From contig JADJVC010000001.1 in the NCBI GenBank assembly GCA_016710685.1, forward strand, positions 200,948-264,947: a stretch of 64,000 nt of DNA, written 5' to 3'. Made by a program: the position numbers and the translations under genes. Shown here piece by piece: positions 1 to 64,000 of the stretch; position 1 is the stretch's first letter; the number at the start of each line of letters is the position of its first letter. The stretch is from Flavobacteriales bacterium (lineage in GTDB: Bacteria; Bacteroidota; Bacteroidia; Flavobacteriales_F; PHOS-HE28). Below the pieces are notes generated by a model. It was not told where the DNA came from. It was given only the letters and a program-made list of their open reading frames with translations, and did not search any database.

Positions 1-699
1 TTGCTCTTCAGGTCGTCCGGCACGTCGCCGCTTACGATGCGCTGCGCGATGCCTTCCGCAATAGCGGTTTTGCCCACGCCGGGTTCGCCGATCAGGATCG
101 GGTTGTTCTTGGTGCGGCGACTGAGAATCTGCAGCACGCGCCGGATCTCTTCATCGCGCCCGATCACGGGGTCGAGCTTGTTCTCTTTGGCGAGCTGGTT
201 CAAGTTCTTCGCGTACTTGTTCAGCGCGTTGTAGGTCTCTTCCTGGCTTTGGCTGGTGACCTTGCTACCCTTGCGCAGCTCCTTGATCGCGAGCACCAGG
301 TCCTTGTGGTTCACGCCGCCATCTTTCAGCAGTTGCGCCACGTTGTCGCTGCCTTCAACAAGGCCGATCAGCAGGTGCTCCACGCTCGCGAACTCGTCAC
401 CAAATTCTTTCAAGGACGACAGCGCCTTGTTCAACACCGTCGCACTTTGGCGGCTCAGAACCACGTCGCCGCCCTGTACTTTCGGGTAGCCGTTCACGAT
501 GCGGTCCAGCGCTGCGAGCAGCGTTGCCGTGTTTACATTCAGCTTCTTCAGCAGAAAAGGGGTGACGTCCTTGTCCACTTCCAAGAGACCCTTCAACAAG
601 TGGCCGGTCTCTATCTGTTGCTGGCCCAAGCCGGTGGTGATGGTCTGCGCCTGCTGGATGGCCTGCTGCGAGCGAATGGTGAATTTGTTCAAGTCCATG
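1..699 (-). CDS. clpB: ClpB chaperone (ATP-dependent Clp protease ATP-binding subunit), N-terminal part; continues beyond window start
   Basis: Minus-strand translation from ATG at 699 gives [18 protein letters not shown]... with two Clp_N repeats, followed by a Walker A motif [21 protein letters not shown]. The ORF is truncated at the window edge and so is not in the ORF track. Confidence 0.85.
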
Positions 700-897
700 T
701 TGTGTATTCAGTATTTCGTTGCTGAAGGAAACGTCCTTTCAGCATGCCACGGTTCCCCCAAGATCCGCACCAATTGGCTTTTGGTCACTTTACCGGAACA
801 AATGGCGGGAGAAATAGATCGCGGGGTGACGGGATGGCGGGGAATTGTTGAAAGCGTAGTTGCATTAATACGCAGATTGCCGAATTACATTGCCGAC

Positions 898-3800
898 ATG
901 AATGGCCAGTTGGTGCCGTGCTTTCATGCGCTACAATGCACGCGCCTGTTTCCGCTGAAGGGGCTGTTAACCTGTTTGTTTTTGAGTGCATCGGCAACGG
1001 CACTGAACGCCCAACATTGGCTCACGAAAGCTTCCAGCCCGCAAGCCGAACACATTGCGGACCTTGTGCTGGACCGGGCGGGCAACAGCTACGTGATCGG
1101 CGATTTCAGCCTAAGCGCGTCTTTTCTGCAAGGCCCCGACAACTTGGGAAGTGTGACCTCATCGGGCGGAAGGGATGTGCTGGTGGCGAAGCTCGCCCCG
1201 GACGGAACGTTGCTTTGGGCGAAGCGCGCGGGCGGTCCCGCTTTGGATGTCGGGCTGAAACTGGTGTTGGGCAATGCGGGCCTTGGCATCTCGGGGCTGT
1301 TCACAGGAACGGCGGACCTTTTCGGTGGTACGCATTCCGCGCAAGGCGGCAGCACGGATTTTTTTGTTGCGCTGCTGGACACCGCGAATGGCAACGCGCA
1401 GTGGGTGCGAACGGCGGGCGCACCGGGCTATACGGACACGCCCAGCGGCATCACCATGCGGCCCAATGGCGACTTGGTGGTGGCTGGAAAGTTCAAGGGT
1501 GATGCCGTCTTCGGAACGGACACGCTCCACAGCGCTTTTGACCCATGGACCAACACCTTGGGCTTCGACGTCTTCATCGCTTCATGGGCTGCCGACGGCA
1601 CCTACCAATGGGTGCGGCAGGGGAGCGGCCCGCACGACGATCAGGCCGTGGACCTTACCAGCGGCCCCGATGGCATGCTTTACATCACAGGGCAGTTCAG
1701 CGACACCATCACCTTCGACGTGCAACACCCCAACATTTCGCTGAACAGCATGTTCGTGGTGAAGTATGATGGGGACGGGCAAGAGCAATGGTTCCGCAAA
1801 TGCGGCGGCAGTACGTTCAACCAAGTAAGCGACATGCTGTTCTCCTCGGAAGGTGACCTGTTGATCACCGGCGATGTGGCCTACACGATGTACTGGGTGG
1901 ACAACATCGCCACGCCCATCCCGAACTTGGAACCGCACGCCTACTTCATCCTCCGTGTGGACACGGCGGGCATGCTGCTCAACGCCACCACCATGGGTTC
2001 GGCGAGCAACCTGCATGCGGCTTCCCTTGCCGAGCAGGCTGATTCCGTGGTAGTGTATGGTGAATTTGAATGCTCCTTTACCGGACTGCAGAACGCATAC
2101 AATGCCAACGGTCTCTTTATGGCAACTGGGCTGAAGGACCTCTTTATCGCGAAGCATGCAGCAATGGACTTCTCATTTGTGGAGGGACAGCAATTCGGTG
2201 GCAGCGGCGCAAAGCGGGCAGGGGCAATAGCGTGGGATATGAACGGGCTGCTCTTCACGGGATCGTTCGAGGATCAATTGTTTTTGCCGGGAAGCTTTCC
2301 CATGTGGGGCGATCCCGTTACCAGCTTTCCCTATTGCTCCTACATCGGCGTTAACGCGGGGCTGACCTATTGCGGTGACCCCAACTACGGCTACTTCGCA
2401 TGGGCAATAAGCTACGGGCTTTCGGACGGTTTTCTTTCGCGGGGGTATGAGGAATCGCGGCAGCCATACGACTGGTGGAACCGCCAGAACACGCCGCCTT
2501 GCGATCGGACGGACCGCGGAAGCGAAGTCTGCATATCCGAGCAGTATCAGGCCTGCACAGACACCGTTGAAGCTTGTGGTTTTGCCGTGCTCACGGTGCA
2601 TGCACCATTCCCGACGCAGAATGATTTTTGTGGTTTTCGCGGGCAAACGCCTACCGTGGGACCCTACGCTTACCAAGGTTGGGGCGGCCTTCCGCCCGGA
2701 TCCACGTTCAATGTGTATACAACGGGCTGGGTCGGGGTTACGATCAATACCACCAACTATTGCACTTCCTACAACGATTCCGTTTACGTGCTGATCCAAC
2801 CGGAACCCACGGCCATGGTGAGCGACAGCAGCGGCATTTTTACCGATGACCCGTTGCCAATTCAATATCAGGCCTGCGTGCCGATGGTGTTTTGGGCCAC
2901 TCAGTTCGCGCCCACCGATCAAGTCTTTTGGACGTTGGGCAGCGACACCACATGGAGCGACACCATGCACATGGCCAACTCCGGCTATTACCGGCTGCAC
3001 CTGCTTTCTGCCGCAGGCTGTGAAAATGTGTACGGCATGAATTTCACCTTGGTGCCGAATTCCGTTGTGCCGGACATTACCGGTGTAACGGTGCAATTCG
3101 CCCTTGGCGACACCATGGTGTATTGCGGCACTGGTTGTATTGGCGGCGCGCTGACACTCACTTGGTACGTGAATGGACTACAAACCTATTTGCCGTCCGG
3201 CATGAACTTGCAATACCAGTTCCAGCAGAGCTGTACGTCTTCGAACCCTTCGCCGCAGAGCACGCAGTACGTCAACGCTCCGCTCAATTGGACCGCGCCC
3301 AACACCGGGCCGGGCTGGTACACGGTGGGCGTGCAGTGTACACTCGACGCATTGCCGTGTGATACCAATACATTCAGTTTCAACTTTTTGGACAGCGTTT
3401 ATGTGCTGGCCGGCACGCCGCCGCAATTCACCACAAGCCCAGTGGTGAGGTGTGCCGGGGACACGGTGGTAGTAGCACTGCCATGCAGCAATTGCGACAG
3501 CGTTGCCTGGACCGGCCCCGGGATCGTGTGGACCTCCGCAACAGGGGATTCCTTGCTGGTGGATCAAGACGGTTACTATCAGTTCCAAGCGTTCAGCAGT
3601 GCATTCGGCAACGTATGCCAGTCCAGTTCCTACGTCACCGTGCTCGCCCCGCCGCCGCCGCCCATTTACATGCAACCGTACTATGGCGTGATCTGTCCGA
3701 ATGATTCCGTGCTGCTATACACGCCAACCCACGCCACGAATTACGAATGGACAGGGCCGGGGTTTACCGTACTGCCAGCCAACGATTCCATCTGGACCGA

Positions 3801-5319
3801 CGACCCCGGCGATTACTACCTCACCGTAACGCACTATCCCAATTGCACCAGCACTAACGGGCCTAACACGGTGCTCAATTTCAGTTCGCCGTTCATTGAA
3901 GCATTGCCCACGGGTACTATTTGCCTCAACGGCACGGTGGACCTGCAAGTGGCGACCGGGCCGGGAAGTTCGGTGCAATGGCAAGCGCCACTTATGGGCA
4001 CTGCGTTCGTACAAACGGTGAGTGCGGCAGGAACTTACCAATGCACGGTTACCAGCTGTGGCATCGATTGGCCACTGAATTACACCGTGCAGGCCAGCGC
4101 TGTTTCCGCTGAATTGGACACGACGGCCTACCTGCTCTGCAATGGCGGACCGGTTACACTCACTGGGCCTGCCGGTGCGAACATTTACCAGTGGTTGCCA
4201 TCGGGAGGCTTCGGTCAATCCATCACGTTGGATACACCCGGTGACGTGCAGCTCGTGGTGTTGGACGCATTCGGTTGCGCGGACACTTCCGCGGTGATAT
4301 CCGTGAACCCGTTCGCATTTCCCCAACCAGCAATGGCCATTGGCGACACGGTTTGCGCCGGTGCGTTGGCAACGGTGACGGCCACCGGTTCGGGCAATCT
4401 TTCTTGGTTTGCCGCTGCGGATACTTCCTCGTTGTTAGGCAATGGGAACAGTTGGGCCTTCACCGCAACGGCGAGCGATACGGTTTACCTGTTGCAGGTG
4501 GAAGCCGGTTGTACGGGCCAATTCATTCCGATAAATGTGGAGGTAGCTCCGGTCTCCCCGGCACCGAACATCACCGGTCCCGTTGCGTATTGCGTAGGTG
4601 ATACGGTGTTGTTGATCGCCGAAGCGGATGGCTTGCCCCTGGCATGGAATACACCAGCAGGAGCCGTGCAAGGCGCTGTGGTGGGTCCGATGCCTGCTCA
4701 ACTTTCAAATGCAGGGTCTTATACCTGTTGGGCTGTAATAACAGGATGTGGAAGTGACACGGCCAACGTAGTTGTGGGCGTTTCCGATGTCCCCGAAATG
4801 CCGGTGATCATCGGCGATACATTGCTTTGTGAAGGCGATTCGTTGCTCCTGGTCGCGGATGTATCAGGAGGAAATGTGCAATGGCAAACTCCTGCCGGAC
4901 AAGTGGACGGCACGAGCGTAATGCTCGGCAGCGTGCTGATAACGGACCAAGGCGAATACCAATGCACGGCCTTTGCGGGTGTATGCTCCAGTGCCACCGC
5001 CATGGTTCTGGTAGTGGTTGATCCCTGCACCACGGACACCACCGACCTCATCATTCCCAACATCTTCAGCCCGAACGGCGATGGTGTGAACGACGACTTT
5101 TACATCGGCGGGGACGGTATCCGGCATGTCGATCTTCAAGTGTACAACCGCTGGGGCCAGCTCATGGCGGAGGTGAGCGGAAGGGCTGCGCGTTGGGATG
5201 GCAGGGCCGCCGGTTCCGGCGTTTTGTGCAGCGAAGGCGTGTACTTCTGGGTTGCGCAAGCCGTGCGGAACACGGGAGAGGGGATCCCGCTTTCGGGTTA
5301 TGTGCAGTTGGTGCGGTGA
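898..5319 (+). CDS. Giant T9SS cargo / adhesin-like protein with N-terminal signal peptide, SBBP beta-propeller repeats, multiple Ig-like domains and a gliding-motility-associated C-terminal domain (CHU_C, T9SS type B CTD)
   Basis: Long ORF 499..5319. The in-frame ATG at 898 precedes the hydrophobic signal LLTCLFLSASATALNAQ; an earlier start would overlap clpB. C-terminus IPNIFSPNGDGVNDDFYI...YNRWGQLM matches the CHU_C/type B CTD consensus. Confidence 0.75.
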   Translation: MNGQLVPCFHALQCTRLFPLKGLLTCLFLSASATALNAQHWLTKASSPQAEHIADLVLDRAGNSYVIGDFSLSASFLQGPDNLGSVTSSGGRDVLVAKLAPDGTLLWAKRAGGPALDVGLKLVLGNAGLGISGLFTGTADLFGGTHSAQGGSTDFFVALLDTANGNAQWVRTAGAPGYTDTPSGITMRPNGDLVVAGKFKGDAVFGTDTLHSAFDPWTNTLGFDVFIASWAADGTYQWVRQGSGPHDDQAVDLTSGPDGMLYITGQFSDTITFDVQHPNISLNSMFVVKYDGDGQEQWFRKCGGSTFNQVSDMLFSSEGDLLITGDVAYTMYWVDNIATPIPNLEPHAYFILRVDTAGMLLNATTMGSASNLHAASLAEQADSVVVYGEFECSFTGLQNAYNANGLFMATGLKDLFIAKHAAMDFSFVEGQQFGGSGAKRAGAIAWDMNGLLFTGSFEDQLFLPGSFPMWGDPVTSFPYCSYIGVNAGLTYCGDPNYGYFAWAISYGLSDGFLSRGYEESRQPYDWWNRQNTPPCDRTDRGSEVCISEQYQACTDTVEACGFAVLTVHAPFPTQNDFCGFRGQTPTVGPYAYQGWGGLPPGSTFNVYTTGWVGVTINTTNYCTSYNDSVYVLIQPEPTAMVSDSSGIFTDDPLPIQYQACVPMVFWATQFAPTDQVFWTLGSDTTWSDTMHMANSGYYRLHLLSAAGCENVYGMNFTLVPNSVVPDITGVTVQFALGDTMVYCGTGCIGGALTLTWYVNGLQTYLPSGMNLQYQFQQSCTSSNPSPQSTQYVNAPLNWTAPNTGPGWYTVGVQCTLDALPCDTNTFSFNFLDSVYVLAGTPPQFTTSPVVRCAGDTVVVALPCSNCDSVAWTGPGIVWTSATGDSLLVDQDGYYQFQAFSSAFGNVCQSSSYVTVLAPPPPPIYMQPYYGVICPNDSVLLYTPTHATNYEWTGPGFTVLPANDSIWTDDPGDYYLTVTHYPNCTSTNGPNTVLNFSSPFIEALPTGTICLNGTVDLQVATGPGSSVQWQAPLMGTAFVQTVSAAGTYQCTVTSCGIDWPLNYTVQASAVSAELDTTAYLLCNGGPVTLTGPAGANIYQWLPSGGFGQSITLDTPGDVQLVVLDAFGCADTSAVISVNPFAFPQPAMAIGDTVCAGALATVTATGSGNLSWFAAADTSSLLGNGNSWAFTATASDTVYLLQVEAGCTGQFIPINVEVAPVSPAPNITGPVAYCVGDTVLLIAEADGLPLAWNTPAGAVQGAVVGPMPAQLSNAGSYTCWAVITGCGSDTANVVVGVSDVPEMPVIIGDTLLCEGDSLLLVADVSGGNVQWQTPAGQVDGTSVMLGSVLITDQGEYQCTAFAGVCSSATAMVLVVVDPCTTDTTDLIIPNIFSPNGDGVNDDFYIGGDGIRHVDLQVYNRWGQLMAEVSGRAARWDGRAAGSGVLCSEGVYFWVAQAVRNTGEGIPLSGYVQLVR

Positions 5320-5443
5320 AGACGGCGTGGGTGAAGGGATGTGGAAGTGGTCTGACTTTATCTCAACCTGCGAGGCCTTTCCAACGGACCGCACCCCAAC
5401 CCTTAGTTTTGAAACCGCCCGTAGCAGCGGGCAAGAGGAGCAC

Positions 5444-7174
5444 ATGACCATACGCGCAGCACCCGCAATTGAACGAGCAGCACTGGCCTTTATGGCCGTT
5501 GGCTTGCTCGCGGGAGCTTTGCTTTTGCCGCTTCGAGCTTTTCCGGCGGAAAAGGAAAACGCGAACACCACTGGCGAAGCCCGCCTCGCGCAGGCCAAAG
5601 CCCTTTTGCCCAGCGATCCGGATTCCGCATTGGTGCTCGCGTTACAGGCCGGGAAGCAGCTGGGGGAGTTTCCCTCCAAATGGCAAAAGGCCAGTGCGTT
5701 AATGGTTTTGGGCGATGCATACGCGGCAACGGGGGAAATGCCGGATGCCTTGGCCGCCTACCAGCGGGCGCAATTGGTGATGGAGGAGGTGCCGGAGGAT
5801 CAAGTTGCCGACACCTCGGTGATCCTTGCCCGCGCGGACCTTCAACTGAAAATTGGCACCTTGTATTTTACCCTGCGCGATTTTGAGAAGAGCGTTGCGC
5901 GGTTGACCGATGGCTTGAGCATGCTCGATGCGGCGCGCGACGTGTTGACCCTGGAGCAATTGAACAGTAGAAAGGTCCGGGCATTCAACAACATTGCCGG
6001 CGGCTATATCCAGCAGAAGGAATACGCGTTAGCGCTGCCTTATTTCCAACAGGCCGTGGCGATGAACCGGGCGTTGAACAATCCGCGTTATGAGAGCGCA
6101 CTGAACAACAACATCGGTATTTGCTACATGGAGACGGGCCAGCACGACCTGGCCGATCAGTATTTCCTGCGGGCACTTGCGGTGCGCAAGCAAACCGATG
6201 ACGTGCGCGGACAAGCACAAGTGCTGAACAGCATGGGCAAGAACCAGGCGCTCATGGGCCGGTTCAGCGCAGCACGCGTGCATTTCGAACAAGCGCTCGC
6301 GCTCGGCCGGTCGGCGGGCAGCTCCGCATCCATGGCCATCTCCTTGGAGTCGCTGGCCACCGCTTATGACACGCTGGGAGAGTACAAGGCCGCATTTGAT
6401 GCCTTCCGTGAGTACAAGGCGATCAACGATAGCCTTTACAGCTCCGAGGCGCGGACGAACATTGCCCGGCTGGAGGACCGGTTCCGCCGCGACAAGGAAA
6501 AGAAGGTTTTCGAGCTGGAAGCCCAGCGCAAGGATGCCGTGAACGCGCGCCAACGCATGTTGAACATCGCGCTCGCCGTGGCGATGTTCCTGCTGTTGCT
6601 TACCGCCTATCTGCTGTTCAAGGCCATGCGGTCCCGTGTGCGGACCAGCGCGCTTCAACAGGAAAAGCTCCGGCTGGAAAGTGAAAAACTCCGGTTGGAA
6701 AGCGAAAAACTGGAAACGGAAAAATCCGCGCTAACGGAAAGCTTGGCGTTCAAAGAGCGCGAGCTCACCGCCAATGCCTTGTTCCTGCTGAAGAAGAATG
6801 AACTTATCGAACACATCGTGGAACGGCTCCTCAAGGCCAAGTCCACCTTCCGGCAGGAGAACCAAAAGATCGTGCAGGACATCATCCACGAGTTGCAAGC
6901 GAGCCGGGATGAACACAATTGGGATGAGTTCGAAGCGCATTTCACGCGGGTCCACACCACCTTTTACCAAACCTTGCAGGAGCAGTTCCCTTCGCTTACG
7001 CCCAACGAGCGGAAGCTGTGCGCTTTCCTCCGGCTGAACATGAGCACCAAGGACATTTCGGCCATCACGCACCAGAGCCTGAACAGCATTACCGTGGCCC
7101 GGTCGCGCTTGCGGAAAAAGCTGCAGATCGATGGCGAGGATGTGCATTTGATCGACTTTTTGCAGTCCATTTGA
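5444..7174 (+). CDS. TPR-repeat / coiled-coil / single-TM / LuxR-type HTH transcriptional regulator (Bacteroidota family)
   Basis: TPR-like repeats; TM segment IALAVAMFLLLLTAYLLF; coiled coil LRLESEKLRLESEKLETEK; C-terminal GerE/LuxR HTH (ERKLCAFLRLNMSTKDISAITHQSLNSITVARSRLRKKL). Start chosen at MTIRAAP, downstream of the adhesin stop. Confidence 0.8.
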   Translation: MTIRAAPAIERAALAFMAVGLLAGALLLPLRAFPAEKENANTTGEARLAQAKALLPSDPDSALVLALQAGKQLGEFPSKWQKASALMVLGDAYAATGEMPDALAAYQRAQLVMEEVPEDQVADTSVILARADLQLKIGTLYFTLRDFEKSVARLTDGLSMLDAARDVLTLEQLNSRKVRAFNNIAGGYIQQKEYALALPYFQQAVAMNRALNNPRYESALNNNIGICYMETGQHDLADQYFLRALAVRKQTDDVRGQAQVLNSMGKNQALMGRFSAARVHFEQALALGRSAGSSASMAISLESLATAYDTLGEYKAAFDAFREYKAINDSLYSSEARTNIARLEDRFRRDKEKKVFELEAQRKDAVNARQRMLNIALAVAMFLLLLTAYLLFKAMRSRVRTSALQQEKLRLESEKLRLESEKLETEKSALTESLAFKERELTANALFLLKKNELIEHIVERLLKAKSTFRQENQKIVQDIIHELQASRDEHNWDEFEAHFTRVHTTFYQTLQEQFPSLTPNERKLCAFLRLNMSTKDISAITHQSLNSITVARSRLRKKLQIDGEDVHLIDFLQSI

Positions 7175-7313
7175 CCTTTTCGGGACGTGTTCAGTAAGTT
7201 ACTGTATGTCAGTAGGATACGGCGGCCTGTATGCTTGTTGTAAGGCCATTTTTCACGATTGTACCGGTGGTGTAAGCCGTTCCCGTGGGACTGTGCCGAT
7301 GATGTAAGGGTGT

Positions 7314-7544
7314 ATGTGGTATCAATGGGGATTTTCGGTTGCACATTGCGGCCATCCAACAAATCCCGTTTTGGAAACCACGAAAAAAGATGCCCTTCCG
7401 CCAGACGAACTTGAACGCCTGGAACAGTTCCATCAGGAGATGAAGGACGAGACGGAAGCTTGGCAGAAGCTGCTGGAGAACTTGGACAAATTGAAAAGCA
7501 AACGGACCGAAAACCATCAACCCCCAAAACCGACGAAACAATGA
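7314..7544 (+). CDS. Small hypothetical coiled-coil ORF, possibly translationally coupled to the downstream T9SS gene (stop TGA overlaps its ATG as ATGA)
   Basis: 76-aa ORF with a charged helical segment (ELERLEQFHQEMKDETEAWQKLLENLDKLK). The ATGA overlap with the gene starting at 7541 is the only support. Confidence 0.25.
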   Translation: MWYQWGFSVAHCGHPTNPVLETTKKDALPPDELERLEQFHQEMKDETEAWQKLLENLDKLKSKRTENHQPPKPTKQ

Positions 7545-9139
7545 AAACACGATACTCCCTTTTCGCAGGCCTTTGCCTGATGCTGGGCGCCGCCCCGGTG
7601 GTTCAGGCCCAACCCGGCTCGCTTGATCCAACATTCAACACCACGGGTTACCAGATACAGCCCGTCAATACCGGGGACGGGGCCCAGAAAATCCTGGTGC
7701 AAGACGACCAGAAAGTGCTGCTCATCGGCTTCAGTTTCGATGCTAACTATGTTGCACACACCATTGTGAAGCGGTTCTTGCCAGATGGCTCGGTCGATGC
7801 TGCTTTCGGCGATAACGGCACGGCGTCCTATGTAGTTTCTTTCGAGGCAGACACGTATTCGGCCATTCTGACCCCGGCAGGAAAAATTCTTTTGGCCGGG
7901 ACAACGGATGACTATCAGAGCCAGCAAATCCTTTTGATCCAGCTCAACGAAGATGGTTCCAAGGACCTCGCATTTGGTGATCAGGGCGTAGTGGTGCAAA
8001 GCATTGGCCTGGTTACCGAAAATGGCCATGACAATGCCTACGACGTAGCGCTGGACGCTGCCGGAAACATTGTTATCTGCGGAAGCAGCTATGATGAAAA
8101 TTTTGTGCCCCGCCCGATCGTATCGCGGTTCTCGCCAGCGGGCGTGCTCGATACCACGTTTGGTGTGGATGGCGTAGCTACCATCCCGGTGAATGCCGTG
8201 GGAAGCAACGCATTTAAAGGCGTGGTGATCCAGCCAGATGGCAAAATTGTCGCGTCGGGCTATTTTGGGAACACGGAGTTGTGGTACGTTATGCTCGTGG
8301 TGCGTTTCAATACGGATGGCACGCTGGATCCCTCTTTCGGCGATGCTGGCATCGTGAAGTACAACTACAGCAATGTAGACGATGAAGGGGAAGACTTGAA
8401 GTTGACCCCGGACGGCTCCATTTTGGTGTGTGGCATCTCCGCTACGGCAAGCTACAACTACAGCGCGTTGTTGGTTAAATTCAATCCTGCAGGTGCGCTT
8501 GACCTCAGCTTCGGTAGTGAAGGCGTTGTTTTTGAGGACTTGGGCACGTTCGATTTTGCATCGAACCTGGCAGTGATGCCCGACGGAGGTATTGTAATGA
8601 CCGGAACTTCTGGGTCAGCTCCGCCAAGCATTAACTTCGGCATAGCTGCGTGGAAGTACACGGCAAGCGGCACGCCGGATATGACCTTCGGGACAGGCGG
8701 GGTTTCATTGCCCGTTATACCAACGTACGGCGCCATGATCTATGCCATGGGAGTGCAGGCCGATGGGAAAATTCTCGTTGGTGGCCAAGCCCGCACAAGC
8801 AGCAATCAAAATTACTTCCTGCTGGCGCGGTTGGAAAACGATTTCTCCATCGGGGTTCCTGAGTTGAGCGGTACCACCGCAGCGGTGGTGTTCCCAAACC
8901 CGGCAACGGCTAACTCCACATTAAGCCTGCAGATCTCGGAAACGGTTCAACCGGATGCCCAGATCAGCCTGTACGCGGCAGACGGCCGGTTGGTTTTCAC
9001 CTCCCAAGCCGGCGGAATGCAGCGTGATGCACAACGCATCATTTTCCAGCTTCCCGTCGATCTTGCACCCGGCATCTACCAGCTCGCCATACAACAGCAG
9101 GGTACACGCCGATCCGCAAGTCTGCTGGTCACTCACTAA
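7541..9139 (+). CDS. T9SS cargo protein with delta-60-type beta-propeller repeats and Por_Secre_tail (type A) CTD
   Basis: Signal peptide MKTRYSLFAGLCLMLGAAPVVQAQ; repeated LDPTFN/DAAFGDNG/DLAFGDQG/DTTFGVDG/DPSFGDAG/DLSFGSEG/DMTFGTGG motifs; C-terminal AAVVFPNPATANSTLSLQ...LLVTH CTD. Confidence 0.8.
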   Translation: MKTRYSLFAGLCLMLGAAPVVQAQPGSLDPTFNTTGYQIQPVNTGDGAQKILVQDDQKVLLIGFSFDANYVAHTIVKRFLPDGSVDAAFGDNGTASYVVSFEADTYSAILTPAGKILLAGTTDDYQSQQILLIQLNEDGSKDLAFGDQGVVVQSIGLVTENGHDNAYDVALDAAGNIVICGSSYDENFVPRPIVSRFSPAGVLDTTFGVDGVATIPVNAVGSNAFKGVVIQPDGKIVASGYFGNTELWYVMLVVRFNTDGTLDPSFGDAGIVKYNYSNVDDEGEDLKLTPDGSILVCGISATASYNYSALLVKFNPAGALDLSFGSEGVVFEDLGTFDFASNLAVMPDGGIVMTGTSGSAPPSINFGIAAWKYTASGTPDMTFGTGGVSLPVIPTYGAMIYAMGVQADGKILVGGQARTSSNQNYFLLARLENDFSIGVPELSGTTAAVVFPNPATANSTLSLQISETVQPDAQISLYAADGRLVFTSQAGGMQRDAQRIIFQLPVDLAPGIYQLAIQQQGTRRSASLLVTH

Positions 9140-9166
9140 TTCTTGGACATTGAAAAACAGAAAACC

Positions 9167-11221
9167 ATGAAAGCATTTTACCTCCCCTTCGCCTTTGCCG
9201 CGCTTGCCGCAGTAACGGCCTCCGCGCAGTACAGCGCGACCATCACCATTACGGACTTCAGTACCGGTTTGCCGGTGGAGAATGCGACTGTTGCGCGCGG
9301 TGGCACTTCCATGACCACGAATGCAGCCGGTCAAGCCATTTTCCCCGGATTGCCGAACAACACGTACAGCTTTTCCGTGACCGCCACATGCTACTATCCC
9401 GGTGCCGGAATGATCACGATCGCTGGTGCCAATGCCGCGACATCCCTGGGACTGGATCCCATGGCCACCAACAACCTGTTCTTCTTCATCGGCGACCCGA
9501 TGGCGATCACGAGTGCATTCGTTGAAGTGACCAACGGAGGCAACTACTACGCGAGCTTCACGACGTTCGACACCTTCGGCGGCGAAATGCTGGCGGATGT
9601 GCCCTTCGGCGAAATGAGCTATACGATCACTACGCCCTGCTACGAAACGGTGACCGGCACAGTAACGGTTGATTGCAACAACGGCGACGGCATCGCGGTT
9701 TTTGAGAATCCGGGACCGGCCACCACTAACAACCTGTTCTTCTTCATCGGCGACCCGATGGCGATCACAGGCGCATTTGTTGAAGTGACCAACGGAGGCA
9801 ACTACTACGCGAGCTTCACGACATTCGACACCTTCGGCGGCGAAATGCTGGCGGACGTTCCCTTCGGCGAAATGAGCTATACGATCACGACGCCGTGCTA
9901 CGAAACGGTGACCGGCACAGTAACGGTTGATTGCAATAACGGCGACGGCATCGCGGTTTTTGAGAACCCGGCCCCAGCCACCACCAACAACCTGTTCTTC
10001 TTCATCGGCGACCCGATGGCGATCACGGGTGCATTCGTTGAAGTGACCAACGGTGGCAACTACTACGCGAGCTTCACGACATTCGACACCTTCGGCGGCG
10101 AAATGCTGGCGGACGTTCCCTTCGGCGAAATGAGCTATACGATCACCACACCGTGCTACGAAACAGTGACCGGCACAGTAACGGTTGATTGCAACAACGG
10201 CGACGGCATCGCGGTTTTTGAGAACCCGGCCCCGGCCACCACCAACAATCTCTTCTTCTATATCGGCGATCCGCTGGCGATCATCGGTGCATTCGTTGAA
10301 GTGACCAACGGTGGCAACTACTACGCGAGTTTCACGACGTTCGACACCTTCGGCGGCGAAATGCTGGCGGACGTGCCCTTCGGTGAAATGTCCTACACCA
10401 TCACCACGCCGTGCTTTGAAACGGTCACCGGCACGGTGATGGTTGATTGCAACAACGGCGACGGTATCTTGGTGGCAGCCGATCCAGGACCCGCAACCAT
10501 GAACAATTTGTTCTTCTACATCGGCGACCCGCTGGCGATTCTTGGTGCTACAGTGAATGTGACCGATGGCGGTAGCTACAATGAGAGCTTCGTGACGTTC
10601 GACACCTTCGGCGGCGAAATGCTGGCGGATGTGCCCTTCGGCGAGATGAGCTACATGATCAGCGCACCTTGCTACGAGACCGTGACCGGAACAGTGACGG
10701 TGGACTGCAACAATGGTGACGGCATTGCGATCTTCACCAATCCTGAACCGGTCGTCTTGGACGTTACAGTCGACGTGTCCGGGAATACCCTCATGGCCGC
10801 AGCCACCGGCATGGAGTACCAATGGGTGGATTGCGATAATGGCAATGCCCCGATCGATGGTGCCACGGCACAGAGTTTCCAGCCTACGGAAAATGGCAAC
10901 TATGCCGTGGTGATTTCCGACGGGGACTGCTCGCAAACCTCAACCTGCACAGCGGTGATCGTTACCGGGGTTGACCAGGTCGAAGGCCGGGATGCTTTCG
11001 CAGTTTACCCCAATCCGTTCGCTGACAGGCTCACTGTTCGAACCAATGGAAAGTTGGGTCCCGTCCGTGTGGAACTCCTCAGCTTGACCGGCCAAGTAAT
11101 CCTGGACGAGAGCGGCTCCGGCATGGAGATCAGCTTGCTGACTTCGGAGCTTCCTTCCGGTAGCTACTTGCTGCGTCTTTCGTCGGAAAGCGCCCGCACA
11201 ACGATCAGCGTGGTGAAGTAA
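9167..11221 (+). CDS. T9SS cargo protein containing five tandem 86-aa repeats and Por_Secre_tail CTD
   Basis: Signal peptide MKAFYLPFAFAALAAVTASAQ; repeat TNNLFFFIGDPMAIT...CNNGDGIAVFENPAPAT x5; C-terminal FAVYPNPFADRLTV...TISVVK CTD. Confidence 0.8.
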   Translation: MKAFYLPFAFAALAAVTASAQYSATITITDFSTGLPVENATVARGGTSMTTNAAGQAIFPGLPNNTYSFSVTATCYYPGAGMITIAGANAATSLGLDPMATNNLFFFIGDPMAITSAFVEVTNGGNYYASFTTFDTFGGEMLADVPFGEMSYTITTPCYETVTGTVTVDCNNGDGIAVFENPGPATTNNLFFFIGDPMAITGAFVEVTNGGNYYASFTTFDTFGGEMLADVPFGEMSYTITTPCYETVTGTVTVDCNNGDGIAVFENPAPATTNNLFFFIGDPMAITGAFVEVTNGGNYYASFTTFDTFGGEMLADVPFGEMSYTITTPCYETVTGTVTVDCNNGDGIAVFENPAPATTNNLFFYIGDPLAIIGAFVEVTNGGNYYASFTTFDTFGGEMLADVPFGEMSYTITTPCFETVTGTVMVDCNNGDGILVAADPGPATMNNLFFYIGDPLAILGATVNVTDGGSYNESFVTFDTFGGEMLADVPFGEMSYMISAPCYETVTGTVTVDCNNGDGIAIFTNPEPVVLDVTVDVSGNTLMAAATGMEYQWVDCDNGNAPIDGATAQSFQPTENGNYAVVISDGDCSQTSTCTAVIVTGVDQVEGRDAFAVYPNPFADRLTVRTNGKLGPVRVELLSLTGQVILDESGSGMEISLLTSELPSGSYLLRLSSESARTTISVVK
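9467..10757 (+). repeat. Five tandem 258-bp direct repeats inside the CDS; copies 1-3 nearly identical at DNA level, copies 4-5 diverged
   Basis: AACAACCTGTTCTTCTTCATCGGC recurs at 9470, 9728, 9986, 10244 and 10502, an exact 258-bp period. Confidence 0.9.
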
Positions 11222-11242
11222 ACGGAACCTTAAAATAGGGAA

Positions 11243-11279
11243 GGGGCCGCCTCAGTTCGAGGCGGCCCCTTTTTCGTTT
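11243..11279. terminator. Rho-independent terminator hairpin (GGGGCCGCCTC-AGTTC-GAGGCGGCCCC + T-run) between convergent genes
   Basis: Perfect 11-bp GC-rich stem followed by TTTTTCGTTT, immediately after the stop at 11221. Confidence 0.7.
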
Positions 11280-11359
11280 GTCGAAGAAAGTTGTCATGCC
11301 GGGCTTGCCCGGGATCGCATTCGCCTGTGTCGAAAAATAAGCGTATGGGCATAACGTTG

Positions 11360-11566
11360 CTACAACCCCAACTTCTTCACCAGCGCACCAACCTCAGCCT
11401 CCGTGCTGCGTAACATTTCGTTGCAAAAGGTGATCAACACCACGGCCCTTTTCACCTTGCCGGTGAGCGCGTCCACGGAGATCTTGTCCTCTTGCAGGTC
11501 CTGCATGATGCCCTCCAGCTCCGTGAAGGCTTTTTCGTAGGTGAGCTTGTCTTCAACCTTTTCCAT
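11360..11566 (-). CDS. xseB: Exodeoxyribonuclease VII small subunit
   Basis: MEKVEDKLTYEKAFTELEGIMQDLQEDKISVDAL..., a ~69-aa XseB-like helical protein that overlaps the xseA stop. The track ORF 11360..11611 has a longer alternative start. Confidence 0.8.
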   Translation of the reverse strand: MEKVEDKLTYEKAFTELEGIMQDLQEDKISVDALTGKVKRAVVLITFCNEMLRSTEAEVGALVKKLGL

Positions 11567-12935
11567 GGCGTTCAATGTTTTTGATGGTGGACCAGGCTTT
11601 CCCGCTGGCAAAGGTCGTTTCCACTTCGTCGCCGGGCTTTAGCGTGCCGGGGTCTTTTATGGCGTGCCCGTCTTTGCGGGTAATGCTGAAGCCGCGGTGG
11701 AGGAGCTTTTCGGGCGAGAGGAATTGGATCGCATCGTCCATGCCTTGCAGGCGGCCGAGCAGAAGCTGAAAGCCGCGTTGCGCAATCCCCGATAACGAGC
11801 CGCTCATTTCGCGGATCCGTGCGGCTTCAACCTGTGCCAGTTTGTGGCGCGGCAACAGTGCGAGGTCGTGGGCAAACGTTTCCAGCACGCGGCTTGAAAC
11901 GGCGATCTTGTCCGTTACGCTTCGCGCGAATTGGCCCGTAGTGGTGTGCAACAGTCCGCGCTCATTCCTGCAACGTGCCGTGGGCCGCATAATTACCATT
12001 TCCGTGAAGGTGCTCAATCCTTCCTTCCGTGCCGTAAAATCGGTGAGCATGGCGTTGTGGATCTGCACCAGCATGCCCGTCATCGAGGTCTCGAAGTACA
12101 TGGCCCGGTCAACAAAAAAATCCGCGACAGCAGTGGGCGTTTTGTGGTGCCCCTTTGCAATAAGGTCCAACACAGAAACGTCCACGTCGTGCCCGATACC
12201 TGTGAGCACAGGGATGCGCATTTGCGCCGCCACGCGCGCCAGCTCCAGGTCGTTGAACGGTTCCAAGTCCAGTTTACTGCCGCCGCCACGGATCAACACC
12301 ACGGCATCAAATTTTGTGGGGTCAATGGCGGCAAGCGCGGCACGGAGTTCCCCCGCCGCAGCCTCGCCTTGTACCACGGCGTTGAACAAACGCACATGGA
12401 AACGATAGCCGTGTTCGTTGTGCTCCAAGTGCTTCATGAAATCCGTGTAAGCCGCAGTGCCCTGCGAGGCTATCAACGCGATGCGCTGCACCACCAGCGG
12501 CATGCGAATGAACCGGTTCCTATCGTATAGGCCTTCTTCCTTCAGCGTTGCGATGGTTTCCCGCTTGCGCCGCTCCAGTTCGCTGATGTTGAAGCTCAGG
12601 TCGATCTGTTCAATCACCAAGCTCAGCCCAAAAACCAAGTGGTAGTTGGTCTTGGCCAAGAAAAGGATCTCCACGCCGTCCTTCAGGATGTTGCGGCTTT
12701 CACCGCCTAATTCCTGCCGGATGCGGTTCAACGCGGACATCCAGATCGCGCCACGCATCACGGCCACTTTCTCGCCGTCCTGATGTTGCACAAGTTCCAA
12801 GTACGCATGTTTGCCCACGTTGATGGCAGCGATCTCCGCCTTCACCCAGAACGATGCTCCATGCGTAGCCTCCTCGATCCGTTGCTTGATCGCGGTGCCG
12901 ACCTGGCGTAGGGTGTAGATCTTGCGCTCCTCCAT
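11553..12935 (-). CDS. xseA: Exodeoxyribonuclease VII large subunit
   Basis: 460 aa; OB-fold N-terminus and catalytic core (IRGGGSKLDLEPFNDLELARVAAQMRIPVLTGIGHDVDVSVLD) typical of XseA. Confidence 0.9.
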   Translation of the reverse strand: MEERKIYTLRQVGTAIKQRIEEATHGASFWVKAEIAAINVGKHAYLELVQHQDGEKVAVMRGAIWMSALNRIRQELGGESRNILKDGVEILFLAKTNYHLVFGLSLVIEQIDLSFNISELERRKRETIATLKEEGLYDRNRFIRMPLVVQRIALIASQGTAAYTDFMKHLEHNEHGYRFHVRLFNAVVQGEAAAGELRAALAAIDPTKFDAVVLIRGGGSKLDLEPFNDLELARVAAQMRIPVLTGIGHDVDVSVLDLIAKGHHKTPTAVADFFVDRAMYFETSMTGMLVQIHNAMLTDFTARKEGLSTFTEMVIMRPTARCRNERGLLHTTTGQFARSVTDKIAVSSRVLETFAHDLALLPRHKLAQVEAARIREMSGSLSGIAQRGFQLLLGRLQGMDDAIQFLSPEKLLHRGFSITRKDGHAIKDPGTLKPGDEVETTFASGKAWSTIKNIERHGKG

Positions 12936-13057
12936 TCTTCGGCCATGCCGACTAATCCGTCAAACCGGAATTAGCAAGTGTAGTGACTTTGCCGGTTGAT
13001 CCGAACTCCGGGTCCGCCGCGCGAGACCCGGAGAGAGTCCGACCCAAGACTCACGAC

Positions 13058-14104
13058 TCAATTGAAAACAAACCCGCCCGGAATTGTTCCCGCCAAAAAC
13101 GTGTTCACAACGGAGCCATCCGGCCGGTAGCGGTAAACCGTGCCCCGTTGCACGTAATCGCTTGCATCGGCCACGTACAAGATGCCTGTTTGCGGCTCCA
13201 CACCGATCGCATTGAAGTTCCGTCCTGCCGCGGCCACGAATGCGCTGGACGGCAATGCAGCGCTGGCGATCGCCATGCGGAACACGTCGCCGTTCAGGTA
13301 GTACAACGTGTCCTTACTGCTGTTCATCGTCAAACGCCAAGGGCTGTCGCTGGTGCTGGGGAATGGGAACACGGCCTCAACGGAATCCGCTTGCGGGTCG
13401 ATGCGATAAAGGGCAGGGGGTGTTCCGCTTCCGCCGGTGCACGCCACCCAGAGCTTGCCGTTCGTGTCTGCAACAATCGAATTGGAACCGTGACTTACTG
13501 CAATGCTGTCCTCTAGCAGGTCCGTTGCCGTGTTGATCACATAGACGTAGCTGCGGCTTTTGTTGGTCACGTACACATTGCCTTCCGCCAGCGCCAATTC
13601 TTCCGTCCAGCCGGGGCAGGGGATATGGCCTGTGATGCTGTTGCTGCCCAGGTCCACCACCGCGATGCTGTTGCCGTACAAGTCGGTGATGTAAGCCTTG
13701 TTGTCGCTTACCGGTAACAAATAGCGCGGTGAAGTGAAGCCCGTGATCGTGGCCGTGGAGACGAATGTGGTCGGGTCCACAACCACCACTTTTCCGCTGT
13801 TGTTAAGTACCACGTAGCCCTTGCCGTTGAACAGGCGCATGCTCTGGCATACGTCCCCAAGCGCCGTGCCATTGGCCGGGGCGTACAGGTCTTCCGAGGA
13901 AGTGCCGCTAGCGATGTCGTAGTAGCTCACCGTGGCATTACCGGCTTGGAAGTTGCCTTCGTTGGTAATGAATACGCCGCTGCTGCTGATTGTAGGCGGC
14001 GTGCCGGTTGGTTCTTCCGGATGATCTTTCACGCAGGATGCAAAGACCAATAGGGCGATCAACCCTAGAAGGATTTTTCGTTGGATTATGTTGTTCGCTT
14101 TCAT
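13058..14104 (-). CDS. YVTN/YncE-family beta-propeller lipoprotein, co-transcribed downstream of a TonB-dependent receptor (BtuG-like surface partner arrangement)
   Basis: Lipoprotein signal LLGLIALLVFASC; repeated ...YVVLNNSGKVVVVD / AYITDLYGNSIAVVD / NVYVTNKSRSYVYVIN blades; 4-nt overlap with the upstream receptor gene. Confidence 0.8.
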   Translation of the reverse strand: MKANNIIQRKILLGLIALLVFASCVKDHPEEPTGTPPTISSSGVFITNEGNFQAGNATVSYYDIASGTSSEDLYAPANGTALGDVCQSMRLFNGKGYVVLNNSGKVVVVDPTTFVSTATITGFTSPRYLLPVSDNKAYITDLYGNSIAVVDLGSNSITGHIPCPGWTEELALAEGNVYVTNKSRSYVYVINTATDLLEDSIAVSHGSNSIVADTNGKLWVACTGGSGTPPALYRIDPQADSVEAVFPFPSTSDSPWRLTMNSSKDTLYYLNGDVFRMAIASAALPSSAFVAAAGRNFNAIGVEPQTGILYVADASDYVQRGTVYRYRPDGSVVNTFLAGTIPGGFVFN

Positions 14105-16046
14105 TTTACTTGGACGGCCCGCACCGGTTTGTTGAACAACACCCGCACACCGAACTGATAATTCCGCATCGGCATGGGCCTGTTTTGCACGGCCTGATAA
14201 TTCTCGTCGAACAGGTTAAAGGCTTGCGCTAACCATTCCATCCGCCAGCTTTTTCCGCCGCGCATCGCGTAGGAGAGCGAGGCGTCCGCCAAGGTGAACG
14301 GTTCCAGAAATTCGCGGTTGTCCGTGCTGGTGTAGCGGTAGCCGGTGTAGTGCATGGCATAGGTGGCGCTGATGCGCTTGTAAACGATGGCCACGTCCGC
14401 ATGCCCGGAGTAGATCGGTACGTAGATCAACTGCTTGCCCACGGAAACGTCGTTCGCCACTTTGGCTTCTTCGCTAGTGGAAAGCACATAGCTCGTCATC
14501 ACGCCAAGTTTCAGGTCAACGTTGCCGACGCGCGTACGCACTTCTCCGCGCGCTTCAAGGCCGCGGCTCCAAACATTGGCGATGTTTTGGGGGCTCCAAT
14601 ACGCCGGACCCGGCAGCCAAATGATCCAATTGTCCACGTTGCGTCCAAAGGCCGTGAACTCGCCGGAAAGCACCATCTTCGAACGCACTGGTTTCCATTT
14701 TGCGGCAAGGCCAATGTCGCCGCTGTAGCCGCTTTCCGGCAACAGTGCGGGGTTGCCGCCGGGGTTCCAATACAAGTCGTTGAAGGTGGGCACGCGGTAC
14801 ACTTTGGAGACATTCGCCTTCGCGGTCAGCGTTTTTGAAAGGTCGTAGTCGCTTCCCAGTGAGACGGTGAACGGCACCGCTTGGCCCGCCATCCATTCCT
14901 GCCGCGCGGAAAAAGTGTTGCGCGAATTTCCGTCCTTGGAGTTGAGCTGGTACGACGCAAACAATGCTATGCGGTTTTGTTGCGGCCGATCCGGATAGCC
15001 TGCTGAAACAGCCTGTGCAAACGTGTTGTTGATGCCCGCATTGATCGCATGGCCGGGCTTCAATTTCAATTTCATTTCCGCCTCCATGATCAGGTTCTGC
15101 GAATGGCTGAACTCTCCCGGTGCGTTGCTGAATGCGAACCAGTCCAGTTGCTCATCGAAGTAGCCCGCACGTACGTTCCATTGCACCGTTTCACCGGTGC
15201 GCTGCCATTCGGTGGTCATGCGCCAAGTTTCGTCTTGCTGTCGCGCTGTGCTGTTTTCCTGTACCAGGGTAGGGGGAATGCCACGTTCGCTGTTCTGATA
15301 CCAAATGCGCAGGTTGATCCGTTGCCGCGAATTGATGCGGAAATGGTTTTCCGCCAGCAGGCCGAATTGCTGCAAGTCCGCATTGCGCTGGTTTTGCCGC
15401 GGTGCGCCGCGCACTTCGGTGTTGGCATAACTGAAGTCGTTGCGTGCTGAAGTGTTGAAGAACTTGATGGACGATGCCCAGCGCGCCGTGCTGTATGCGA
15501 TGCCCGCATCCTGCCGCTGGTCGCCAAAACTGCCGAGAGACGCGCCCGCTTCCACATCAAGCCCTCTGCTGAAGGCTGCAACATTGTCCAGCAACACCGT
15601 GCCTCCCATGGCGCCGCTACCCCACAATGCACTCGTGCCGCCGTACTGCACGCTCACGCGATCGGCCACTTGCATGGGCACCAAGGACGATCCAGCTGGC
15701 CGTTCATGGCGCTGCCAATGTTGAAGCCGTTCCACAAGATGGCCGTTTGCCCAGCACTGCCGCCACGGAACGAGGTAGTGGCCAGCGAACCTTGGCCGTA
15801 GCTCTTGATGAAGATCGGTGTCTCGTTCCGCAACAATTCACCGAGTGTGGCCGAACTGTACCGCGCCAGCGTTGCGCTGTCCACCATTTGCACTTTGATA
15901 CCCGAAGCGAATTCCTTGGCGCGCGTGCCGGTCACTGTGGCCTTGGCGAGATGCACCGTGTCCGGAAGCTCCTGCGCAACCACCACCGGGCCAAAACCCA
16001 ATACGAGCAGGCCCAGCAGAAGGTAGTTGCGAACAGCGAACGACAT
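14101..16046 (-). pseudogene. TonB-dependent receptor (plug + beta-barrel) interrupted by a single frameshift near 15690-15700 (authentic pseudogene or sequencing indel)
   Basis: The plug N-terminus (ORF 15654..16046, MSFAVRNYLLLG...NGQLD) and the rest of the plug plus barrel (ORF 14101..15735, ...LVPMQVADRVSVQYGGTSALWGSGAMGGTV...) are in different frames. The junction is in GATCG|TCC; the protein ends ...RVLFNKPVRAVQVK. Confidence 0.7.
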
Positions 16047-16086
16047 GGCGTTAATGGCGGATTCCCGACGGAACGGGGAACCGCGA

Positions 16087-16789
16087 TCACTGAATAATGA
16101 CGGTACGCTTGGTATTGCCGGCTTGCAGTATGTAAAGCCCGCTCGACAACGAGCCGATGTTGATCGCAGTGGTTCCGCCCATGATCCGGTCTTCCTGCAC
16201 CAGTTCGCCCAACGTATTGAAGATCCGCACCGGCGACCACATTGGAAGGTCGGCCTTTACATGCAACACGTCCGTGGCTGGTTGCGGGTAAATCAGCAGT
16301 GCAATGGCAGTTGAATTTTCCGCAATGGCCGTGGGCATCGCCGCAGGCACAGGCTCACTTGGCGGCAGCGCCGGATTGAAATCCGTGTACGAACAGCCGA
16401 TCCAATCGCCGTTGCCAAGTGGCTCTGCCAGGCCGTTGTTCGTTGCGAAAGTCGCAATGCTGGTGCCGCTCAAGTACTCAATAATTCGGTGCTCCGCCGA
16501 TACCAGCGTGTGATCCGTAGAAAACAGAATTCAGAAATCCGCTGACAAATTCAACTGAAAATGCGGGGTCCGCCGCAGCGATCGCATCCACCATGTCCGC
16601 GCCAGTGCCGCCGTTGTGCAGGTAGCCCCATGCGTACGCCGGGGTTGCGCTGCCGTCCTGAAAATCCACAACAAGCAAAGATGTATCAGCACCGCTGCCG
16701 ATCCAATAATGCACTTGCGAAATGTCGAATTGTGCGCACAACGGCGCGCTGGCTAAAAAGCCGAGAAATGCGGGTACGTATTTGTTCAT
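16087..16789 (-). pseudogene. Small secreted T9SS cargo protein (signal peptide + Por_Secre_tail CTD) split by a frameshift at ~16475
   Basis: ORF 16478..16789 has a signal peptide (MNKYVPAFLGFLASAPLCAQ) but no CTD; ORF 16087..16473 has a CTD (LIYPQPATDVLHVKADLPMWSPVRIFNTLGELV...) but no signal. Removing one T in AATTATTGAG joins them in frame (...GGAPNYEYLSGTSIATF...). Confidence 0.6.
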
Positions 16790-17322
16790 CCCTGTGGGTG
16801 TTTAGGTTTCCTGCCAAACCTCCAGAAAGAAAAAGTGCTTGCGCGCACGCAGAAAAAGCGGGCACTTGGGCACGCCCCTTTCCTGGAAGCGATCATCCAA
16901 TGTGCCGGTGACAGGTCTTCTGGCTCGCCATTCTCCCCGGCGCCTTCCCATCCTCCTTGCGGTGGACAGTGGCTTCGTGCCGGTTCGTTTCAGGCTTACA
17001 GCTTCAGGAAAAGCCCGGGATTTGCACCCGGTTCCCTTTTAACCCCGCTTGTTACCACGGAGATCATCAGCGCGGCGAAGGTAGGTCGTTATGGAGATCT
17101 GGTGTGGTGAGAGAAATTTCTGGTACAGCGTATCGGGTACTGGGTACCGAGTACTGCCGACCGCCTGGCGACTGCATCTGCCAGCTGCAACTGCCGACTC
17201 TTCTCAGCGCCCCTGGCTGCCGAAGGCATGCTCTGCGTCAAAAAGCTCCGTGAACCTCTGTGCCTCCGTGCCTCTGTGGTGTAAAAAACACTCCATCGCT
17301 CCCCATTACCTTTGATCTCCCT

Positions 17323-18456
17323 ATGCAAGTTCGTCTTTCCCGTCTTTCCCTCAATCAATTCCGCAACCACCGCGAGGCGAAATTGGAACTCGGTCCGCAG
17401 CTTAACTGCATCACCGGGCCCAATGGCACCGGAAAGACCAACATGCTGGATGCCGTGCATTACCTCTGCATGTGCAAAAGCTACTTCGAGGCGCAGGACA
17501 TGCACAATGTGCTCCACGGCGAGGAGTGGTTCATGCTGAAGGGAAGTATGGATTCCGCTGACGGCGTGGACGAAATTTCCTGCGCGGTGCGCAAAGGCAA
17601 ACGCAAGGCATTCACGCTGAACCGCAAGGAATACGAGCGCTTGGCCGACCATGTGGGCCGCTACCCCGTGGTGGTGATCACGCCCTACGACGGTCAACTT
17701 GTGCTGGACGGAAGTGAAGTGCGCAGGCGTTTTCTGGACGGCCTCATCGCGCAGTTCGACCGCGCTTACTTGGAATCCCTGTTGCGCTACAACCGCGCAT
17801 TGGCCCAACGCAACCTGCTGCTGAAGCAGGGCGAAGGCCGCACCCCGCGCGATACCGTTACACCCTGGGACGAACAACTTGTCATTCACGGCGAAGCGGT
17901 GTTCAATGTGCGCACGGCTTTTATGGAGCAACTCGTGCCGTTGCTCCGCACGCATTACGCGGGCATCAGCAGCGGACCCGAAGAAGTGGACCTGGTGTAC
18001 AGCAGCGGCGTTGCCGGCCATGGCATGCGCGACGTGCTGGACCACCATTGGCAACGCGACCTCGCGGCCCAATACACAACCGGCGGCATCCATAAGGACG
18101 ACCTGCTTTTTCAGATCGAGGGCCGCCCCATGAAACGTTTCGGCAGCCAAGGCCAGCAGAAAACATTCCTTATCGCGTTGAAGCTCGCCCAGTTCGACCT
18201 CACTGCGGAACGTGCCGGCAAAAAGCCCGTGCTATTGTTGGATGACATCTTCGACAAGATCGACCCCGCACGCATGCGACACCTGCTGAAGCTCTTGGGC
18301 GACGGGCGTTTCGGCCAAGTGGTGATAACAGACACCGATGCGCCACGCATGCACAAGGCACTCGATGGCCTCGGCCTCGATACCCGGTTCTTCCACTTGG
18401 AACATGAAGGAACGACCGCCGATCACGCCGGAACTTCCGCAGTGCACACCGCATGA
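17323..18456 (+). CDS. recF: DNA replication and repair protein RecF
   Basis: MQVRLSRLSLNQFRNH...ITGPNGTGKTNMLDAV (Walker A), ...LLLDDIFDKIDPAR (Walker B/D-loop region). Confidence 0.9.
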   Translation: MQVRLSRLSLNQFRNHREAKLELGPQLNCITGPNGTGKTNMLDAVHYLCMCKSYFEAQDMHNVLHGEEWFMLKGSMDSADGVDEISCAVRKGKRKAFTLNRKEYERLADHVGRYPVVVITPYDGQLVLDGSEVRRRFLDGLIAQFDRAYLESLLRYNRALAQRNLLLKQGEGRTPRDTVTPWDEQLVIHGEAVFNVRTAFMEQLVPLLRTHYAGISSGPEEVDLVYSSGVAGHGMRDVLDHHWQRDLAAQYTTGGIHKDDLLFQIEGRPMKRFGSQGQQKTFLIALKLAQFDLTAERAGKKPVLLLDDIFDKIDPARMRHLLKLLGDGRFGQVVITDTDAPRMHKALDGLGLDTRFFHLEHEGTTADHAGTSAVHTA

Positions 18457-18743
18457 AACGCCGCAATGACAGCACCATGGCACAGGCCATCGACCGCTTG
18501 GTGGACGCCTATGGGCTGCGCGAAAAATTGGACGAGCGCGAAGTGGCTTCCCTTTGGGATGAACTCGCCGGCGGCATGGTGGCCAAGCACACCGTGGCGG
18601 TGAAATTGCGAAGAGGCAAGCTCTACATCAAGGTGGACAGCGCCCCCTTGCGGCATGAGCTCACCTTCATGCGCGAAGCCCTGAAGAGCTCCGTCAACGC
18701 CCGCATGGGCCGCAACGTGGTGCAGGAAGTACTGCTTGATTGA
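18453..18743 (+). CDS. DUF721 / DciA-like small protein, typically downstream of recF
   Basis: 96 aa; ATGA overlap with the recF stop; DUF721-like ...LYIKVDSAPLRHELTFMREAL... Confidence 0.75.
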   Translation: MKRRNDSTMAQAIDRLVDAYGLREKLDEREVASLWDELAGGMVAKHTVAVKLRRGKLYIKVDSAPLRHELTFMREALKSSVNARMGRNVVQEVLLD

Positions 18744-18813
18744 GTTCCCCTCAATGTCTTTTGCCGAATGGCGAAAACACTGAGCAAAAAATCAAAGCGT
18801 ATAAACTTGCACC

Positions 18814-19599
18814 ATGGATCCCCGCCTCGAAGCCTTTCAACGCCTGCTCAACATCATGGACGACCTGCGCGCCAAGTGCCCGTGGGACATGAAGCAGACC
18901 ATGGAAACGCTGCGGCCGCTCACCATTGAAGAGACCTACGAGCTTGGCGATGCGATCTTGAACAAGGACCTGCCGGAAGTAAAAAACGAGTTGGGAGACC
19001 TGATGCTGCACAACGTGTTCTATGCCAAGATCGGCGAAGAACAGGGCGCGTTTACCATGGCCGATGTGCTCAACGGCATCTGCGAAAAGTTGATCCGCCG
19101 GCATCCGCACATCTACGGCGATGTGAAGGTCCAAGGTGAGGAGGAAGTGAAAGCGAACTGGGAAAAGATCAAGCTGGCGGAGAAGTCGAAAAGCGGCGCG
19201 GTGGAAGGGGAGAAGAGCGTCCTCGAAGGCGTGCCACGCGGACTACCCAGCATGGTGAAAGCCATCCGCATTCAGGACAAAGCCCGCGGCGTAGGCTTCG
19301 ACTGGGAGCATGCCCACCAAGTGTGGGAAAAGGTGAACGAGGAACTGGCCGAGTTGAAACACGAGGTGGAGACAAAAAGCGACAAGCAGGCTGATGAGCT
19401 GGGCGACCTGCTGTTCAGTATCGTCAACTATGCACGCTTCCTCGGTGTTGATCCTGATGAGGCGCTTGAACGCACCAATCGCAAATTCATCCAGCGCTTC
19501 CAATTTCTGGAACGCGAAGCACGTAATGACGGCAAGAAGCTGGGCGAAATGAGCCTCGCGGAAATGGACGTTTACTGGGAACGCGCGAAGACCGCGTGA
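18814..19599 (+). CDS. mazG: Nucleoside triphosphate pyrophosphohydrolase MazG
   Basis: Two tandem MazG domains (ETYELGDAILNKD...; ELAELKHEV...ELGDLLFSIVNYARFLGVDPDEALE). Confidence 0.9.
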   Translation: MDPRLEAFQRLLNIMDDLRAKCPWDMKQTMETLRPLTIEETYELGDAILNKDLPEVKNELGDLMLHNVFYAKIGEEQGAFTMADVLNGICEKLIRRHPHIYGDVKVQGEEEVKANWEKIKLAEKSKSGAVEGEKSVLEGVPRGLPSMVKAIRIQDKARGVGFDWEHAHQVWEKVNEELAELKHEVETKSDKQADELGDLLFSIVNYARFLGVDPDEALERTNRKFIQRFQFLEREARNDGKKLGEMSLAEMDVYWERAKTA

Positions 19600-19623
19600 T
19601 CCATCTTGGTTGTCACCCCGGCC

Positions 19624-19641
19624 TTAGCCCCGATACGTATC
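19624..19641. terminator. Perfect 18-bp palindrome CCCCGATACGTATCGGGG between convergent mazG and the CRTAC1-like gene; candidate bidirectional terminator
   Basis: The sequence is its own reverse complement and lies in a 64-bp convergent intergenic gap. Confidence 0.5.
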
Positions 19642-19663
19642 GGGGCGGGGTCGCACCCGTTCG

Positions 19664-22462
19664 CTATTGCACCACGATCCGGCGAACGGCAACCCCGCTT
19701 TCACCTTTGATCCGAAGTTGATATTCACCCGGTGCCAAGCGGGAAAGGTCCAATGTGCGCGCGCTTCCTCCGTTGAATGCCGTATGTCCCAAGCTCCTAC
19801 CGGCAATGTCGAGCATTTCAATTTCCACCGATCCGTTCAATGAACTCAGGTCGATATTGATGGCACCGTGCGCCGGCACGGGGAATACGCGCACCTGTTC
19901 CGCACCGGATATCTCGCCAATAGCGGATGGACCCACCAACACTTGCACCGGCGTGCGTAAGCTTTCACAACCATAGCTCGTCTTCAGCACTTCCCAATCG
20001 TAGAAGATCTCGAAATACGCCGTGGCGCCGGACCCTCCGTTCGTAGTGGAGGTGATCGCCCCAACATCGCCCAACGGATAAGGGTAGGTTCCAGATACGT
20101 CCTCATACGTCATACCGATATCACTGCCGAACATCCGCAGGCCATATTGGCCAGGCGTGATCGCCAGGTCCAGTTCGATCCGTGAATCACCGGCGGGCAG
20201 GTCGTAGTTCGCGGAACTGATGGTGGTGTTGCCGGGCCAACTCACCAAGCCCACCGTGCGAATACCGGCGAACTGGGCGTGCACCAGCACACTTTTCAGA
20301 ATGAAGGGTGAATAGCATTCGAAGATCGGGAAGTACTGCGGATCGCTTTCTACAGGTGCACCGGCAGTGGGTGCCACCATGCCGCCGTACAACGTATCGA
20401 TCAATTCTGGAGCGGCCTCGGCACACCAAAACGTGGTATTCGTGCCCACGACCGGCGTGGTCCAACTGTTGCCCGTTCCGATCACTGTGCCGTCTTGTTC
20501 ATCAGCGTACCAAAGGACGTTGTCGCCGGTGGCGATCAAATTCGCAGTGCCAGGCGCGGGTATGGAAACGTTGTTCGCCGTGGGACCTGCTGGCGCCGGA
20601 ATGACTTCCACGGCAAAGGGAGCGGAGATAATGTCCGGGCATACGGCATCCACCGTTACCGTGTAGTCGCCGCCCGTATGCACGGTGATCGATTGGGTAC
20701 TGGCACCGGTGCTCCACAAATAGCTGTCCGCTGCGCTGGACGTGAGCGTCAACGAATCGTAGGCGCAGAATGCAGAGTAGCCATCAGAAGTAATTATTGG
20801 CTCAATACCGGTCGTCAGTACCGTGAAAGCACTGGCCACCGCGCTGCATCCGTTCCCCTCATCAACAGTTACGGCGTGGTAGCCGGGGCCGTTCGCACTT
20901 ATGCTGGCCGTGGTTTCGCTGGTGTTCCATACGTAGCTGCTTCCACCTGCACCAGTCAACGTTACCGGGTCGCTTACCGGGCACAGGGAGAGGCTGGCGT
21001 TGCTGGAAATACTGGCAACGGGTGCCATGCATCCACCTTCAACCAAGGTGACCTGTTGGTCAATTCCGATGTTGTCGTAAGTGTCCACTTGTCCGCTGGG
21101 CCAATGCACCGTTACGCTCACAGCGCCTGCGTTGGTCCCCATACCGAAGTGGCACATCCCGGTATTCGTTAGACCGTAGCTCTCGCCCGCGCGCACTTCG
21201 CGGATCTGCGTGCCCAATGGAGAACCCGTAACCGTGACACGGGCGCCAACGCCGTCACTATTGCTCTGCACGCCATGCAAACGCACGTTGAGCCAATGGT
21301 TGGCATTTCCGTCGTTCAACCATAGGCGGTCCGGGGTGGTGGTCGGCGTGGTGTAGCCGCTGCCGTAGTTGGCCCAAACGTCCATAAAACCATCGCTGTT
21401 GAGGTCACCGATGGCGAACCCGTGCATGGTGCCCGCATTGGGAAACATGTTCGGGATGGGCGTGAAAGTGCCGTCGCCATTGCCTTTCAAGTAGAACTGT
21501 GATCCGCCTGTGATCAGCAGGTCCAAGAAGCCATCATTGTCGAAGTCCTCGAAATGGCTCTGCAACAAAAAGCCCACGATGTTCAAGCCACCATCCGGAA
21601 GTTCAGTGAAATGGCCCGTGCCGTCGTTTTCGAACAACTGCATGATGTGGTCGTGGTTCACAACCACCAGGTCCAAGTCTCCGTCATTGTCCCAGTCACC
21701 GAAATCCACGCACCAGCTCTGGTAATGGCCGGTAAGCCCGTGTTCATCCGTTTGATCGTTGTAGTTATTGTTTCCGTCGTTGATGAACAGCCGGTTCCAG
21801 CGACGTGGATCGTTCATGTCGGTAACACCCTGGCGGCAATGCGCGATAAACAGGTCCAAGTCCCCATCACCGTCAACATCCGTGAAAACGCTGCCATAGT
21901 TGCCGCTCATGTCCGATACCGGTGTGGTGGTAAAATCGATATATGATGTAAGCACCAGTCCTCCTTGCCCGTCGTTGATCCAGATGTTCGGGGCACCATC
22001 GTCATGGCAGCCCATTACGTCCAACCAGCCGTCATTATTGATGTCGCCGACGCTGATGTTCTGCATGAACATGCTTGCACTCCCGAACGTTCCTGCGGTG
22101 GTAGATCCGGGAGTGACGATATTCAGGTAGTGCTGGCCGTCGTAAGAGCCTCCACTGAAGGCGTCCTTTTGGCCATCGTTGTCCATGTCGGCGACAGCCA
22201 TGCCCCATTGATCATAGCCCATAGGCCCGGCATCGTATCCGGCGAACGTGCCGTCGATGTTCTGGTAAAGCACCTTGAGAAATGAACTTTGGTCCAGCAC
22301 GGCGAGGTCGTCCTTGCCGTCGCCGTTCATGTCCGTTACGGCCATGCAGTTCCCGCTGTGGGTGGGGTAGGGCAGCAACTCCGGGTGGCTGGTGAAGCTG
22401 GTTTGGGCGAACAGGTTTCCGGTGAGGAGCAACGCGGAAAGGAAGGGTAGGTGTGTACGCAT
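19664..22462 (-). CDS. CRTAC1-family protein: FG-GAP/VCBS repeats + ASPIC/UnbV domain + Ig-like domains + Por_Secre_tail CTD (T9SS cargo)
   Basis: Signal peptide MRTHLPFLSALLLTGNLFAQ at 22462; DxDxDG FG-GAP repeats (DMNGDGKDDLAVL, DVDGDGDLDLFIA, DWDNDGDLDLVVV...); RVTVTG...REVRAGESYGLTN ASPIC motif; C-terminal VRVFPVPAHGAINIDL... CTD. The track ORF's longer N-extension was rejected. Confidence 0.8.
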   Translation of the reverse strand: MRTHLPFLSALLLTGNLFAQTSFTSHPELLPYPTHSGNCMAVTDMNGDGKDDLAVLDQSSFLKVLYQNIDGTFAGYDAGPMGYDQWGMAVADMDNDGQKDAFSGGSYDGQHYLNIVTPGSTTAGTFGSASMFMQNISVGDINNDGWLDVMGCHDDGAPNIWINDGQGGLVLTSYIDFTTTPVSDMSGNYGSVFTDVDGDGDLDLFIAHCRQGVTDMNDPRRWNRLFINDGNNNYNDQTDEHGLTGHYQSWCVDFGDWDNDGDLDLVVVNHDHIMQLFENDGTGHFTELPDGGLNIVGFLLQSHFEDFDNDGFLDLLITGGSQFYLKGNGDGTFTPIPNMFPNAGTMHGFAIGDLNSDGFMDVWANYGSGYTTPTTTPDRLWLNDGNANHWLNVRLHGVQSNSDGVGARVTVTGSPLGTQIREVRAGESYGLTNTGMCHFGMGTNAGAVSVTVHWPSGQVDTYDNIGIDQQVTLVEGGCMAPVASISSNASLSLCPVSDPVTLTGAGGSSYVWNTSETTASISANGPGYHAVTVDEGNGCSAVASAFTVLTTGIEPIITSDGYSAFCAYDSLTLTSSAADSYLWSTGASTQSITVHTGGDYTVTVDAVCPDIISAPFAVEVIPAPAGPTANNVSIPAPGTANLIATGDNVLWYADEQDGTVIGTGNSWTTPVVGTNTTFWCAEAAPELIDTLYGGMVAPTAGAPVESDPQYFPIFECYSPFILKSVLVHAQFAGIRTVGLVSWPGNTTISSANYDLPAGDSRIELDLAITPGQYGLRMFGSDIGMTYEDVSGTYPYPLGDVGAITSTTNGGSGATAYFEIFYDWEVLKTSYGCESLRTPVQVLVGPSAIGEISGAEQVRVFPVPAHGAINIDLSSLNGSVEIEMLDIAGRSLGHTAFNGGSARTLDLSRLAPGEYQLRIKGESGVAVRRIVVQ

Positions 22463-22652
22463 TTGGCGGAAAGCTACGGAACCACTTCTGAGTTCCCCAA
22501 ATGGCGGCTTCGTATGGTGAAACATACCCATACACGGCGATCCAAGGAATTTCATTGAACCCGAAAAGTGGATAAGTCCTGAAGCTGGTTCGTTCAACGA
22601 GGCGAATAAGGCTGGATCTTTCGCCGCATGGCTGCGCGAACCCATTTCGGCC

Positions 22653-25085
22653 ATGGCATTCACCGGAATGGAAAATCACATTCGTAAACAAAATCCTACG
22701 GGCCGCGCCTTTTCTGGCATTTTCACTTTGGCCACCGTCCTGATTGCCGTAAACGGGTTACGAGCGCAAGTGCCCACTAAATGCCTGGAGATCGAGAGCA
22801 TTTTGGTGGATGCCTGCATTTCCGACGCGGATTGCCCCGGCAGCACGGAAGGCATGAACGAGATGGTGCGCTTCATCACCGGGCCGGACCCTGTGGCCAT
22901 TGCCGGCCTGCAGTTCGAGTTCTACAGCAGCAATTTTCTCGGCATCGCACAGAACGCCACCACGGCGCAGCTCACCGCGCAACTCGATGCCACAATTCAA
23001 GGGTGTGGCCAATTGCTGGAGCCGCCCACTGGCATTATTCCCCCGGGAAGTCAAGTGATTTTCGTGACATCTACCGCCATGTGCGTTCAGGCAAATGCCT
23101 TCACCGCGTTGAGCGATACACTCTACATCATCTTCCAGAATCCGGGGAACAGCCAAGGTCATTTCAAGAACAACAACCTGGTGGGTTTGCCTGTCACCAC
23201 CGTGCCCGATGCGCCGTTGATGCGTTGGTTGCGCATCAACGTGGCCGGAACCGGTTGCGGCGATACAGCCACTTATGATGCGAACCTGCTGGTGAACATC
23301 TTCGGCTCTTACGGCGGGCTAACGACCGAAAATGATGGTGCCGTTGCCGAATTCTCCTGGCCCGGAGTGCCGACCGTTTCCTATGTGAACCACGGCTGCC
23401 AAGCTCCTTTCATCGCCACGGAACCTGTGATCCTTTCCGCGCCGGACCCCATTCCCTGCGGGCAGAGTGCCAACCTCAGCGGCATGGTCAACGGGCCGTT
23501 CGCCTCCGTGCATTGGCAGGGTGGGGGCGGCGTTTTCAGCCAACCGGATGAAATGACAACCACCTACACGCCCGGTGGTGGCGACAATGGTAACGTGGTG
23601 ATCTCTTTCTGCGCCATCGGTGGCTGTGGCGATACCATCTGCGACCAGATCACGCTGGTAACCGCGCCCACGCCGCAAGTCCTCATTACCGGCGATAGCA
23701 CCTTATGCTTAGGGACGGATATGAACTCACTGACGGCCTCCGGAGCGGACACCTATCTCTGGAGCACGGGTGAAACCACCGAAAGCATAAATGTGAGCCT
23801 CCCCGAAGTGGGTCAAATTTGGGTGTTGGGCACTTCGGCCTGTGGCAACGATTCCGCCTTCACCACCGTTTCCGTCATGTCGCACACGCTCACCTATCAG
23901 CACGTTTCGTGCAATGGAGCGGCGGACGGCGAATTGAACATGATCCCCGAAGGGGGGGCATTGCCTTACACGTACCTGTGGAGCTCCGGTGAGACTTCAG
24001 CGTCGATAACAGGACTGGGACCCGGGTCCTTCGATGTCTCCGTTTCGGATGCTGAAGGTTGCACGCAGACCAGTTCTTTCACCATCACTGAGCCGCCACT
24101 GCTCACCGCTGTGGTTGGCGGCGATACGACCATCTGCCCCGGGGGCTCTGCAATCCTGACTGCAGAGGGTTTCGGTGGAACGCCCGCCTATGTGTTCACT
24201 TGGTCGCCAGAAGGACCGCTTGTTTCTCCCCTGGAAACAACAACGTACACGGTGGTGGTTTCCGATGCGCATGGTTGTGCCGCAACGCCATTGCAGGTAA
24301 CGGTGGAAGTGCCGAACAACGGAAGTGTATCCATCGTAGCCAGCGCGCAGCAAGGCTGCGCACCGTTCTGTGTCGACTTCACGGCATTGCCCGCCGGGGC
24401 CGTTTCCTACTCTTGGGCTTTTGGGGATGGTGGCGAAGGGTCCGGTGACCAGCTCACGCACTGCTACGATAACCCCGGCGTATACCCGGTTTCCGTGCTT
24501 GTGGATCAAGGCATCGGCTGCCCGGCCATCGCGCTGTTGGACCCACCGATCATGGTGGGCAGCACACCCGTGGCAGCGTTCAACTTCACGCCCGAAGCAC
24601 CTGACACTGACAACCCGACCGTGCAATTCACGGACGGCAGCATTGGTGCCAATACATGGGCATGGGAGTTTGGCGATCCAGCAAATAGCACCAGCACGGA
24701 TGCTTCACCGGAGTTCACCTTCCCCGGCGCGGGGTGCTACCCAGTGCTGCTCACTGTTTCAGACGGTGCAGGTTGCTTTGCCATGGACAGCGCGCAGATC
24801 TGCATTATCGGCAATGACAGCATTGTAATACCCAACGTGTTTACCCCGAACGGCGATGGTAACAACGACCATTTCCGCGTGCTCGGCATGATGCAATTGG
24901 ACCTTTCCATCTACAACCGATGGGGCCAACTGGTGACCGTGATGCAACGTCCGGACCAAGGCTGGAGCGGGCGCACGGACGCTGGCGAGCAAGTTCCCGA
25001 AGGCACTTACTTCTATACGTTACGCGGCGTAGCCATTGCCGGGGAGGCGGTGGATATGAGCGGGACGATCACGCTGTTGCGATAA
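22653..25085 (+). CDS. SprB-repeat / PKD-domain surface protein with CHU_C (type B) T9SS CTD
   Basis: SprB-type repeats (YTYLWSSGETSASITGLGPGSFDVSVSDAEGCTQTSS); PKD-like NPGVYPVSVLVDQGIGC; C-terminal IPNVFTPNGDGNNDHFRV...YNRWGQLV. Confidence 0.8.
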   Translation: MAFTGMENHIRKQNPTGRAFSGIFTLATVLIAVNGLRAQVPTKCLEIESILVDACISDADCPGSTEGMNEMVRFITGPDPVAIAGLQFEFYSSNFLGIAQNATTAQLTAQLDATIQGCGQLLEPPTGIIPPGSQVIFVTSTAMCVQANAFTALSDTLYIIFQNPGNSQGHFKNNNLVGLPVTTVPDAPLMRWLRINVAGTGCGDTATYDANLLVNIFGSYGGLTTENDGAVAEFSWPGVPTVSYVNHGCQAPFIATEPVILSAPDPIPCGQSANLSGMVNGPFASVHWQGGGGVFSQPDEMTTTYTPGGGDNGNVVISFCAIGGCGDTICDQITLVTAPTPQVLITGDSTLCLGTDMNSLTASGADTYLWSTGETTESINVSLPEVGQIWVLGTSACGNDSAFTTVSVMSHTLTYQHVSCNGAADGELNMIPEGGALPYTYLWSSGETSASITGLGPGSFDVSVSDAEGCTQTSSFTITEPPLLTAVVGGDTTICPGGSAILTAEGFGGTPAYVFTWSPEGPLVSPLETTTYTVVVSDAHGCAATPLQVTVEVPNNGSVSIVASAQQGCAPFCVDFTALPAGAVSYSWAFGDGGEGSGDQLTHCYDNPGVYPVSVLVDQGIGCPAIALLDPPIMVGSTPVAAFNFTPEAPDTDNPTVQFTDGSIGANTWAWEFGDPANSTSTDASPEFTFPGAGCYPVLLTVSDGAGCFAMDSAQICIIGNDSIVIPNVFTPNGDGNNDHFRVLGMMQLDLSIYNRWGQLVTVMQRPDQGWSGRTDAGEQVPEGTYFYTLRGVAIAGEAVDMSGTITLLR

Positions 25086-25144
25086 GTCTTCGCAACTCGC
25101 TTGCCGCAGTACATTCATCCCTTCTCTGCGGTTCGGATCACACG

Positions 25145-25756
25145 CTATTTCCCTCCACCGAACACCACGCCCAACGTAAGGTAGTACGTGAAGTATTTCG
25201 CGTCACCCAGCAATTTGCCTTGGTCCTTGTACGCGTTGCTGAGGCCGTAGCTCATGCCGCCTTCCAACGTCAGGATCGTGAGGTCCAGGCCAAGGCCCGC
25301 GTCCATGTTGAAAGAGCCGCCGTTATAATCGTCTTTGTTGAAGGCGATCTTGTCGTCCTTGCTGTCCACGCTCAGCAGCGCCTCATACGTGGGGCCGGCG
25401 TTCAGCCGCAACTTGAAATGGTCCCCGTGAATAATGTCATACCCGACCAAGGCTTTCAATTTTGCTGTGGTTCGGATCAGGTTGTCCTCGATCGCGGTGG
25501 TGTCCGAAGCGCTTAATTTCACCACGGTGGCGCTGCGGCCAAAAAAGGCGCCGGGCTGGAAGTAAAGCCGATCGCCCAGCCGCAGGTCCACGCCAAGCTG
25601 ATAGCCTATGGCCGCTTTGGTGGTAACACCCCCTGGGTCGTTGGAAAGGTCCGTGAACGCTGCCCCGAGTTGTGGGTTCACTTTCAATTGCGCCGTGGCG
25701 GCGGTGGCCATGCCGATAAAAGTCGCGCAAAGCAGGATGGTGCGGGTGGTTTTCAT
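25145..25756 (-). CDS. Outer-membrane beta-barrel protein (OmpW/porin-family-like)
   Basis: Signal peptide MKTTRTILLCATFIGMATAATAQ; alternating amphipathic beta-strands; C-terminal ...YLTLGVVFGGGK. Confidence 0.8.
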   Translation of the reverse strand: MKTTRTILLCATFIGMATAATAQLKVNPQLGAAFTDLSNDPGGVTTKAAIGYQLGVDLRLGDRLYFQPGAFFGRSATVVKLSASDTTAIEDNLIRTTAKLKALVGYDIIHGDHFKLRLNAGPTYEALLSVDSKDDKIAFNKDDYNGGSFNMDAGLGLDLTILTLEGGMSYGLSNAYKDQGKLLGDAKYFTYYLTLGVVFGGGK

Positions 25757-26127
25757 GCGTTGGTGATTTTGGTCTTGCAGGTGTTTGGCAAAGATGGGGC
25801 CAACCTGAAAATCAGCATGATCGAACTGGTACTACCGGCGGATTGCGCATCATTGGAACGCTGAAAGGCACGTGCGGCTATTCCTCAGTTGAAGAAGAAT
25901 GGGAGCTTCAAATCCTGTCGATCCTGTTAATCCTGCTCAAAACCCCGAAACTCCCGCAAGTGTTCCAGCCTTCCAGGAATGTGCGTTCCAACTGGGCTGG
26001 GTCACTTGTGGGCATCTTGATTTTATTCATAACACCTCCTAATCCTTTCCCCAAGCGCCGCCAAGACCGATCTTTGCGTCCAAATGATGGGCAAACCTCT
26101 CTTTCAGCCCAAAAGCTCCTGATCAAT

Positions 26128-28502
26128 TTGGATTTTCCACGTCGCCTTCATCTTTTCATCGCCACGGTCGCGGTGGCAACATCGCACACCGTGGCGCTGG
26201 GCCAATGTGGTACGTTCATCACCGCTTTCCCATCCAGCGAAGGTTTTGAGAATGCGGCTGTTTGGGTCAGTGGTGGCACTGCCAACGATTGGGCATGGGG
26301 CGTTCCAGCGCATCCCAACATCAACACGGCCGGTGGTGGATTGAAGGCATGGTGTGTGGGCGGGCTTTCCGGGACGTTCTACAACAACAACGAACGGTCT
26401 TGGTTGGAAAGCCCCTGTTTCGATTTTTCGAGCTTGAACACGCCGCGCATTTCCTTCAAGATCTACTGGGAAGTGGAGCGCCAGTACGATGGTATGATCC
26501 TGCAGTATTCCACCGACGGTGGTACCACGTACAACAACGTGGGTGCATTCGGGGAAGCCCGGATTGCAACACACAGAACTGGTTCAATTCGTCCAACATC
26601 ACCAACTTGGCCACTGGTATCAGCCCCAAGCACGGTTGGAGCGGCCGTGCTGGTAGTACCGTCGGCAGTTGCCAAGGCGGAAGCGGTAGCAATGGTTGGG
26701 TGACCGCCAGCCACTGCCTGGGCATGTTGGCGAATGCCCCCAGTGTGCGGTTCCGTTTTTCTTTCGGCGCGGGAAGTGTGTGCAACAACTACGACGGCAT
26801 CGCCATCGACGACATCTTGATCGATGAGGCACCGCCCGTCATTGCCGCATTCAGTGGCGACTGCACCGGCACTACCGTTGATTTCATCAACTCTTCCACA
26901 ACGTGCCCGAATCTCTTTTCGTGGAACTTCGGCGACCCCGGCTCCGCGCAGAACACTTCATCCCAGGAGAATCCCTCACATACGTACGCGGACCCCGGCA
27001 CCTATACCATCACGCTAACGGCCACCGACGGTTGCGGCGCTTCCGGCACGCACACCATGGACATCAGCGTGCTGGGTGTTACGCTCGCCACCACGCCGCC
27101 CACCTGCGGTGCGGACAATGGATCGGTGGAAGCCACCGTTTCCGGTGCGAACGGCGCGGTGAACTACCTCTGGTCGCCGGGTGGTGCGACAACACAAACG
27201 CTCGCAAACGTGGGTGCTGGCACCTACACGGTCACCGTTTCCGGGGTGAACAGTTGTCCGGTAACCGCCACCGCCACGCTTACTTCCAGCGGCACCACTT
27301 TAGCCGTTGATGTGGCCCACACGGACGTTTCGTACGCTGGCTTAAGCGATAGAACGACAACAGCGACAACGGTGGGCGGCGTGGCTCCGTTCAACTTTTC
27401 GTGGGCCCCCGGCAGTGAAAATTCAGCAGCTATCAGCAACCTGGCCGCCGGCGATTACACCTGCACCGTAACGGACGGCCAAGGATGCAGCGCGCAAGCC
27501 ACCGCCACGGTGGGCGCACCCGAACCGTTCGGCATAACGGCCGGGCCGGACACTGCCGTGTGTGCCGGAAATGCCGTGCTGTTGCAAGCCGAAGCCAACG
27601 GCGGCACGCCGGGCTACACCTTCAACTGGCTGCCTGATGGACCGGCGGTTACGCCCGCAGCCACCACCACCTACACCGTTGTAGCCACCGATGCCAACGG
27701 CTGCCAATCCGCCCCGGAAACCACCGTCGTAACCGTCTCTTCCAGCTTCACGCCCAGCTTCACGTCTACGGAAACTACGGGCTGTTCTCCGCATTGCATC
27801 ACCTTTTATCCCACGCCAGCAGGGGCTTCGGACTACTTTTGGGATTTCGGCGACGACGGTTCCGGCATTCTGGAATCGCCGACGTATTGCTACCAAACCG
27901 GCGGATTGTTTCCTGTGAGCCTCACCGTTACCGATGCCACCGGCTGCACCGGAACGGTAACCACACCGGACTATGCGGACATCCATGGCACGCCCACGGC
28001 CAGCTTCACACCATCACGCTACGTCACCACCATTGACGCACCCACCGTTCAGCTCAGCAACACCAGCCAGAACAGTACTTCGTGGTTCTGGACTTTCGAC
28101 CAAGGCGACACTGCCATGCAGCGCTCACCCAGCGTAACGTTCCCCGCCGTGGGTTGCTACACCGTGGCACTGGAAGCCAGCAACGACCTGGGTTGCCGCG
28201 ACACCGCCAGTGTGGAGATCTGTGTGGAAGACGCCTTCCTGCTGTTCATGCCCAACGCATTCACCCCGAATGACGACGGCATCAACGATGTGCTTCTGCC
28301 CAAAACTTCGGTGCGCAACCCCGCCGATTTCGAACTGAAGATCTTTGACCGCTGGGGCAAACAGGTCTTCAGCACGGAAGATATTTACGCGGGGTGGGAC
28401 GGAGGCACCACAACGAGCGGCATCTACATCTGGAAGATCTGGATTACCGATACGGATCAAAACGGCCACGAGCTGGTGGGCCATGTGGCGCTGTTGCGGT
28501 AG
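26128..28502 (+). pseudogene. MAM-like domain + SprB repeats + PKD domains + CHU_C CTD surface protein, interrupted by a frameshift at ~26556 (GGGGAAG context); start uncertain (TTG at 26128 or upstream)
   Basis: ORFs 25843..26703 and 26262..28502 overlap in different frames. Restoring one A in GGGGAA-GCC gives a continuous ...GAFGESPDCNTQNWF... The N-terminal hydrophobic signal is RRLHLFIATVAVATSHTVALGQC; the C-terminus is MPNAFTPNDDGINDVLL...FDRWGKQVF. Confidence 0.6.
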
Positions 28503-28544
28503 TGCTGCGCAATTGTGATTTTTTCCTTAGGTTTTCAAATCGGA

Positions 28545-28990
28545 GACCAACTGTTTTTAGCCACAGATCCCGCCGATTACGCAGATGTTTCCCGCGTTGC
28601 GGGAAGGAACCCGCGGGTTCAGACTCCAATCGGCATTTATCTGTGTAATTCCGCTATTGCGGAACAGGTGCTGCGTAATCTGCGGCTCTACCTTTTGAGG
28701 CCGGCATTCACGTTGCGTCCGATACTTATCGGACCGTTGCGTACTTGGCTGCCGTAGGCATACCGTCGCGGTTCTCAACTTTGAGGCCGGTTTTCCGACC
28801 GCAGGTCGCGCTTAGCGGAATTCTTTGCGTGCTTTGCGTCCCCGGCTCCCGTAGGGCTGCATTAGGGGTATACCGATCAGAGGCCGGTATTCCCTTCCAC
28901 CGAAAAGCACCGCATCCAAAGGTTTCCCACTTCACCCTGTTGGTGAAACGTAGCGGTCTCCGGGTCGAAAAGCACACACGTTCCCGAATT
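28545..28990. repeat. Intergenic hairpin-rich repeat cluster (locus 1 of a dispersed family): CGCCGATTACGCAGAT + TTCCCGCGTTGCGGGAA core, TTCCGCTATTGCGGAA, three TGAGGCCGGnATTC units, CGACCGCAGGTCG and TCCGATACTTATCGGA hairpins
   Basis: Non-coding 497-bp gap. Its modules recur at 47995-48440 and 58280-58513 (e.g. TTTTTAGCCACAG..CGCCGATTACGC right after a stop codon in loci 1 and 2; identical TTTCCCGCGTTGCGGGAA hairpin in loci 1 and 3). Confidence 0.75.
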
Positions 28991-28998
28991 TCGCCGAC

Positions 28999-29406
28999 AT
29001 GGGGGAGCGTATTGCGCAATGGTGGCACCTGATGCCCGATGGTGGCAGCGGGATAATCCTATTGCTGGTGGAGTTGGTGGTCGCACTTACGGCAATGGGC
29101 TGGGCCTACAACCGGGGTTATCGCAACACGGAGCGCGGTTCCGTGCTGCGGTTGCCGTTGCTTACCGTGGCCTTCGGCTTGGGCTTGTTGGTAAAGCACC
29201 TCAGCGAACCTTGGTGGGCCGCGGCGGTCATTGCTTTAAGCGTATTGGTAGCAGGCTTTTTGGGCCGGAATGATAACGGTCGCGGGCTGGGCCTGCCGGT
29301 GATGCTCGTTGCTGCATTGCTCGGCTTCGGCATGCTGATCAGCGCAACTGCGTTAACGCTCGTGGCCATGATCGCCTACCTGCTCAGCCCTGTGAAAAAG
29401 CGATGA
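28999..29406 (+). CDS. Small hypothetical integral membrane protein (about 4 TM helices)
   Basis: Hydrophobic segments GIILLLVELVVALTAMGWAY, LLTVAFGLGLLV, AAAVIALSVLVAGFLG, VMLVAALLGFGMLISATALTLVAMIAYLL. Confidence 0.55.
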   Translation: MGERIAQWWHLMPDGGSGIILLLVELVVALTAMGWAYNRGYRNTERGSVLRLPLLTVAFGLGLLVKHLSEPWWAAAVIALSVLVAGFLGRNDNGRGLGLPVMLVAALLGFGMLISATALTLVAMIAYLLSPVKKR

Positions 29407-29428
29407 TCCGCACGATCCACCGCAAGGC

Positions 29429-31441
29429 ATGAGGAAAGGAAAACGCGCCAACATCCAGCCCACCGCTTGGCTTTTCGCCTTGGCGATCCCGGCGGCTTTG
29501 CTCTTTGTTGTTTTCTCACTGATGCCCTACGGCACCATGGTGAAACAGTGGCCGCTCAGCATCGGGCAGCCCGAAGTAATGGCCTTTCAGAAAGTGTTCG
29601 ACCGCCGCCCCGGCCAACATGCTACAGGCGAAGCGGGAACACTCAACCTCACCAGCTCCAACGGGAATTGCAAAACAGGGCAAGCCGTTGCAGCAACAGA
29701 AACCGACACCGCCACCGTGGAAGTGCGCGAATTGCAGGGATCCGATGAAGGAATTGAACTTGTAGGGAGCGATGCCCAGGGTTTGAACGGAGCTGAACGC
29801 ACGGCGCTGATGCCTGCGGATCTTTCTTCTTTGGAAGTGCTCTACGCACAAGCCGTTGCCGACTCCTTGCCCATCCACAGCGCGCCGCTTGACCTGGTGC
29901 GCCTTTCGCGTTGCGGCAGCGATGCCGGGCCATTCTTGATGCAAGAGGCAACATCGCCGAGCATGGTGGCGCGTTCGGCATCCGCGAGCGGAACATTTCT
30001 CGGACCGGACGGAAAACCGACAAACACCTCAACTACCGAAGCCACGGATGCGGCCCGCATGCCCAAGCTCACCGGCGCAGCCTTCGACACAAGTGCCAGC
30101 GCCGCCTTGGGCTTGCTCGCCTGCATAGAGCAGCGCAAGGATCTGCTGAATGCGGAGACCGGCGCACTTTACGATGGCATCACCGGGCGCATCGTGCCAT
30201 TGTACCGCATGGCCTACGGCGCGGATACTGCTGCAAATACGCAGCCCTTGGGCGTCGCGTTGCGTGAGGCTTTGGGCACGGCATCCGCACAAAAGCGCAT
30301 TCAGCGTATGGCGAAAAAGATCCATGCCGACAGCGCCGCTTGGGCACAACGCTTCGCCGCCATCGATTCGGCCCGTGTGCCCGTGTTGGCCAATGGCCGA
30401 AACATTGGCCTGGTGCAAGCTGCTGTTGACCGTACCCGCGAGCAGTTCATGCAGCGTCTGTTCCACCCAGATCCGGAAGCATTTATCGGACAGCCCGCGC
30501 AAACGACGCCTACCGAAAAGGCAACGTTGGATCCGTGGTTGGCACAATTCAAAAGTGGCTCCGACACCCTGCGTTTTGTGCGCGGCAAGTATGACATCGA
30601 CCATGATCTTGACATTCCCGCCGGCTACGGCGTAGTGCTGGAGAAAGGGACGCGCTGGAACATCGCTGCAGGTGTGAACATCACCATCCATGGGGCATTC
30701 CACGCAAGAGGCACCGAACTCAACCCGGTCTTCATTCGGCCGCTCGATGGGGTAGGGCCGTTCGGCAGCATTACGGTAGAAGGTACCGGCGACACGCGGG
30801 TGCGCCTGCGTGGTGTGCGCATCAGCGATGGGAGCGAACAATGGTCCAATGGCCTGCACCGGCCAGGCATGCTCAGCTTCGTGCTCTGCGACGTGCAAGT
30901 GGACAAGTGCAGCATCGGTAGTTCTTCGGGCACAGCATCCATAAGTGTTCAACGGGGAAATGGACATGTAACGGACAGTTACTTCATCGGCTCGCGCAAG
31001 TCTGCGCTGCTCTTCTTGGAAGCCCATGCAAACGTGGAACGATGTGGCTTCAGCGGTGAGGGGGTAACGGCCCCGGACGGCATCTCCAGCGTGGGGGCCA
31101 CCGTGTTGGTGCGCGGCTGCACGTTCAACCGCATTGGCGGCAGTGCCTTGGAGTTCACCGGTGGAAGCAGAGCGTTGGTTTCCGCCACCACGCTTACAGC
31201 TAACAACATCGCCTTACTTACCACGGAAGGTGCCGCAGTACACGTGGATGCCTGCACATTCAACGGCAACGCAACAGCGGTGTTAGTACGAAGCGCAGCA
31301 TCCGCATGGGGTGAGACCAACCTCGTAATGCACACCAACACCATGACCGGCAACGGCAAGGAAAGGGACGTGCAAGGCGGAACGGTGAAGGACGACCCCG
31401 CACCGGTAGATCCCGGGAAGTGGCTTGCCGGAGCGGAATAG
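29429..31441 (+). CDS. Membrane-anchored hypothetical protein with C-terminal right-handed parallel beta-helix (pectate-lyase/NosD-like) repeats
   Basis: N-terminal TM WLFALAIPAALLFVVFSLM; C-terminal repeated ~22-aa units (VLVRGCTFNRIGGSALEFTGGS / ALVSATTLTANNIALLTTEGAAVHVDACTFNGNATAVLV). Confidence 0.7.
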   Translation: MRKGKRANIQPTAWLFALAIPAALLFVVFSLMPYGTMVKQWPLSIGQPEVMAFQKVFDRRPGQHATGEAGTLNLTSSNGNCKTGQAVAATETDTATVEVRELQGSDEGIELVGSDAQGLNGAERTALMPADLSSLEVLYAQAVADSLPIHSAPLDLVRLSRCGSDAGPFLMQEATSPSMVARSASASGTFLGPDGKPTNTSTTEATDAARMPKLTGAAFDTSASAALGLLACIEQRKDLLNAETGALYDGITGRIVPLYRMAYGADTAANTQPLGVALREALGTASAQKRIQRMAKKIHADSAAWAQRFAAIDSARVPVLANGRNIGLVQAAVDRTREQFMQRLFHPDPEAFIGQPAQTTPTEKATLDPWLAQFKSGSDTLRFVRGKYDIDHDLDIPAGYGVVLEKGTRWNIAAGVNITIHGAFHARGTELNPVFIRPLDGVGPFGSITVEGTGDTRVRLRGVRISDGSEQWSNGLHRPGMLSFVLCDVQVDKCSIGSSSGTASISVQRGNGHVTDSYFIGSRKSALLFLEAHANVERCGFSGEGVTAPDGISSVGATVLVRGCTFNRIGGSALEFTGGSRALVSATTLTANNIALLTTEGAAVHVDACTFNGNATAVLVRSAASAWGETNLVMHTNTMTGNGKERDVQGGTVKDDPAPVDPGKWLAGAE

Positions 31442-31606
31442 CTCCTTACGACGGGCTGATCTTCTGTTGATCACTGGCGCGAGCTTTAGGCGCTATAGGA
31501 AACTGCGCTCAACAAGCGCCGTCCTTTCGTGTCAACGTGCCTTTCCTGAATTTCATCCGCATCGGTACCGCACTATTACCCGACCTTTGCCGTTCAGCAA
31601 ACAACC

Positions 31607-32392
31607 GTGAGGAAAAAGCGATCAACAAGTCAACACGATCTCAGCAGACGCTGGGGCCGTGCGGCCTTGCGCACGCTTGCCCCAGCGCTCTTGCTCTTTG
31701 CAACGCTGCAAACTGCACAGGCACAACTCGGTGTCACCACCTTCGGCATACAGTTGAAACCGGTGATCCCCTTCGGCTTCTTCGATCCGGTCACCACGCT
31801 GGAGCAGGGCACTTTAGCTTCCACGGTGGAACTGAAGGGTGGCATGGCATTCGGCATGGTGGTGCGCACGGGATTAACGAAGGCCATTTCCTTGGAGGTC
31901 GGTATAGACCAGATCACCCGCCGTTACGATGTGACACTTTCCAACGATACCAACGCGTACAACGGCTCCACGCAGATCCGCTTCGTGGGCTACGAAGTTC
32001 CGGTGACCTGCTTGGTGTACATCCGCCTCGGCGAAAAAACGTGGATGAACAACGCCTTGGGACTCAGCATGGATTTTTACCCCAGCGACGCGGTGCGGAA
32101 TTTCGATGCGGGGCAGGTCTACTACTACCGCCGCAACTGGGCGCAGCTTGGCGTGGTGGGCAACATCGGCGTGGAATACCGCACCGAAAAATCGGGCTAC
32201 TTCTATTTGGGCGGCACCTTCCACCGGCCCTTCCAAGACCTTGCGCTCGCCGAAGTGATCTGGACGGATCAATACCAGAACTACAGGCCGTACAGCATGT
32301 CGAAGTTCATCAACGGCAGCTACCTCACCGTGGACCTGCGCTACTACTTCCACGAAGACCCGGACAAAGCGCGGTTACGGAAGAAGCGATAG
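31607..32392 (+). CDS. Hypothetical outer-membrane beta-barrel-like protein
   Basis: Signal peptide ...LLLFATLQTAQAQ; alternating-hydrophobic strands rich in aromatic residues. The overlapping frame 31537..32400 has no signal and odd composition, so it was rejected. Confidence 0.6.
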   Translation: MRKKRSTSQHDLSRRWGRAALRTLAPALLLFATLQTAQAQLGVTTFGIQLKPVIPFGFFDPVTTLEQGTLASTVELKGGMAFGMVVRTGLTKAISLEVGIDQITRRYDVTLSNDTNAYNGSTQIRFVGYEVPVTCLVYIRLGEKTWMNNALGLSMDFYPSDAVRNFDAGQVYYYRRNWAQLGVVGNIGVEYRTEKSGYFYLGGTFHRPFQDLALAEVIWTDQYQNYRPYSMSKFINGSYLTVDLRYYFHEDPDKARLRKKR

Positions 32393-32455
32393 CCTTTTAA
32401 GGTTTCCGAGCCTTGACTATAGCTTCTGGGATTTTCAGCAACACAGAAATTACTG

Positions 32456-32521
32456 ATTGCTAATTCCTAATTCCGGCTGCCGACACGGCTTGCGGAATTA
32501 GGAATTAGGAATTAGCAATTA
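32456..32521. terminator. Unusual AT-rich long hairpin (19-bp stem ATTGCTAATTCCTAATTCC ... GGAATTAGGAATTAGGAATTAGCAAT) between convergent genes, overlapping the peptidase stop codon; putative bidirectional terminator
   Basis: Inverted repeat with GGAATTA direct sub-repeats, followed by a T-run on the minus strand and located between the stops of 31607..32392(+) and 32519..34687(-). Confidence 0.6.
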
Positions 32522-34687
32522 TTTCCCCCCGGCAGGATACTTCGGCACAACCCCGGTATTCTTGAAAAAGAACGCCCACTTGTCCGCTTGCTCGGCCACG
32601 ATCATGCTCGTAGGCTTTCCGGCACCGTGTCCGGCATTCGTTTCAACGCGGATGAACACCGGTGCATCGCCTTCCTGTGCAGCTTGCAGCGTGCTGATGA
32701 ACTTGAAACTGTGTGCAGGCACCACGCGGTCGTCGTGGTCTGCCGTCATCACCATGGTAGCGGGGTAGTTCGCGGGCTTGATGTTGTGCAGCGGTGAATA
32801 GGCGTGCAGGTATTCAAACTCCTCCTTGCTGTTGTCCGCGCTTCCGTATTCAGGCGTCCAGCCGAAGCCGGCGGTGAATTTCTGGAAACGCAGCATGTCC
32901 ATTACGCCAACGGCGGGGAAGGCCACCGCGCACAGGTCCGGGCGTTGGGTCATCACCGCGCCCACCAACAGGCCGCCGTTACTGCCGCCCTCAATGGCCA
33001 ATCGGTCCTTGGAGGTCCACTTCTGCGCCACGAGGTATTCCGCTGCTGCGATGAAATCGTCGAACACGTTCTGCTTTTTCTCCTTCATGCCGGCTTTGTG
33101 CCAGTCCTCGCCGTACTCACCGCCGCCGCGCAGGTTCGCCATGGCGAACACGCCGCCCTGTTCCAGCAAGATCATCCGGCTGGTGCTGAAACTCGGCGAT
33201 AGGCTGACGTTGAATCCGCCGTAAGCGTAGAGCAACGCCGGGTTCTTTCCATCCTTGGCCAAGCCTTTTTTATGGACGATGAACATGGGCACTTTGGTGC
33301 CGTCCTTGCTCGTGTAAAATTCCTGCTCGGTGGTGAATTGTTCCGGATCGAACTTCAACTCCGGACGGAAGTACAGGTCGCTCTTGCCCGTGGCGTAGTC
33401 GTATTTGTAGATGCTCCCCGGATCGGTGAACGAGGTGAAGCTGTAGAAGGAATACGTGTCTTCGCGCAGCCCGCCGAAACCGCCCGCGGTGCCGATGCCT
33501 GGCAAGGTGATTTCCTGCCCACCGGTGCCGTCTGTAGCGTAGCGGTAGATGCGTGTGGTGGCATCTTTCAAGTAGCTGGCGAAGAGGTTTCCGCCACCTG
33601 TCACAACACCTTCCAACAAGTCTTTTTTCTGGGGGATCACATCCTTCCAGTTCGCGCTGTCCGGTTGTGCCGGATCCACGCCCACCAAGCGGTAGTTGGG
33701 TGCGTTCACATCCGTCATCACAAGGAATTGCCCGCTCTTGGGCTCGAATGCCATGATGGATGTTTTGTGGTTGAAGCCGCGCTGTAGCGGGGTCCATTGC
33801 GTGGCCGGTGTGGGCAGCACGCCTTTGCGTAAGTCGTAGAAGTATTGCTCAAAGCCGTCGGTGCCGGTGCTGATGTACAACGTGGCGAATTCCTCGCCTT
33901 CAGTGGTGCCCGCGCCAACATAGAGGTTGGGTTCGGTATCGCTGGCCCACACCAGTGCGTCCTTCGCCTGCGGGTCGCCCAGCTTGTGGTAGTACACACG
34001 CTGCCACTGGTTAGCGCCGCTGAGTTCCATGCCCTTTTTCGGCTCCGGATAGCGACTGTAGAAAAAGCCGTCCTTGAACCACGCCACGCCGCTGAACTTG
34101 GCCCACAGCAGGGTGTCCGCCATCGGCTTCATGGACTTCAGGTCCCACAAAGTGATGTCTTGCCAGTCGCTGCCGGCCTTTTGGATGCTCACCGCCATGT
34201 AGCGGTCGTTTTTGCTGCTGCCCATCAAGCCGATGCTCGTGGTGCCTTTCGGGTCCACCACGTTGGGGTCGATGAACACCGTGTCTTTGCCCTCCAGCCC
34301 GTGGCGCACATAGATCACGCTCTGGTTCTGCAAGCCACTGTTGCGGTAGGTGAAAAACAGGTCGCCCACCTTGCTCGGCGCGCCGGTCTTGGGAAAGTTG
34401 AAAAGCTCCTCATACCGCTTCGCGATGGCGTCACGAAAGGGAATGTCCGCCAAATAAGCGTTGGTCACGGCGTTCTCGCGCTTCACCCAATCCGCCGTTT
34501 CGGCGCTGGTGTCGTTCTCCAACCAGCGGTACGGATCGGCCACTTTCGTGCCGAAGTAATCGTCCACCACGGTGGTGTCCTTGCGGGTTTCCGGGTAGGC
34601 GATCTTCTGCATGGGCTTATCGGTAGGTGCGGTGGAAGTGCCGCAAGCTGCGAGCAGCAGAACGGCGGCGGGAAGGGCTTTTTGCAT
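32519..34687 (-). CDS. Prolyl oligopeptidase (S9A prolyl endopeptidase), lipoprotein
   Basis: Signal/lipobox LLLAACG; beta-propeller N-domain; catalytic domain with GGSNGGLLVG (Ser) and ...ADHDDRV... (Asp), H in GHGAG. Confidence 0.9.
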   Translation of the reverse strand: MQKALPAAVLLLAACGTSTAPTDKPMQKIAYPETRKDTTVVDDYFGTKVADPYRWLENDTSAETADWVKRENAVTNAYLADIPFRDAIAKRYEELFNFPKTGAPSKVGDLFFTYRNSGLQNQSVIYVRHGLEGKDTVFIDPNVVDPKGTTSIGLMGSSKNDRYMAVSIQKAGSDWQDITLWDLKSMKPMADTLLWAKFSGVAWFKDGFFYSRYPEPKKGMELSGANQWQRVYYHKLGDPQAKDALVWASDTEPNLYVGAGTTEGEEFATLYISTGTDGFEQYFYDLRKGVLPTPATQWTPLQRGFNHKTSIMAFEPKSGQFLVMTDVNAPNYRLVGVDPAQPDSANWKDVIPQKKDLLEGVVTGGGNLFASYLKDATTRIYRYATDGTGGQEITLPGIGTAGGFGGLREDTYSFYSFTSFTDPGSIYKYDYATGKSDLYFRPELKFDPEQFTTEQEFYTSKDGTKVPMFIVHKKGLAKDGKNPALLYAYGGFNVSLSPSFSTSRMILLEQGGVFAMANLRGGGEYGEDWHKAGMKEKKQNVFDDFIAAAEYLVAQKWTSKDRLAIEGGSNGGLLVGAVMTQRPDLCAVAFPAVGVMDMLRFQKFTAGFGWTPEYGSADNSKEEFEYLHAYSPLHNIKPANYPATMVMTADHDDRVVPAHSFKFISTLQAAQEGDAPVFIRVETNAGHGAGKPTSMIVAEQADKWAFFFKNTGVVPKYPAGGK

Positions 34688-34809
34688 GGGGTGGGGGATG
34701 AAGGGGTAAAAGTAGCTTGAACCGTTTGGGCCGAGCGATTCGGCTGGATTGGATCTGGCAGAAGGCCATTAGTCTCAATGGGCGTGTGGCAGGCAACGCG
34801 GTTGGTATT

Positions 34810-35104
34810 GGTGCGGTAGATTCGCTGCCCCGAGACAAAAAGCGGAACCCACAAGCCGATCAGTTGATGGACGCCCGAAAATACTACTTCTCTCTTCTCA
34901 CTTTTATCGGCTCCCTAACGCTGGGTTTTACGGCATCGGCGCAGTCACTGCAGGTCTTGGACGGCACAAGCCGCCAACCCGTGGTGGGCGCGGTGCTGAC
35001 TTCGACGGACCCGGCGCGGCAAGCCACTTCGGATAGCACCGGCAGGGTAGACCTCGCTGTTTTTCCGGACAGTGCTTGGGTGCGCGTTGAACACATCGCC
35101 TTCC
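34810..35104 (+). repeat. Copy A of a ~300-bp direct repeat: degenerate 3' end of a T9SS CTD gene + promoter/RBS/first ~80 codons of the TonB-dependent receptor at 37692 (5' gene fragment 34867..35154)
   Basis: ~85% identity over the first ~110 bp and ~98% over the last ~190 bp with 37638..37936. The fragment encodes MDARKYYFSLLTFIGSLTLGFTASAQSLQVLDGTSRQPVVGAVLTSTDPARQATSDSTGRVDLAVFPDSAWVRVEHIAF and then diverges exactly where REP1 begins. Confidence 0.8.
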
Positions 35105-35744
35105 CACTAGCGCGAGCGTCCGCGCTCGTGCTTTCTCTACGCCGAAGCATCTAACTTTCCACCATGAGTGAGAGCTACAAATTTGTTGAGGGTCATGCTC
35201 ACTTCATCACGTTTGCGGTTGTGGGCTGGGTGGATGTATTCACACGACGCGCATATCCCGAGTTCCTATTGGAGAACTTGGCTTTTTGTCGAAAAAACAA
35301 AGGGCTTCGCCTTTATGACCTTGTGATCATGCCGAACCATTTGCATTTGATCGCAGCGGCTGCAAATGGCAGTTTGGGAGAGATTATGCGTGACTTCAAG
35401 ACCTTCACGAGCAAGGAACTGGTGAAGCGTATCGCCGCGAACCCCCAAGAAAGCCGGAAGGAGTGGATGCTCCGTGTGTTCCGCGAGCATGGTGCGGCAA
35501 ATCCACACAACAAGGACCACCAATTTTGGCAACAGAGCAACCGTCCGATCATTCTGGACAAGCCGGAATTGTTTGACCAGCGTAGGCGCTACCTTCGCGA
35601 GAATCCGTTACGTGCAGGCTTGGTAAATGATGAGTCAGCGTACATGTGGAGCAGTGCCAACCCGCATTTGGAGTTTGAGTTTGATGAAGCATAGAAACCG
35701 AGGAGATGGAAAAAGAGGCACGAGCGTGGACGCTCGCGCCAGTG
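35105..35744 (+). mobile_element. REP–RAYT–REP unit: REP-associated tyrosine transposase gene flanked by inverted REP hairpins
   Basis: REP1 35105-35132 CACTAGCGCGAGCGTCCGCGCTCGTGCT. REP2 35717-35744 GGCACGAGCGTGGACGCTCGCGCCAGTG is the reverse complement with 27/30 identity. Each folds into a ~10-bp imperfect stem. Confidence 0.75.
35164..35694 (+). CDS. REP-associated tyrosine transposase (RAYT; IS200/IS605 Y1-transposase family)
   Basis: 176 aa; HuH motif MPNHLHLI; C-terminal catalytic-Tyr helix RRRYLRENPLRAGLV; typical RAYT length; flanked by inverted REPs. Confidence 0.8.
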   Translation: MSESYKFVEGHAHFITFAVVGWVDVFTRRAYPEFLLENLAFCRKNKGLRLYDLVIMPNHLHLIAAAANGSLGEIMRDFKTFTSKELVKRIAANPQESRKEWMLRVFREHGAANPHNKDHQFWQQSNRPIILDKPELFDQRRRYLRENPLRAGLVNDESAYMWSSANPHLEFEFDEA

Positions 35745-36747
35745 TGGGACCTAACATCAGTCGCTTTCGACCCTGCGGACGAAAACACGATTTACATCGG
35801 TTATGCCTCGTCCCAATTCCTTTCCGGTTACAATGAACCTTATGGAAACAGGATGGTGTTTAAAATGGACGTTTCCGATTTGTCTCAATACCCAGCAGGA
35901 GATCTCCCATTTGATTGTCCGGGAACTCCTTGCGCCGACATTACCATGAACCTGCCGAATACGTTTATTTCCATTGGGGCCATGATGGCGGAGCAGGGTA
36001 GCGACGGTGGTCTCTACGTGGCTACTGAAGCCGGCGTGTTCTTTACCGATAACAAACGCATCGCAGCATTCAATCCTGTGCAGCCGGAAGATGCCGATGA
36101 CATGTCAAACACCAGTGGATGGGTAAAATTGGGCGGCAGTTTGCCACATGTCGGTTCGCGAGGGATTGAGGCGAACTACCAAGTGAATCGTGTGCGCGTA
36201 GGTCTGTATGGTCGGGGTGTATGGGAACATCATCTGCATTGCCCAGATACTTTGCAATTCAATGAAGCAGGGACATATGGAGCCGACAGGTACTTGGAGG
36301 CTATGCAAAATATCACTTCGGAAGCGATAGTTCCTACGGGACTCGATCTGAAGTATCGTGCTGGAGAGGAAGTCCGCCTTACACCCGGTTTTCATGCAGA
36401 ACCGGGTACACGCTTCCATGCCTTCATTCATCCTTGTGACGCACCCGGCAATAGCTTCCATCCGAAAGCGATGCAAGCTGGCGCACCGGAAGCTGAAATT
36501 GAAAACGAGTCTGTTTATGTGGGAATGGAACTTTACCCCAACCCCGCCAATGGGTCTTTCACAGTACGGGCCAATTTCATCTCGGAGAATGGAATAGCGA
36601 CCATTCGAGTATTTGGCCCTACAGGCAATTTGGCATTGTCATCGGTAATGCGTGGGCCGCAGCAGTTTATAGATTCCAGTGGCTTGCATGGCCTTTACAT
36701 GGTTGTGGTTGAATGTGCCGGTGTCCAACAGACCAGAAAAAATTATT
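35706..36747 (+). pseudogene. 5'-truncated T9SS cargo gene fragment (BNR/sortilin-like beta-propeller C-terminus + Por_Secre_tail CTD); no signal peptide, begins inside REP2
   Basis: ...GGLYVATEAGVFFTDNK..., then the CTD VYVGMELYPNPANGSFTVRANFISENGIATIRVF...LYMVVVE. The same frame continues without a stop into the next gene. Confidence 0.45.
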
Positions 36748-37647
36748 TTGCAATGAGAAAGTGGCTGTCACTCATCACCTTCTTTAGTATCAGTAGCGGT
36801 ATTTCTGCACAGTTCTACCCAGATTCCACAGGAACATGGTGCATCCGTGATTTGAATAATTCTACAGCATTAGATATAACCATGGAGATGAGAGTAGGTT
36901 ATGACACAATTATCAACGGGAATACCTATCAACTAATAGATGAATTTCACGGAGATGATAATTGGAGTGTACCTGAATATATTAAAACTTACTACGTTAG
37001 ATCAGATACTGCGGGAAATGGTTTTATCTACATTCCTGCTTTATCGGAAGAATACCTAACTGGAAATATTAATGTTAATGTTGGGGATACGATTGAAAAT
37101 TTATATATGGGGTTTTTAAGCAGCATTGCAATTGTTGATAGCGCAGTCATATTAACTAATGCGTCTGATACCGTGAGGCGCGTCTATGTTCGGCAACCAT
37201 GGATAGGCAATTCGTTTTCTTCAATTAAGTCATTTTGGCAATCTGGAATGGGTTGTTCATTTTGGACCATATATCAATTATGATGATTTTCAAGACTTGA
37301 CGTGTGTAATAGCCGACGGTCGATATACATTTTCATTAAGTATTCCAGGAAACCATGCCGATCAATTGCCAATTGTACCCTGCGAGTGTGTTGCAATTGC
37401 GACCAATGTGGAGGAAGGTATTAGCCGTGTACTCCCAAGTATCTTCCCCAACCCCTCAACCAGTACATTCACCATAAGGAATGCCTCGTGTTCAAACGAA
37501 ATAGCCGTATACACCACCACCGGCCACCGAGTATGGCAAGGCACCGGCAATACCATAGACCTAATCGCGCAGCCACCCGGCGTGTACACGGCGGTGGTGG
37601 CCACGGAGCGGGGTAGGCAGGCGGTGCGGTTAGTAGTGGTGCAGTAG
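36748..37647 (+). pseudogene. Mosaic T9SS cargo gene: low-GC (~35%) N-terminal module with signal peptide fused (across a frameshift near 37210-37285) to a GC-rich Por_Secre_tail CTD
   Basis: MRKWLSLITFFSISSGISAQ signal at 36748; AT-rich 36740-37420. Frame 0 stops at 37283, while frame +1 is open from 37207 and encodes ...SIFPNPSTSTFTIRNASCSNEIAVYTTTGHRVWQG...VRLVVVQ*. Confidence 0.45.
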
Positions 37648-37936
37648 ATTCGCTCCCCCGACACAAAACGCGGAACCCACAAGCCGATCAGTTGATGGAC
37701 GCCCGAAAATACTACCACGCATTTCTCACTTTCATCAGCTCCCTTGCGCTGGGTTTTACGGCTTCGGCGCAGTCACTGCAGGTCTTGGACGGCACAAGCC
37801 GCCAACCCGTGGTGGGCGCGGTGCTGACTTCGACGGACCCGGCGCGGCAAGCCACTTCGGATAGCTCCGGCAGGGTAGACCTCGCTGTTTTTCCGGACAG
37901 TGCTTGGGTGCGCGTTGAACACATCGCCTTTGAACC
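37638..37936 (+). repeat. Copy B of the ~300-bp direct repeat (authentic promoter and 5' end of the TonB-dependent receptor)
   Basis: See copy A. Confidence 0.8.
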
Positions 37937-40130
37937 TTTGCGGATCCGTACGTCGGCCTTGCGAAAGCTCGGCGGTCCGCTTATGCTCATGCCGCGCACT
38001 ACGGAACTGGATGCCTTCGTGTTTTCCGCCAGCCGCTTCAAGGAAGCCCGCCGGGATGTACCCGAGCAGATCGACGTGCTTGCCCGCAAGGAGATCGCCT
38101 TCGATGCGCCGCAAAGCACCGGCGACCTGCTGCAGAACAGTGGTGCGCTCTTCGTGCAGAAAAGCCAGATGGGCGGCGGAAGTCCCGTGATCCGTGGCTT
38201 CGAGGCCAGCCGTGTGCTGTTGGTGGTGGACGGCGTGCGCATGAACAACGCCATCTACCGCGCCGGCCATTTGCAGGACATCATGACGGTGGACCCGAAT
38301 GCCTTGGAACGCATCGAGGTGATCAGCGGCCCGGCCTCCGTGGTCTACGGCAGCGATGCCTTGGGCGGCGTGGTACACCTGATGACACGCAGCGCGCCCT
38401 TCGCCGACAGCGCGGGGACGCACCTGTTCCACGGCGGCGCATTTACGCGCTACAGCTCGGCCAACAACGAACGCACGGCCCATGCCGATGTGAGCTTGAG
38501 CAGCCACAAACTTTCGAGCTTCACCAGCATCACAGCCAGCGATTTCGGGGACCTGCGCCAAGGGAGCCAACGCCTTGCAGCCTATCCGGATTTCGGGAAG
38601 AAGCCGTTCACGGTGGACCGCATCAACGGCACGGACGTTGCCGTTGTGAACCCGGACCCGGATGTGCAGACCGGCACCGGCTATCAACAGTTGGACGTGT
38701 TGGAAAAACTGCGTTTCCGTAGTGGCGCGCACACCGTGCACCAGCTCAATCTGCAACTGAGCACCAGCAGCGATGTGCCGCGCTACGACCGGAGTTCTAT
38801 TTACTCCACGGACAGTGCGGGGGCGATCGTTCCCGCCAGTGCTGAATGGTATTACGGTCCGCAGCAGCGCTTGCTGGCGGCCTATACGTTGGAATTGGAA
38901 GGGCGCGGCTTCTATGATCAAAGCCACATCACCGCCAATGCGCAACGCGTGGTGCAAAGCCGCCACAACCGGAATTTTGGAAGCAGCACACGGAAAAACC
39001 GCAACGAGGAAGTCACCGTTTTCGGCCTCAATGCGGATTTTGAAAAGCGCTTCGCGAAACACGAATTGCGCTACGGCTTGGAGTTGACGCGCGATGCGGT
39101 GACCTCTACTGCGTTTGCAGAGGACATCGGAACGGGCGCCACTTCTTACCTCGGTTCGCGCTATCCGGGCACCAGCACCATGACGCATGCCGCGGTGTAC
39201 CTCACGCACACCGTGGAACTGAGCCGCAAATGGCTGCTGAGCGAAGGCGTTCGGCTTACCAATGTGGGCCTGCGCAGCACCTTCAGCGATGCGGCGGATT
39301 TCCAGTTCCTCAACGGCACGGTGGCGCAGGACAACACAGCGTTCAATTGGCGGGCAGGTGCGGTTTTTTCTCCGGAAAAATCGTGGCGCTTCACCGCGTT
39401 GGCGAGCACCGGCTTCCGCGCGCCCAACGTGGACGATCTCGGCAAGGTGTTCGACAGCACGCCCGGCCAAGTGATCGTGCCCAACCCTGATCTGCGTCCG
39501 GAACACACGCTGAACGTGGAAGCGGGCATCAACAAGATCTTCGCGGAACGCTACACCCTCGATCTGCAAGCCTTCCACACGTGGTACACCGATGCGCTGG
39601 TGGTGGCGCCGTTCACCGCGAACGGTCGCGACAGCCTCCTTTACGATGGCTCGCTGAGCCAAGTAACGGCATTGGTGAATGCGGGCAAGGCGACCATAAC
39701 CGGCGGCAGCGCGCAGTTGGCCGCCAAATTCACCACGAACTGGTCGCTCAGCAGCGGCATTATGTACACCTACGGGCGCGTTGAAACGGACAGCACACCC
39801 ACGCCGTTGGACCACGTGCCACCGGTTTACGGGCGAACAGCATTGGTATACTCCACAAAGAAGTTGCACGCCGAATTGTATGCCTTGTACAACGGCTGGA
39901 AACGGTTGGCCGACTACAGCGGAAGCGGCGAGGACAACTTGGCCAGCGCCACGCCGGACGGAATGCCAGCTTGGTGGACACTAAGCGTACGTAGCGAGTA
40001 TTCTTTTTCGCAGACCTTTTCGGTGCAGGCCGGCGTGGAGAATATCCTTGACCGCAACTACCGGGTTTTTGCCAGTGGCGTTAGCGCTCCTGGTCGGAAT
40101 GTGATGGTGGCGTTGCGGGTGGATTGGTAA
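37692..40130 (+). CDS. TonB-dependent receptor (N-terminal carboxypeptidase-like regulatory domain, plug, 22-strand barrel)
   Basis: Signal peptide FLTFISSLALGFTASAQ; plug motifs IEVISGPASVVYGSDALGGVVHL; C-terminal ...NVMVALRVDW. Confidence 0.85.
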   Translation: MMDARKYYHAFLTFISSLALGFTASAQSLQVLDGTSRQPVVGAVLTSTDPARQATSDSSGRVDLAVFPDSAWVRVEHIAFEPLRIRTSALRKLGGPLMLMPRTTELDAFVFSASRFKEARRDVPEQIDVLARKEIAFDAPQSTGDLLQNSGALFVQKSQMGGGSPVIRGFEASRVLLVVDGVRMNNAIYRAGHLQDIMTVDPNALERIEVISGPASVVYGSDALGGVVHLMTRSAPFADSAGTHLFHGGAFTRYSSANNERTAHADVSLSSHKLSSFTSITASDFGDLRQGSQRLAAYPDFGKKPFTVDRINGTDVAVVNPDPDVQTGTGYQQLDVLEKLRFRSGAHTVHQLNLQLSTSSDVPRYDRSSIYSTDSAGAIVPASAEWYYGPQQRLLAAYTLELEGRGFYDQSHITANAQRVVQSRHNRNFGSSTRKNRNEEVTVFGLNADFEKRFAKHELRYGLELTRDAVTSTAFAEDIGTGATSYLGSRYPGTSTMTHAAVYLTHTVELSRKWLLSEGVRLTNVGLRSTFSDAADFQFLNGTVAQDNTAFNWRAGAVFSPEKSWRFTALASTGFRAPNVDDLGKVFDSTPGQVIVPNPDLRPEHTLNVEAGINKIFAERYTLDLQAFHTWYTDALVVAPFTANGRDSLLYDGSLSQVTALVNAGKATITGGSAQLAAKFTTNWSLSSGIMYTYGRVETDSTPTPLDHVPPVYGRTALVYSTKKLHAELYALYNGWKRLADYSGSGEDNLASATPDGMPAWWTLSVRSEYSFSQTFSVQAGVENILDRNYRVFASGVSAPGRNVMVALRVDW

Positions 40131-40212
40131 TTGTCCCATCGCAGTTCTCGAGGCGGTGACCGCGGGGTCGCAAGCCTCAGCAGGTCAAAATGCGAACCGC
40201 TTTGAACCGGAG

Positions 40213-41520
40213 TTAAGCCCGCTTCCGCACCTCCTGCACGATCGTCCGCAGTTCGAACACCGTTCCGGGGCCGGGTTCCAGCTCCAACGTGGCATCCAAT
40301 TGGCCAGCCAACGTCTTGATGAGCTCCATGCCCAGGCTCTTGGGCTTTTCCCATTGCTTGCGGTCGGGTAGGCCGATGCCGTCGTCGCCCAAGCGTAGGA
40401 AAATACCGCCTTGTTCCGTGCCGCTGAGGTGTACGATGATCGTGCCTTCATCGCGCCCTGTGAACGCGTGCTTGAAACTGTTGCTGATCACTTCATTGAT
40501 CAACAGGCCAAGCGGGGTCAAGGTGTCCACGCCCAAGGTTTTAACTTGGATGTCCACGTCCATGTGCAGTTTCACGCGGATGTTGTAAGCGCTGACCAAG
40601 TCGCGCACCAGGCAATTGAGGTAGCTGGCCACGTCGATGTTCGCGAGATCTTTGCTGAGGTAGGTCTGCTCATGCACGAGTGCCATGGCGCCCACGCGGT
40701 TCACGCATTCGTTGAAGAGTTCCAAGGTGCGCGGGTCTTCCACCTTGTCCGTTTGGAAGCGGATCAGGCTGCGGACGATCTGCAGGTTGTTCTTCACCCG
40801 GTGGTGGATCTCCTTCAGCATCACTTCTTTTTCCTCCTTGCTCAGCATGGTTTCGCGCAGTTCGCGGTAGGCGTGTTCCAGCTCCACGCCGGTGCGCGCC
40901 AGCAATTTGCTGCGTTCGTGCGAGCGGAAGAGCACTTTCGCGACCCATGCGGCGAGCAGCGCACTGGCCATGGCGAACAGGCCGGCCAGCACGAGCATCC
41001 ATTGCACTTCGCTCCATTGGTTGTTCATAAGGGCGGTTTCGCGCCCAAGACCGGCTTTGTGAACGTTGCGAACGGTGGATTCCACTTGCGCGCTGGCCTG
41101 TTGGGCCATTACGCCGATCACCGCTTCGGTCATGCGGGCCTGTTCATCCTTGGTGCGCACGCTCAACGCTTGGGTGTGCAAGGAATCGAGGTTGTAAAGC
41201 AGTTTGTCGAGGTTTTCTTCGAGCGAAGCCAGTCCGAGTCCTTCATCTTTAGTACGAATGACCGAGCCGATAACGGCATGTGTTTGGGCCATTTTTACGG
41301 ACCAATCGCGTGTCCCGGCATCCCGGTCGTGCCGGTGCGCCGTGGGAAGCTGGTCGATGGTGGCCCCCACTTGGCTCAACGCGTCCAATAGCTTCACATG
41401 GCTGGCCATGCGCTGCTGCATCTGTTGGGCCCGGTTCATTAACGAAATGTCCCATGCGGTGAACACAATGGCGACAAACGCGGCGGCAAAAGGCCAGATT
41501 TTCCAAGGCAAGTGCTTCAA
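40213..41520 (-). CDS. Sensor histidine kinase, HisKA_2/HATPase_c_2 type, with two TM segments and a periplasmic sensor domain
   Basis: TM1 IWPFAAAFVAIVFTAW, TM2 VQWMLVLAGLFAMASALLAAWVA; H-box EIHHRVKNNLQIV; ATPase ...SNSFKHAF..GDDGIGLP... Confidence 0.85.
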   Translation of the reverse strand: MKHLPWKIWPFAAAFVAIVFTAWDISLMNRAQQMQQRMASHVKLLDALSQVGATIDQLPTAHRHDRDAGTRDWSVKMAQTHAVIGSVIRTKDEGLGLASLEENLDKLLYNLDSLHTQALSVRTKDEQARMTEAVIGVMAQQASAQVESTVRNVHKAGLGRETALMNNQWSEVQWMLVLAGLFAMASALLAAWVAKVLFRSHERSKLLARTGVELEHAYRELRETMLSKEEKEVMLKEIHHRVKNNLQIVRSLIRFQTDKVEDPRTLELFNECVNRVGAMALVHEQTYLSKDLANIDVASYLNCLVRDLVSAYNIRVKLHMDVDIQVKTLGVDTLTPLGLLINEVISNSFKHAFTGRDEGTIIVHLSGTEQGGIFLRLGDDGIGLPDRKQWEKPKSLGMELIKTLAGQLDATLELEPGPGTVFELRTIVQEVRKRA

Positions 41521-41564
41521 AGCGAAAGGGGTTTGCCCGTTGTACGTGGCCCATGCGCCCTGCG

Positions 41565-42122
41565 TTACGGGGCGGCGGCCAGCAGCCGCAGGCGTGCCGC
41601 GAACGCGTGCATGGCCTCTTGTACCTTCCGCGTGGCCTGGTCGCGCATGTCGGCATGGAGCCGTTGTGCGCTGCCTTGGCTAATGCCCCGTGTTTTCTGC
41701 ACCGGGCGATCGCCCACGTAGATCGGCCCAAGGTCAACGCCGCCGCCCGGGGCGGCTTGGTTCCCAGTGTGCTCCAACTGCGCGATGCGCACCAGGCACT
41801 GGCCATTGCGTGCCTCAATGGTAATGCGGTACGCAATAGCGCCCATGGTGGCTTCCCGACTTCCTAAGCCCGTACTGCGGTAGTTGACCCGCGCTGATCC
41901 CTCGATCCGTCCGTTGGCCGTGTCCACCTGCAAAAGCACTGCGCCAGGCTGTTGGCCGAAACTGTATTCCCAAGCCCGCAGGGATAACTCGAAGGCCTGC
42001 GCTTTGGATAGCTGCAGTGCGATGGCGTCGGAGAAAGTGAGCAATGTGCCCGTGCCGGAATTAACCTGCGCGGAAGCGGCCAGCGAACAAACGAAAAATA
42101 AGGGGAAAAGTGCCCTTGGCAT
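41565..42122 (-). CDS. Hypothetical secreted/lipoprotein (DUF4468-like)
   Basis: Signal MPRALFPLFFVCSLAASAQ. The start was moved from the track's 42176 to the Met preceding the signal peptide. Confidence 0.55.
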   Translation of the reverse strand: MPRALFPLFFVCSLAASAQVNSGTGTLLTFSDAIALQLSKAQAFELSLRAWEYSFGQQPGAVLLQVDTANGRIEGSARVNYRSTGLGSREATMGAIAYRITIEARNGQCLVRIAQLEHTGNQAAPGGGVDLGPIYVGDRPVQKTRGISQGSAQRLHADMRDQATRKVQEAMHAFAARLRLLAAAP

Positions 42123-42237
42123 GGGTCGAAAGTTAACTGGACAGGATTTTCTGCTGTGAATGATCGCAAAATCCATTTGGAAACAAGCTCCGTGCCGGTA
42201 ATTTCGCGTTCCCTAATCTCACTTATTCCTAACGCTA

Positions 42238-43176
42238 ATGGAATCCACACGCAAGCCGTCCCTGAAAGTCGGCGTTTTCTACGATGGCAGTTATTTCACC
42301 CATGTGAGCAACTACTACAACTACGTGCATCCGCACCGCCGCCGACTGCATATCGGTGGCCTGCACGAGTTCATCAAGCAGATGGTGGCGGAGCGGGAAG
42401 GCACCCTGCCCAACCTCTGCCACATCATCGATGCACATTTTTTCCGTGGCCGCTTCAGTGCCAAGGACGCCAATGAGAAGACGAACCAGCTCTACTACGA
42501 TCGTGTTTTCGATGATGTGCTTATGTACAACGGCGTGCAAACGCACTACCTCCCGGTGAAGGACCTTATGGGCCGCAAACGGGAAAAAGGCATCGATGTG
42601 CTGATGGCCCTGGAGACCTACGAGCTGTGCATGCTGAAAAGGTTCGACGTAGTGGCACTTATCGCCAGTGATGGTGACCATGTGCCCTTGGTGAAAAAAT
42701 TGCACGCACTGGGCTGCAATACGATGCTTCTGGGCTGGGATTTCGAATACACGGACGAGACAACCGGCGAACAGCAGACCACCAAGACCAGTACGGACCT
42801 ATGGAATGAGGTAAGCTGGCCGCTGGAGATGGCGGACTTGGTGGAAGAAGGTCTGCGGTCGGACGACGAGACGGTCCGCGAAATGTTCGTGCTGAAAGAA
42901 TCCACCCCCCGCGAACCCGAAGGCGAACGCCCATTGGTAAGCATAAGCGACTACAACGACGAGGAACGCTACACCGGCGAGATCATGAGCCTGCACGCGG
43001 GTTACGGCTTCATCCGTTTTCCGGACAACAACGTGTTCTTCATCCGCGACGATCTGGACGGCATCGAGTTCAGCGATCTTACCGTTGGCACGATGGTGCA
43101 GTTCAACGTGGCCTTCAACAGCAAAGGCCAGCGCGTTGCGAAGAAAATTGCGAAGGTCGCGGAGGAAGCCTTGTAG
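42238..43176 (+). CDS. NYN/LabA-like nuclease-domain protein with C-terminal cold-shock (CSD) domain
   Basis: N-terminal VGVFYDGSYF...GIDVLMALETYEL...ALIASDGDHVPLVKKL (NYN/LabA); C-terminal GEIMSLHAGYGFIRFPDNNVFFIRDDLDG...VQFNV (CSD-like). Confidence 0.75.
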   Translation: MESTRKPSLKVGVFYDGSYFTHVSNYYNYVHPHRRRLHIGGLHEFIKQMVAEREGTLPNLCHIIDAHFFRGRFSAKDANEKTNQLYYDRVFDDVLMYNGVQTHYLPVKDLMGRKREKGIDVLMALETYELCMLKRFDVVALIASDGDHVPLVKKLHALGCNTMLLGWDFEYTDETTGEQQTTKTSTDLWNEVSWPLEMADLVEEGLRSDDETVREMFVLKESTPREPEGERPLVSISDYNDEERYTGEIMSLHAGYGFIRFPDNNVFFIRDDLDGIEFSDLTVGTMVQFNVAFNSKGQRVAKKIAKVAEEAL

Positions 43177-43180
43177 TGCT

Positions 43181-43882
43181 TTACGCCACAAGTAATGCCA
43201 CTGTGAACGAGCTGCCTTTGCCGATGCCTTGGCTGCTGGCAGAAAGTGTTCCGCCTTGCGCTTCCGCCCATTGCTTCGCTCTGGAAAGTGTGCTTCTGGC
43301 TTGGCTTTCGCCGCCGGTGCTCTGCGATGAGAGCATGGCATAACGCGTGAAGATCTCCTCGAGGTCTTTCCCGGACAGTCCCACTCCAGGGTCTGCAACA
43401 GTCAATTGTAAAAGGCCATCGGCTTCCTCGGCGAAAATGTTGATCTGTGCGCCCTCCGGCGAAAACTTACTTGCGTTGGACAGCAGTGCTTCGGCAATGT
43501 TTGCGAATAGACGCGGGTCCGCCAGTACGCGAACGTCCGCCCCGACGGAGAGGACATAATGCTGCTTTTTGGGCGTGGAACGGAAGGCCATGCTTTTTAC
43601 GGACCGCTCCAGCACTTGCCGTACGGCCACGATTTCGCGGTGCGCGGTCTCAACACCGCGCGGCACGCCAAATCCGTCCAGGAGTTGCTCTACTTGCCGC
43701 GCGCCGGCGAAGTAGTTTTTCTCCGCCATTTCCACCAATTCCTTGTGTTCCGGACCCGGCGGCAGCTCGTGCAGCAAGTTGGCAGCCTGCCAAAGCGCAC
43801 CGAGGCGGTTCTTCAGGTCATGCGAGAACCGGTGCAACCGTTCGTTGCGCCCGGCCTCGTCCATTTTCAACAGTTCAGGCAT
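43181..43882 (-). CDS. Cytoplasmic histidine kinase (HisKA + HATPase_c), no TM segments
   Basis: H-box RFSHDLKNRLGAL; N/G boxes ...NASKFSPEG...VADPGVGLSGKDLEEIF. Confidence 0.8.
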   Translation of the reverse strand: MPELLKMDEAGRNERLHRFSHDLKNRLGALWQAANLLHELPPGPEHKELVEMAEKNYFAGARQVEQLLDGFGVPRGVETAHREIVAVRQVLERSVKSMAFRSTPKKQHYVLSVGADVRVLADPRLFANIAEALLSNASKFSPEGAQINIFAEEADGLLQLTVADPGVGLSGKDLEEIFTRYAMLSSQSTGGESQARSTLSRAKQWAEAQGGTLSASSQGIGKGSSFTVALLVA

Positions 43883-44243
43883 GGCCGTCCATGATGCCGT
43901 AAAGCACTTGGTTGAGCCCGTCGGGGTCGATCGGCTTCAGCAAGTAGTGGCAATGGTCCAATTTGCTGATGCCGTCCACGATCTCCGGCCGGCTGCTCGC
44001 CGTAAGGAAAATGATCGGCATCTGGTCCGTGCGCCGGATCTCCCGCGCTAATTCCAACCCGTTCTTTTCACCTTTGAGATAGACGTCCATCATGATGGCG
44101 TCGGGGTTGGTCTCTTTCAGGAGTATTTCTGCTTCGGCGCTGCTGGATGCACGGCCGGAAACTTCGAAGCCCATCCGTTCCAGTTGCAACTGGTAGCCGA
44201 ATGAAATGATGGACTCATCTTCGATGATCAAGATCTTTTTCAT
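43875..44243 (-). CDS. Response regulator receiver (CheY-like, stand-alone)
   Basis: KILIIEDESII...DAIMMDVYL...IIFLTAS...LLKP. Confidence 0.85.
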   Translation of the reverse strand: MKKILIIEDESIISFGYQLQLERMGFEVSGRASSSAEAEILLKETNPDAIMMDVYLKGEKNGLELAREIRRTDQMPIIFLTASSRPEIVDGISKLDHCHYLLKPIDPDGLNQVLYGIMDGHA

Positions 44244-44245
44244 GT

Positions 44246-44662
44246 TCAGTTTGCGCTGGAGCGGCGCTGGATGTGTTCGTTTGCGATGAGCAGGAAGCGC
44301 TCTTTAGTCAGTGGTTTCTCTACGTAGGCACTCACGTTCGGGAGCTGGTCGGCCATGGCCATGTCCACCGGACGATTGCTGCTGGAACAGAGTACCACCG
44401 TGGTTGAGGCGGCAGAAATGAGGTTTTCAGTGTTGCAGTGCCGGATGAATTCGAAACCATTAGTGGAAGGCATGTTGATATCCACCAGCAACAGGTCCGG
44501 CTGATCGGCAGTGGTGCGTAAATGCTGGAGCGCGATGTCCGGGTCTTGGAATGCGCTGACCTTGCCTCCGTATCCGGACTTTTTCAGCATCATGCGCGTG
44601 ATCAAGTGGTAATCATCCTCATCGTCCACTACCATGATGTGCTTGATACGGTTTGCTAGCAT
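44246..44662 (-). CDS. Response regulator receiver (stand-alone); start trimmed to MLANRIKHIMVVDDE
   Basis: Receiver motifs IMVVDDEDDYHL...LLLVDINMP...VVLCSSS...VEKP. The track ORF's N-terminal 81 aa are arginine-rich and non-protein-like. Confidence 0.8.
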   Translation of the reverse strand: MLANRIKHIMVVDDEDDYHLITRMMLKKSGYGGKVSAFQDPDIALQHLRTTADQPDLLLVDINMPSTNGFEFIRHCNTENLISAASTTVVLCSSSNRPVDMAMADQLPNVSAYVEKPLTKERFLLIANEHIQRRSSAN

Positions 44663-44922
44663 GCGCTTGTTATTTGGACCTCTTACGCCGAACGGAGGAT
44701 TAGGTTCGATGAACCGGTGTTTTCGTTTAACCTTCGTTAGGCAACATTGCACCAAACTTGACAATCGGCGTTGTTGCCTGATTGCGCTTCGTGCACGTGG
44801 GGTGCAACTCTGGTTACTCGAACGAACGCTTGATACCGTGCGTCGTTGGCCCGATGGTGCTTTATTGGTTCGCACCCTGCATTGCACCTCACAGCGGCGC
44901 GGCACTGCTCACCATCGTGGCC

Positions 44923-44958
44923 CACTGCCACTGCCACTGCCGACTGCCGCTGCCACTG
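44923..44958. repeat. Hexamer microsatellite (CCACTG/CCGACTG/CCGCTG)x6 in the 320-bp leader upstream of the receiver–receiver–kinase operon
   Basis: CACTGCCACTGCCACTGCCGACTGCCGCTGCCACTG. Confidence 0.8.
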
Positions 44959-44982
44959 AAAACTAAAAGCAGACCAAGCAAT

Positions 44983-45576
44983 TCACCCCTTCGACTCGTT
45001 CCACGTCTTGTACAGTGCTGTGATCGGCTGCCGGTCAGCGGGCACTTCGCGCAGCGGTTCACAGGCTTCCAACGTAGCCCACAGCTCCGCAGGCAGGGCT
45101 TGGTAAAGCTTCGTGCCCGCTGTTTTCCAAGCGAGCATGTCATCGCTTACGTCCTTTACCGCCTTCGCGGGATTGCCCACGATCACCTTCCGCGGGGCCC
45201 ACACCGAATCCGCTGGCAGGAAGGCCAATGCGCCCACGATGCAACCATCACCCAGTTCCACGCGGTCCATCAGCACCGCGTTCATGCCCACCAAACAGTT
45301 GCGACCTACATGTGCACCGTGGATGATGGCGCCGTGACCGATGTGCGCTCCTTCCTCCAACCGCACCGTGACGCCGGGGAACATGTGGACGGTGCAGTTC
45401 TCCTGCACATTACAACCGTCAGCCACGATGATCTCGCCCCAATCGCCGCGCAGCGCCGCCCCGGGCCCGATGTACACGTTTTTACCGATGATCACGTTGC
45501 CCGTTACCACTGCTTGTGGATGCACGAAAGCCGACTGATGGGCCACGGGTTTGTAGCCGTTGAATGCATAGAACAT
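44983..45576 (-). CDS. Gamma-carbonic anhydrase / left-handed beta-helix (hexapeptide) family protein (PaaY/YrdA-like)
   Basis: Hexapeptide repeats VTGNVIIGKNVYIGPGAALRGD...; metal-binding His HMFPGV..GHGAIIHGA. Confidence 0.85.
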   Translation of the reverse strand: MFYAFNGYKPVAHQSAFVHPQAVVTGNVIIGKNVYIGPGAALRGDWGEIIVADGCNVQENCTVHMFPGVTVRLEEGAHIGHGAIIHGAHVGRNCLVGMNAVLMDRVELGDGCIVGALAFLPADSVWAPRKVIVGNPAKAVKDVSDDMLAWKTAGTKLYQALPAELWATLEACEPLREVPADRQPITALYKTWNESKG

Positions 45577-45769
45577 GGTGCGCTTTCGAAGGGGATGGTG
45601 CGGAATGGCGATACGCGAACGTACAGCGCAGCAATGAAAGACGTGATCGCCGCTCCGGTTTGTGCGAAATAACGCTATTGGGAATGTTACCGTATGGTTA
45701 TGGATGGGTACGGATAAATCCCGTTGAGTTGACGGCAGTTACATTTGGCCACGCAACAGCGCACCCACC

Positions 45770-46417
45770 ATGCCCATTGGAGCCTTCTTCCGCTTGTTCA
45801 AGCCCAAGGACCGGGTTTTCTTCTATCACTTCGAAGCATCTGCGGCCAACGTGCTGAAGATGAGCGAGGACCTGATACACATCATGGCCACCGAACCCGG
45901 TGCACAACGCACCGCATTGCTGGAACGGTTGGTTTTGCAGGAGCGCGCCAACGACGACCTTACGCACACCATCTTCAAGGAACTGGCGCGGAATTTCATT
46001 ACGCCCATTGACCGTGAAGACATTCACGCATTAGCCGGGAGTTTGGACGATGTTGCTGACTACATTCTGGCCAGCGCGAAGAACCTCGAGCTCTTCCACA
46101 TCGAAAAGCCCGATGAGACCTGCCGCGAACTGGCCCGTTTGGTGAACGAAGGCGCCAAGATCGTCCAGATGGCCGTGCATCACCTGCGCGACCTGAACAA
46201 GCCCAATGCGCACCAGCAATTCGTGATCGATGTGAACAGCATGGAGAACGAGGCGGACGAGGTGTTCGATGCGGCCATTGAACAGCTCTTCGCGAATGAG
46301 AAGGACGCCATCCATTTGATCAAAATGAAAGAGACCTACGTGGTACTGGAACTGGCCACGGACAAGTGTGAGGACGTGGCGAACGTGATCGAATCGATCA
46401 TGCTCAAGTACGCGTAA
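45770..46417 (+). CDS. DUF47 (PhoU-like phosphate transport regulator, YkaA family) preceding PiT
   Basis: 215 aa helical protein; adjacency to the phosphate transporter is the conserved arrangement. Confidence 0.85.
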   Translation: MPIGAFFRLFKPKDRVFFYHFEASAANVLKMSEDLIHIMATEPGAQRTALLERLVLQERANDDLTHTIFKELARNFITPIDREDIHALAGSLDDVADYILASAKNLELFHIEKPDETCRELARLVNEGAKIVQMAVHHLRDLNKPNAHQQFVIDVNSMENEADEVFDAAIEQLFANEKDAIHLIKMKETYVVLELATDKCEDVANVIESIMLKYA

Positions 46418-46541
46418 TGTGTTACTGCCGCAGAGGCGCAGAGGCGCTGAGCATGCTAAGGCAACTCATGGACAGTTTAGGTCTGTTACTTTCTCGTATG
46501 CACCTCAGCGTTTCAGCGGTCAACGCTCCAACTCAAATAGG

Positions 46542-47942
46542 ATGAGCTTGATCGTGGTCATCATCATCCTGGCGCTGGTTTTCGACTACATCAACGGCTT
46601 TCACGACGCCGCCAACTCCATCGCCACGGTAGTGAGCACGAAAGTGCTTTCACCCTTCCAGGCCGTGGCGTGGGCGGCGATGTTCAATTTCGTTGCCTTC
46701 TTCATCTTCAAGGACCATGCGGTGGCGAACACCATCAGCAAAACGGTGCATGCCCAGTTCATCACCTTGCCGGTGATCTTGAGCGGGCTGGTCGCCGCTA
46801 TCATTTGGAATCTGTTGACTTGGTGGTACGGGATCCCCAGCAGCAGTTCGCATACCCTGATCGGCGGATTCGCAGGGGCTGCGCTCACGCATGCGTTCTC
46901 CACACAAACAGGGCTTTCGTTCGCTGACGTTGTGGAAAGCGGCATGATCCTCAAGATCGTCGCCTTCATCTTCCTGGCCCCCTTGCTGGGCATGGCCCTC
47001 AGCATGTTCGTGTCCTTGGTCACATTGGTGGAGAATACCTGGTTCCGCGTCTCACTCATCATCCTTACCTCGATCTTTACATGGTTCCTATTCCTGCATT
47101 TGCAAGAAGGGAAGATGGAAGACAACATCGCCAGCGTAATGCAGGTGGATGTTTTGCACACCCAAGCACAGCTCGACCCCAGCACCACTGCACTGTACGA
47201 ACAGGCGCAATTGAAATTGGATGAAGCCACGCCATTGCTGGCGCTCTATCCTAAGATCGGTGCTTCAGGCGTCGCCAAGCGGATCATCCATGACGTGGAT
47301 CCTACTTTGGACGAAGCCAAGCTTACCAAGGCGATCTCGAAAGGCGACAATTCCTGGATCCGCTACGGGATGATGGTGTTCGCATTGATCTTCATCATCG
47401 CGTACGTCTACGTGGAAAAGGTGAAAACGCCCAGCGCGTTCAGCATGGCCAAGATGTTCAAGCGGCTGCAATTGGTCTCCTCAGCGGCCGTTAGCGTGGG
47501 CCATGGCGGCAATGATGCGCAGAAGGTGATGGGCATTATCGCGGCAGCGCTGATCGCCAACGGGGACATCTCCGATTTCAAGGATATGCCGACTTGGGTC
47601 CCGCTGGCGTGCTACACAGCGATCAGTTTGGGCACCTTGAGCGGTGGTTGGAAGATCATCAAGACCATGGGCACACGCATTACCAAGGTGTCTCCATTGG
47701 AAGGCGTTTGCGCGGAAAGCGGCGGCGCCATCACCCTGTATCTCACCGAACAGATGGGCATACCAGTAAGCACCACGCACACCATCACGGGCAGCATCAT
47801 CGGCGTAGGTGCCACCAAACGGCTTAGCGCAGTTCGTTGGGGTGTTACCATCCGCCTGCTTTGGGCGTGGATCATCACCATTCCGATCAGTGCTTTGCTG
47901 GCGGCGTTGGCGTATTGGGGTTGTCACCTCTTGGGACTGTAA
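46542..47942 (+). CDS. pitA: Inorganic phosphate transporter, PiT family
   Basis: MSLIVVIIILALVFDYINGFHDAANSIATVVST (N-terminal PHO4 signature), repeated in the C-terminal half (GHGGNDAQKVMGIIAAAL); long cytoplasmic loop. The start was moved from the track's 46419. Confidence 0.85.
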   Translation: MSLIVVIIILALVFDYINGFHDAANSIATVVSTKVLSPFQAVAWAAMFNFVAFFIFKDHAVANTISKTVHAQFITLPVILSGLVAAIIWNLLTWWYGIPSSSSHTLIGGFAGAALTHAFSTQTGLSFADVVESGMILKIVAFIFLAPLLGMALSMFVSLVTLVENTWFRVSLIILTSIFTWFLFLHLQEGKMEDNIASVMQVDVLHTQAQLDPSTTALYEQAQLKLDEATPLLALYPKIGASGVAKRIIHDVDPTLDEAKLTKAISKGDNSWIRYGMMVFALIFIIAYVYVEKVKTPSAFSMAKMFKRLQLVSSAAVSVGHGGNDAQKVMGIIAAALIANGDISDFKDMPTWVPLACYTAISLGTLSGGWKIIKTMGTRITKVSPLEGVCAESGGAITLYLTEQMGIPVSTTHTITGSIIGVGATKRLSAVRWGVTIRLLWAWIITIPISALLAALAYWGCHLLGL

Positions 47943-47994
47943 TCGTATCCTCGCCCACAAATCGGACCGCCGCAAGGCGTCGTCCTGATCGGTG

Positions 47995-48440
47995 ATCCAT
48001 TTTTTAGCCACAGTTTTCGCCGATTACGCCGATGTTGCATTGCGGGGCGCGGGCGCGTTGGAAGCACATTGCCTACGGCAAAAAAAACCTGTGCAATCCT
48101 GATATGGTGGGACAGGTTCTGTGGACCTTTTTTCACGGCCACGATTCTTGTTTTGAGCCGCCGATTTCGCCGATTACGCCGATGTTGCATTGCGGGGCGC
48201 GGTCGAGTTGCAAACGCATTGCCTACGGCGAAAAATATGTGCAATCCCGCTCTGGCGGGACAGGTTCTGTGGCTCCCTCATTGAGGTCGGCATTCCGACC
48301 GAAGGTCGCATCTGTGTATATCCGAGGGTTTTTCATTGAGGCCGGTATTCATCTGTGTAATCCGTGTAATCTGTGGCTCTTCAATTAGTGCTCGCATTCC
48401 GTCCGACACGTATAGGACCGAAGCATCTATGGCATCTGTG
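47995..48440. repeat. Intergenic hairpin-repeat cluster (locus 2 of the dispersed family) including two tandem ~145-bp copies
   Basis: CGCCGATTACGCCGATGTTGCATTGCGGGGCGCGG...CATTGCCTACGGC.AAAAA...TGTGCAATCC...GGACAGGTTCTGTGG occurs twice (approx. 48020-48137 and 48162-48285). TGAGGTCGGCATTCCGACCGAAGGTCGC and TGAGGCCGGTATTC units match locus 1. Confidence 0.75.
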
Positions 48441-48475
48441 GAGCATTGATGGAACTAATACCCGATCTTCGCGCC

Positions 48476-50134
48476 ATGCTCCGGAAGCTCCACGTGCAGA
48501 ACTATTTACTGATCGATCAGTTGGAGCTGGATCTCGGTGCGGGCCTTACGGTGATCACCGGCGAGACCGGCAGCGGCAAGAGCATTTTGATCGGCGCATT
48601 GGGATTGCTTTTGGGCGACCGGGCCGAAGGCAACCTGTTGCGGGACGCCGCGAAGCGCTGCGTAATTGAGCTTGAAGTGGGAGCGGGGCGGGGTTCATCG
48701 CCTGCGGCGGAATGGTGCGAACGCAACGGGTTGCCTCTTGAAGAACCGTTGCTGTTGCGCCGCCAATTGGAACCCGGCGGCCGCTCGCGCGCATTCGTGA
48801 ACGACACGCCCGTACGCCTGGAGCAGCTCCGCGAATTAGGTGGCTTGCTCGTTCATGTCCACAGCCAGCACCACACGTTGCTATTGAATTCGCCCGCGTT
48901 CCAACTCGGACTCGTGGACCATTTCGCCGGTGAAGGCGGGGAGGTGAAACACATTGCGAGCGGCTTTTCCGCATGGCGGAAGGTGAAAGATGAATTGGCC
49001 CGGTTGCGCGAAGAAGAACGCAACGCACAAAGTGAACGCGACTACTTGCAGTTTCAATTCGAAGAGTTGGAAGCCGCACGCTTGGTGGCCGGGGAACAGC
49101 CGGAACTGGAGCGTGCTTTGTCGCGAGCGGAAAACGCGGGTGAACTGGCCGGTGCTTTTCTAGGGATCGAGGAAGGCATCAACGCGGACCGCGGCATCGC
49201 GGCGTTGCTGGCCACACTTCGGCAGCACACCTCAAAGGCCGCCCGGCTGGATGCTGGCGTGCAAGCCTTGGCCGAACGCCTTCAAAGTGCAAGCATTGAG
49301 TTGAAGGATATTGCCGAAGAAGCAGCCCGTTTGGCCGGCGAGATCAACCTGGACCCCAAAGCAGCCGACCGGCTGCGCGAACGTGCGGACCTGTTGAATC
49401 GCCTGGAACAAAAGCACCGCGTGGAAAATGCGGATGCCCTAATCGCTTTGCGCGACGAGCTGAAGGAGAAGATCGCCCGCATAGGATCCATGGAAACGGC
49501 GCTGAAGGAATTGGAACAACGCGAACAAGCCATGGGAGCCGAATGGCTGAAACATGCAGAAGCGCTCAGCACAAAGCGCGCGAAAGCCCTGAAGCCGCTT
49601 AGCGCCGAGGTCAGCAAGCAATTGAAGGAGCTGGGCATGCCGCATGCCGTATTCAACTTCAGCCAAACGCGCACCGAGCCCGCAGCAACCGGCATCGATG
49701 CCGTTCGAGCCCTATTCTCCGCCAATAAAGACCGCGCCCCTGAGCCGTTGGACAAAGTGGCCAGTGGAGGCGAGCTGGGGCGCGTTATGCTCGCATTGAT
49801 CGGCTTAGCCGCGGAAAGCAAGGAACTGCCCACGGTGATCTTCGACGAAATTGACACCGGTGTAAGCGGTGAAGCAGCCCATCGCGTAGGGACATTGTTG
49901 AAGACGATGGCCCGTCAACGCCAAGTGATCGCCATAAGCCACCTGCCGCAGATCGCCAGCAAGGCCGACACGCACTTGCTCGTGACCAAAGACCACGAAG
50001 CCGAGCACGTGCAAAGCGACATCCGTCCACTGAATGCTGAAGAGCGCGTAAAAGCCTTGGCCCAAATGCTCAGCGGCAAAAAGCCCGGCAAGGCCGCCTT
50101 GGAAAATGCGAAGGAGTTGTTGAAGGCAAAGTGA
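48476..50134 (+). CDS. recN: DNA repair protein RecN
   Basis: MLRKLHVQNYLLIDQLELDLGAGLTVITGETGSGKSIL (Walker A); long coiled coil; C-terminal ...LPTVIFDEIDTGVSG... (Walker B). An alternative start at 48446 is possible. Confidence 0.9.
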   Translation: MLRKLHVQNYLLIDQLELDLGAGLTVITGETGSGKSILIGALGLLLGDRAEGNLLRDAAKRCVIELEVGAGRGSSPAAEWCERNGLPLEEPLLLRRQLEPGGRSRAFVNDTPVRLEQLRELGGLLVHVHSQHHTLLLNSPAFQLGLVDHFAGEGGEVKHIASGFSAWRKVKDELARLREEERNAQSERDYLQFQFEELEAARLVAGEQPELERALSRAENAGELAGAFLGIEEGINADRGIAALLATLRQHTSKAARLDAGVQALAERLQSASIELKDIAEEAARLAGEINLDPKAADRLRERADLLNRLEQKHRVENADALIALRDELKEKIARIGSMETALKELEQREQAMGAEWLKHAEALSTKRAKALKPLSAEVSKQLKELGMPHAVFNFSQTRTEPAATGIDAVRALFSANKDRAPEPLDKVASGGELGRVMLALIGLAAESKELPTVIFDEIDTGVSGEAAHRVGTLLKTMARQRQVIAISHLPQIASKADTHLLVTKDHEAEHVQSDIRPLNAEERVKALAQMLSGKKPGKAALENAKELLKAK

Positions 50135-50194
50135 ACAGCTAACCGATCCCCACATTCCCCACATCCCCCTATCTTCGGGCCGAAACAATACACC

Positions 50195-51010
50195 ATGGCA
50201 CACGGACTATTGAAGGGAAAGCGCGGCATTATCAGCGGTGCGTTGAACGAACAGAGCATCGCTTGGAAAGTGGCCGAACTGGCGCACGCCGAAGGTGCCA
50301 CCATCGTGTTGACCAACGCACCCATCGCCATGCGCATGGGCGAGATCAACAAGCTGGCCGAGGCCACCAACGCCCTCGTCATTGGCGCGGATGCCACCAA
50401 GGACGAGGACTTGGTAGCGCTTTTCAACGGTAGCAAGGAGCACCTCGGCGGCGAATTGGACTTCGTGCTGCACAGCATCGGCATGAGCCCCAATGTGCGC
50501 AAAGGCAAAGCCTACGACGACCTCAATTACGACTGGTACCATCAGACCCTGGACATCAGCGCCATGAGCTTCCACCGGATGATGCAAGCTGCCAGCAAAA
50601 CCAATGCACTGGCGGAACATGCCAGCGTGGTGGCGCTCAGCTACATCGCCGCACAACGCGTGTTCCCCGGCTACGGAGACATGGCCGATGCCAAAGCATT
50701 GCTTGAAAGCATCGGGCGCAGCTGGGGTTATTACCTCGGCATGTCGAAAAAAGTACGCGTGAACACCGTGAGCCAAAGCCCCACCAAAACCACGGCGGGC
50801 GCAGGCATCAAAGGTTTCGGTGGCTTCTTCGGCTTCGCGCAGGAAATGAGCCCGCTGGGCAACGCCCCTGCTGAAGATTGCGCCGCATACTGCATCAGCC
50901 TCTTCAGCGACCTGACCCGCTACGTCACCATGCAGAACCTATTCCACGACGGGGGCTTCAGCAGCAGCGGTGTCACACCGAAGGTGATGGACCACTTTAT
51001 GGGGGAGTAG
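50195..51010 (+). CDS. fabI: Enoyl-[acyl-carrier-protein] reductase (NADH) FabI
   Basis: MAHGLLKGKRGIISGA... (glycine-rich NAD site); catalytic Y/K region ...SYIAAQRVFPGYGDMADAKAL... Confidence 0.9.
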   Translation: MAHGLLKGKRGIISGALNEQSIAWKVAELAHAEGATIVLTNAPIAMRMGEINKLAEATNALVIGADATKDEDLVALFNGSKEHLGGELDFVLHSIGMSPNVRKGKAYDDLNYDWYHQTLDISAMSFHRMMQAASKTNALAEHASVVALSYIAAQRVFPGYGDMADAKALLESIGRSWGYYLGMSKKVRVNTVSQSPTKTTAGAGIKGFGGFFGFAQEMSPLGNAPAEDCAAYCISLFSDLTRYVTMQNLFHDGGFSSSGVTPKVMDHFMGE

Positions 51011-51087
51011 TTGTCAGGTCCCCCGCCAAAGCGCTCTGGCGCCGGCGGGTTGTCAGGCGCGTTCCCGCGACGTACTGTGCTTGAATT

Positions 51088-51429
51088 CTACTTCAAGAAC
51101 GCACCATCCACCACCAGCAGCTTTACTGCATTCACGGTGCGCGAGCGGTGTTGGCTCAACCCATCGGAAACCGCGTAGGAGGATCCTGCCTTCATCACAG
51201 TGGTGGATCCATCTTTCAATTCATTGATGAGTTCGCCTTCAAGCACAAAGACCAAGTGGCCAAGTTCGCACCAGTGGTCCGCGAGGTAGTTCGCACTGTA
51301 CTCGACCATCCGGATACGCAAGTCGCCAAGTCGCTGGATCTGCATGGTGGCCGTGCCCGAAGTGCCGTTTACAACAGTGACGGGCACTTGCGCCCATTCG
51401 GTGATCTGGAAGGGGATGTGGAGAGGCAT
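51088..51429 (-). CDS. DHCW-motif cupin fold protein
   Basis: 113 aa; contains the literal DHWCEL motif; MPLHIPFQITEWAQVPVTVV... matches the family. Confidence 0.75.
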   Translation of the reverse strand: MPLHIPFQITEWAQVPVTVVNGTSGTATMQIQRLGDLRIRMVEYSANYLADHWCELGHLVFVLEGELINELKDGSTTVMKAGSSYAVSDGLSQHRSRTVNAVKLLVVDGAFLK

Positions 51430-51871
51430 GGTACGTCGAAGGTAGCTTTACGTGGCAGTCCGAAGACTGCTTGAAGCGATCTTGCCTTGATCGACTGAGC
51501 AGCCCACCACTCGCCCCGGCCTGTTTCAGCAGGAACTCACTTTATTGTTGGGCCAGACTGGCGGGAGGGCGGGGTCCGCGAGGTAGTTCGCACTGTACTC
51601 GACCATACGGATGCGTAGGTCGCCGAGCTGCTGGATCCTCATAGTGGCGGTGCCCGAAGTGTCGTTTACAATGGTGATGGGCACATGATCCCATTCGGTA
51701 ATATGGAAGGGGATGTGTAGAGGCATGGTACGTCGAAGGTAGCTTTACGTGGCAGTCTGAAGACTGCTTAAGCGATCTTGCCATGATCGACTGAGCAGCC
51801 CACCAGTCGCCCCGGCCTGTTTTCAGCAGGAACTCACTTTATTGTTGGGCCGGGAAGACTGGCGGGAGGGA
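51278..51871. repeat. Tandem ~297-bp duplication (51278-51574 and 51575-~51871) covering the cupin 5' coding region + leader, creating a truncated second copy
   Basis: GTCCGCGAGGTAGTTCGCACTGTACTCGACCAT... aligns at ~90% identity with a 297-bp offset; each copy ends in AGACTGGCGGGAGGG. Confidence 0.85.
51526..51726 (-). pseudogene. Truncated duplicate of the DHCW cupin gene (N-terminal ~52 aa, then unrelated tail)
   Basis: MPLHIPFHITEWDHVPITIVNDTSGTATMRIQQLGDLRIRMVEYSANYLAD then diverges (PALPPVWPNNKVSSC*). Confidence 0.55.
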
Positions 51872-51917
51872 GGGAAGACTGGAGGGAGGGGTGGGAAGAC
51901 TGGAGGGAGGGGTGGGG
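51852..51917. repeat. G-rich minisatellite (GGGAAGACTGGAGGGAGGGGT)x3, potential G-quadruplex former, at the edge of the tandem duplication
   Basis: gggaagactggcgggagggagggaagactggagggaggggtgggaagactggagggaggggtgggg. Confidence 0.8.
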
Positions 51918-52147
51918 ATTACCCAATCTCCCGCAAGTCTTCCCGGCTAACCAAGAATTGCGCTCCAACACAGACAGCCGGGGCGACTTGTGGGTTATGA
52001 AATTACTTGCATCCATGCTTTGCTCGTGAAGTCTTCGGACTTCACACAGAAACCGTTCAATACTTTACCAATTTCAGCAACCTAAGTTTCCGTCTAACGG
52101 CTGGCAATTAACGGAGAAAAAGCAAGTCCCTTGCTCATCCGCACCTC

Positions 52148-52933
52148 TCACCGCCGCACCACGCTGTACGTGTTCACCGTGTTGCCGGTGTGTACGCGCA
52201 GTAGGTAAACGCCTTTGTCGAGGTCGGTAAGGTCGAGCGGGATGCGCACTAGGCCGGTGGCGTTGCGGTGCTCTTCGTTGCGGACTACTTGGCCGGCGGC
52301 GTTCAGCAGTTCCAGGCGGAGGTCTTGCGCTTGGGCCAGTTCCACGGTAAACAGGGTGGTGCCTTCGGTGGGGTTGGGCGTGATGTTGGCCACGCCGTCT
52401 ACGAGTTCGCCTGCAAAAATGCCGGTGGTGAAGTCGCCGTAGATAGCACCCGTTTCATCCACACCGCCCAAGGCGAGGTAGTAGTCGGCGTTGTTCAAGG
52501 TGGTCCAAGTGTCGTTCACCATGCTGAATTCGGCGGTGCCGGTAACGGGGATGGTAGCGATGGTGTACTCCTGTCCCGCGACCCAGTCCGTAGGGATCCA
52601 CTGCAAGGGGGTAAGGCCGAAACCCACGAAGATCTGGTAGCGCAGGCCGGCATCGTCCAGCTCGCTGCCGCTACGGGTAACGGGGATGTAGGTGCTGGCC
52701 GGGGCCACCTGCTGAATGGTTCCAAGGTGCGCATCGGTGGCGGCATCCCATCGGATGGTGAAGACGAGGCTGCTTACCATGCCGTCAAATCCCGCGCTGG
52801 GCCGCAGGCGCACATCCAATTGCCCGCTTGTGTTGGGTACCAGGGTGATGTCTACCGGAGCGGCGCTGGCTACTGTGGCCATGGCCAGAAAACCGGTTGC
52901 GAGGATACTGCGGAAGGTGTGGGAAAGGCGCAT
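52148..52933 (-). CDS. Secreted T9SS cargo protein with Por_Secre_tail CTD
   Basis: Signal MRLSHTFRSILATGFLAMATVASAAP; C-terminal NITPNPTEGTTLFTVELAQAQDLRLELLNAAGQVV...YLLRVHTGNTVNTYSVVRR. The start was trimmed from the track's 53005. Confidence 0.75.
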   Translation of the reverse strand: MRLSHTFRSILATGFLAMATVASAAPVDITLVPNTSGQLDVRLRPSAGFDGMVSSLVFTIRWDAATDAHLGTIQQVAPASTYIPVTRSGSELDDAGLRYQIFVGFGLTPLQWIPTDWVAGQEYTIATIPVTGTAEFSMVNDTWTTLNNADYYLALGGVDETGAIYGDFTTGIFAGELVDGVANITPNPTEGTTLFTVELAQAQDLRLELLNAAGQVVRNEEHRNATGLVRIPLDLTDLDKGVYLLRVHTGNTVNTYSVVRR

Positions 52934-53025
52934 TTCAGGGAATTTGAATGGTAAAAGTAGGCTTTTTAGCAAGCGTTGCGCAAATCGGGCCTTGGAGTTC
53001 TGCACGATCCTTCGAGGTTAAGCAA

Positions 53026-53643
53026 CTACGGCCTTTCCAACGTTGCGCCCAGCACGGCCCGCAGTTCAGCGATCATCAATGCGGTGGCGCCCCATACGGT
53101 TTCGCCGTTGAGGTGCCAGTAAGCGGCCATGGCTTGGTGGCCGGTGGCCATTTGGATGAGCTTGTGTTGGAGTGAAGCGGGGTCCAAAACTTCCCGCAAG
53201 GGCACGTGTAACAGTGCGGCCACTTCGCGCGGGTCCGGGCGCAGCCGCCCCAAATTTTCAGCCCAACCTACGAAGGGACTTACCACTGTGCGACTGGGGG
53301 GAATGAAGACCGACGACAGTGTTCCCACCACTTCAACGCGAGATAGATCGGCTCCGGTCTCTTCGGCGAATTCCCGCAGGGCAGTGGCTTGCAGGTCGGC
53401 ATCCTGTGGTTCACGTTTCCCGCCGGGGAAGGCGATCTGGCCACTGTGTACACCGGGATAAACCGTGCGCCGCATCAGCAGCAGGTGGTCTTCGCCATTG
53501 TATTTATGGAACACGGCCAGCACGGCGCTTTCCTTGGGCGGGGGCGACAATTTGCGGGCATCCTCCGGCGAATTCCGCGGATAGCCGTTCAGCGCTGCGA
53601 AGGCTTCATGGCCCGGCAAGGGGGCAGCCAGTGCCGCTTTCAA
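53026..53643 (-). CDS. NUDIX hydrolase, CoA pyrophosphatase-like
   Basis: Nudix box GQIAFPGGKREPQDADLQATALREFAEETG; NuDL-like UPF0035 context motif LLMRR. Confidence 0.8.
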   Translation of the reverse strand: MKAALAAPLPGHEAFAALNGYPRNSPEDARKLSPPPKESAVLAVFHKYNGEDHLLLMRRTVYPGVHSGQIAFPGGKREPQDADLQATALREFAEETGADLSRVEVVGTLSSVFIPPSRTVVSPFVGWAENLGRLRPDPREVAALLHVPLREVLDPASLQHKLIQMATGHQAMAAYWHLNGETVWGATALMIAELRAVLGATLERP

Positions 53644-53662
53644 TGCGGTTGATGAGCAGGAC

Positions 53663-54145
53663 TCACTTTTTCAGCGCATCAACAAGCTCTTGCGCCTGCT
53701 TTTTGTAGGTGTGTGGCCGCGAAAGGATGTAGTGCGCTTGCTTGTCCGCTCTGGCGGTATCGCCTTCGCAAAGCCAGCACAGGGCGTTGAACCAATCCAC
53801 TTGGTCCCGGTAGGATTTGTCGGACTGATTTTCCAAAAAGTCGATGTGCATTTCGGCTTTGTAAGCATCGCCCGCTCCTAAGTTGGCGCTAACGAGGTAC
53901 ATGCGGATGGCGCTGTTGCCGGGGTCGCGGGCTATGGCGCGGTCCAAACCGGTGATGGCGCCTGCGTAGTCACCGTCGTTGTAAAGTGCCATGGCATCGA
54001 GGAAGGGGCCGTTGTCCGGCGTGCGCGCACGGTCCGTGACCATGTCGGGATAAGGCGTGTAGAATTTTTCGCAGAGCGATGCGGGATCTTTGCTTCCGCA
54101 GGCTGAGAGCACCAGCAGTATCAAAATAAAGGGTGACTTACGCAT
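53663..54145 (-). CDS. Hypothetical TPR-like lipoprotein
   Basis: Lipoprotein signal MRKSPFILILLVLSACG; helical TPR-like repeats (AMALYNDGDYAGAITGLDRAIARDPGN...). Confidence 0.6.
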   Translation of the reverse strand: MRKSPFILILLVLSACGSKDPASLCEKFYTPYPDMVTDRARTPDNGPFLDAMALYNDGDYAGAITGLDRAIARDPGNSAIRMYLVSANLGAGDAYKAEMHIDFLENQSDKSYRDQVDWFNALCWLCEGDTARADKQAHYILSRPHTYKKQAQELVDALKK

Positions 54146-54156
54146 GGGTTGCTTTT

Positions 54157-55092
54157 TCAGTTTGAAAGGGAATGAAAGGTGCGGCTTCCGGGAAGAATGT
54201 CACCATTTACGTGGGCATTGAAGAGCACCAGCGTGGCCCGGCCCACAAGGTGGTCGGCGGGCACGAAACCCCAGTAGCGGCTGTCCGAACTGGCATCGCG
54301 GGAATCGCCCAGAACGAAGTAGTAGTTGGCGCGTACGCGGTATTTGCCACTGGCATCGCCGTTCACGTGCAGCTTGCCGTCCATTACTTCCACGGTGTTG
54401 CTTTCGTAGCGGCTGATGATGCGGTCGTACATGGGCAGGTTGAAGGGCGAAAGGTCCAAGGTGTCGCCGGCAGCGGGAATGCGCAAAGGTCCGTAGTTAT
54501 CGTTATTCCAAGGCCGGTCCGGGCTGAAGGGGAAGATGTGGTCCGGCGAGCCTTTCGCATTGGCGCGCGGCGCAAGGCCCGCCACCACGGACATTTTCTC
54601 CACGACTGTTGCGAGTCGCATGTTCAGCGGCATATCGATCAGGTCATTGCCCGGCAAGGAATATCCGTTCGGCAATCCGAGCTTTTCTATTAGCGTATCG
54701 GGGTTGTGGCCGGGGCGGAGCCGTACGCTCCAACTGCGGGTTTCACCGGGCCTTGTGGGCACGGGCATGCCATTGATGAACAGCTCGCCTTTCCGCAATT
54801 CCACTACGTCGCCGGGCAGGCCCACGATGCGTTTCACCAGCAAGCGGCGGTTGAACATGGCGCGGTCGTCCTGCACGGGATCACGCAGCACGGCAATATC
54901 ACCGCGGTCGAAACCGGTAAATGCAGTCCAGCGTTCCACAAGCAAAAGATCACCCGGCAGCAGCGTGGAATACATGCTGGTATTGGCCACGGTGACCCAG
55001 CGCACCACGAAGAGATGCAGCGCGCCCAACAAAGCCAGCGCCAACGCCAAGGCCTTTGCCCATTCGCGCAGCGGGCCCGCAGGCCATTTCAT
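54157..55092 (-). CDS. lepB: Signal peptidase I
   Basis: TM anchor; catalytic Ser box ANTSMYSTL; Lys box VKRIVGLPGD; C-terminal YYFVLGDSRDASSDSRYWGFV. Confidence 0.9.
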   Translation of the reverse strand: MKWPAGPLREWAKALALALALLGALHLFVVRWVTVANTSMYSTLLPGDLLLVERWTAFTGFDRGDIAVLRDPVQDDRAMFNRRLLVKRIVGLPGDVVELRKGELFINGMPVPTRPGETRSWSVRLRPGHNPDTLIEKLGLPNGYSLPGNDLIDMPLNMRLATVVEKMSVVAGLAPRANAKGSPDHIFPFSPDRPWNNDNYGPLRIPAAGDTLDLSPFNLPMYDRIISRYESNTVEVMDGKLHVNGDASGKYRVRANYYFVLGDSRDASSDSRYWGFVPADHLVGRATLVLFNAHVNGDILPGSRTFHSLSN

Positions 55093-56648
55093 CGCACGCG
55101 GCTGAAGAGGCGCTTCCAGCGGATTCCGCCGGGGAAACCTCCTTTTTCAGGATCGGCGGTGAGCCAGACCAGAACGGCTTTGCCCACCACATGGTCGTAG
55201 GGCACGAAGCCCCAGAAACGCGCGTCCTGCGAACGGTGCCGGTTGTCGCCCATCATCCAGTAGTAGTCCTGCTTAAAGGTGTAGCTGTCGGTCTGTTGGC
55301 CGTTGATCCAGATCGTGCCGCTTTTCACTTCAAGCTGGTTGCCTTCGTACACCGTGATGGCGCGGCGGTACAGCGGCAGGTTCGCATCCGTAAGCTTGAT
55401 GGTGGCACCGGCCTTGGGTATCCACAGCGGACCGAAATTATCCTCGCTCCAGTCAAAACGTGGATCGTTGGGGAAGATGGGCCAGCTGTCCTTAGCACCG
55501 TAGTAGCCTTTGGGCTTGTTCTCGCGCTCCATACTGACCACGTTCCCGAATTTTTTCAGCGCTTCAGCATTTTCCACAGTGAGGGGAATGTTGGCCGTTC
55601 CACCTTCCTCCGTTACGTCCGTGGTGGTGATGTCGTACTGATCTTTCAGGACTTTCTTATTGAAGCCGTCCTTGATCACGAAGTTGTACTGGTACTGCCC
55701 GGTGTTGATGAGCGGCTCCGGCGTTCCGTTGATCTGCACCACGCCGTCGATCACTTGCACGGTATCCCCGGAAACGCCCACGCAGCGCTTGATGTAGTTC
55801 TCTTGCTTATCCACCGGGCGGATCAAAATGCCGCCGGTAGGGGCACTGCCTTGGCGACCGTCAGGCATGGTGAACACGACACGGTCGCGGCGCAACAGGT
55901 TGTCGCGTCCGCACATGCGCGCCAGTTGGTAGTAGCTCATGTTCTGGTAGTTCGCCACCACGGTATCGCCTTCGGGGAAGTTGAACACGACGGCATCGCC
56001 GCGCTGGGGTTTGCCGAAGCCCGGCAGGCGCATGTAAGGCAGCTCGAACCAGTTGGTGAAGCTGGGCGTGTGCTGCGTCATCGGCAGGGTGTGGTGGGTG
56101 AAGGGGAAGGTGATCGGCGTCATGGGCAGGCGCGGGCCGTAGCTCAGCTTGCTCACAAAGAGGTAATCGCCCACCAGCAAGGATTTCTCCATGGATTCCG
56201 TGGGGATCGTGAACGCCTCGAAGGTGAACGTGCGAAAAGCCGTTGCCACAATGACGGCGAAGAGGATGGCATCGCCCCACTGGCCCAGCATGTTGCGCTT
56301 GTGCGAGCCCACGGGGATGGGACCGACCCACTTGTATTTCGCGTTGAACGCCAAGTTGGAAAGCTCCACCCAAGGCACAAAGATCATGATCAGGTGGTCT
56401 TTCAAGGTGCGCTTTCCGAAGGCGATGCTGGTGTTCACGTTGTAGATGATGAGCATCAGCAAATTCACGCCGGGCGCAAGCAGCAGGATCACCCAATACC
56501 ACGGTTTGCCCAAAATGCGGTTCCATTCCCACAGGTTCAGGAAGGGCACGAAGCCTTTCCACGCGGGCACACCAGCCTTTGCGAAGATTTTCGGCAGGGT
56601 AGCGAACAGGACAATGATGTAAAGGGCAAGCAGGAACCAAGCGATCAT
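55089..56648 (-). CDS. lepB: Signal peptidase I (long paralog with N-terminal multi-TM extension)
   Basis: ESMEKSLLVGDYLFVSKLSYG (Ser box); KRCVGVSGDTV (Lys box); YYWMMGDNRHRSQDARFWGFV; 4-nt overlap with the downstream lepB. The start was trimmed to MIAWFLLALYII. Confidence 0.85.
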   Translation of the reverse strand: MIAWFLLALYIIVLFATLPKIFAKAGVPAWKGFVPFLNLWEWNRILGKPWYWVILLLAPGVNLLMLIIYNVNTSIAFGKRTLKDHLIMIFVPWVELSNLAFNAKYKWVGPIPVGSHKRNMLGQWGDAILFAVIVATAFRTFTFEAFTIPTESMEKSLLVGDYLFVSKLSYGPRLPMTPITFPFTHHTLPMTQHTPSFTNWFELPYMRLPGFGKPQRGDAVVFNFPEGDTVVANYQNMSYYQLARMCGRDNLLRRDRVVFTMPDGRQGSAPTGGILIRPVDKQENYIKRCVGVSGDTVQVIDGVVQINGTPEPLINTGQYQYNFVIKDGFNKKVLKDQYDITTTDVTEEGGTANIPLTVENAEALKKFGNVVSMERENKPKGYYGAKDSWPIFPNDPRFDWSEDNFGPLWIPKAGATIKLTDANLPLYRRAITVYEGNQLEVKSGTIWINGQQTDSYTFKQDYYWMMGDNRHRSQDARFWGFVPYDHVVGKAVLVWLTADPEKGGFPGGIRWKRLFSRVR

Positions 56649-56742
56649 GCGGGGTGATTGGGGATGGGGTGCAAGTTGGGCACAGGGCGGGGTTAGTGGG
56701 CTTAAAGTTTGCAAAGATCGGATTCTTCACCGCAACGGGAAA

Positions 56743-56901
56743 GGTTTTAATCGCGGAGGGCGCGGAGAGCGCAAAGGATACTTACGAATGCGGGATGCTT
56801 TCGGCGAATGTGGTTCACCGCGACGTGCGCAACGCCTGAGGCTTTCGCTTGTTTTCGGATTCCTCTTCTCCGCGTTCTCCGCGCCCTCTGCGGTTAAAAC
56901 C
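56743..56901. repeat. Long imperfect inverted repeat (~30-bp arms, ~85-bp spacer) in the dapB–lepB intergenic region
   Basis: Left arm GGTTTTAATCGCGGAGGGCGCGGAGAGCGC (56743-56772); right arm GCGTTCTCCGCGCCCTCTGCGGTTAAAACC (56871-56900), the reverse complement with ~27/30 matches. Confidence 0.7.
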
Positions 56902-56914
56902 TCTTTTCTGCGGT

Positions 56915-57652
56915 TCACACGTTCCCGCTCAGCACATCATCCATCGTGAACATCCCGGTCCGGCCTTTCAACCATTCGGCTGCAACTACGGCACCGGTCG
57001 CAAAGCCTTGCCGGCCGTGGGCTTGGTGGGTTATGGTGATCTTGTCTTCCGGGCTTTCCCAAGTGATGGCGTGCGTACCCGGCACTTCGCCGATGCGGTG
57101 GCTGGTGATGGGCACTTGGTCGGCGGCAGGGGAGTGGCCGTCTTTTTTCAGTTCCCAGCCAGCGTATCGGTTGCTGCGGATGTGCAGGTCGCGTGCCAAG
57201 GTGATGGCGGTGCCGCTGGGCGCATCGAGCTTTTGCAGGTGGTGCGTTTCCTCGATCTGCACGGCGTAGTTGGCTTGGCCGTCCATCAGGCTGGCGAGGT
57301 ACTTGTTCAGCTTGAAAAAGAGGTTTACGCCAATGCTGAAATTGCTGGCCCAGAGCAGCGTGCCCTTGGTATCCGCCACGAGGGTTTTTACAGCACCAAG
57401 CTCATCGTACCAACCGGTGGTGCCCACAACGATCGGCACGCCAGCTTCCAGGCAAAGACGCATATTCGGCAATGCGTTTTCGGGACGACTGAATTCGATG
57501 GCCACGTCGGCACCCGTTGGGGGCGTGCCCGCGTTGTCGTGGTCCACTTTTAGTACGATGGAATGGCCGCGTAGCGTTGCGGCTTTTTCAATGGCTTGGC
57601 CCATTTTTCCGTAGCCGTAGAGTGCGATCTTCATAGTTGTGTTCTGCATCAA
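56915..57652 (-). CDS. dapB: 4-hydroxy-tetrahydrodipicolinate reductase
   Basis: MKIALYGYGKMGQAIE (NAD site); ...EETHHLQKLDAPSGTA... catalytic motif. The start may be the internal Met at 57634. Confidence 0.9.
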   Translation of the reverse strand: MMQNTTMKIALYGYGKMGQAIEKAATLRGHSIVLKVDHDNAGTPPTGADVAIEFSRPENALPNMRLCLEAGVPIVVGTTGWYDELGAVKTLVADTKGTLLWASNFSIGVNLFFKLNKYLASLMDGQANYAVQIEETHHLQKLDAPSGTAITLARDLHIRSNRYAGWELKKDGHSPAADQVPITSHRIGEVPGTHAITWESPEDKITITHQAHGRQGFATGAVVAAEWLKGRTGMFTMDDVLSGNV

Positions 57653-58215
57653 AGGTCCACCCGCAACGATAGCCCGAACGCGCCTTGTGCGGCGAGGCCC
57701 AACGAAGGTCCGGCCTGTACGGTGAGGTCGTTGCTCACATCGAAGCGCACGAAGTAACCATCCACAGAAGCATCCATAATGTTGAGGGCATAGACCAGTC
57801 CCGTCGCCACGTAGCTCAGGTCGCGCCAGCGGTGGTATGTGTCAGCTACGTTGCGGAGCTGGTCGCCGGAGTAGATGCCGTTGAATTCATCCGGGCGGTT
57901 GTTAACGACGTCCAAATAAGCCGATTTGTAGCGCTGGTATTCCTTGTTGTTGTCCTGGATGAACCAATATGAAACACCGAGACCGCCCAGCACGATGGGC
58001 ACTTTCCAATACTTGCGGTTGTACACCTGGCCAGCGCCGGGCAGCACGGCGGAATAGATCGCGGCGCGAACAGGCTGGTGGCGGGCGCGCCAGTCCAAGG
58101 TCGGGGCGCTGGCTGTATCGGTGGATAGCGTGTCCGGCACTTGGGCGCTACAGGCCGTGCCCGCAGCCATTGCGAGGGACAGTAGGAGTGGTAGCGCCAA
58201 TTTCATTCGGTGCAA
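57649..58215 (-). CDS. DUF5683-domain protein (Bacteroidota, conserved upstream of dapB)
   Basis: Signal peptide; ...AAIYSAVLPGAGQVYNRKYWKVPIVLGGLGVSYWFIQDNN... matches the DUF5683 core. Confidence 0.7.
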   Translation of the reverse strand: MHRMKLALPLLLSLAMAAGTACSAQVPDTLSTDTASAPTLDWRARHQPVRAAIYSAVLPGAGQVYNRKYWKVPIVLGGLGVSYWFIQDNNKEYQRYKSAYLDVVNNRPDEFNGIYSGDQLRNVADTYHRWRDLSYVATGLVYALNIMDASVDGYFVRFDVSNDLTVQAGPSLGLAAQGAFGLSLRVDL

Positions 58216-58279
58216 AGGTCATGCATTTCAAGGAAGAGGTCCCAACGCAGGGGTCCGCTATCCATCGAAGATTTTTGTT

Positions 58280-58513
58280 GGCGTGACTCGGCGGAGACAG
58301 AATACGGAGATTCCCCAGAAGAGGCCGCAGATTTCGCCGATTTCGCCGATTTCGCCGATGGCTGCCATCGGCGGTAGTTGCCGGGCGGGCAGCTTTCCCG
58401 CAACGCGGGAAAAAATCTGCGTAATCGGCGCAATCTGAGGCTATCCCAAATGAGGACGGTCGCGTCAACGGCATTCCATTTTCTGATCGTCTGATCATCT
58501 GATCGTCTGATCC
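58280..58513. repeat. Intergenic hairpin-repeat cluster (locus 3 of the dispersed family) with (GATTTCGCCG)x3 and (TCTGATCR)x4 micro-tandem repeats
   Basis: The reverse complement contains CGCCGATTACGCAGATTTTTTCCCGCGTTGCGGGAAAG, the same core as locus 1. GCAGATTTCGCCGATTTCGCCGATTTCGCCGAT lies at 58328-58360 and TCTGATCGTCTGATCATCTGATCGTCTGATCC at 58481-58512. Confidence 0.75.
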
Positions 58514-61500
58514 TCACTTCATCCCCTCCAAAACCGTCCGCACCGCTGCGCCGAGTTGCTGGTCCGTGCCATGGCTAAGCTGCGCGGGGTCGTTGGCCTG
58601 TTTTACATCGGGTTCCAACTGCTGGTTCTCCAAGTATTTGCCGCTGTTGTCCACCATTCCCACTTGGGGGATGCCGAACACCACGTCATTTTGCAGATCT
58701 TCCCACCACACGGCCGTACCGGTGCCGGGCACGGGCATGCCCACCAGTTTGCCAATGCCGAGCGCTTTGTAGGTGAAAGGGAACATGTGCGCATCGGAAT
58801 AATTGCACTCGTTCATCAACACCACGGAAGGGCGGCTCCACTTGAACTCCGGCTCGGTGCCAAGGTCTTGGCCGCGCGGCAGCAGGTGCATGTACACGGT
58901 GCCGCTGAGGAAGGTGGCCAAGTCGTCGTGCAGCCAGCCGCCGCCATTGAAGCGGGTGTCCACGACCAGCGCGTCTTTGTCGTTGAATTTACCGAGCACT
59001 TCCTCATACACGGTCTTAAAACTCTCAACGTTCATGCCGCGCACGTGCACATAACCCACGCGGCCACCGCTGATGCTGTCCACGGCATGGCGGTTCTGCT
59101 CCACCCAGCGTCGGTAACGGAGTTCGTTTTCCTCACCACGCCCAATGGGCTTCACGGTCTCTTCCCAGCGCTTGCCCGTTTTAGGATCGAACATGGAAAG
59201 TAGGGTGTTGCGGTCGGCTTTGCGGTTGAGCAACACGGCTGGGTCTTCCTTGGACGTGATCGGCTTGCCGTCGATTTTTTCGATCACTGTGCCGGCCTTG
59301 ATCTTGGAGCCTGCTTTCACCACTGGTGAACGTTCCATCACTTCGGCGATGGTAAGGCCAGGCGTGGTGTCATTGGTGTAGAACAAGCCCAGCCCGGCGG
59401 TGCGGTCGCCTTCGGGATCGTTGTTGCGATAACCTGCTCCTGTGTGGCTGGCATTGAGCTCGCCCAACATTTCGCTAAGCAGTTCGGCGAAGTCGTAATC
59501 GTTATTGATGTAGGGCAGGAAGGCCTTGTACTCGGTTTTGTAGCGCGCCCAATCCACGCCTTGCAGGTCCACGCGGTAGAATTTCTTCACCACTTGGCGC
59601 CACGCATGCTCGAAAAGATGGTCGCGCTCGGCGGATTCGTTCAGCGTCATTTCGCCGTTGATGCCCACACTTTTCACCTCTCCTTTGTCGAGGTCCACGG
59701 TGGAAATGCCGCCGTTGTTGAGCAGGAAGAGCGTTTTGCCGTCCTTGGAAAGTTCAATACCGCCGGGCTCTTCAGCGCCCATTTTGGCCAGCAGTTTGGT
59801 CTCCTTCGAGCGTACGTCGGTTTCCCACAGGTCGAAGCCTTTCTCGAACGCGGCGAGGTAGTAGAGCTTTTCGCCATCCTTGCTCAGGATGGCATCTGCC
59901 ATGTCGCTTGAGTTGCCGGTGAGCCGCACCTTCCGATATTCAATGCCGTCCAGCTCGAATTTCAACGGAGCGATAAGGGTGTCTTTCTTTTCCTCTTTTC
60001 CCTTCTTTTTATCCTTCCCGTCTTTGCCGTCCTTGCCATCATCACCGTCCTTGTCCTTTCCGTCTTCATCTTTCTTTTTCAGCAGTTCAAATTCTTCTTT
60101 GTTCAGTTCGAAGGTGTCCAATGCGGCCTGCGTAAAGAACATGGCGTACACGTCTTCCTGGCCGCCCCAGCTGGCTTGGCTTTTGTAGCCGTCGCGGTCG
60201 CTGAACCAGATCATGGCCTGGCCGTTAAGCGCCCATTGCGGACGGTTGTTGTTGTAGCCGCTGCGGGTAAGGTTCACCACGGGTTTATCGCCTGCTGCCG
60301 AAACCAGTCCGCATTGCGTGATCCACTGTTTGTCTTGCAGGAATTGCACTAACAGCCACTTGCTGTCCGGGCTCCAGCTGAAGTACTGGTCGCCGTCGCT
60401 GTAGCTGTAGTTCTTGTCGGCGGGCAGCACGGTGCGGGTCTTCTTCGTGGCGAGGTTGTAGACCTTCACGGCCGTGCGTTCTTCCAAGTATGCGATCTCT
60501 TTTCCGTCCGGCGACCACACCGGCTGGAACTCTTCCGCAGGCGTAGCGATCAACGGTTCTTCCTTCAGCACCGTGGCATTGAAGAAGCGCTTTTCGTCCT
60601 TGCGCGTCAACGAAGTGCGGTAAATGTTCCAGCTGCTGTCGCGTTCGCTGGCGTAAATGATGCTGCGGCCATCGGGGCTGAAACTGGCATTGCGTTCTTG
60701 TTCCGGCGTGTCGGTGATGCGGCGCGTGGTGCCTTCCTTCACCGAGGTGACGAACACTTCGCCGCGATGCACGAACACCACTTCTTCGCCATTGGGCGAA
60801 GGCGACATTTCGCTGGCGTCGCCGTGTACTGACACGGTGCGGTCGGCCATGTAGCGCTGGTCCACGGCGGTGCTCACCATCAGCGGTTGCGGCTGTTGGC
60901 CGTCGCGCATGGTGTAGAGCAGGCCACGGAAGGCGAAGCAGATCAACCCGTCGTTGCTGATGGTGAGGTATCGCACGGGGTCTTTGTCGAAGGTGGTGAC
61001 GGCTGTATTTGCGCCGCCGGCCATGGGCAATTTGTAGATGTTGAATGAGCCGCTTTGCTCGCTTAGGAAGAAGATGGTGTTGCCATCCGCGCTGTAAACG
61101 GGGTTGCGGTCTTCACCGTTGAAGGTGCTGAGCTGCGTGTATTTCTTGGTGCCGAGGTCGTACGTCCAAATGTCGCGCGTAACGGATGAGGTGTGGTGCT
61201 TGCGGAAGCCGTTTTCGTAACCCTTGTTGTCGGTGTACGCCAGCGTGCGGCCATCGGGGGAATAGCGCGCGTTCAACGCGGTGGTGGTGAGCACGCGGAG
61301 CGCTTCGCCGCCGGTAACGGGCACCGCGTAGAGTTGCGGAAAAATGCCAGATGGGAACTGGCGGTCCTTCACATCGCCCAAGCGCGCGCTGCTGAAGATC
61401 ACGGACTTGTCATCGGGCGTAAAATCACTGGGTATGTCGCTGGCGCTGTTCTCCGTGAGCCGCGTTGCGGGTCCGCCGGCAGCGGGCATGATGAACACGT

Positions 61501-61768
61501 CGTCGTTGCCATGGCGGCTGCTGGCGAAAGCGATCCACTTGCCATCGTGCGACCACACCGGAGCGAACTCATAGGCCTCGTTCGTAGTGAGCAACGAAGC
61601 TGTTCCGCCATTGGCATCCACGCGCCACAAGTCACCTTGGTAGCTGAATGCGATGGTCTTTCCGTCCGGTGAGATGGCCGGATAGCGGAGCCATTTGGCC
61701 TCGTTCTGCGCTTGCGCGGAAAAGGAGAGCAAAGCAATGGCGGATAGGGCAAGGAGAATGCGGTTCAT
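58514..61768 (-). CDS. Tricorn-protease-like peptidase (TolB-type beta-propellers + PDZ + S41 C-terminal processing peptidase domain)
   Basis: Signal MNRILLALSAIALLSFSAQAQ; WD40-like blades (ISPDGKTIAFSYQGDLWRV...); K/D/G-rich low-complexity linker; PDZ; S41 catalytic region ...VVDTRFNGGGWLHD... Confidence 0.85.
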   Translation of the reverse strand: MNRILLALSAIALLSFSAQAQNEAKWLRYPAISPDGKTIAFSYQGDLWRVDANGGTASLLTTNEAYEFAPVWSHDGKWIAFASSRHGNDDVFIMPAAGGPATRLTENSASDIPSDFTPDDKSVIFSSARLGDVKDRQFPSGIFPQLYAVPVTGGEALRVLTTTALNARYSPDGRTLAYTDNKGYENGFRKHHTSSVTRDIWTYDLGTKKYTQLSTFNGEDRNPVYSADGNTIFFLSEQSGSFNIYKLPMAGGANTAVTTFDKDPVRYLTISNDGLICFAFRGLLYTMRDGQQPQPLMVSTAVDQRYMADRTVSVHGDASEMSPSPNGEEVVFVHRGEVFVTSVKEGTTRRITDTPEQERNASFSPDGRSIIYASERDSSWNIYRTSLTRKDEKRFFNATVLKEEPLIATPAEEFQPVWSPDGKEIAYLEERTAVKVYNLATKKTRTVLPADKNYSYSDGDQYFSWSPDSKWLLVQFLQDKQWITQCGLVSAAGDKPVVNLTRSGYNNNRPQWALNGQAMIWFSDRDGYKSQASWGGQEDVYAMFFTQAALDTFELNKEEFELLKKKDEDGKDKDGDDGKDGKDGKDKKKGKEEKKDTLIAPLKFELDGIEYRKVRLTGNSSDMADAILSKDGEKLYYLAAFEKGFDLWETDVRSKETKLLAKMGAEEPGGIELSKDGKTLFLLNNGGISTVDLDKGEVKSVGINGEMTLNESAERDHLFEHAWRQVVKKFYRVDLQGVDWARYKTEYKAFLPYINNDYDFAELLSEMLGELNASHTGAGYRNNDPEGDRTAGLGLFYTNDTTPGLTIAEVMERSPVVKAGSKIKAGTVIEKIDGKPITSKEDPAVLLNRKADRNTLLSMFDPKTGKRWEETVKPIGRGEENELRYRRWVEQNRHAVDSISGGRVGYVHVRGMNVESFKTVYEEVLGKFNDKDALVVDTRFNGGGWLHDDLATFLSGTVYMHLLPRGQDLGTEPEFKWSRPSVVLMNECNYSDAHMFPFTYKALGIGKLVGMPVPGTGTAVWWEDLQNDVVFGIPQVGMVDNSGKYLENQQLEPDVKQANDPAQLSHGTDQQLGAAVRTVLEGMK

Positions 61769-61973
61769 GAAACGGGTGCTGGTGGAAGTTGGTCAAATCT
61801 ATTAAAAGGCGACATTAAAGTGAACGCTATTCCTGAGCAGCCATGTTTAAATTTCTTTGTGTTGGGGCGTTTGCAGAGCCGGAAGCGATGCCAGTGCAGC
61901 TTTCGACAAACCAACGTGAAAACTTCCTTAGAATCACTTTCAACGGCACAATTCAACAGCCCACCTTTACACC

Positions 61974-63341
61974 ATGAAACGCGTCCACTTCATCGCTATC
62001 GGCGGCAGCGCCATGCACAACTTGGCCATCGCGCTGCACCAGAAAGGCTTCGAGGTGAGCGGGAGCGATGATGAGATCTTCGAGCCCAGCCGCACCCGTC
62101 TGAACAACCTCGGCCTGCTACCTGCGCGCATGGGCTGGGAACCGCAGAACATCACCAAGGAACTCGACGCGGTGATCCTCGGCATGCACGCGCGCGCCGA
62201 CAATCCTGAGCTGCAACGTGCGCAAGAGCTGGGCATCCCGGTGTTCAGCTACCCGGCGTATTTCTATGAGCAGACCAAGGAAAAAACGCGGGTGGTGATC
62301 GGCGGAAGCCACGGAAAAACCACCATCACGTCCATGATCGTACACGTGCTTCGCGCCGCCGGCGTGGACTTCGACTACCTCGTGGGCGCGCAGCTCGAGG
62401 GGTTCGATTGCATGGTGCGCTTGGGCGCAAAAAGCAAGATCGCCGTGATCGAAGGCGATGAATACTTGGCTTCCACATTGGAGCCGGTGCCGAAATTCCA
62501 CCTCTACAAACCGGACATTGCCTTGGTGAGCGGCATCGCATGGGACCACATCAACGTGTTCAAGACCTTCCAGAGTTACGTAGACCAGTTCGGCATTTTC
62601 ATGGACCTGGTGGAGCCGGGCGGAAAGCTGGTGTACTGCGCGGAAGACCCCGTGGTGAAGGAATTGGCGGAAGCGCGAAAGGGCAGGAGCGACGTGGCCC
62701 AAGTGCCCTACGGCGTACCAAAGCATGCGATCCGCGAAGGCGAGACCGTGCTATTGACAGCACATGGCGAAATACCGCTGAAGATCTTCGGCAAGCACAA
62801 CTTGATGAACCTGGAAGGCGCGCGCCACGTGTGCCACCAGCTCGGCATCGGCGATGAGGAATTCTACACGTCCATTGCCACGTTCACCGGCGCTGCGAAG
62901 CGCTTGGAAAAGCTCGCGGAGCATGGCGATAAAGTGGTTTTCAAAGATTTCGCCCATTCGCCCAGCAAGCTGAAAGCCACGGTGGACGCGGTGCGCGAGC
63001 AATTTCCAAACCGGAAGCTCATTGCGTGTATGGAGTTGCACACCTTCAGCAGCCTAAGCGAAAACTTCCTGGACCAATACGCCGGTTGCATGGACGCCGC
63101 CGATCGGGCACTGGTGTTCTACGATCCGCACGCGGTGCAATTGAAGCGGCTGCCGCCCGTGCCGACTGAGCGGATCCAAAGCGCCTTCAAACGCGATGAC
63201 CTGCACGTGCTCACCGAGCCCGTCGCCTTGATGGGCGCGGTGCGCAAAGACATGGGCGATGCTGGCGTGCTGCTGATGATGAGCAGCGGGAACTTTGGAG
63301 GGATGGACTTGAGCGCTTTGGCAGAAGCGTTTATTGCTTGA
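61974..63341 (+). CDS. mpl: Mur ligase family protein, most like UDP-N-acetylmuramate:L-alanyl-gamma-D-glutamyl-meso-diaminopimelate ligase (Mpl) / MurC-like
   Basis: VHFIAIGGSAMHNLAIALHQKGFEVSGSD (Rossmann N-domain); GGSHGKTTITSMIVHVL (P-loop); ...IEGDEYLAS... central domain; 455 aa. Confidence 0.75.
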   Translation: MKRVHFIAIGGSAMHNLAIALHQKGFEVSGSDDEIFEPSRTRLNNLGLLPARMGWEPQNITKELDAVILGMHARADNPELQRAQELGIPVFSYPAYFYEQTKEKTRVVIGGSHGKTTITSMIVHVLRAAGVDFDYLVGAQLEGFDCMVRLGAKSKIAVIEGDEYLASTLEPVPKFHLYKPDIALVSGIAWDHINVFKTFQSYVDQFGIFMDLVEPGGKLVYCAEDPVVKELAEARKGRSDVAQVPYGVPKHAIREGETVLLTAHGEIPLKIFGKHNLMNLEGARHVCHQLGIGDEEFYTSIATFTGAAKRLEKLAEHGDKVVFKDFAHSPSKLKATVDAVREQFPNRKLIACMELHTFSSLSENFLDQYAGCMDAADRALVFYDPHAVQLKRLPPVPTERIQSAFKRDDLHVLTEPVALMGAVRKDMGDAGVLLMMSSGNFGGMDLSALAEAFIA

Positions 63342-63555
63342 TTAGTTGTCCGTTGTCCGTTGTACGGACGATTGGCTTATGCAGCTCGGCATCGCACCGC
63401 GGAGTGGTTGCACGCTTCGGTGTCTCAAGCGCAAAACGCTAACGCCCGTGCGATTGACTGAGGCCGTCGGCTGCATGCCGTCGTCAATGCATTTTGGCGT
63501 TTCAACGCAAGCCTGCGCCAGAGCACTTCGGCGCTGCGTGCCTGACAACTGACAA

Positions 63556-63999
63556 CTACCCCCTGAACTTCCGCAGCAACTTATCGTGGATCAGCGCGAA
63601 GAGCAGCGCATTGAGCGACCCCGCCATGAACAAGCCAAAAAAGGTGAGCAGGGAATAAGTGCCTGCATTGTACATCGCGCCCACTTTTTCGCGGGCCAAA
63701 GCTTCGGGATGCCCTTGGGCCATGAAGCCTTCCACGAGTTTGTCGTTGTAAACGGTGAAGGCCGTGGTGTCCATCGTTTTGTAGAAGATCCACGTGAAAG
63801 CCGCGAGTAACAGGGCGTACAGCACGGCGCTTTGGAAGCCGGCGCGCATCAATTCACCTGCGCCGCGCGATGGATCACGGCCCAGCAAAAAATGTCCGCT
63901 GAAATACACGGCCAGCACAATGAAAAGCATGTGGACCAGGATGAAATCGAACGGTGCAACGGTGACGCCTGTATAAAGGAGCACCGTGCGCAACACCAT
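63556..63999 (-). CDS. DUF4199-like integral membrane protein (may extend past the window end)
   Basis: 147 aa with 4 hydrophobic helices; Bacteroidota-specific family. The start Met is at the last codon position inside the window. Confidence 0.55.
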   Translation of the reverse strand: MVLRTVLLYTGVTVAPFDFILVHMLFIVLAVYFSGHFLLGRDPSRGAGELMRAGFQSAVLYALLLAAFTWIFYKTMDTTAFTVYNDKLVEGFMAQGHPEALAREKVGAMYNAGTYSLLTFFGLFMAGSLNALLFALIHDKLLRKFRG

Positions 64000-64000
64000 G

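Follow-up and report, generated by a model that had tools for sequence, protein, structure and literature searches.

The repeat gene and its surroundings

The stretch of DNA analysed here, hereafter the window, comprises 64,000 nucleotides and holds on its + strand a gene for a protein of 684 amino acids that matches NCBI entry MBK8580450.1 (MAG Flavobacteriales bacterium) exactly and for which we recovered 65 homologues. The source is an uncultured wastewater Flavobacteriales bacterium, and the protein is predicted to be secreted and surface-located. It opens with a putative signal peptide and a cap domain, continues with five tandem units and closes with an Ig-like module and a T9SS C-terminal domain. 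The features of the locus are as follows.

7538-9139, + strand: upstream partner gene, a DUF5122 beta-propeller with its own T9SS C-terminal domain (PF17164, E = 1.3e-44)
9167-11221, + strand: whole repeat gene, 684 aa, predicted T9SS type A cargo protein (open reading frame and translation, exact look-up, Pfam, NCBIfam)
9167-9226, + strand: putative signal peptide MKAFYLPFAFAALAAVTASA, read from the sequence, with cleavage probable before the invariant Q21
9230-9469, + strand: N-terminal cap domain (CarboxypepD_reg), best PF13620 stretch at aa 27-87
9470-9727, + strand: repeat copy 1, 86 aa, Cys at aa 158 and 170
9728-9985, + strand: repeat copy 2, Cys at aa 244 and 256
9986-10243, + strand: repeat copy 3, Cys at aa 330 and 342
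10244-10501, + strand: repeat copy 4, Cys at aa 416 and 428
10502-10759, + strand: repeat copy 5, the most diverged copy, Cys at aa 502 and 514
10760-10966, + strand: small Ig-like beta-sandwich module ("YQWVDC"), invariant Cys at aa 556, 588 and 594
10985-11218, + strand: T9SS type A C-terminal sorting domain (PF18962, TIGR04183, fold matches)
11241-11271, no strand assigned: 14-bp G+C-rich hairpin followed by a T-run on the + strand (hairpin scan and sequence)

The original prediction described five head-to-tail copies of 258 bp (86 aa) in this gene, and our analysis recovers them as in-frame units without indels over 9470-10759, anchored at 9470, 9728, 9986, 10244 and 10502 in frame with the + strand reading frame. 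Tandem Repeats Finder reports a single array at 9465-10729 with period 258, 4.9 copies, 88% matches, 0% indels and a score of 1833, and the motifs quoted earlier, FFFIGDPMAIT as against FFYIGDPLAII and TTPCYETVTGTVTVDC, are found in the units. Copies 1-3 are indeed nearly identical, with 94.2-96.5% pairwise nucleotide identity and 98-100% amino acid identity, although to say that they differ by only a few nucleotides slightly understates the 9-15 differences that we count. Copy 4 is 83-85% identical in nucleotides to copies 1-3, and copy 5 is 74-78% identical to every other copy.

The assignment of the gene to T9SS cargo also holds: the C-terminal domain scores above the cut-offs of both PF18962 (aa 613-679, 38.2 bits against 27) and TIGR04183 (34.1 bits against 23), and an AF2 model of the C-terminal 159 amino acids, which comprise the Ig-like module and the sorting domain, matches solved T9SS C-terminal domains (8glk_D with TM 0.84, 8qb1_A with 0.75, and also 5ag8). 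By these sequence and fold matches the gene is predicted to encode a type A cargo. The hydrophobic N-terminus, MKAFYLPFAFAALAAVTASA followed by Q, was read by eye and its cleavage site is a putative one; A18 and Q21 are invariant across six aligned proteins of 680-684 amino acids, namely the window protein and five homologues. The YQWVDC module matched no Pfam or NCBIfam family, and in its AF2 model (strands E10-72, pLDDT ~90) the fold matches are of Ig/FN3 type.

Against the whole protein PF13620 gives E = 1.5e-17 and 64.1 bits over four stretches, with a cut-off of 32.3. The cap domain (aa 27-87) scores 10-23 bits against an HMM of the unit and, judged by this similarity, is a sixth, highly diverged relative (a distant paralogue) of the repeat unit, lying just upstream of the array. 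A single unit reaches 15.7 bits against PF13620, under the cut-off, and no Pfam or NCBIfam family scores above threshold on it; PEGA (PF08308) sums to 34.8 bits against a cut-off of 20.8 with no single stretch passing alone. A profile of the unit searched against PDB sequences gave nothing meaningful, the best match (E = 0.45) being an EF-hand protein.

AF2 folds a single unit into seven strands with pLDDT 95.2, and Foldseek places this model at TM 0.68-0.78 to the transthyretin-like domain of carboxypeptidase D/N (5aq0, 2nsm, 3mn8); it also finds CnaB2 (8bdw, TM 0.77), the TIE protein and SdrD B domains. As modelled, the unit is a transthyretin-like/CarboxypepD_reg (CnaB-like) beta-sandwich. 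The 86 residues include no lysine, so that the Lys-Asn/Asp isopeptide pair of CnaB domains is absent despite the similar fold.

Elsewhere in the neighbourhood, T9SS C-terminal domains occur as CHU_C type B at 499-5319 and as Por_Secre_tail at 7538-9139 and in L001, a separate 1.07-Mb contig from a strain ~98% identical. The hairpin at 11241-11271 lies between the repeat gene and the convergent xseB, and its sequence suggests that it is likely a bidirectional terminator. A scan for sigma-70 promoters gave fewer matches than expected from shuffled sequence and carries no information in Bacteroidota. A six-frame HMM scan of the window found no second gene with these units. We do not regard a 671-aa open reading frame on the opposite strand (8921-10936) as coding, because the great majority of the differences between copies are silent in the + frame, and the domain, signal and C-terminal domain matches are all on the + strand.

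Copy number, age and exchange among the copies

Could the five copies, or the near-identity of the first three, have been produced by mis-assembly, over-expansion or collapse? Short-read assemblers do have trouble with the repeats of this family. In a sister species the gene has five copies in a Nanopore/CANU MAG, in an array that contains a 218-bp exact repeat, but only two in MEGAHIT k141 contigs whose flanks are identical, and MAG JTS-AC70 shows the gene cut off at two contig ends (L018 and L022). For the window, however, we consider an artefact highly improbable, since each copy is distinguishable from the others (at least 9 nt apart, the longest exact repeat within the gene being 92 bp), since the independent L001 assembly and several other sequences show the same five copies, and since the reading frame, the cysteine pattern and dN/dS are undisturbed throughout the array. 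Moreover, MBK8580450.1 appears to fall in the MBK range of a long-read activated-sludge MAG series. The array is thus genuine; it is otherwise ordinary, and is kept similar by recombination.

Among relatives, the copy-number variation that had been anticipated is present. Relatives of the window protein carry 1-9 units, and the lengths of the homologues fall in classes ~86 aa apart, in exact steps of 84-87 aa. Long-read MAGs have 3, 4, 4, 4, 5 and 5 units. Within the window's own 90% cluster five-copy forms coexist with forms that are assembled with four copies; the latter have a hybrid 2/3 junction in P0210 and P0213 (contig L032, JBATDK01) and a hybrid 1/2 junction in P0216. The warning that such regions collapse in short-read assemblies is borne out as well. 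Because one and the same gene shows five copies with Nanopore and two with MEGAHIT between identical flanks, part of the apparent variation among relatives is probably assembly collapse. At least one two-copy form looks like short-read collapse, and the 2-3 copies counted in several relatives are provisional, as are the four copies in the window's cluster.

How old are the copies? The original prediction offered very recent expansion as one explanation, and in its strongest form this would mean that copies 1-3 are a few strain generations old and that the number of copies changes quickly inside populations, like that of length-variable adhesins under diversifying selection. The 98-100% identity of the three proteins seems to favour this, as do the 4- and 5-copy forms that share one 90% cluster with flanks 99-100% identical and two different junctions, and five pairs of relatives whose flanks are 98-100% identical and whose copy number nevertheless differs. 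The synonymous sites tell against it. Among copies 1-3, dS is 0.17-0.26, dN at most 0.01 and dN/dS at most 0.05, so that the differences are almost all synonymous (between copies 2 and 3 there are 9 synonymous and 0 non-synonymous ones), while orthologous dS between the window and L001 is 0.03-0.05. Since dS among copies 1-3 is thus 4-8 times the divergence between strains, a very recent expansion is not supported. Toward copies 4 and 5, dS from copies 1-3 is 0.55-1.24. Furthermore, most copy-specific variants are common to the window, L001 and L032, the species cluster includes six or more distinct five-copy sequences, and some low-copy forms are probably collapsed assemblies. Both strains compared as DNA carry five copies, so that the array is not hypervariable on that timescale; a dN/dS of at most 0.05 indicates conservation rather than diversifying selection. 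We therefore regard a recent, rapidly flipping array as improbable. Copies 1-3 are old and under strong purifying selection with occasional conversion.

The conversion can be seen between strains. L001 has five copies with mostly the same copy-specific variants as the window, and at 20 of the 25 array positions where the two differ, the base is one already found at the same position in another copy (naive P = 3e-14); counting synonymous changes only, a more conservative test, the reuse of bases from sister copies is 13/18 against a null of 0.32 (P = 5e-4). In copy 5, 15 strain differences are clustered at unit positions 104-215; 11 of these match the state in another copy, including three states that only copy 4 has. 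Copy 4 itself shows 0 differences among the window, L001 and L032, and the alternative copy-3 and copy-5 haplotypes among strains carry copy-4 states.

On the scale of the family, units tend to cluster by protein and not by position, and are mostly closer to units of their own protein than to those of other species. In six proteins (P0004, P0010, P0012, P0013, P0016 and P0017) the nearest neighbour of every unit lies within the same protein. The window units are 67-81% identical to the units of the syntenic, 73%-identical orthologue P0002, while window copies 1-3 are 98-100% identical to one another. Concerted evolution, which together with recombination was the other explanation originally offered, is thus supported by the likeness of units within a genome, by the sister-state reuse and conversion tracts between strains, and by copy-number change in whole units. 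Mechanistically, unequal crossing-over adds or removes whole units and gene conversion between units homogenises the array, each unit being under strong purifying selection; the units within a genome therefore remain similar as they diverge from those of other species.

Cysteines and the role of the array

Each unit has two cysteines, 12 residues apart and nearly invariant. The pair had suggested that every unit is an independently disulfide-stabilised Ig-like module, with C57 bonded to C69 of the same unit. In the AF2 model (pLDDT 95), however, the loop that joins strands 5 and 6 contains C57 and the loop that joins strands 6 and 7 contains C69. The two thus flank a seven-residue strand (E61-67) and would sit at opposite poles of the unit, and the fold is transthyretin-like, not Ig.

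The bookkeeping of cysteines across the family points the same way. Written as cap | units | module, the pattern is 1 | 2…2 | 3. The cap carries only the "top" Cys (C75), with one Cys in ~45 homologues, and only the top Cys is present in 67 of 72 first domains, the five exceptions being N-terminally truncated fragments. Both cysteines are present in 212 of 213 internal units (from 130 family proteins with at least one two-Cys unit, many of which are close relatives and not independent). Where the ends of the chain differ, so do the cysteines: in proteins without a cap (P0013, P0051/52/83/101, P0069 and P0115) the bottom Cys of unit 1 is lost, and in proteins without the three-Cys module (P0053 and P0086) the top Cys of the last unit is lost, so that terminal units lose exactly the Cys that faces outward. 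In the other CarboxypepD_reg repeats that we sampled, position 57 is Gly, with no Cys.

An intradomain bond accommodates these counts poorly. It would always leave two cysteines unpaired, because the cap has only the equivalent of C57 and the module has three, and it gives no account of why C69 is lost only in first units that have no preceding domain and C57 only in last units that have no following module. We consider such a bond doubtful, and the family-wide counts fit bonds between domains. The 1 | 2…2 | 3 pattern and the loss of outward-facing cysteines in terminal units lead us to propose, at what we judge to be even odds, a staggered chain in which the top Cys (C57) of domain n would bond to the bottom Cys (C69) of domain n+1, from the one-Cys cap through the units to the three-Cys module, stapling the T9SS-displayed stalk into one covalent rod. 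Each added repeat would then bring exactly one new disulfide link. This proposal draws on the modelled topology and on comparative cysteine counts. In the literature that we searched on T9SS tandem repeats, interdomain disulfides of adhesins and T9SS carboxypeptidase regulatory-like domains, the family is undescribed and disulfide-linked tandem stalks do not appear.

What might such an array do? After T9SS export the C-terminal end would be attached to the outer membrane, the C-terminal domain being cleavable, and the units could form a spacer or stalk, keeping the N-terminal cap, perhaps with the co-encoded DUF5122 propeller, at a distance from the cell; the number of units would set the reach of the stalk. 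The partner gene ends 27 bp upstream of the repeat gene, and the pair is kept in L001-L003, L026-L031 and L032. In P0032 (contig L025; 45% identity over 493 aligned residues) the two genes are fused in frame, with propeller to about residue 430. Because the pair is conserved and is fused in P0032, we suggest both the stalk and its partner. The architecture, together with the analogies discussed below, makes a length-adjustable surface stalk the likely role.

Alternatively, the units could be modules that bind a ligand such as a carbohydrate, or that form an S-layer-type coat, in which case copy number would tune avidity, valency or a lattice rather than length. CarboxypepD_reg and PEGA domains do occur in carbohydrate-active and S-layer proteins, and PEGA scores 34.8 bits when summed over the protein; the fold matches of the unit model include S-layer SlaB (8qox_B), a rhamnogalacturonan lyase domain and cohesin, and purifying selection over the whole unit surface is very strong. 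Nevertheless a binding-site motif was not identified in the unit, the top-scoring structures are accessory and stalk domains that have no catalytic function, and in P0032 the propeller head precedes the array, at its N-terminal end, which is the arrangement that a stalk would predict. Ligand binding therefore seems to us rather unlikely, though it is the strongest of the competing accounts. Our best explanation, to which we assign a probability of roughly 0.7, is that the gene encodes a five-domain array in a Sec-/T9SS-exported surface protein, evolving by unequal crossing-over and conversion under purifying selection, and that the array is likely a stalk with inter-domain disulfides.

Related systems and wider significance

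The proposed stalk shares features with several known systems. The transthyretin-like domain of carboxypeptidases D/N/M (PF13620) is likewise a seven-stranded beta-sandwich of ~80 residues (TM 0.62-0.78 to 5aq0, 2nsm, 3mn8 and 1qmu). Here, however, the glycine of the conserved "GY" is replaced by Cys, with a second Cys 12 residues on, a pair that the sampled family members lack, and five domains stand in tandem in a T9SS cargo protein without a catalytic domain. CnaB stalk domains (SdrD B repeats, BcpA, SpaC, the TIE protein and L. plantarum CnaB2) belong to the same fold class (TM 0.71-0.78), and in Gram-positive adhesins and pilins they form tandem stalks that project a tip domain, with covalent reinforcement of the stalk a recurrent theme. 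Whereas CnaB proteins use an intradomain Lys-Asn/Asp isopeptide and sortase anchoring to peptidoglycan, the present units have no lysine, T9SS export and putative inter-domain disulfides.

In RTX adhesins such as MpIBP/MpAFP, the extender (BIg) repeats of region II are near-identical tandem beta-sandwiches that extend the tip and whose linkers are rigidified, and such arrays are known to be mis-assembled without long reads (PMC7493085, PMC4083281, 10.1101/2025.09.30.679566). These adhesins are T1SS substrates with tens to >100 repeats and Ca2+-stiffened linkers, while here we have a T9SS cargo with 2-9 repeats and a rigidification proposed via disulfides. Pfam and NCBIfam report no RTX family for the 684-aa protein, and its C-terminus is a T9SS C-terminal domain. 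Closer in export route are the multi-domain T9SS surface fibres (for example GhpA of Aureispira and SprB-type adhesins), in which Ig-like or beta-sandwich domains likewise follow one another up to a terminal T9SS C-terminal domain; our C-terminal model matches GhpA fragments 9flw and 9flp. These fibres are giants of thousands of residues with heterogeneous domains, whereas the present protein is compact (684 aa) and built from one homogeneous, concertedly evolving unit, and we found no relationship to them at the level of sequence.

Surface proteins with tandem beta-sandwich arrays are familiar, as is the concerted evolution of such arrays, and the repeat itself is unremarkable. What the locus provides is a quantified natural example, in which old copies have been kept homogeneous, strains that are ~98% identical reveal conversion, and deletions leave hybrid junctions. 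It also carries a warning for metagenomics: since one gene has five units in a Nanopore MAG and two in MEGAHIT contigs, the "diversity" of copy number in databases is, for this repeat-protein family, partly artefactual. The family is restricted to uncultured Flavobacteriales (PHOS-HE28, Cryomorphaceae-like) of activated sludge and other environmental metagenomes. For these organisms the 1 | 2…2 | 3 arithmetic of cysteines, with its compensating losses at the ends, predicts specifically, and in a form that is cheap to test, that neighbouring modules are stapled by disulfides; this, if true, would be a third way to stiffen bacterial stalks, besides the Ca2+-clamped linkers of RTX adhesins and the isopeptide bonds of Gram-positive pili.

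The repeat array and its host protein

The five 258-bp copies, anchored at 9470, 9728, 9986, 10244 and 10502, are indeed in frame with a plus-strand ORF and encode 86 aa each, and the peptide motifs quoted in the original prediction are found in the translated units. Tandem Repeats Finder detects one array of 4.9 copies with a 258-bp period, spanning 9465-10729 (88% matches, 0 indels, score 1833), and a unit HMM scan of the whole window found no second gene with such units. Copies 1-3 are mutually 94.2-96.5% identical at the nucleotide level (9-15 nt and 0-2 aa apart), while copy 4 is 83-85% identical to these three and copy 5 is 74-78% identical to every other copy. The gene product matches exactly GenBank MBK8580450.1, annotated as 'T9SS type A sorting domain-containing protein' in a Flavobacteriales MAG.

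Features of the repeat gene and its surroundings
7538-9139 (+): DUF5122 beta-propeller gene with its own T9SS C-terminal domain, or CTD (PF17164, E 1.3e-44)
9167 (ATG)-11221 (+): whole repeat gene, 684 aa
Hydrophobic N-terminus to ASA/Q (+): putative signal peptide, from sequence; Q21 invariant
aa 27-87 (+): CarboxypepD_reg domain (PF13620), the cap
aa 102-531 (+): five units, each a weak match to PF13620 (15.7 bits) and to PEGA
After the units (+): 70-aa module 'YQWVDC…GDCSQTSTC', from sequence
C-terminal (+): Por_Secre_tail CTD (PF18962 38.2 bits, cut-off 27; TIGR04183 34.1 bits, cut-off 23)
11241-11271: G+C-rich hairpin, 14 bp, flanked by convergent genes (repeat gene and xseB/xseA)

With both CTD matches above their cut-offs, the proposed assignment as T9SS cargo is sound. 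PF13620 scores 64.1 bits against the whole protein (E 1.5e-17, cut-off 32.3), and the cap is also recognised, at 10-23 bits, by a unit-derived HMM, which makes it an old, diverged relative of the repeat unit. The module has no family match in Pfam or NCBIfam. We rejected as a gene a 671-aa antisense ORF across the whole array (8921-10936, minus strand), which arises from the repeat and the G+C content: it is in the plus frame, not the antisense frame, that changes from copy to copy are synonymous.

Age, homogenisation and copy number

How old are the near-identical copies? By the Nei-Gojobori method, dS among copies 1-3 is 0.17-0.26 and dN 0-0.010 (dN/dS ≤0.05), while comparisons involving copies 4 and 5 give dS 0.55-1.24 and dN 0.09-0.19. 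A ~98%-identical strain, L001 (JGI sample 3300053040, contig of 1.07 Mb), also carries five copies; its flanks are 98.6% identical to ours over 11 kb and 97.1% over 7 kb, and orthologous dS is 0.03-0.05. Since dS among copies 1-3 is several-fold above this value, the copies are several times older than the split of the two strains, which argues against the very recent expansion suggested originally. Purifying selection keeps the protein sequences of copies 1-3 alike.

Concerted evolution, also suggested, is supported both by clustering of units within proteins and by reuse of paralogous states between strains. In many homologues (P0004, P0010, P0012, P0013, P0016, P0017) every unit has its nearest neighbour within its own protein, and units of the window protein are 67-81% identical to those of P0002, a syntenic five-copy orthologue that is 73% identical overall, with a hint of positional orthology in the last units alone (81%). 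Together these form the classic signature of homogenisation from which edge copies escape. Between the window and L001 the whole gene differs by 42 clustered nucleotides, 15 of them within unit positions 104-215 of copy 5, and 20 of the 25 differences in the array take the base found at that position in another copy (naive binomial P 3e-14); in copy 5, for instance, TT at 172/173 and G at 191 are states specific to copy 4. A stricter test, using synonymous changes only and a null drawn from synonymous substitutions only, gave reuse of the paralogous state in 13/18 changes against 0.32 expected (P=5e-4). Other strains whose proteins cluster with ours at 90% carry alternative haplotypes, copy 3 with 'PCFETV…VNC' and copy 5 with either 'SYTITTPCFETV' or 'SYMISAPCYETV'. 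Copy 4 (10244-10501) shows 0 nt differences across the window, L001 and L032, another close strain, the adjoining copies each differing by 1-6% from strain to strain.

A word-indexed search returned 65 proteins, almost all from uncultured Flavobacteriales. Homologues fall into length classes of 424-429, 509-514, 596-602 and 680-684 aa, in which the unit HMM counts 2, 3, 4 and 5 units respectively; P0013 has 9 units, and two paralogues on locus L014 have 7 and 8. The family is narrow, since an exhaustive profile search of 1.84 billion proteins gave 39 representatives at E ≤1e-30. L014 belongs to Cryomorphaceae MAG HOU_bin.0061, where the adjoining paralogues occupy 5902-9003, 10022-11662 and 11565-12860 with 7 and 5+3 units, the second (5+3) apparently frameshifted; these arrays are among the largest seen besides those of P0013 and P0066 (7 units).

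Copy numbers differ among relatives, although part of the low counts resembles assembly collapse. Five protein pairs have 98-100% identical flanks yet unequal unit numbers. P0002, with 5 units, is carried by L002 (in JADJLC, MAG EsbE_18-Q3-R3-47_MAXAC.140, Flavobacteriales PHOS-HE28, one of the Nanopore/CANU MAGs of Singleton et al., PMC8012365), whose array holds a 218-bp exact repeat, whereas P0014, from L003 and L004, has 2. L003 and L004 are MEGAHIT 'k141' contigs from two samples with the same two-copy gene. This gene agrees with L002 base for base over 413 nt at the start and 529 nt at the end, and its units are mosaics of L002 units, the pattern that de Bruijn-graph collapse would produce, though it may instead be a real deletion allele. 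The warning about short-read collapse was therefore justified. In another MEGAHIT MAG the gene is broken across two contig ends (L018, L022). In the Nanopore MAG itself, the TPR and xseA genes of L002 are fragmented (3102-4022, 8388-9694) and those of short-read L003, from the same species, are intact; such splits are typical of residual long-read indel errors, and neither assembly type is fully reliable here.

Long-read assemblies (Singleton 'tig…' contigs and 'MFD…contig_' assemblies) have 3, 4, 4, 4, 5 and 5 units, showing that copy number truly varies among species. The window's 90% cluster includes, besides several five-copy sequences, three with four copies: P0210 and P0213 (L032) carry a copy 2/copy 3 hybrid, switching between unit positions 179 and 209, and P0216 a copy 1/copy 2 hybrid. 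Two unlike junctions imply two independent events, whether recombination or assembly errors. For the window strain we regard five copies as right, since the longest exact repeat in its array is 92 bp and independent assemblies agree.

Fold and cysteine pattern of the units

Unit 2, modelled with AlphaFold2 on an alignment of 57 diverse units, gives a mean pLDDT of 95.2 and seven strands (3-7, 17-21, 27-31, 39-41, 47-54, 61-67, 75-79). A Foldseek search of the PDB assigns it to the transthyretin-like/prealbumin class, with matches to the transthyretin-like (TTL) domain of carboxypeptidases D, N and M (5aq0, TM 0.78; 2nsm and 3mn8, ~0.68), CnaB2 8bdw (TM 0.77), the B. anthracis TIE protein (TM 0.78), SdrD B domains and BcpA/SpaC pilin domains. 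The proposed 'Ig-like' label therefore fits only loosely, as a beta-sandwich; the fold is transthyretin-like, not Ig. The PDB yielded no solved structure of a sequence-level relative. In a model of the last 159 residues (pLDDT 87.5), a small sandwich is followed, after a disordered linker (aa 601-606), by another one that aligns structurally with T9SS CTDs (8glk_D, TMt 0.84; 8qb1_A, 0.75; also RgpB and PorZ).

The window units carry C57 ('top') and C69 ('bottom'); among the 57 aligned units C57 never varies and ≥90% have C69. In CarboxypepD_reg repeats further removed, position 57 is Gly and Cys is absent. In the model the loops that follow strands 5 and 6 hold C57 and C69 respectively, with the seven-residue strand 61-67 between the two Cys. 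As seven antiparallel strands put the N- and C-termini at opposite poles, these loops also lie at opposite poles, and a C57-C69 bond inside one unit is geometrically unlikely. Instead, C57 of one unit would face C69 of the next.

Comparative bookkeeping fits such pairing. About 45 homologues have 1 Cys in the cap (C57-equivalent), 2 per unit and 3 in the module, an even total with each end odd. Across 130 family proteins with at least one two-Cys unit, both Cys are present in 212/213 internal units, and the first domain after the signal peptide has the top Cys alone in 67/72 cases, the 5 exceptions being truncated fragments. Cap-less proteins have lost the first unit's bottom Cys in at least 4 lineages (P0013 'VVVDENNG'; P0051/52/83/101 'VTVNDTT'; P0069 'VVVDANDG'; P0115 'VVVDKQ'), and in the module-less P0053 'SQEGRMTV…IEC' and P0086 'EKEGYVTA…VDC' the last unit lacks the top Cys and keeps the bottom one. 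With opposite-pole loops and terminal-unit losses, the disulfides are probably not intradomain, unlike those of the stabilised module originally envisaged. Combining single-unit topology with Cys bookkeeping, we give staggered inter-domain C57-C69 disulfides about even odds (roughly 0.5). In a sub-lineage (P0053, P0091, P0098, P0115) each unit has an additional, third Cys close to where strand 2 begins ('…EPGCTISV', '…TTQGCQVTL'), whose partner is not accounted for by the simple staggered model.

The propeller partner and likely function

The propeller gene lies 27 bp upstream of the repeat gene, and this pair is conserved in close strains and the sister species as well as in a 44%-identical relative in which the other neighbours differ. 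Moreover, the 929-aa P0032 (L025 709-3498) is an in-frame fusion of propeller, cap, 3 units, module and CTD, in which the propeller has lost its CTD and the repeat part its signal peptide; its propeller part is 45% identical to ours. Such a Rosetta-stone-type fusion hints at joint action of the two proteins. Further upstream, 499-5319 (+) (L001 1510-6153) encodes a 1606-aa protein that carries Ig_7 and ends in a CHU_C (T9SS type B) domain; a TPR protein gene (5198-7174) comes next, and at least three T9SS cargo genes stand consecutively in this neighbourhood. Downstream, a strain-level indel directly follows the repeat gene: L001 (12112-14980) and L032 (about 4800-7790) carry a ~2.9-kb segment before xseB, with a 62-aa ORF and genes for a PAS/HisKA histidine kinase and for an alpha/beta hydrolase, that is missing from the window (11278-11362) and from the sister species (L002/L003).

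According to PMC8545088, type A CTDs are cut off after export and the cargo is surface-attached, which would make the C-terminus cell-proximal and the cap distal. The array would then serve as a surface stalk whose unit number sets its reach, and which may act together with the propeller. The units might instead bind a ligand or form a coat; a surface stalk is the most economical reading given the CnaB/TTL fold, the lack of a catalytic domain, the whole-unit length changes and the P0032 fusion. The locus encodes an ordinary tandem-domain surface protein of an uncharacterised, narrow family, and its unusual element is the staggered cysteine pattern.

What the first reader, a model, noticed from the sequence alone, without database searches (positions are those of the whole stretch)
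28545..28990. Dispersed hairpin-rich intergenic repeat family, locus 1 (core CGCCGATTACGCAGAT-TTTCCCGCGTTGCGGGAA)
The 497-bp non-coding gap after the CHU_C gene is built from short structured modules. TTTTTAGCCACAGATCCCGCCGATTACGCAGATG begins right after the stop codon. It is followed by the perfect hairpins TTCCCGC-GTT-GCGGGAA and TTCCGC-TATT-GCGGAA. Three units begin TGAGGCCGG(C/T)ATTC, at 28697, 28780 and 28875, and further hairpins are CGACC-GCA-GGTCG and TCCGATA-CT-TATCGGA. The same modules, in the same order, recur at 47995-48440. The 35-bp core (CGCCGATTACGCAGAT + GCGGGAA hairpin) recurs nearly exactly, inverted, at 58370-58410. Three loci in 64 kb points to a genome-wide REP/BOX/MITE-like element or a family of small structured RNAs. 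The family is distinct from the RAYT-flanking REP.
Basis: seen in the sequence. Interest (0 to 1): 0.7.

Follow-up and report, generated by a model that had tools for sequence, protein, structure and literature searches.

The report
Dispersed intergenic hairpin repeat family
Three gaps between genes in this uncultured Flavobacteriales genome hold copies of a ~130-base hairpin-forming repeat whose arms are built from 9-base "words". It behaves as fast-changing, dispensable inserted DNA of the REP/MITE kind, but hairpins built from the same words occur in at least seven bacterial phyla, and that is unexplained.

Summary
The modules occur at three window loci and nowhere else in the 64 kb: 28554-28900 (+), 48001-48445 (+) and 58322-58447 (-).

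One full unit is a ~125-150 nt foldback:
- Left arm: TA-GCCNCAGAT plus 9-nt words CGCNGATNN.
- Centre: small GC hairpins.
- Right arm: GGCATTC plus words ATCTGYGNA, ending CTGYGGCT.

The "TGAGGCCGGYATTC units" are solo right halves.

It is not a conserved RNA gene:
- There is no Rfam match.
- Orthologous gaps in a sister species are empty (47 vs 506-758 nt; 164 vs 497 nt).
- Strains of the same species differ by whole 9-nt words, small hairpins and 103/150-nt units, while the flanks are 98-99% identical.

The best reading is a lineage-specific, non-autonomous REP/BIME/MITE-like mosaic repeat, probably co-transcribed with its neighbours. All copies share the sense of their flanking genes, and the sense strand folds better. 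Only four loci are known, so high genome-wide copy number is not shown. The mobilising enzyme is unknown; the local RAYT has different flanking repeats.

One result was unexpected. Hairpins with near-identical word arms occur in intergenic DNA of seven phyla, including two cultured strains. The constant word positions are conserved, but the variable ones are not complementary between arms. I found no published description.

The parts
28554..28687 (+). Locus 1, full foldback unit. T-run 28554-28558. Left arm AGCCACAGAT-CCCGCCGAT-TACGCAGAT at 28559-28586. Inner hairpins at 28589-28605 and 28610-28617. CGGCATTT junction at 28631-28638. Right arm ATCTGTGTAAT at 28639-28649, an inserted hairpin TCCGCTATTGCGGA plus ACAGGTG at 28650-28670, then CTGCGTAATCTGCGGCT at 28671-28687.
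   Evidence: (D6, I1). RNA fold -55.8 kcal/mol, z -4.3. The core is 85% identical between strain haplotypes, with 9-nt word indels, against 98-99.4% in the flanks.
28696..28779 (+). Locus 1, solo right-half unit 1. Head TGAGGCCGGCATTC at 28696-28709. Words ACGTTGCGT / CCGTTGCGT flank the hairpin at 28718-28733.
   Evidence: The 15-nt hairpin CCGATACTTATCGGA (28719-28733) is precisely absent in the second strain haplotype.
28782..28839 (+). Locus 1, solo right-half unit 2. Head TGAGGCCGGTTTTC. Hairpin CGACC-GCA-GGTCG at 28796-28808. Words CTTTGCGTG-CTTTGCGT at 28823-28839.
28879..28900 (+). Locus 1, degenerate third head AGAGGCCGGTATTC. The sequence after about 28905 is the conserved upstream region of the 135-aa gene and is not part of the repeat.
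   Evidence: The sister species keeps only the last ~90 nt of the gap.
48001..48128 (+). Locus 2, unit 2a. TTTTTAGCCACAG...CGCCGATTACGCCGAT, a different inner insert, a hairpin plus ACAGGTT, then CTGTGGAC followed by TTTTTT.
   Evidence: (D6, D7, D9).
48151..48277 (+). Locus 2, unit 2b. Tandem copy of 2a with a 150-nt period and 88% identity, ending CTGTGGCTCC.
   Evidence: D7. Strains carry 2 or 3 copies of this unit.
48278..48445 (+). Locus 2, right-half units. Heads at 48282 and 48337. Right arm ATCTGTGTAATCCGTGTAATCTGTGGCTC at 48351-48379. The last unit ends ATCTATGGCATCTGTGG and abuts the recN start codon at 48449.
   Evidence: Other strains carry an extra ~103-nt unit here.
58322..58447 (-). 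Locus 3, full foldback unit on the minus strand, which is the sense of both flanking genes. Left arm TAGCCTCAGATTGCGCCGATTACGCAGAT at 58443-58415. Hairpin TCCCGCGTTGCGGGA. Two further hairpins. Right arm (GAAATCGGC)x3-GAAATCTGCGGCC.
   Evidence: I1, I6, I7; I4. RNA fold -68.6 kcal/mol, z -5.5. The orthologue L085 has one 9-nt word fewer.
58452..58512 (+). Locus 3, adjacent head-like piece TGAGGACGG..GGCATTCC followed by four 8-nt words TCTGATCN. It runs up to the stop codon of the tricorn-protease gene and is inverted relative to the core.

Best explanation
This is a lineage-specific family of non-autonomous, hairpin-forming (foldback) repeat DNA. Its closest analogues are REP/BIME mosaics and MITEs.

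**Anatomy.** One unit is ~125-150 nt. It has two inverted arms made of 2-4 tandem 9-nt words: CGCNGATNN on the left and the reverse complement on the right. The arms are closed by GCCNCAG/CTGNGGC and enclose one to three small GC hairpins. Half-units, consisting of a GGCATTC head plus words, accumulate next to full units.

**Shown**
- The arrays were inserted or expanded in gene-to-gene spacers of this species after it split from its sister species.
- They are dispensable.
- They change quickly by gain and loss of whole words, precise gain or loss of small hairpins, segment replacement, and unequal recombination of 103- and 150-nt units.

**Inferred**
- They are co-transcribed with the flanking co-directional genes and fold in the mRNA. 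At most they act as 3'-end or intercistronic hairpins that affect stability or pausing. They are not strong terminators.
- Copies spread by an unidentified transposition or copy-and-paste step that recognises the word arrays.
For: - **Dispersed and non-random.**. A fourth, unlinked locus has the same modules (L086). The left ~50 nt is roughly 85-90% identical between unlinked loci, judged by eye from the copies printed; no identity was computed.
- **Foldback structure.** z = -4.3 and -5.5.
- **Non-coding.** ORFs across the arrays have no Pfam hit. No Rfam hit.
- **Empty orthologous sites in sister species GCA_016719225.1** (coding identity 80-88%):
  - PHO4-recN gap is 47 nt against 506-758 nt.
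  - CHU_C to 135-aa gene gap is 164 nt against 497 nt, with only the last ~90 nt conserved.
  - No family motif in about 84 kb of fetched loci (some overlapping) from relatives.
- **Strain-level turnover.** Core 85% identical plus indels, against 98-99.4% in the flanks. Strains carry 2 or 3 copies of the 150-nt unit and one extra 103-nt unit or none. Locus 3 has 2 or 3 GAAATCGGC words.
- **Orientation.** Every core copy found at the 4 loci (six distinct units) has the sense of both neighbouring genes, and locus 3 is inverted together with its genes.
- **Strand asymmetry.** The sense strand folds better than the antisense strand in 6 of 6 independent units, with more G-U pairs (30 vs 15).
- **Not a strong terminator.** The locus 2 array abuts the recN start codon, while in the sister species recN follows PHO4 directly.
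Against: - No target-site duplication could be defined.
- No autonomous element or transposase carrying these arms was found.
- Copy number beyond four loci is unknown. The strict-pattern metagenome scan found very few.
- The empty sites are in a species too diverged to show exact insertion boundaries, so local de novo growth by slippage and duplication is not excluded.
- The orientation bias (4 of 4 loci) and the strand-folding asymmetry rest on few independent units.
- No expression data are available.
Confidence: 0.6

Rival explanations
1. Selected RNA-level element. The hairpins exist because they pause or terminate transcription or protect mRNA 3' ends. The word arrays supply repeated TGYG-type sites downstream of a hairpin, whichever direction they are read in.
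For: - Within the window, the word hairpins I noted lie downstream of gene 3' ends, at co-directional or convergent gaps: 32448-32520, 56742-56902, 63342-63555 and 46426-46520.
- Sense orientation at 4 of 4 loci.
- The sense strand is more stable in 6 of 6 units and in 7 of 10 cross-phylum co-directional cases.
- Unit 2a is followed by TTTTTT.
- The convergent-gap hairpin at 32448-32520 keeps its position in the sister species but uses different words.
- The words contain G-Y-G, the core of the elemental pause consensus. This rests on my own knowledge and was not tested.
Against: - The arrays are absent from the orthologous gaps of the sister species, so they are not required there.
- Most units lack a 3' U-run. 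Across phyla the flanks tend to be a 5' T-run and a 3' A-run, the reverse of a terminator.
- 5 of 17 cross-phylum hairpins with a gene on both sides lie in divergent (5'-5') gaps, as expected by chance.
- The genome also has canonical terminators, for example around 11245-11277.
- recN sits directly behind the array.
Confidence: 0.2
2. The word arrays are binding sites for a sequence-specific protein, such as a transposase, recombinase or nucleoid protein. That protein is shared by many phyla and defines a cross-phylum mobile foldback element.
For: - 20 clear hairpins with arms GCCGCRGAT-TNCGCNGAT-TWCGCNGAT occur in six phyla. Cultured Haliscomenobacter and Gemmatirosa also carry them, adding a seventh phylum.
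- In the unconstrained right arms the constant word positions match at 95-100%. The variable positions are complementary in only 4/20 to 9/19 cases. That is the signature of word recognition rather than of base pairing.
- Different inner cargo sits between identical arms within one genome (L007, L018 and L026).
- Permuted-word control hairpins gave no plasmid hits, against 3 records for the real words.
Against: - No associated protein gene was found.
- Arms 1-3 kb apart enclose ordinary housekeeping genes.
- No target-site duplication.
- Absent from phage and IMG/VR hits.
- The same genomes hold hairpins with many other word types of 7-9 nt periods. If word hairpins are very common, some cross-phylum identity could come from sampling a huge population.
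Confidence: 0.2
3. REP/REPIN family mobilised by the RAYT (Y1 transposase) encoded in the window at 35164-35694.
For: - A RAYT is present: Pfam Y1_Tnp at 26.3 bits, and sources name it RayT.
- REPINs are inverted doublets that form long hairpins.
- REPs are sometimes nested inside longer palindromes (PMC3733652).
- Two small hairpins begin with CGTC (28716, 48400).
Against: - The RAYT is flanked by an unrelated 27-nt palindromic repeat that occurs nowhere else in the window.
- The arms of this family are not themselves palindromes and carry no GTAG or CGTC end tag.
- Orientation follows transcription, not one replication strand, since locus 3 is inverted within the same 64 kb.
Confidence: 0.05
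4. A family of cis-regulatory or small structured RNAs under purifying selection.
For: Stable predicted folds. Sense-strand bias. Conserved small hairpin TYCCGC-NNNN-GCGGRA-CAGGTK at equivalent word junctions in loci 1, 2 and L086.
Against: - No Rfam family matches, either in the window or on 18 cross-phylum loci.
- The flanking genes are unrelated to each other.
- Absent at orthologous sites in the sister species.
- Large structural polymorphism within the species.
- Units 2a and 2b fold no better than shuffled sequence (z -0.7 and -0.1).
Confidence: 0.06
5. No mobility at all. Each array grew in place by replication slippage and template switching in a palindrome, and the similarity between loci comes from gene conversion.
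For: Word-number changes, unit duplications and segment replacement between strains are observed directly. No target-site duplication and no transposase were found.
Against: A ~50-nt left module (roughly 85-90% identical by eye in the copies listed; no identity was computed), including a non-repetitive hairpin, is shared by four unlinked loci that are empty in the sister species. Some copying between loci is therefore required to seed them.
Confidence: 0.1

Closest known systems
REP / BIME mosaics of enterobacteria (own knowledge: Gilson, Bachellier, Espeli; survey in PMC3733652)
   Same: Intergenic and non-coding. Clusters combine palindromic units with other short conserved motifs. They lie between co-transcribed or convergent genes, vary between strains, and can act as RNA hairpins in the transcript.
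   Different: There is no sequence similarity and no GTAG or CGTC tag. The arms are tandem 9-nt words rather than a single 35-nt palindrome. They are not associated with the local RAYT. Known copy number is low.
MITE-like palindromic elements: Correia/NEMIS (Neisseria), ERIC/IRU (own knowledge)
   Same: Foldback of about 100-150 nt with terminal inverted repeats of about 26-30 nt. Co-transcribed with neighbouring genes. Presence/absence differs between related genomes.
   Different: No TA or other target duplication was found, and no parent IS. The inverted repeats are internally repetitive. Half-units accumulate in tandem.
BOX elements of Streptococcus pneumoniae (own knowledge)
   Same: Modular structure (boxA, a variable number of boxB, boxC) with a variable number of internal tandem modules. 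Forms stable hairpins in intergenic DNA.
   Different: The modules here are 9-nt words and small hairpins, not ~45-nt boxes. The sequence and the phylum are unrelated.
Eukaryotic Foldback (FB) transposons (own knowledge)
   Same: Long inverted arms that are themselves arrays of short tandem subrepeats, with variable repeat number and variable central cargo.
   Different: This is an architectural analogy only. FB elements are eukaryotic, kilobase-sized, and have associated transposase genes.
REPIN-RAYT systems (own knowledge: Bertels and Rainey; Nunvar)
   Same: Inverted doublets that fold into a long hairpin. A RAYT gene is present in the genome.
   Different: The cognate repeats flanking the RAYT are a different sequence. 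No link could be shown.

Membership tests
REP (RAYT-associated) | A 20-40 nt imperfect palindrome with a GTAG or CGTC tag at one end (PMC3733652) | tested here: not met
   The arms are not self-palindromic and end in GCCNCAG/CTGNGGC. Only two small inner hairpins happen to start with CGTC.
REP (RAYT-associated) | The same repeat flanks the RAYT gene in inverted orientation | tested here: not met
   The RAYT at 35164-35694 is flanked by CACTRGCGCGAGCGTCCRCGCTCGTGC, which occurs only there (I8, 66, 68).
REP (RAYT-associated) | Tens to hundreds of copies per genome | not testable with these tools
   The source genome was not in the scanned collections. Only 4 loci are known.
MITE | Terminal inverted repeats | tested here: met
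   Arms of 27-36 nt with 84-86% complementarity (I1, I6, I7; I4). Folds.
MITE | Target-site duplication of fixed length | tested here: inconclusive
   The 5' flank is often (T)nTA. The 3' flank is T followed by a variable base. No consistent duplication was seen.
MITE | A parent IS or transposase carrying the same termini | tested here: not met
   None in plasmid, phage or viral collections, nor between distant arm pairs. ISfinder is not available.
MITE | Presence/absence between related genomes | tested here: met
   Sister-species gaps are 47 and 164 nt against 506-758 and 497 nt. These are array-level differences, not single clean insertions.
BIME-like mosaic | Clusters combining palindromic units with other conserved short motifs in 3'/intercistronic spacers | tested here: met
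   All 4 loci hold at least 2 units made of arm, hairpin and head modules, and all lie between co-directional genes.
Curated structured RNA family (Rfam 15) | Match to a covariance model at or near the gathering score | tested here: not met
   The best score is 16.7 bits against gathering thresholds of 35-55. There are no hits on 18 cross-phylum loci.
Cis-regulatory RNA (generic) | Conserved at orthologous positions in related species | tested here: not met
Intrinsic terminator | GC-rich stem followed within 0-2 nt by a U-run | tested here: not met
   Only unit 2a (48114-48128 plus TTTTTT) and a weak site at 28670-28686 qualify. Counts are close to the shuffle expectation.
CRISPR array | Regularly spaced identical repeats separated by unique spacers | tested here: not met
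   The 150-nt tandem units are whole-unit duplications with no unique spacers.

The most novel reading that the evidence does not exclude
The window family is one local branch of an undescribed, cross-phylum class of foldback elements. Their arms are arrays of a 9-nt word with a fixed core (CGC-N-GAT). That core is read sequence-specifically by a conserved but unidentified factor: a transposase or recombinase, or the transcription machinery acting at repeated G-Y-G pause-like sites. On this reading the same arms appear in Acidobacteriota, Verrucomicrobiota, Chloroflexota, Bacillota, Bacteroidota, Gemmatimonadota and Pseudomonadota because of shared recognition, not because of chance or base pairing alone.
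Probability: 0.2. Interest if true: 0.75.

Novelty: new variant of a known kind. Interest (0 to 1): 0.45.

Why it matters
At window level this is ordinary selfish or near-neutral repeat DNA. It is useful mainly in three ways:
- As a marker of strain variation.
- As a warning that gene callers place spurious ORFs on it; one strain's annotation has a 131-aa "gene".
- As a likely cause of assembly breaks.

The wider point is that intergenic hairpins built from short tandem words are common in this genome. One word type (CGCNGAT) recurs with near-identical arms in seven phyla, with a conservation pattern that suggests sequence recognition. If that holds, it would define a widespread non-coding element class in poorly studied environmental phyla. 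Two cultured carriers are available for experiments: Haliscomenobacter hydrossis DSM 1100 and Gemmatirosa kalamazoonensis KBS708.

Tried and rejected
- **Rfam.** Gathering threshold on the whole window, E-value mode on each locus, and gathering threshold on 18 cross-phylum loci. Nothing relevant was found.
- **tRNA/tmRNA.** None.
- **Coding.** ORFs over the arrays have no Pfam match.
- **Known mobile DNA.** blastn of the unit against plasmids and phages gave no match. The viral-contig scan for the arm found only coding MPQ/AD-type tandem repeats.
- **Autonomous element.** Arm pairs 1-3 kb apart in L045 and L062 enclose housekeeping genes, not a transposase.
- **RAYT link.** Rejected.
- **Terminator.** Scan counts are near chance.
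- **Source genome.** Not present in genome contigs. recN and one other protein were not on record. Extending the window gained only about 4.5 kb.
- **Literature.** Literal word sequences gave 0 papers. Descriptive searches returned only general REP surveys.
- **Target-site duplication.** TA was considered and found inconsistent.
- **Chance resemblances.** Similarities of the 9-mer to the DnaA box, the IHF site and the 16S 3' end were considered and dismissed as numerology.

Full report
**1. Check of the observation**

The gap after the PKD/CHU_C gene (stop at 28502; Pfam) runs to the start of a 135-aa gene at 28999. Three coordinates need small corrections:
- The TTTTTAGCC... string starts at 28554, 52 nt after the stop codon.
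- The three heads are at 28696, 28782 and 28879.
- The inverted copy lies at 58394-58444.

The recurrence is far beyond chance:
- The 16-mer core has 12 hits at up to 3 mismatches against 0.63 expected, with 0 of 100 shuffles reaching that.
- The head has 6 hits against 1.1 expected.
- The repeat finder links the three loci directly (D6, D7, D9, I1, I6, I7).
- nhmmer profiles of the left and right modules find only these three loci in the 64 kb.

**2. Anatomy**

The "35-bp core" is the left arm plus the first inner hairpin of a ~125-150 nt foldback.

Locus 1 (28554-28687) reads, in order:
- TTTTT-A-GCCACAGAT-CCCGCCGAT-TACGCAGAT
- hairpin TTCCCGC-GTT-GCGGGAA
- CCCGCGGG
- ...CGGCATTT
- ATCTGTGTAAT
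- [TCCGCTATTGCGGA-ACAGGTG]
- CTGCGTAATCTGCGGCT

The arms are therefore tandem 9-nt words: CGCNGATNN on the left and the reverse complement on the right.

Folding results:
- Locus 1 folds at -55.8 kcal/mol (z -4.3).
- Locus 3, on the minus strand, folds at -68.6 kcal/mol (z -5.5).
- The two tandem units of locus 2 keep only the outer stem (z -0.7 and -0.1).

The TGAGGCCGGYATTC "units" are homologous to the junction CGGCATTT/C plus right-arm words. Compare 48337-48379, and L086. They are solo right halves: a constant head followed by 2-3 tandem 8-9-nt words, sometimes with a small hairpin between words.

**3. Source and a fourth locus**

Exact protein look-ups place the window in a Flavobacteriales MAG (MBK85804xx, 429-kb contig). 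The same species was assembled many times from JGI and ENA metagenomes.

The genome was not in the species-representative collection. A strict-pattern scan of JGI metagenome contigs returned only orthologues of locus 2 (L084, L087), an orthologue of locus 3 (L085), and one new locus, L086.

L086 has two units with the same modules. They sit between two co-directional genes, again in the sense orientation. In L086 the hairpin TTCCGC-YATK-GCGGAA plus CAGGTG sits inside the left arm, as the reverse complement of its position in the right arm of locus 1.

**4. It is dispensable and fast-changing**

*Sister species.* A sister species (GCA_016719225.1; coding identity 88%, 83% and 80% for three genes) has the same gene order but different gaps:
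- PHO4 and recN are 47 nt apart, against 506 nt in the window and 609-758 nt in other strains.
- The CHU_C to 135-aa gene gap is 164 nt against 497 nt. Only the last ~90 nt, the upstream region of the 135-aa gene, is conserved.

No family motif occurs in about 84 kb of fetched loci (some overlapping) from this and other relatives.

*Within the species.* Two haplotypes of locus 1 have flanks that are 98.0% and 99.4% identical, but the core is only 85% identical plus indels. The haplotypes differ in these ways:
- One 9-nt word in the left arm.
- One 9-nt word in the right arm.
- A replaced inner segment.
- Precise presence or absence of the 15-nt hairpin CCGATACTTATCGGA between the words ACGTTGCGT and CCGTTGCGT.

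At the other loci:
- Locus 2 varies by 2 or 3 copies of the 150-nt unit and by one extra ~103-nt unit.
- Locus 3 varies by one GAAATCGGC word.

This rules out a conserved regulatory RNA and fits repeat DNA that evolves by slippage, unequal exchange and conversion.

**5. What it is not**
- There are no Rfam hits at or near threshold, and no tRNA or tmRNA.
- ORFs over the arrays have no Pfam domain.
- There is no similarity to plasmids or phages.
- The window's RAYT (Y1_Tnp, 35164-35694) is flanked by a different 27-nt palindromic repeat found only there.
- Terminator-like sites are at chance level. Only unit 2a is followed by a T-run.

**6. Hints of an RNA-level aspect**
- Every core copy found at the four loci (six distinct units) points in the sense direction of both flanking genes. 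Locus 3 is inverted together with its genes, so orientation follows transcription rather than a replication strand.
- The sense strand folds better than the antisense strand in 6 of 6 independent units and has 30 G-U pairs against 15.
- In cross-phylum co-directional cases the sense strand is better in 7 of 10.

These samples are small, so I treat this as suggestive.

The locus 2 array runs up to the recN start codon, whereas in the sister species recN directly follows PHO4. From this I infer that the array cannot be an efficient terminator.

**7. The wider class**

*Word hairpins in this genome.* The window has other hairpins whose arms are tandem words with different vocabularies:
- 32448-32520 (TAATTCC)
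- 56742-56902 (GCGGAGNGC)
- 63342-63555 (GTTGTCC)
- 46426-46520 (GCAGAGGC)
- 51848-51957

All of these lie at gene 3' ends, and I noted no comparable word hairpin in the divergent gaps I read.

*Genome-collection scan.* Scanning 185,579 species genomes with the left-arm pattern gave 63 loci. About half are coding coincidences, for example a conserved gene in Pseudolabrys. Twenty are clear hairpins with arms GCCGCRGAT-TNCGCNGAT-TWCGCNGAT, a loop, and the reverse complement.

Going by the record titles, the twenty come from:
- Acidobacteriota
- Verrucomicrobiota
- Chloroflexota
- Symbiobacteriaceae
- Bacteroidales
- Salinisphaera

All but one lie outside my crude ORF map (L048 falls inside a stop-to-stop ORF that is probably spurious). 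Of the 17 with a mapped gene on both sides, 10 lie in co-directional gaps, 2 in convergent gaps and 5 in divergent gaps, which is close to random for spacers.

*Cultured carriers.* A consensus hairpin also hits cultured organisms:
- Haliscomenobacter hydrossis DSM 1100, plasmid pHALHY03, between an SDR gene and a SIS-domain gene.
- Gemmatirosa kalamazoonensis megaplasmids.

*Controls.* Two permuted-word controls and a GCGGAG-word hairpin gave no true hits.

*Conservation pattern.* The search did not constrain the right arms. In them:
- The constant word positions agree with the left arm at 95-100%.
- The variable positions are complementary in only 4/20 to 9/19 cases.

This is what word-level sequence constraint predicts, and it is not what selection for pairing alone predicts.

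*Limits.*
- No transposase lies between distant arm pairs.
- The arm is not found as a hairpin in viral contigs.
- No Rfam family covers these loci.
- Six literature searches found no description. The REP survey PMC3733652 does record REPs nested inside longer palindromes.

**8. Verdict**

- "Genome-wide" is unproven, since only four loci are known.
- "Small structured RNA family" is not supported.
- The most likely account is a lineage-specific, non-autonomous foldback repeat that is co-transcribed with its neighbours and turns over rapidly.
- The open and more interesting question is why the same 9-nt word arms recur across phyla.

Noticed in passing
window 16893-17083 (-): Cobalamin riboswitch, Rfam RF00174, 110.8 bits, full length. 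Just beyond it, at 17140-17280, are more tandem-word stretches (CTGCCGAC; CCTCTGTG/CCTCCGTG).
   Followed up: no
window 34788-37915: A 2.8-kb segment carries a RAYT (Y1_Tnp, 35164-35694), its 27-nt inverted flanking repeats (35105-35131 and 35718-35744), and a 525-aa ORF with a weak Por_Secre_tail hit. It is bracketed by 300-nt direct repeats (93% identical) that duplicate the CarboxypepD_reg N-terminus of the TonB-dependent receptor gene. The sister species has no RAYT at this position (D2, 44, 66, 68, 75).
   Followed up: partly
window 32448-32520; L100 11170-11250: A convergent-gene gap is filled by a hairpin whose arms are TAATTCC words. The sister species has a hairpin at the same place with different words (GATCAGGAATTC type), and the central CCGGCTGCCGAC piece is in the opposite orientation relative to the genes (I4, 23, 45).
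   Followed up: partly
window 56742-56902: A 160-nt hairpin between convergent genes has arms made of GCGGAGNGC words. The same words occur next to the CGCNGAT hairpin of a Verrucomicrobia MAG (L049) (I5, 13).
   Followed up: no
window 63342-63555: The whole convergent gap is one long imperfect hairpin with GTTGTCC / GACAAC words at its two ends.
   Followed up: no
window 46426-46520: A word hairpin (GCAGAGGC words against CCTCAGCG/TTCAGCGG) lies in the 124-nt spacer between the DUF47 (PhoU_div) and PHO4 genes.
   Followed up: no
window 51276-51957: A 297-nt tandem duplication (51276-51870, 84-96% identical) is followed by three 21-nt repeats GGGAAGACTGGAGGGAGGGGT, with an inverted partner at 51928-51957 (D3, D12, D14, D16, I9).
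   Followed up: no
window 9465-10796: Five tandem 258-nt (86-aa) repeats lie inside a 692-aa CarboxypepD_reg/PEGA/Por_Secre_tail protein gene (D1, 75).
   Followed up: no
window 11245-11277: A canonical bidirectional intrinsic terminator (AAAATAGGGAAGGGGCCGCCTC-AGTTC-GAGGCGGCCCCTTTTT) lies between convergent genes. The genome therefore does use ordinary terminators.
   Followed up: no
L026 5998-6287 (Acidobacteriota MAG CAYHCX010000009.1): A near-perfect 290-nt palindrome is bounded by two 33-nt copies of the GCCGCAGATTACGCCGATTACGCAGAT arm. Predicted fold is -202 kcal/mol.
   Followed up: partly
L102 (Logan SRR24208139 contig, 6003 nt): A short-read contig of the same species ends 183 nt past the tricorn-protease stop codon, inside locus 3. 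This is consistent with assemblies breaking at this repeat.
   Followed up: no
L074 6723-7118 and L080 6735-7169: Public gene calls place 131-aa and 144-aa hypothetical "genes" with no Pfam hit on the locus 2 repeat array. These are probably spurious.
   Followed up: partly

Follow-up and report, generated by a model that had tools for sequence, protein, structure and literature searches.

In the window (the whole 64-kb stretch of DNA analyzed here), the conserved left neighbor of the locus is a gene for a prolyl oligopeptidase of family S9 (POP; 32519–34687, minus strand), recognized by the Pfam domains Peptidase_S9_N and Peptidase_S9. On the right lies the intact gene of a TonB-dependent receptor (TBDR; 37695–40130, plus strand), which encodes 811 aa from its ATG, carries the Pfam domains Plug, TonB_dep_Rec_b-barrel and CarboxypepD_reg, and has orthologs in L002 and L006. 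In L006, a sister species, the POP gene directly adjoins the TBDR gene, with no islet and no RAYT between them. Judged from the assemblies compared, the islet that separates the two genes in the window is accessory and strain-variable within one uncultured Flavobacteriales species. We regard it as a 2.8-kb, swap-prone islet in front of an outer-membrane receptor gene and as a clear yet fairly ordinary case of recombination-driven strain variation.

The order of features within the islet is always the same: a dead duplicate of the 5′ end of the TBDR gene together with its upstream region, a REP-RAYT-REP unit, a 5′-truncated T9SS cargo gene and an intact T9SS cargo gene. The last of these has a conserved C-terminal domain (CTD) tail that leads into the start of the live TBDR.

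The GC content is 48.1% over the islet, 38.1% in the interval 36755–37400 and 52.5% in the RAYT unit, compared with 58–61% in the flanks. GC3 ranges from 42 to 60 in the islet versus 75 to 79 in the flanks. An earlier reading made from the sequence alone (the sequence-only reading) had put the islet at 35–50% GC, which is roughly right, although only about 650 bp fall below 40%. It had also suggested a RAYT/REP-associated insertion or duplication-recombination event that brought in foreign DNA. That the islet is an accessory, compositionally atypical insertion with a RAYT/REP unit as its border is supported, and both its absence from L006 and its atypical GC agree with this.

Comparison of the islet with plasmids and phages gave no match, and no Rfam family was found in it. 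Domain searches detected no integrase domain in the islet, and there is no tRNA in the 64-kb window. We rejected an integrase-type genomic island on these grounds and because the repeats are not short att sites but stretches of 315–375 bp with coding and promoter sequence. A composite transposon was rejected as well, since there is a single RAYT unit and the bracketing repeats are TBDR sequence, not two IS copies.

The REP-RAYT-REP Unit

The unit occupies 35103–35748 (plus strand) and has the ends CCCAC... and ...GTGTGGG. Its limits were set by homology to units, 78–80% identical, that lie in other genomic contexts. REP1 (35105–35131, plus strand) is a hairpin with a 10-bp stem and a 4-nt loop (DNA fold −11.6 kcal/mol, z = −4.7). 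REP2 (35718–35744, minus strand; −11.8 kcal/mol, z = −3.8) is inverted relative to REP1 around the RAYT gene. The two are 93% complementary and both are stable hairpins. The REP motif reads GCGAGCGTCC[AG]CGCTCG with a CCCAC/GTGGG tag.

The RAYT gene (35164–35694, plus strand) encodes a domesticated-type, REP-associated tyrosine transposase of 176 aa, with the HUH motif NHLHL and the catalytic tyrosine within RRYLRENP. The protein passes the cut-offs of both NCBIfam NF047646 (82.6 bits, cut-off 80) and Pfam Y1_Tnp (26.3, cut-off 23), and across 28 homologs, residues H59, H61, Y143, N147 and P148 show little or no variation. A search of the PDB with the single RAYT sequence gave no match. A profile built from its homologs was required, and this matched entry 4er8 (E. 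coli TnpA-REP) with the HUH and the tyrosine (Y-x3-NP) motifs both aligned.

With 2–3 mismatches allowed, the two REPs that flank the RAYT gene are the only ones within the 64 kb, so there is no sign of current RAYT activity on dispersed REPs. The flanks of related loci contained no REP copies. An identical RAYT protein is located between POP and TBDR in 10/10 contigs among those listed. Homologs from other species, at 89% identity, are found at other loci, together with nested partial copies, and nested or tandem partial RAYT units are present in L089 and L090. Comparison across species revealed five different sequences adjoining the same terminal nucleotides of the unit. The left flanks (CCTT, CTCA(C)T, TCACC, GGCC and CGTA) have no consensus target motif. 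We also considered a surrogate right-end cleavage site at 37930 resembling the REP2 end, and rejected it because the only similarity (ACAGTGCTTGGG vs CCAGTGTGGG) is about 20 nt from the junction.

Cargo Genes

A 5′-truncated T9SS cargo gene (35749–36756, plus strand) directly follows the RAYT unit, with no base in between. It retains the C-terminal ~335 aa, including GCX_COOH and a type A CTD. In other assemblies this gene is a 349-aa ORF starting at 35706, to which P0001 is 100% identical, and its full-length homologs are 1056–1092 aa (L094, L095). A metagenome scan with the N-terminal part of the 349-aa fragment yielded a single 58%-identical locus (L095), in the full-length 1092-aa form, and no donor.

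The second cargo gene (36755–37647, plus strand) encodes 297 aa and is intact in L082 and the JGI contigs. Its N-terminal part has 38% GC and its CTD 57%, and it is a weak positional homolog of a 279-aa gene in L002. A homolog search with the 297-aa protein returned identical JGI copies and relatives at no more than 43% identity, with no donor that joins this gene to h1′, the diverged first part of the right-hand repeat. Both cargo proteins are above the cut-off of 23 bits for the C-terminal sorting domain TIGR04183 (28.6 bits for the 349-aa and 30.5 bits for the 297-aa protein), which lies at the very C-terminus and identifies them as T9SS type A cargo (TIGR04183/PF18962).

In the window itself, a 1-bp insertion in the A-run at 36732–36737 fuses the two genes into a 525-aa ORF (35706–37283), and a 1-bp insertion at the T-run at 37257–37260 splits the 297-aa gene by a frameshift. 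The ORF that had been taken for a mosaic gene is therefore a product of the homopolymer insertion and is limited to the window; in its place, the 349-aa and 297-aa genes are both intact in other assemblies.

The conserved CTD tail, 90–95% identical, is common to different cargo genes at no fewer than two loci and so can act as a portable homology arm. One protein with a 92% identical CTD tail (P0151) sits at another, SpoIID-adjacent locus and not at a TBDR locus.

Direct Repeats A and B

The duplication of the receptor 5′ region in direct repeats of about 300 bp, which had been noticed from the sequence alone, was borne out. Copy A (34788–35102, plus strand) and copy B (37616–37930, plus strand) are 315 bp each, lie 2828 bp apart from start to start and differ by 20 mismatches (93.7% identity). 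In each copy, the final 30 nt of a T9SS CTD gene with its stop codon are followed by a spacer of 47 nt and then by the beginning of the TBDR (start codon, signal peptide and 79 codons). The CTD tail of copy A is not degenerate, contrary to the sequence-only reading: ...RQATRLVLVR, followed by a stop, is the intact end of a 477-aa gene of sister strains.

Copy A is the dead duplicate. Its TBDR start codon is at 34867, and the ORF continues into REP1 and stops inside the REP unit at 35154, as expected of the dead-end fragment proposed earlier. At all diagnostic sites it is A-type, like both copies in the sister strains. Copy B is live and consists of the end of the 297-aa gene, the spacer and the TBDR 5′ end.

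The identity gradient along the repeat is also real, with 19 A-versus-B mismatches in the first 148 bp (87% identity) and one over the remaining 167 bp (99.4%; Fisher p = 5e-6). From 37616 to a point between 37763 and 37866, copy B is a diverged allele with 19–20 differences from the A-type sequence. This allele is diverged yet functional and confined to the first ~150–250 bp of the copy, and h1′ keeps a normal signal peptide. A-type sequence is closer to the outgroups than B-type at 7/10 coding diagnostic sites, so copy B looks imported.

The two copies diverge after 35102, and by homology to units in other genomes the REP-RAYT unit begins at 35103. The earlier placement of the split exactly at REP1 is correct to within a 2-nt ambiguity, caused by TT microhomology at the A/REP1 junction. 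However, the fusion is secondary. The junction in the window corresponds to the sister-strain sequence minus 105 bp, a deletion that took away an extra REP copy along with 59–60 bp of the TBDR.

Repeat expansion or chimeric joining during assembly could in principle produce such a duplication, and the window does contain two homopolymer indels in addition to the general risk of MAG and long-read assembly. We consider an artefact extremely improbable here, as the repeats and islet are spanned in independent assemblies from different samples and assemblers and the copies differ at fixed diagnostic sites.

The Locus in Other Strains and Species

RAYT is present at the locus in ten other assemblies of the same species, and these ten contigs include two cassette types and three junction variants. 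The NCBI contigs L082 and L083 reproduce the arrangement of the window, from which they are separated by 35 SNPs. At least six further JGI/ENA assemblies span both repeats and have a variant arrangement. In this sister-strain islet the repeats are 375 bp long and 98% identical and end at an extra REP copy (REP0). The RAYT is the same, and the cassette consists of a 100-aa fragment and the 477-aa gene in place of the 349-aa and 297-aa pair. The conspecific strains L097–L106 have this longer duplication with A-type sequence in both copies. In their right copies, A-type sequence starts with the very first base of the repeat, and the 477-aa gene genuinely ends in that tail. Between the two copies of L097, 5/7 coding differences are synonymous. 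When the window is compared with L097, divergence over the TBDR background is ~1.6%; it reaches 16% in 37447–37696 and falls after about 37946.

These arrangements indicate that the duplication predates the low-GC cassette of the window, or is at least independent of it, because L097–L106 already have it in a longer form, with the same RAYT and other cargo. The sequence-only reading had invoked one event that both made the repeats and imported the low-GC DNA, and this combination does not survive the comparison. In its extended form, that reading would have one RAYT/REP-associated insertion bring in the whole foreign islet, including the diverged copy B, with later conversion between A and B homogenizing 167 bp at the 3′ side in the window lineage and the full length of the repeat in sister strains. 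Such a history is distinctly unlikely. The conversion tracts in the sister strains would need to extend to the exact first base of homology and rebuild a functional 477-aa gene end, and neither the difference in cassettes nor the additional 60 bp of the sister-strain repeat and its end at a different REP would be explained. Moreover, the mostly synonymous differences between the L097 copies favor allelic exchange over homogenization. What a single insertion does account for is the lack of an islet in L006, its atypical GC and GC3, the sharp break in A/B identity and the greater similarity of A-type sequence to the outgroups, which makes B look imported.

The comparison with related genomes that had been recommended, a search for an empty site, led to L006 and to a near-identical contig without the islet, L001. 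In the relatives L002 and L094, a cargo gene is directly upstream of the TBDR. L001 carries a chimeric A/B copy: it is A-type to the left of 34935 but has T at 35038, where the outgroups and all A copies have A. Because this T is otherwise specific to the window-type B copy, we rejected L001 as proof of an ancestral empty site; its pattern would stem from a derived A×B deletion or else from a path by which the assembler passed over the islet. The contig is one 3.3-kb k-mer-graph contig (SRR25168023), and the same A/B chimera would result if the islet loop had been bypassed during assembly. The POP gene of the window differs from that of L001 by 1 SNP and from that of L082 by 15 SNPs, which shows that strain relationships are blurred by recombination. 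Exact-protein look-ups with the TBDR and the downstream histidine kinase found none, so no more strains were recruited from the right flank.

The pattern in L001 bears on whether the islet arose by a Campbell-type event, in which a circle carrying ~375 bp of the TBDR upstream region and 5′ end would have entered an empty POP–TBDR site by a single crossover, with RAYT as a passenger or as the circle-maker. Excision is the reverse of this reaction, and the apparent precise loss in L001 has the A/B chimera that it would leave. The insert lies between direct repeats of the target homology, the copies carry different functional alleles, as for a recipient and a donor, and the cargo cassettes occur as circularly permuted 1693-bp contigs in three metagenomes. 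We nevertheless think this origin unlikely. Those contigs are unrelated and may be tandem arrays, and no circular form of the islet was seen. The left copy keeps 30 nt of CTD-gene tail that is not recognizable in the truly empty L006 site, and several independent junctions at REP ends would be left unexplained.

Proposed History of the Islet

Our preferred explanation, toward which we lean with modest confidence, is a strain-variable islet with cassette replacement, RecA-type deletion and, as its weaker component, joints made by RAYT. In the first step, the window type would have arisen by homologous replacement of the cassette, starting from a sister-type islet or from a shared precursor. The left crossover would have been in or next to the RAYT unit and the right crossover at some point from 37763 to 37866, within the TBDR 5′ end. 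The donor would have been a relative with the 297-aa gene directly upstream of its own TBDR, and the 105-bp deletion at the REP end would belong to the same step. The replaced part of copy B would comprise the CTD tail, the spacer, the signal peptide and the sequence up to 37763–37866. Homolog searches did not find a donor contig containing the 297-aa gene, h1′ and a TBDR, so we have reconstructed the replacement of the cassette and not observed it directly.

The identity gradient is most likely the result of an allele replacement that arrived with the 349/297 cassette. It had been attributed to gene conversion of the 3′ part of the repeat, but replacement of the 5′ part of copy B is simpler and conversion is not needed. 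The reverse may also apply, with the copy B of the window being original and that of the sister strains homogenized by conversion from A.

In the second step of the cassette-replacement history, the repeats would be substrates for RecA-type recombination that deletes the islet and produces the L001 pattern.

The weaker step involves RAYT as an HUH endonuclease, which might cleave the REP end and join it to ectopic single-stranded DNA, giving rise to duplications and adjacent deletions. Junctions at REP ends are TBDR/REP0, TBDR/REP1, REP2/349 fragment, REP2/100-aa fragment and REP2/internal RAYT (a 161-bp tandem duplication). Their recurrence at the outer ends of the REPs is a hint, from which we infer a possible involvement of RAYT in the rearrangements. 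At the A/REP1 junction, the TT microhomology means that simple slippage would account for the deletion just as well as cleavage by RAYT. The original 375-bp duplication may have been generated either by a mechanism acting at the RAYT unit ends or by Campbell-type integration.

A bolder proposal is that the RAYT unit is itself an active joint-maker that cleaves its own REP outer ends and ligates ectopic or incoming single-stranded DNA to them. Anchored by homology in the CTD tail and the TBDR 5′ end, it would repeatedly capture, truncate, duplicate and swap T9SS cargo in front of the receptor. We hold this to be doubtful.

Alternatively, the REP palindromes could be fragile or slippage sites, acting through replication stalling and template switching with no RAYT catalysis. 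The junctions are at the conserved outer end of the unit, 6–12 nt beyond the stem and not at the stem base, and the same terminal nucleotide is found with five partners, also in other species, which makes this explanation very unlikely. The hairpins are stable (about −11 kcal/mol, z −3.7 to −4.7), as a fragile site would require, and the TT microhomology at the deletion junction in the window is compatible with slippage. REP sequences at some amplification junctions and at the F′128 join point are also described, or cited, in PMC1428787.

What RAYTs do in the host cell is an open question. Here, one RAYT is located at an apparently fixed locus of a Bacteroidota species, and in co-occurring strains five different rearrangement joints fall at the outer REP ends. 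If these joints are the work of RAYT, the locus would allow a direct test of RAYT-driven genome plasticity, and were the joint-maker proposal true, it would reveal a RAYT phenotype in natural populations. With RAYT as no more than a bystander, the islet would be an ordinary accessory one shaped by recombination. Independent of RAYT, repertoires of secreted T9SS proteins beside an outer-membrane receptor are shuffled between strains, and the shuffling arms are the 90–95% conserved CTD tail and the receptor 5′ end.

Comparison with Known Systems

Close parallels are the REP/RAYT systems (E. coli TnpA-REP/YafM and Pseudomonas REPIN-RAYT; PMC3116915, PMC5581495, PMC3479197), which likewise combine an HUH/Y1 protein of ~176 aa with two inverted REP hairpins, and in which, as appears to hold here, the locus is fixed across strains and the position varies between species. 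The present unit differs in its Bacteroidota host and in having no dispersed REP/REPIN copies in the 64-kb window. Unlike those systems, it borders a variable cargo islet and its ends are rearrangement junctions, and its relatives include nested and tandem partial units, a behavior closer to that of an IS.

With IS200/IS605 elements (IS608, ISDra2; single-strand "peel and paste"), the unit shares a Y1 HUH enzyme and subterminal hairpins, as well as the lack of terminal inverted-repeat/DDE features and of target duplication. Cleavage sites of the IS200/IS605 type are expected a few nucleotides outside the hairpins. We rejected IS200 identity because the RAYT scores 20.4 bits on NF033573, whose cut-off is 55, and there is no conserved tetra- or pentanucleotide target; the left flanks have no conserved tetranucleotide, and several copies per genome are not evident.

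IS91/ISCR elements, with their one-ended or rolling-circle capture, offer a pure analogy: one end of the element is fixed, and the captured genes next to it vary and are cut short where they meet it. Their enzyme is a Y2 Rep-like protein, compared with the Y1 RAYT here, and no oriIS or terIS was recognized in the islet.

REP palindromes have been described at novel joints of enterobacterial duplications and of F′ formation (Kofoid et al. 2003, as cited in PMC1428787). The recombination there is between two REP copies, whereas here a REP end is joined to unrelated coding DNA.

Finally, insertion-duplication by single-crossover (Campbell) integration and homology-facilitated illegitimate recombination in naturally transformable bacteria differ from the present case in that the non-homologous joint here is a REP end, the allelic history is mosaic and no circular or plasmid intermediate is known. 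As in their products, the insert is flanked by direct repeats of a homologous target segment. Homology lies on one side (the TBDR 5′ end), with an illegitimate or element-end junction on the opposite side, and the loss of the insert is reversible via the repeats.

Copies of a receptor start bracket a low-GC islet

Between a prolyl oligopeptidase (peptidase) gene (32519–34687, minus strand) and a TonB-dependent receptor (TBDR) gene lies an islet flanked by two direct repeats of 315 bp each, copy A (34788–35102) and copy B (37616–37930). Both copies comprise the final 30 nt and the stop codon of a gene ending in a T9SS C-terminal sorting domain (CTD), a 47-nt spacer and the TBDR start with its signal peptide and 79 codons. 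Copy B is the beginning of an intact TBDR of 811 aa that has Plug, barrel and CarboxypepD_reg domains, while the ORF of copy A enters a REP hairpin and ends at 35154. The copies differ at 20 positions, 19 in the first 148 bp and 1 in the last 167 bp (Fisher p = 5e-6). GC content is 48.1% between the repeats, with 38% in a 650-bp stretch (36755–37400), against 58–61% in the flanks; GC3 is 42–60 in the islet genes versus 75–79 in the TBDR and peptidase genes. The sequence-only reading had therefore described the repeats, their mismatch gradient and the low-GC islet correctly.

A motif, CCACAAGC[CT]GAT[CT]AG[CT]TGATG (34855–34869 and 37683–37697), lies immediately upstream of the TBDR start and overlaps it. 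It resembles a GATTAGCTGATG motif repeated 3' of cargo genes in JGI arrays (contig L085, 1189–1200 and 1241–1252) and may be a shared regulatory or recombination motif.

A REP-RAYT-REP unit next to copy A

The REP-RAYT-REP unit spans 35103–35748, its ends set by comparison with 78–80%-identical units in unrelated contexts in other Flavobacteriales genomes; homology begins at CCCAC/CCCTAC and ends at GTGTGGG. Its 176-aa protein passed the NCBIfam RAYT model (82.6 vs cut-off 80) and failed the IS200 model, and a profile built from its homologs matches E. coli TnpA-REP (PDB 4er8) in an alignment that covers both the HUH motif and the Y-x3-NP tyrosine. REP1 (35105–35131, plus strand) and REP2 (35718–35744, minus strand), each a hairpin with a 10-bp stem, are inverted relative to each other and 93% complementary. 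The model score, the motifs and the inverted REPs on either side identify the protein as a RAYT. The 64-kb window holds no REP copies beyond these two, and the dispersal of REPs by which RAYT systems are recognized is not seen in that stretch.

In other species, 89%-identical RAYT homologs occupy other loci, one between BamA and DeoC and another beside a type I restriction-modification system. Contig L090 (5509–6573) carries a truncated RAYT copy with a full unit directly after it, and L089 (5880–6700) a full unit followed by the 3' part of another. This pattern suggests that the unit is, or once was, mobile and inserts into its own copies.

Strains of the same species carry two islet types

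An exact look-up of the RAYT protein returned 22 contigs. The locus was examined in 10 of these, and in all 10 the gene sits between the same peptidase and the same TBDR. Two NCBI contigs, L082 and L083, share the window's arrangement with both repeats and are 99.7% identical to it (35 SNPs). Of the 35 SNPs that separate L082 from the window, 15 fall within a 1-kb part of the peptidase gene (33320–34355), where a third contig, L001, equals the window but for 1 SNP; there are none across 27358–31737. Such clustering indicates a recombination tract between strains, and local strain relationships are accordingly mosaic.

Eight of the 10 contigs (L097–L101 and L104–L106, from sister strains) carry a different islet. 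Their left TBDR fragment extends 60 bp further (375 bp in all) and is followed by T plus a partial extra REP copy (REP0), GTAGTTT and the RAYT unit; beyond REP2 lie another truncated cargo gene, of which 100 aa (the CTD alone) remain, and a 477-aa DUF5122/CTD gene. In these strains the left and the right copy of the repeat are both A-type. The CTD tail in copy A, earlier taken for a degenerate gene end, is the real end of the 477-aa gene (…RQATRLVLVR*). The sister-strain copies differ at 8 of 374 aligned positions, and 5 of the 7 coding differences are synonymous third-position changes, so they look like two functional alleles rather than a gene and a decaying copy. A 161-bp tandem duplication of the RAYT 3' end and REP2, whose joint fuses an internal RAYT position to the outer end of REP2, is present in L097 (6422–6743), L099, L101 and L104, and also in L106, a contig that ends before the cargo genes; it is absent from L098, L100 and L105.

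The window's joint between copy A and REP1 (…CGCCTT/CCCACTAG…) equals the sister-strain sequence less 105 bp, namely 59–60 bp of TBDR, REP0 and GTAGTTT. The fusion at REP1 is thus a secondary deletion, its end point ambiguous by 2 nt owing to TT microhomology. Copy A had been said to diverge exactly at REP1; the position holds to within those 2 nt, but it does not mark the original event.

Cargo genes and apparent frameshifts

A truncated T9SS cargo gene begins at 35749, the first base past the RAYT unit, and retains the C-terminal ~335 aa (GCX_COOH plus type A CTD) of homologs that are 1056–1092 aa at full length. It is followed by a 297-aa T9SS cargo gene (36755–37647) whose N-terminal part is low in GC and whose CTD has a normal GC content. 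Two single-base insertions, an A in the run 36732–36737 and a T in 37257–37260, set the window apart from five other assemblies; they fuse the first cargo gene to the second and split the second. The 525-aa ORF previously regarded as a mosaic gene is a product of these two insertions and not biological. The window also has a 1-bp deletion near 26557 (vs L082, L083, L084 and JGI contigs). Such a set of indels is characteristic of homopolymer errors in assemblies built from long reads.

Over its last ~150 bp the CTD is 90–95% identical among different cargo genes, including those at a second locus next to SpoIID (L096) and those of tandem cargo arrays (L085–L088). Window positions 36270–37654 are 99% identical to such an array, with homology stopping 7 nt past the stop codon. 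Three JGI contigs of 1693 bp from three metagenomes (L086, L087 and L088) have ends overlapping by 128 bp, giving a 1565-bp unit in which a 190-bp linker separates the 297-aa gene from a 191-aa gene. The unit is 99% identical to the same window positions and either repeats identically in tandem or forms a circular molecule. In L085 an adjoining unit has diverged and encodes a 251-aa paralog. Beside T9SS cargo genes, a ~62-nt element (AAACTCACAAGTGACCCAGCCGTTGCTGGAGCGCACAGTTGCGGAGCGGCTGGAACACTTGCGAGAG) is found repeatedly at about 80% identity (window 25951–26010, minus strand; L085 75–137 and 1303–1364; L096 10553–10743; L002 7793–7850). It lies at the point where homology of the 191-aa gene to the window's 349-aa fragment (its truncated cargo gene after REP2, as other assemblies call it) ends; in JGI contigs, two direct repeats of ~50 bp (GATTAGCTGATG...CGACTTCGCTCGG) come before it. 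The element may represent a further family of small repeats.

Origin of the copy B allele

All 19 first-part differences set window-type copy B apart from window copy A, both sister-strain copies and L001. The diverged segment covers the CTD tail, spacer and signal peptide, and the signal peptide is still normal. Between the window and L097, divergence is 16% in 37447–37696, intermediate over the next 250 bp and about 1.6% beyond. The simplest reading of this gradient is that the cassette of the 349-aa fragment and the 297-aa gene came in together with the CTD tail, spacer and TBDR start of its donor. This would have been a relative with the cassette upstream of an orthologous TBDR, and the right-hand crossover would fall between 37763 and 37866 in a locus where the duplication was already present. 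Gene conversion homogenizing the 3' part of the repeats had been proposed instead. The gradient itself stands (19 versus 1 mismatches), but conversion, a less likely alternative, is not required to explain it, and homogenization would demand sister-strain conversion tracts extending out to the first base of homology.

Outgroups and an apparent empty site

In a sister species (L006, a 1.1-Mb contig, 82% nucleotide identity), the TBDR directly adjoins the peptidase gene with no islet; there is no RAYT within 10 kb of the locus, and a CTD tail is unrecognizable between the two genes. Two other relatives, L002 and, further removed, L094, have T9SS cargo genes immediately in front of the orthologous TBDR; the 279-aa cargo gene of L002 has the same CTD tail. 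After the cargo array of L094 come three ORFs (6817–9208): one of 215 aa with just 31% identity to the N-terminus of the TBDR, one of 306 aa without annotation, and a TBDR homolog that is similar from residue ~171 onward; the TBDR 5' region may have been rearranged there too.

L001 (Logan contig, SRR25168023, 3283 bp) runs from the peptidase gene through a single repeat copy into the TBDR, without an islet, and its flanks are 99.7–99.8% identical to the window's. It is A-type through 34935 but has T at 35038, a base it shares with window-type copy B alone, A being present in the outgroups, in every A copy and in the B copies of the sister strains. We therefore rejected L001 as the ancestral empty site. 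Either this strain lost a window-type islet by recombination between copies A and B (crossover in 34936–35037), or the contig is a k-mer-graph path that skips the islet loop. The evidence for an ancestral islet-free state comes from L006.

Mechanism and comparison with known systems

The comparisons show that the islet is accessory and comes with two types of cassette, that the duplication predates the cassette in the window and that copy B has a mosaic allele. It can be inferred fairly safely that cassettes are exchanged by homologous recombination and that the islet is lost through its repeats; the left homology for exchange would be the RAYT unit or its neighborhood, and the right the CTD tail and TBDR 5' end. 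For the first 375-bp duplication there are three candidates: duplication mediated by a REP end with a later deletion, pasting of a copy at the end of REP0, or Campbell-type integration of a circular islet.

Alongside the 105-bp deletion, joints recur at the outer ends of the REPs. In one species, five different partners abut the same terminal REP nucleotides (TBDR codon ~98, TBDR codon 79, the 349-aa fragment, the 100-aa fragment and internal RAYT sequence), and the nested or tandem partial units of L089 and L090 share these ends. The joints lie 6–12 nt outside the hairpin stems, a position more in keeping with HUH-type cleavage than with stalling at the hairpin. That the RAYT itself makes the joints is a tentative suggestion: they have no common target motif, one shows microhomology and the REPs are not dispersed in the window, all of which count against RAYT catalysis. 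We found no integrase, tRNA, plasmid similarity, phage similarity or Rfam match.

The locus is of value because REP ends and rearrangement joints coincide again and again in natural strains, so that a role of the RAYT can be tested. We regard it as a fresh example of known processes, namely recombination-driven cassette variation in an accessory islet bordered by a RAYT/REP unit. RAYT and REPIN systems in general are described in PMC5581495, PMC3116915 and PMC3479197; the unit here agrees with them in model score, motifs and flanking inverted REPs, and differs in having no dispersed REPs in the window and in having relatives that behave in an IS-like way. The repeat-flanked insert is like the products of insertion-duplication and homology-facilitated illegitimate recombination, and the joints at REP palindromes recall REP-associated duplication and F' join points (PMC1428787).
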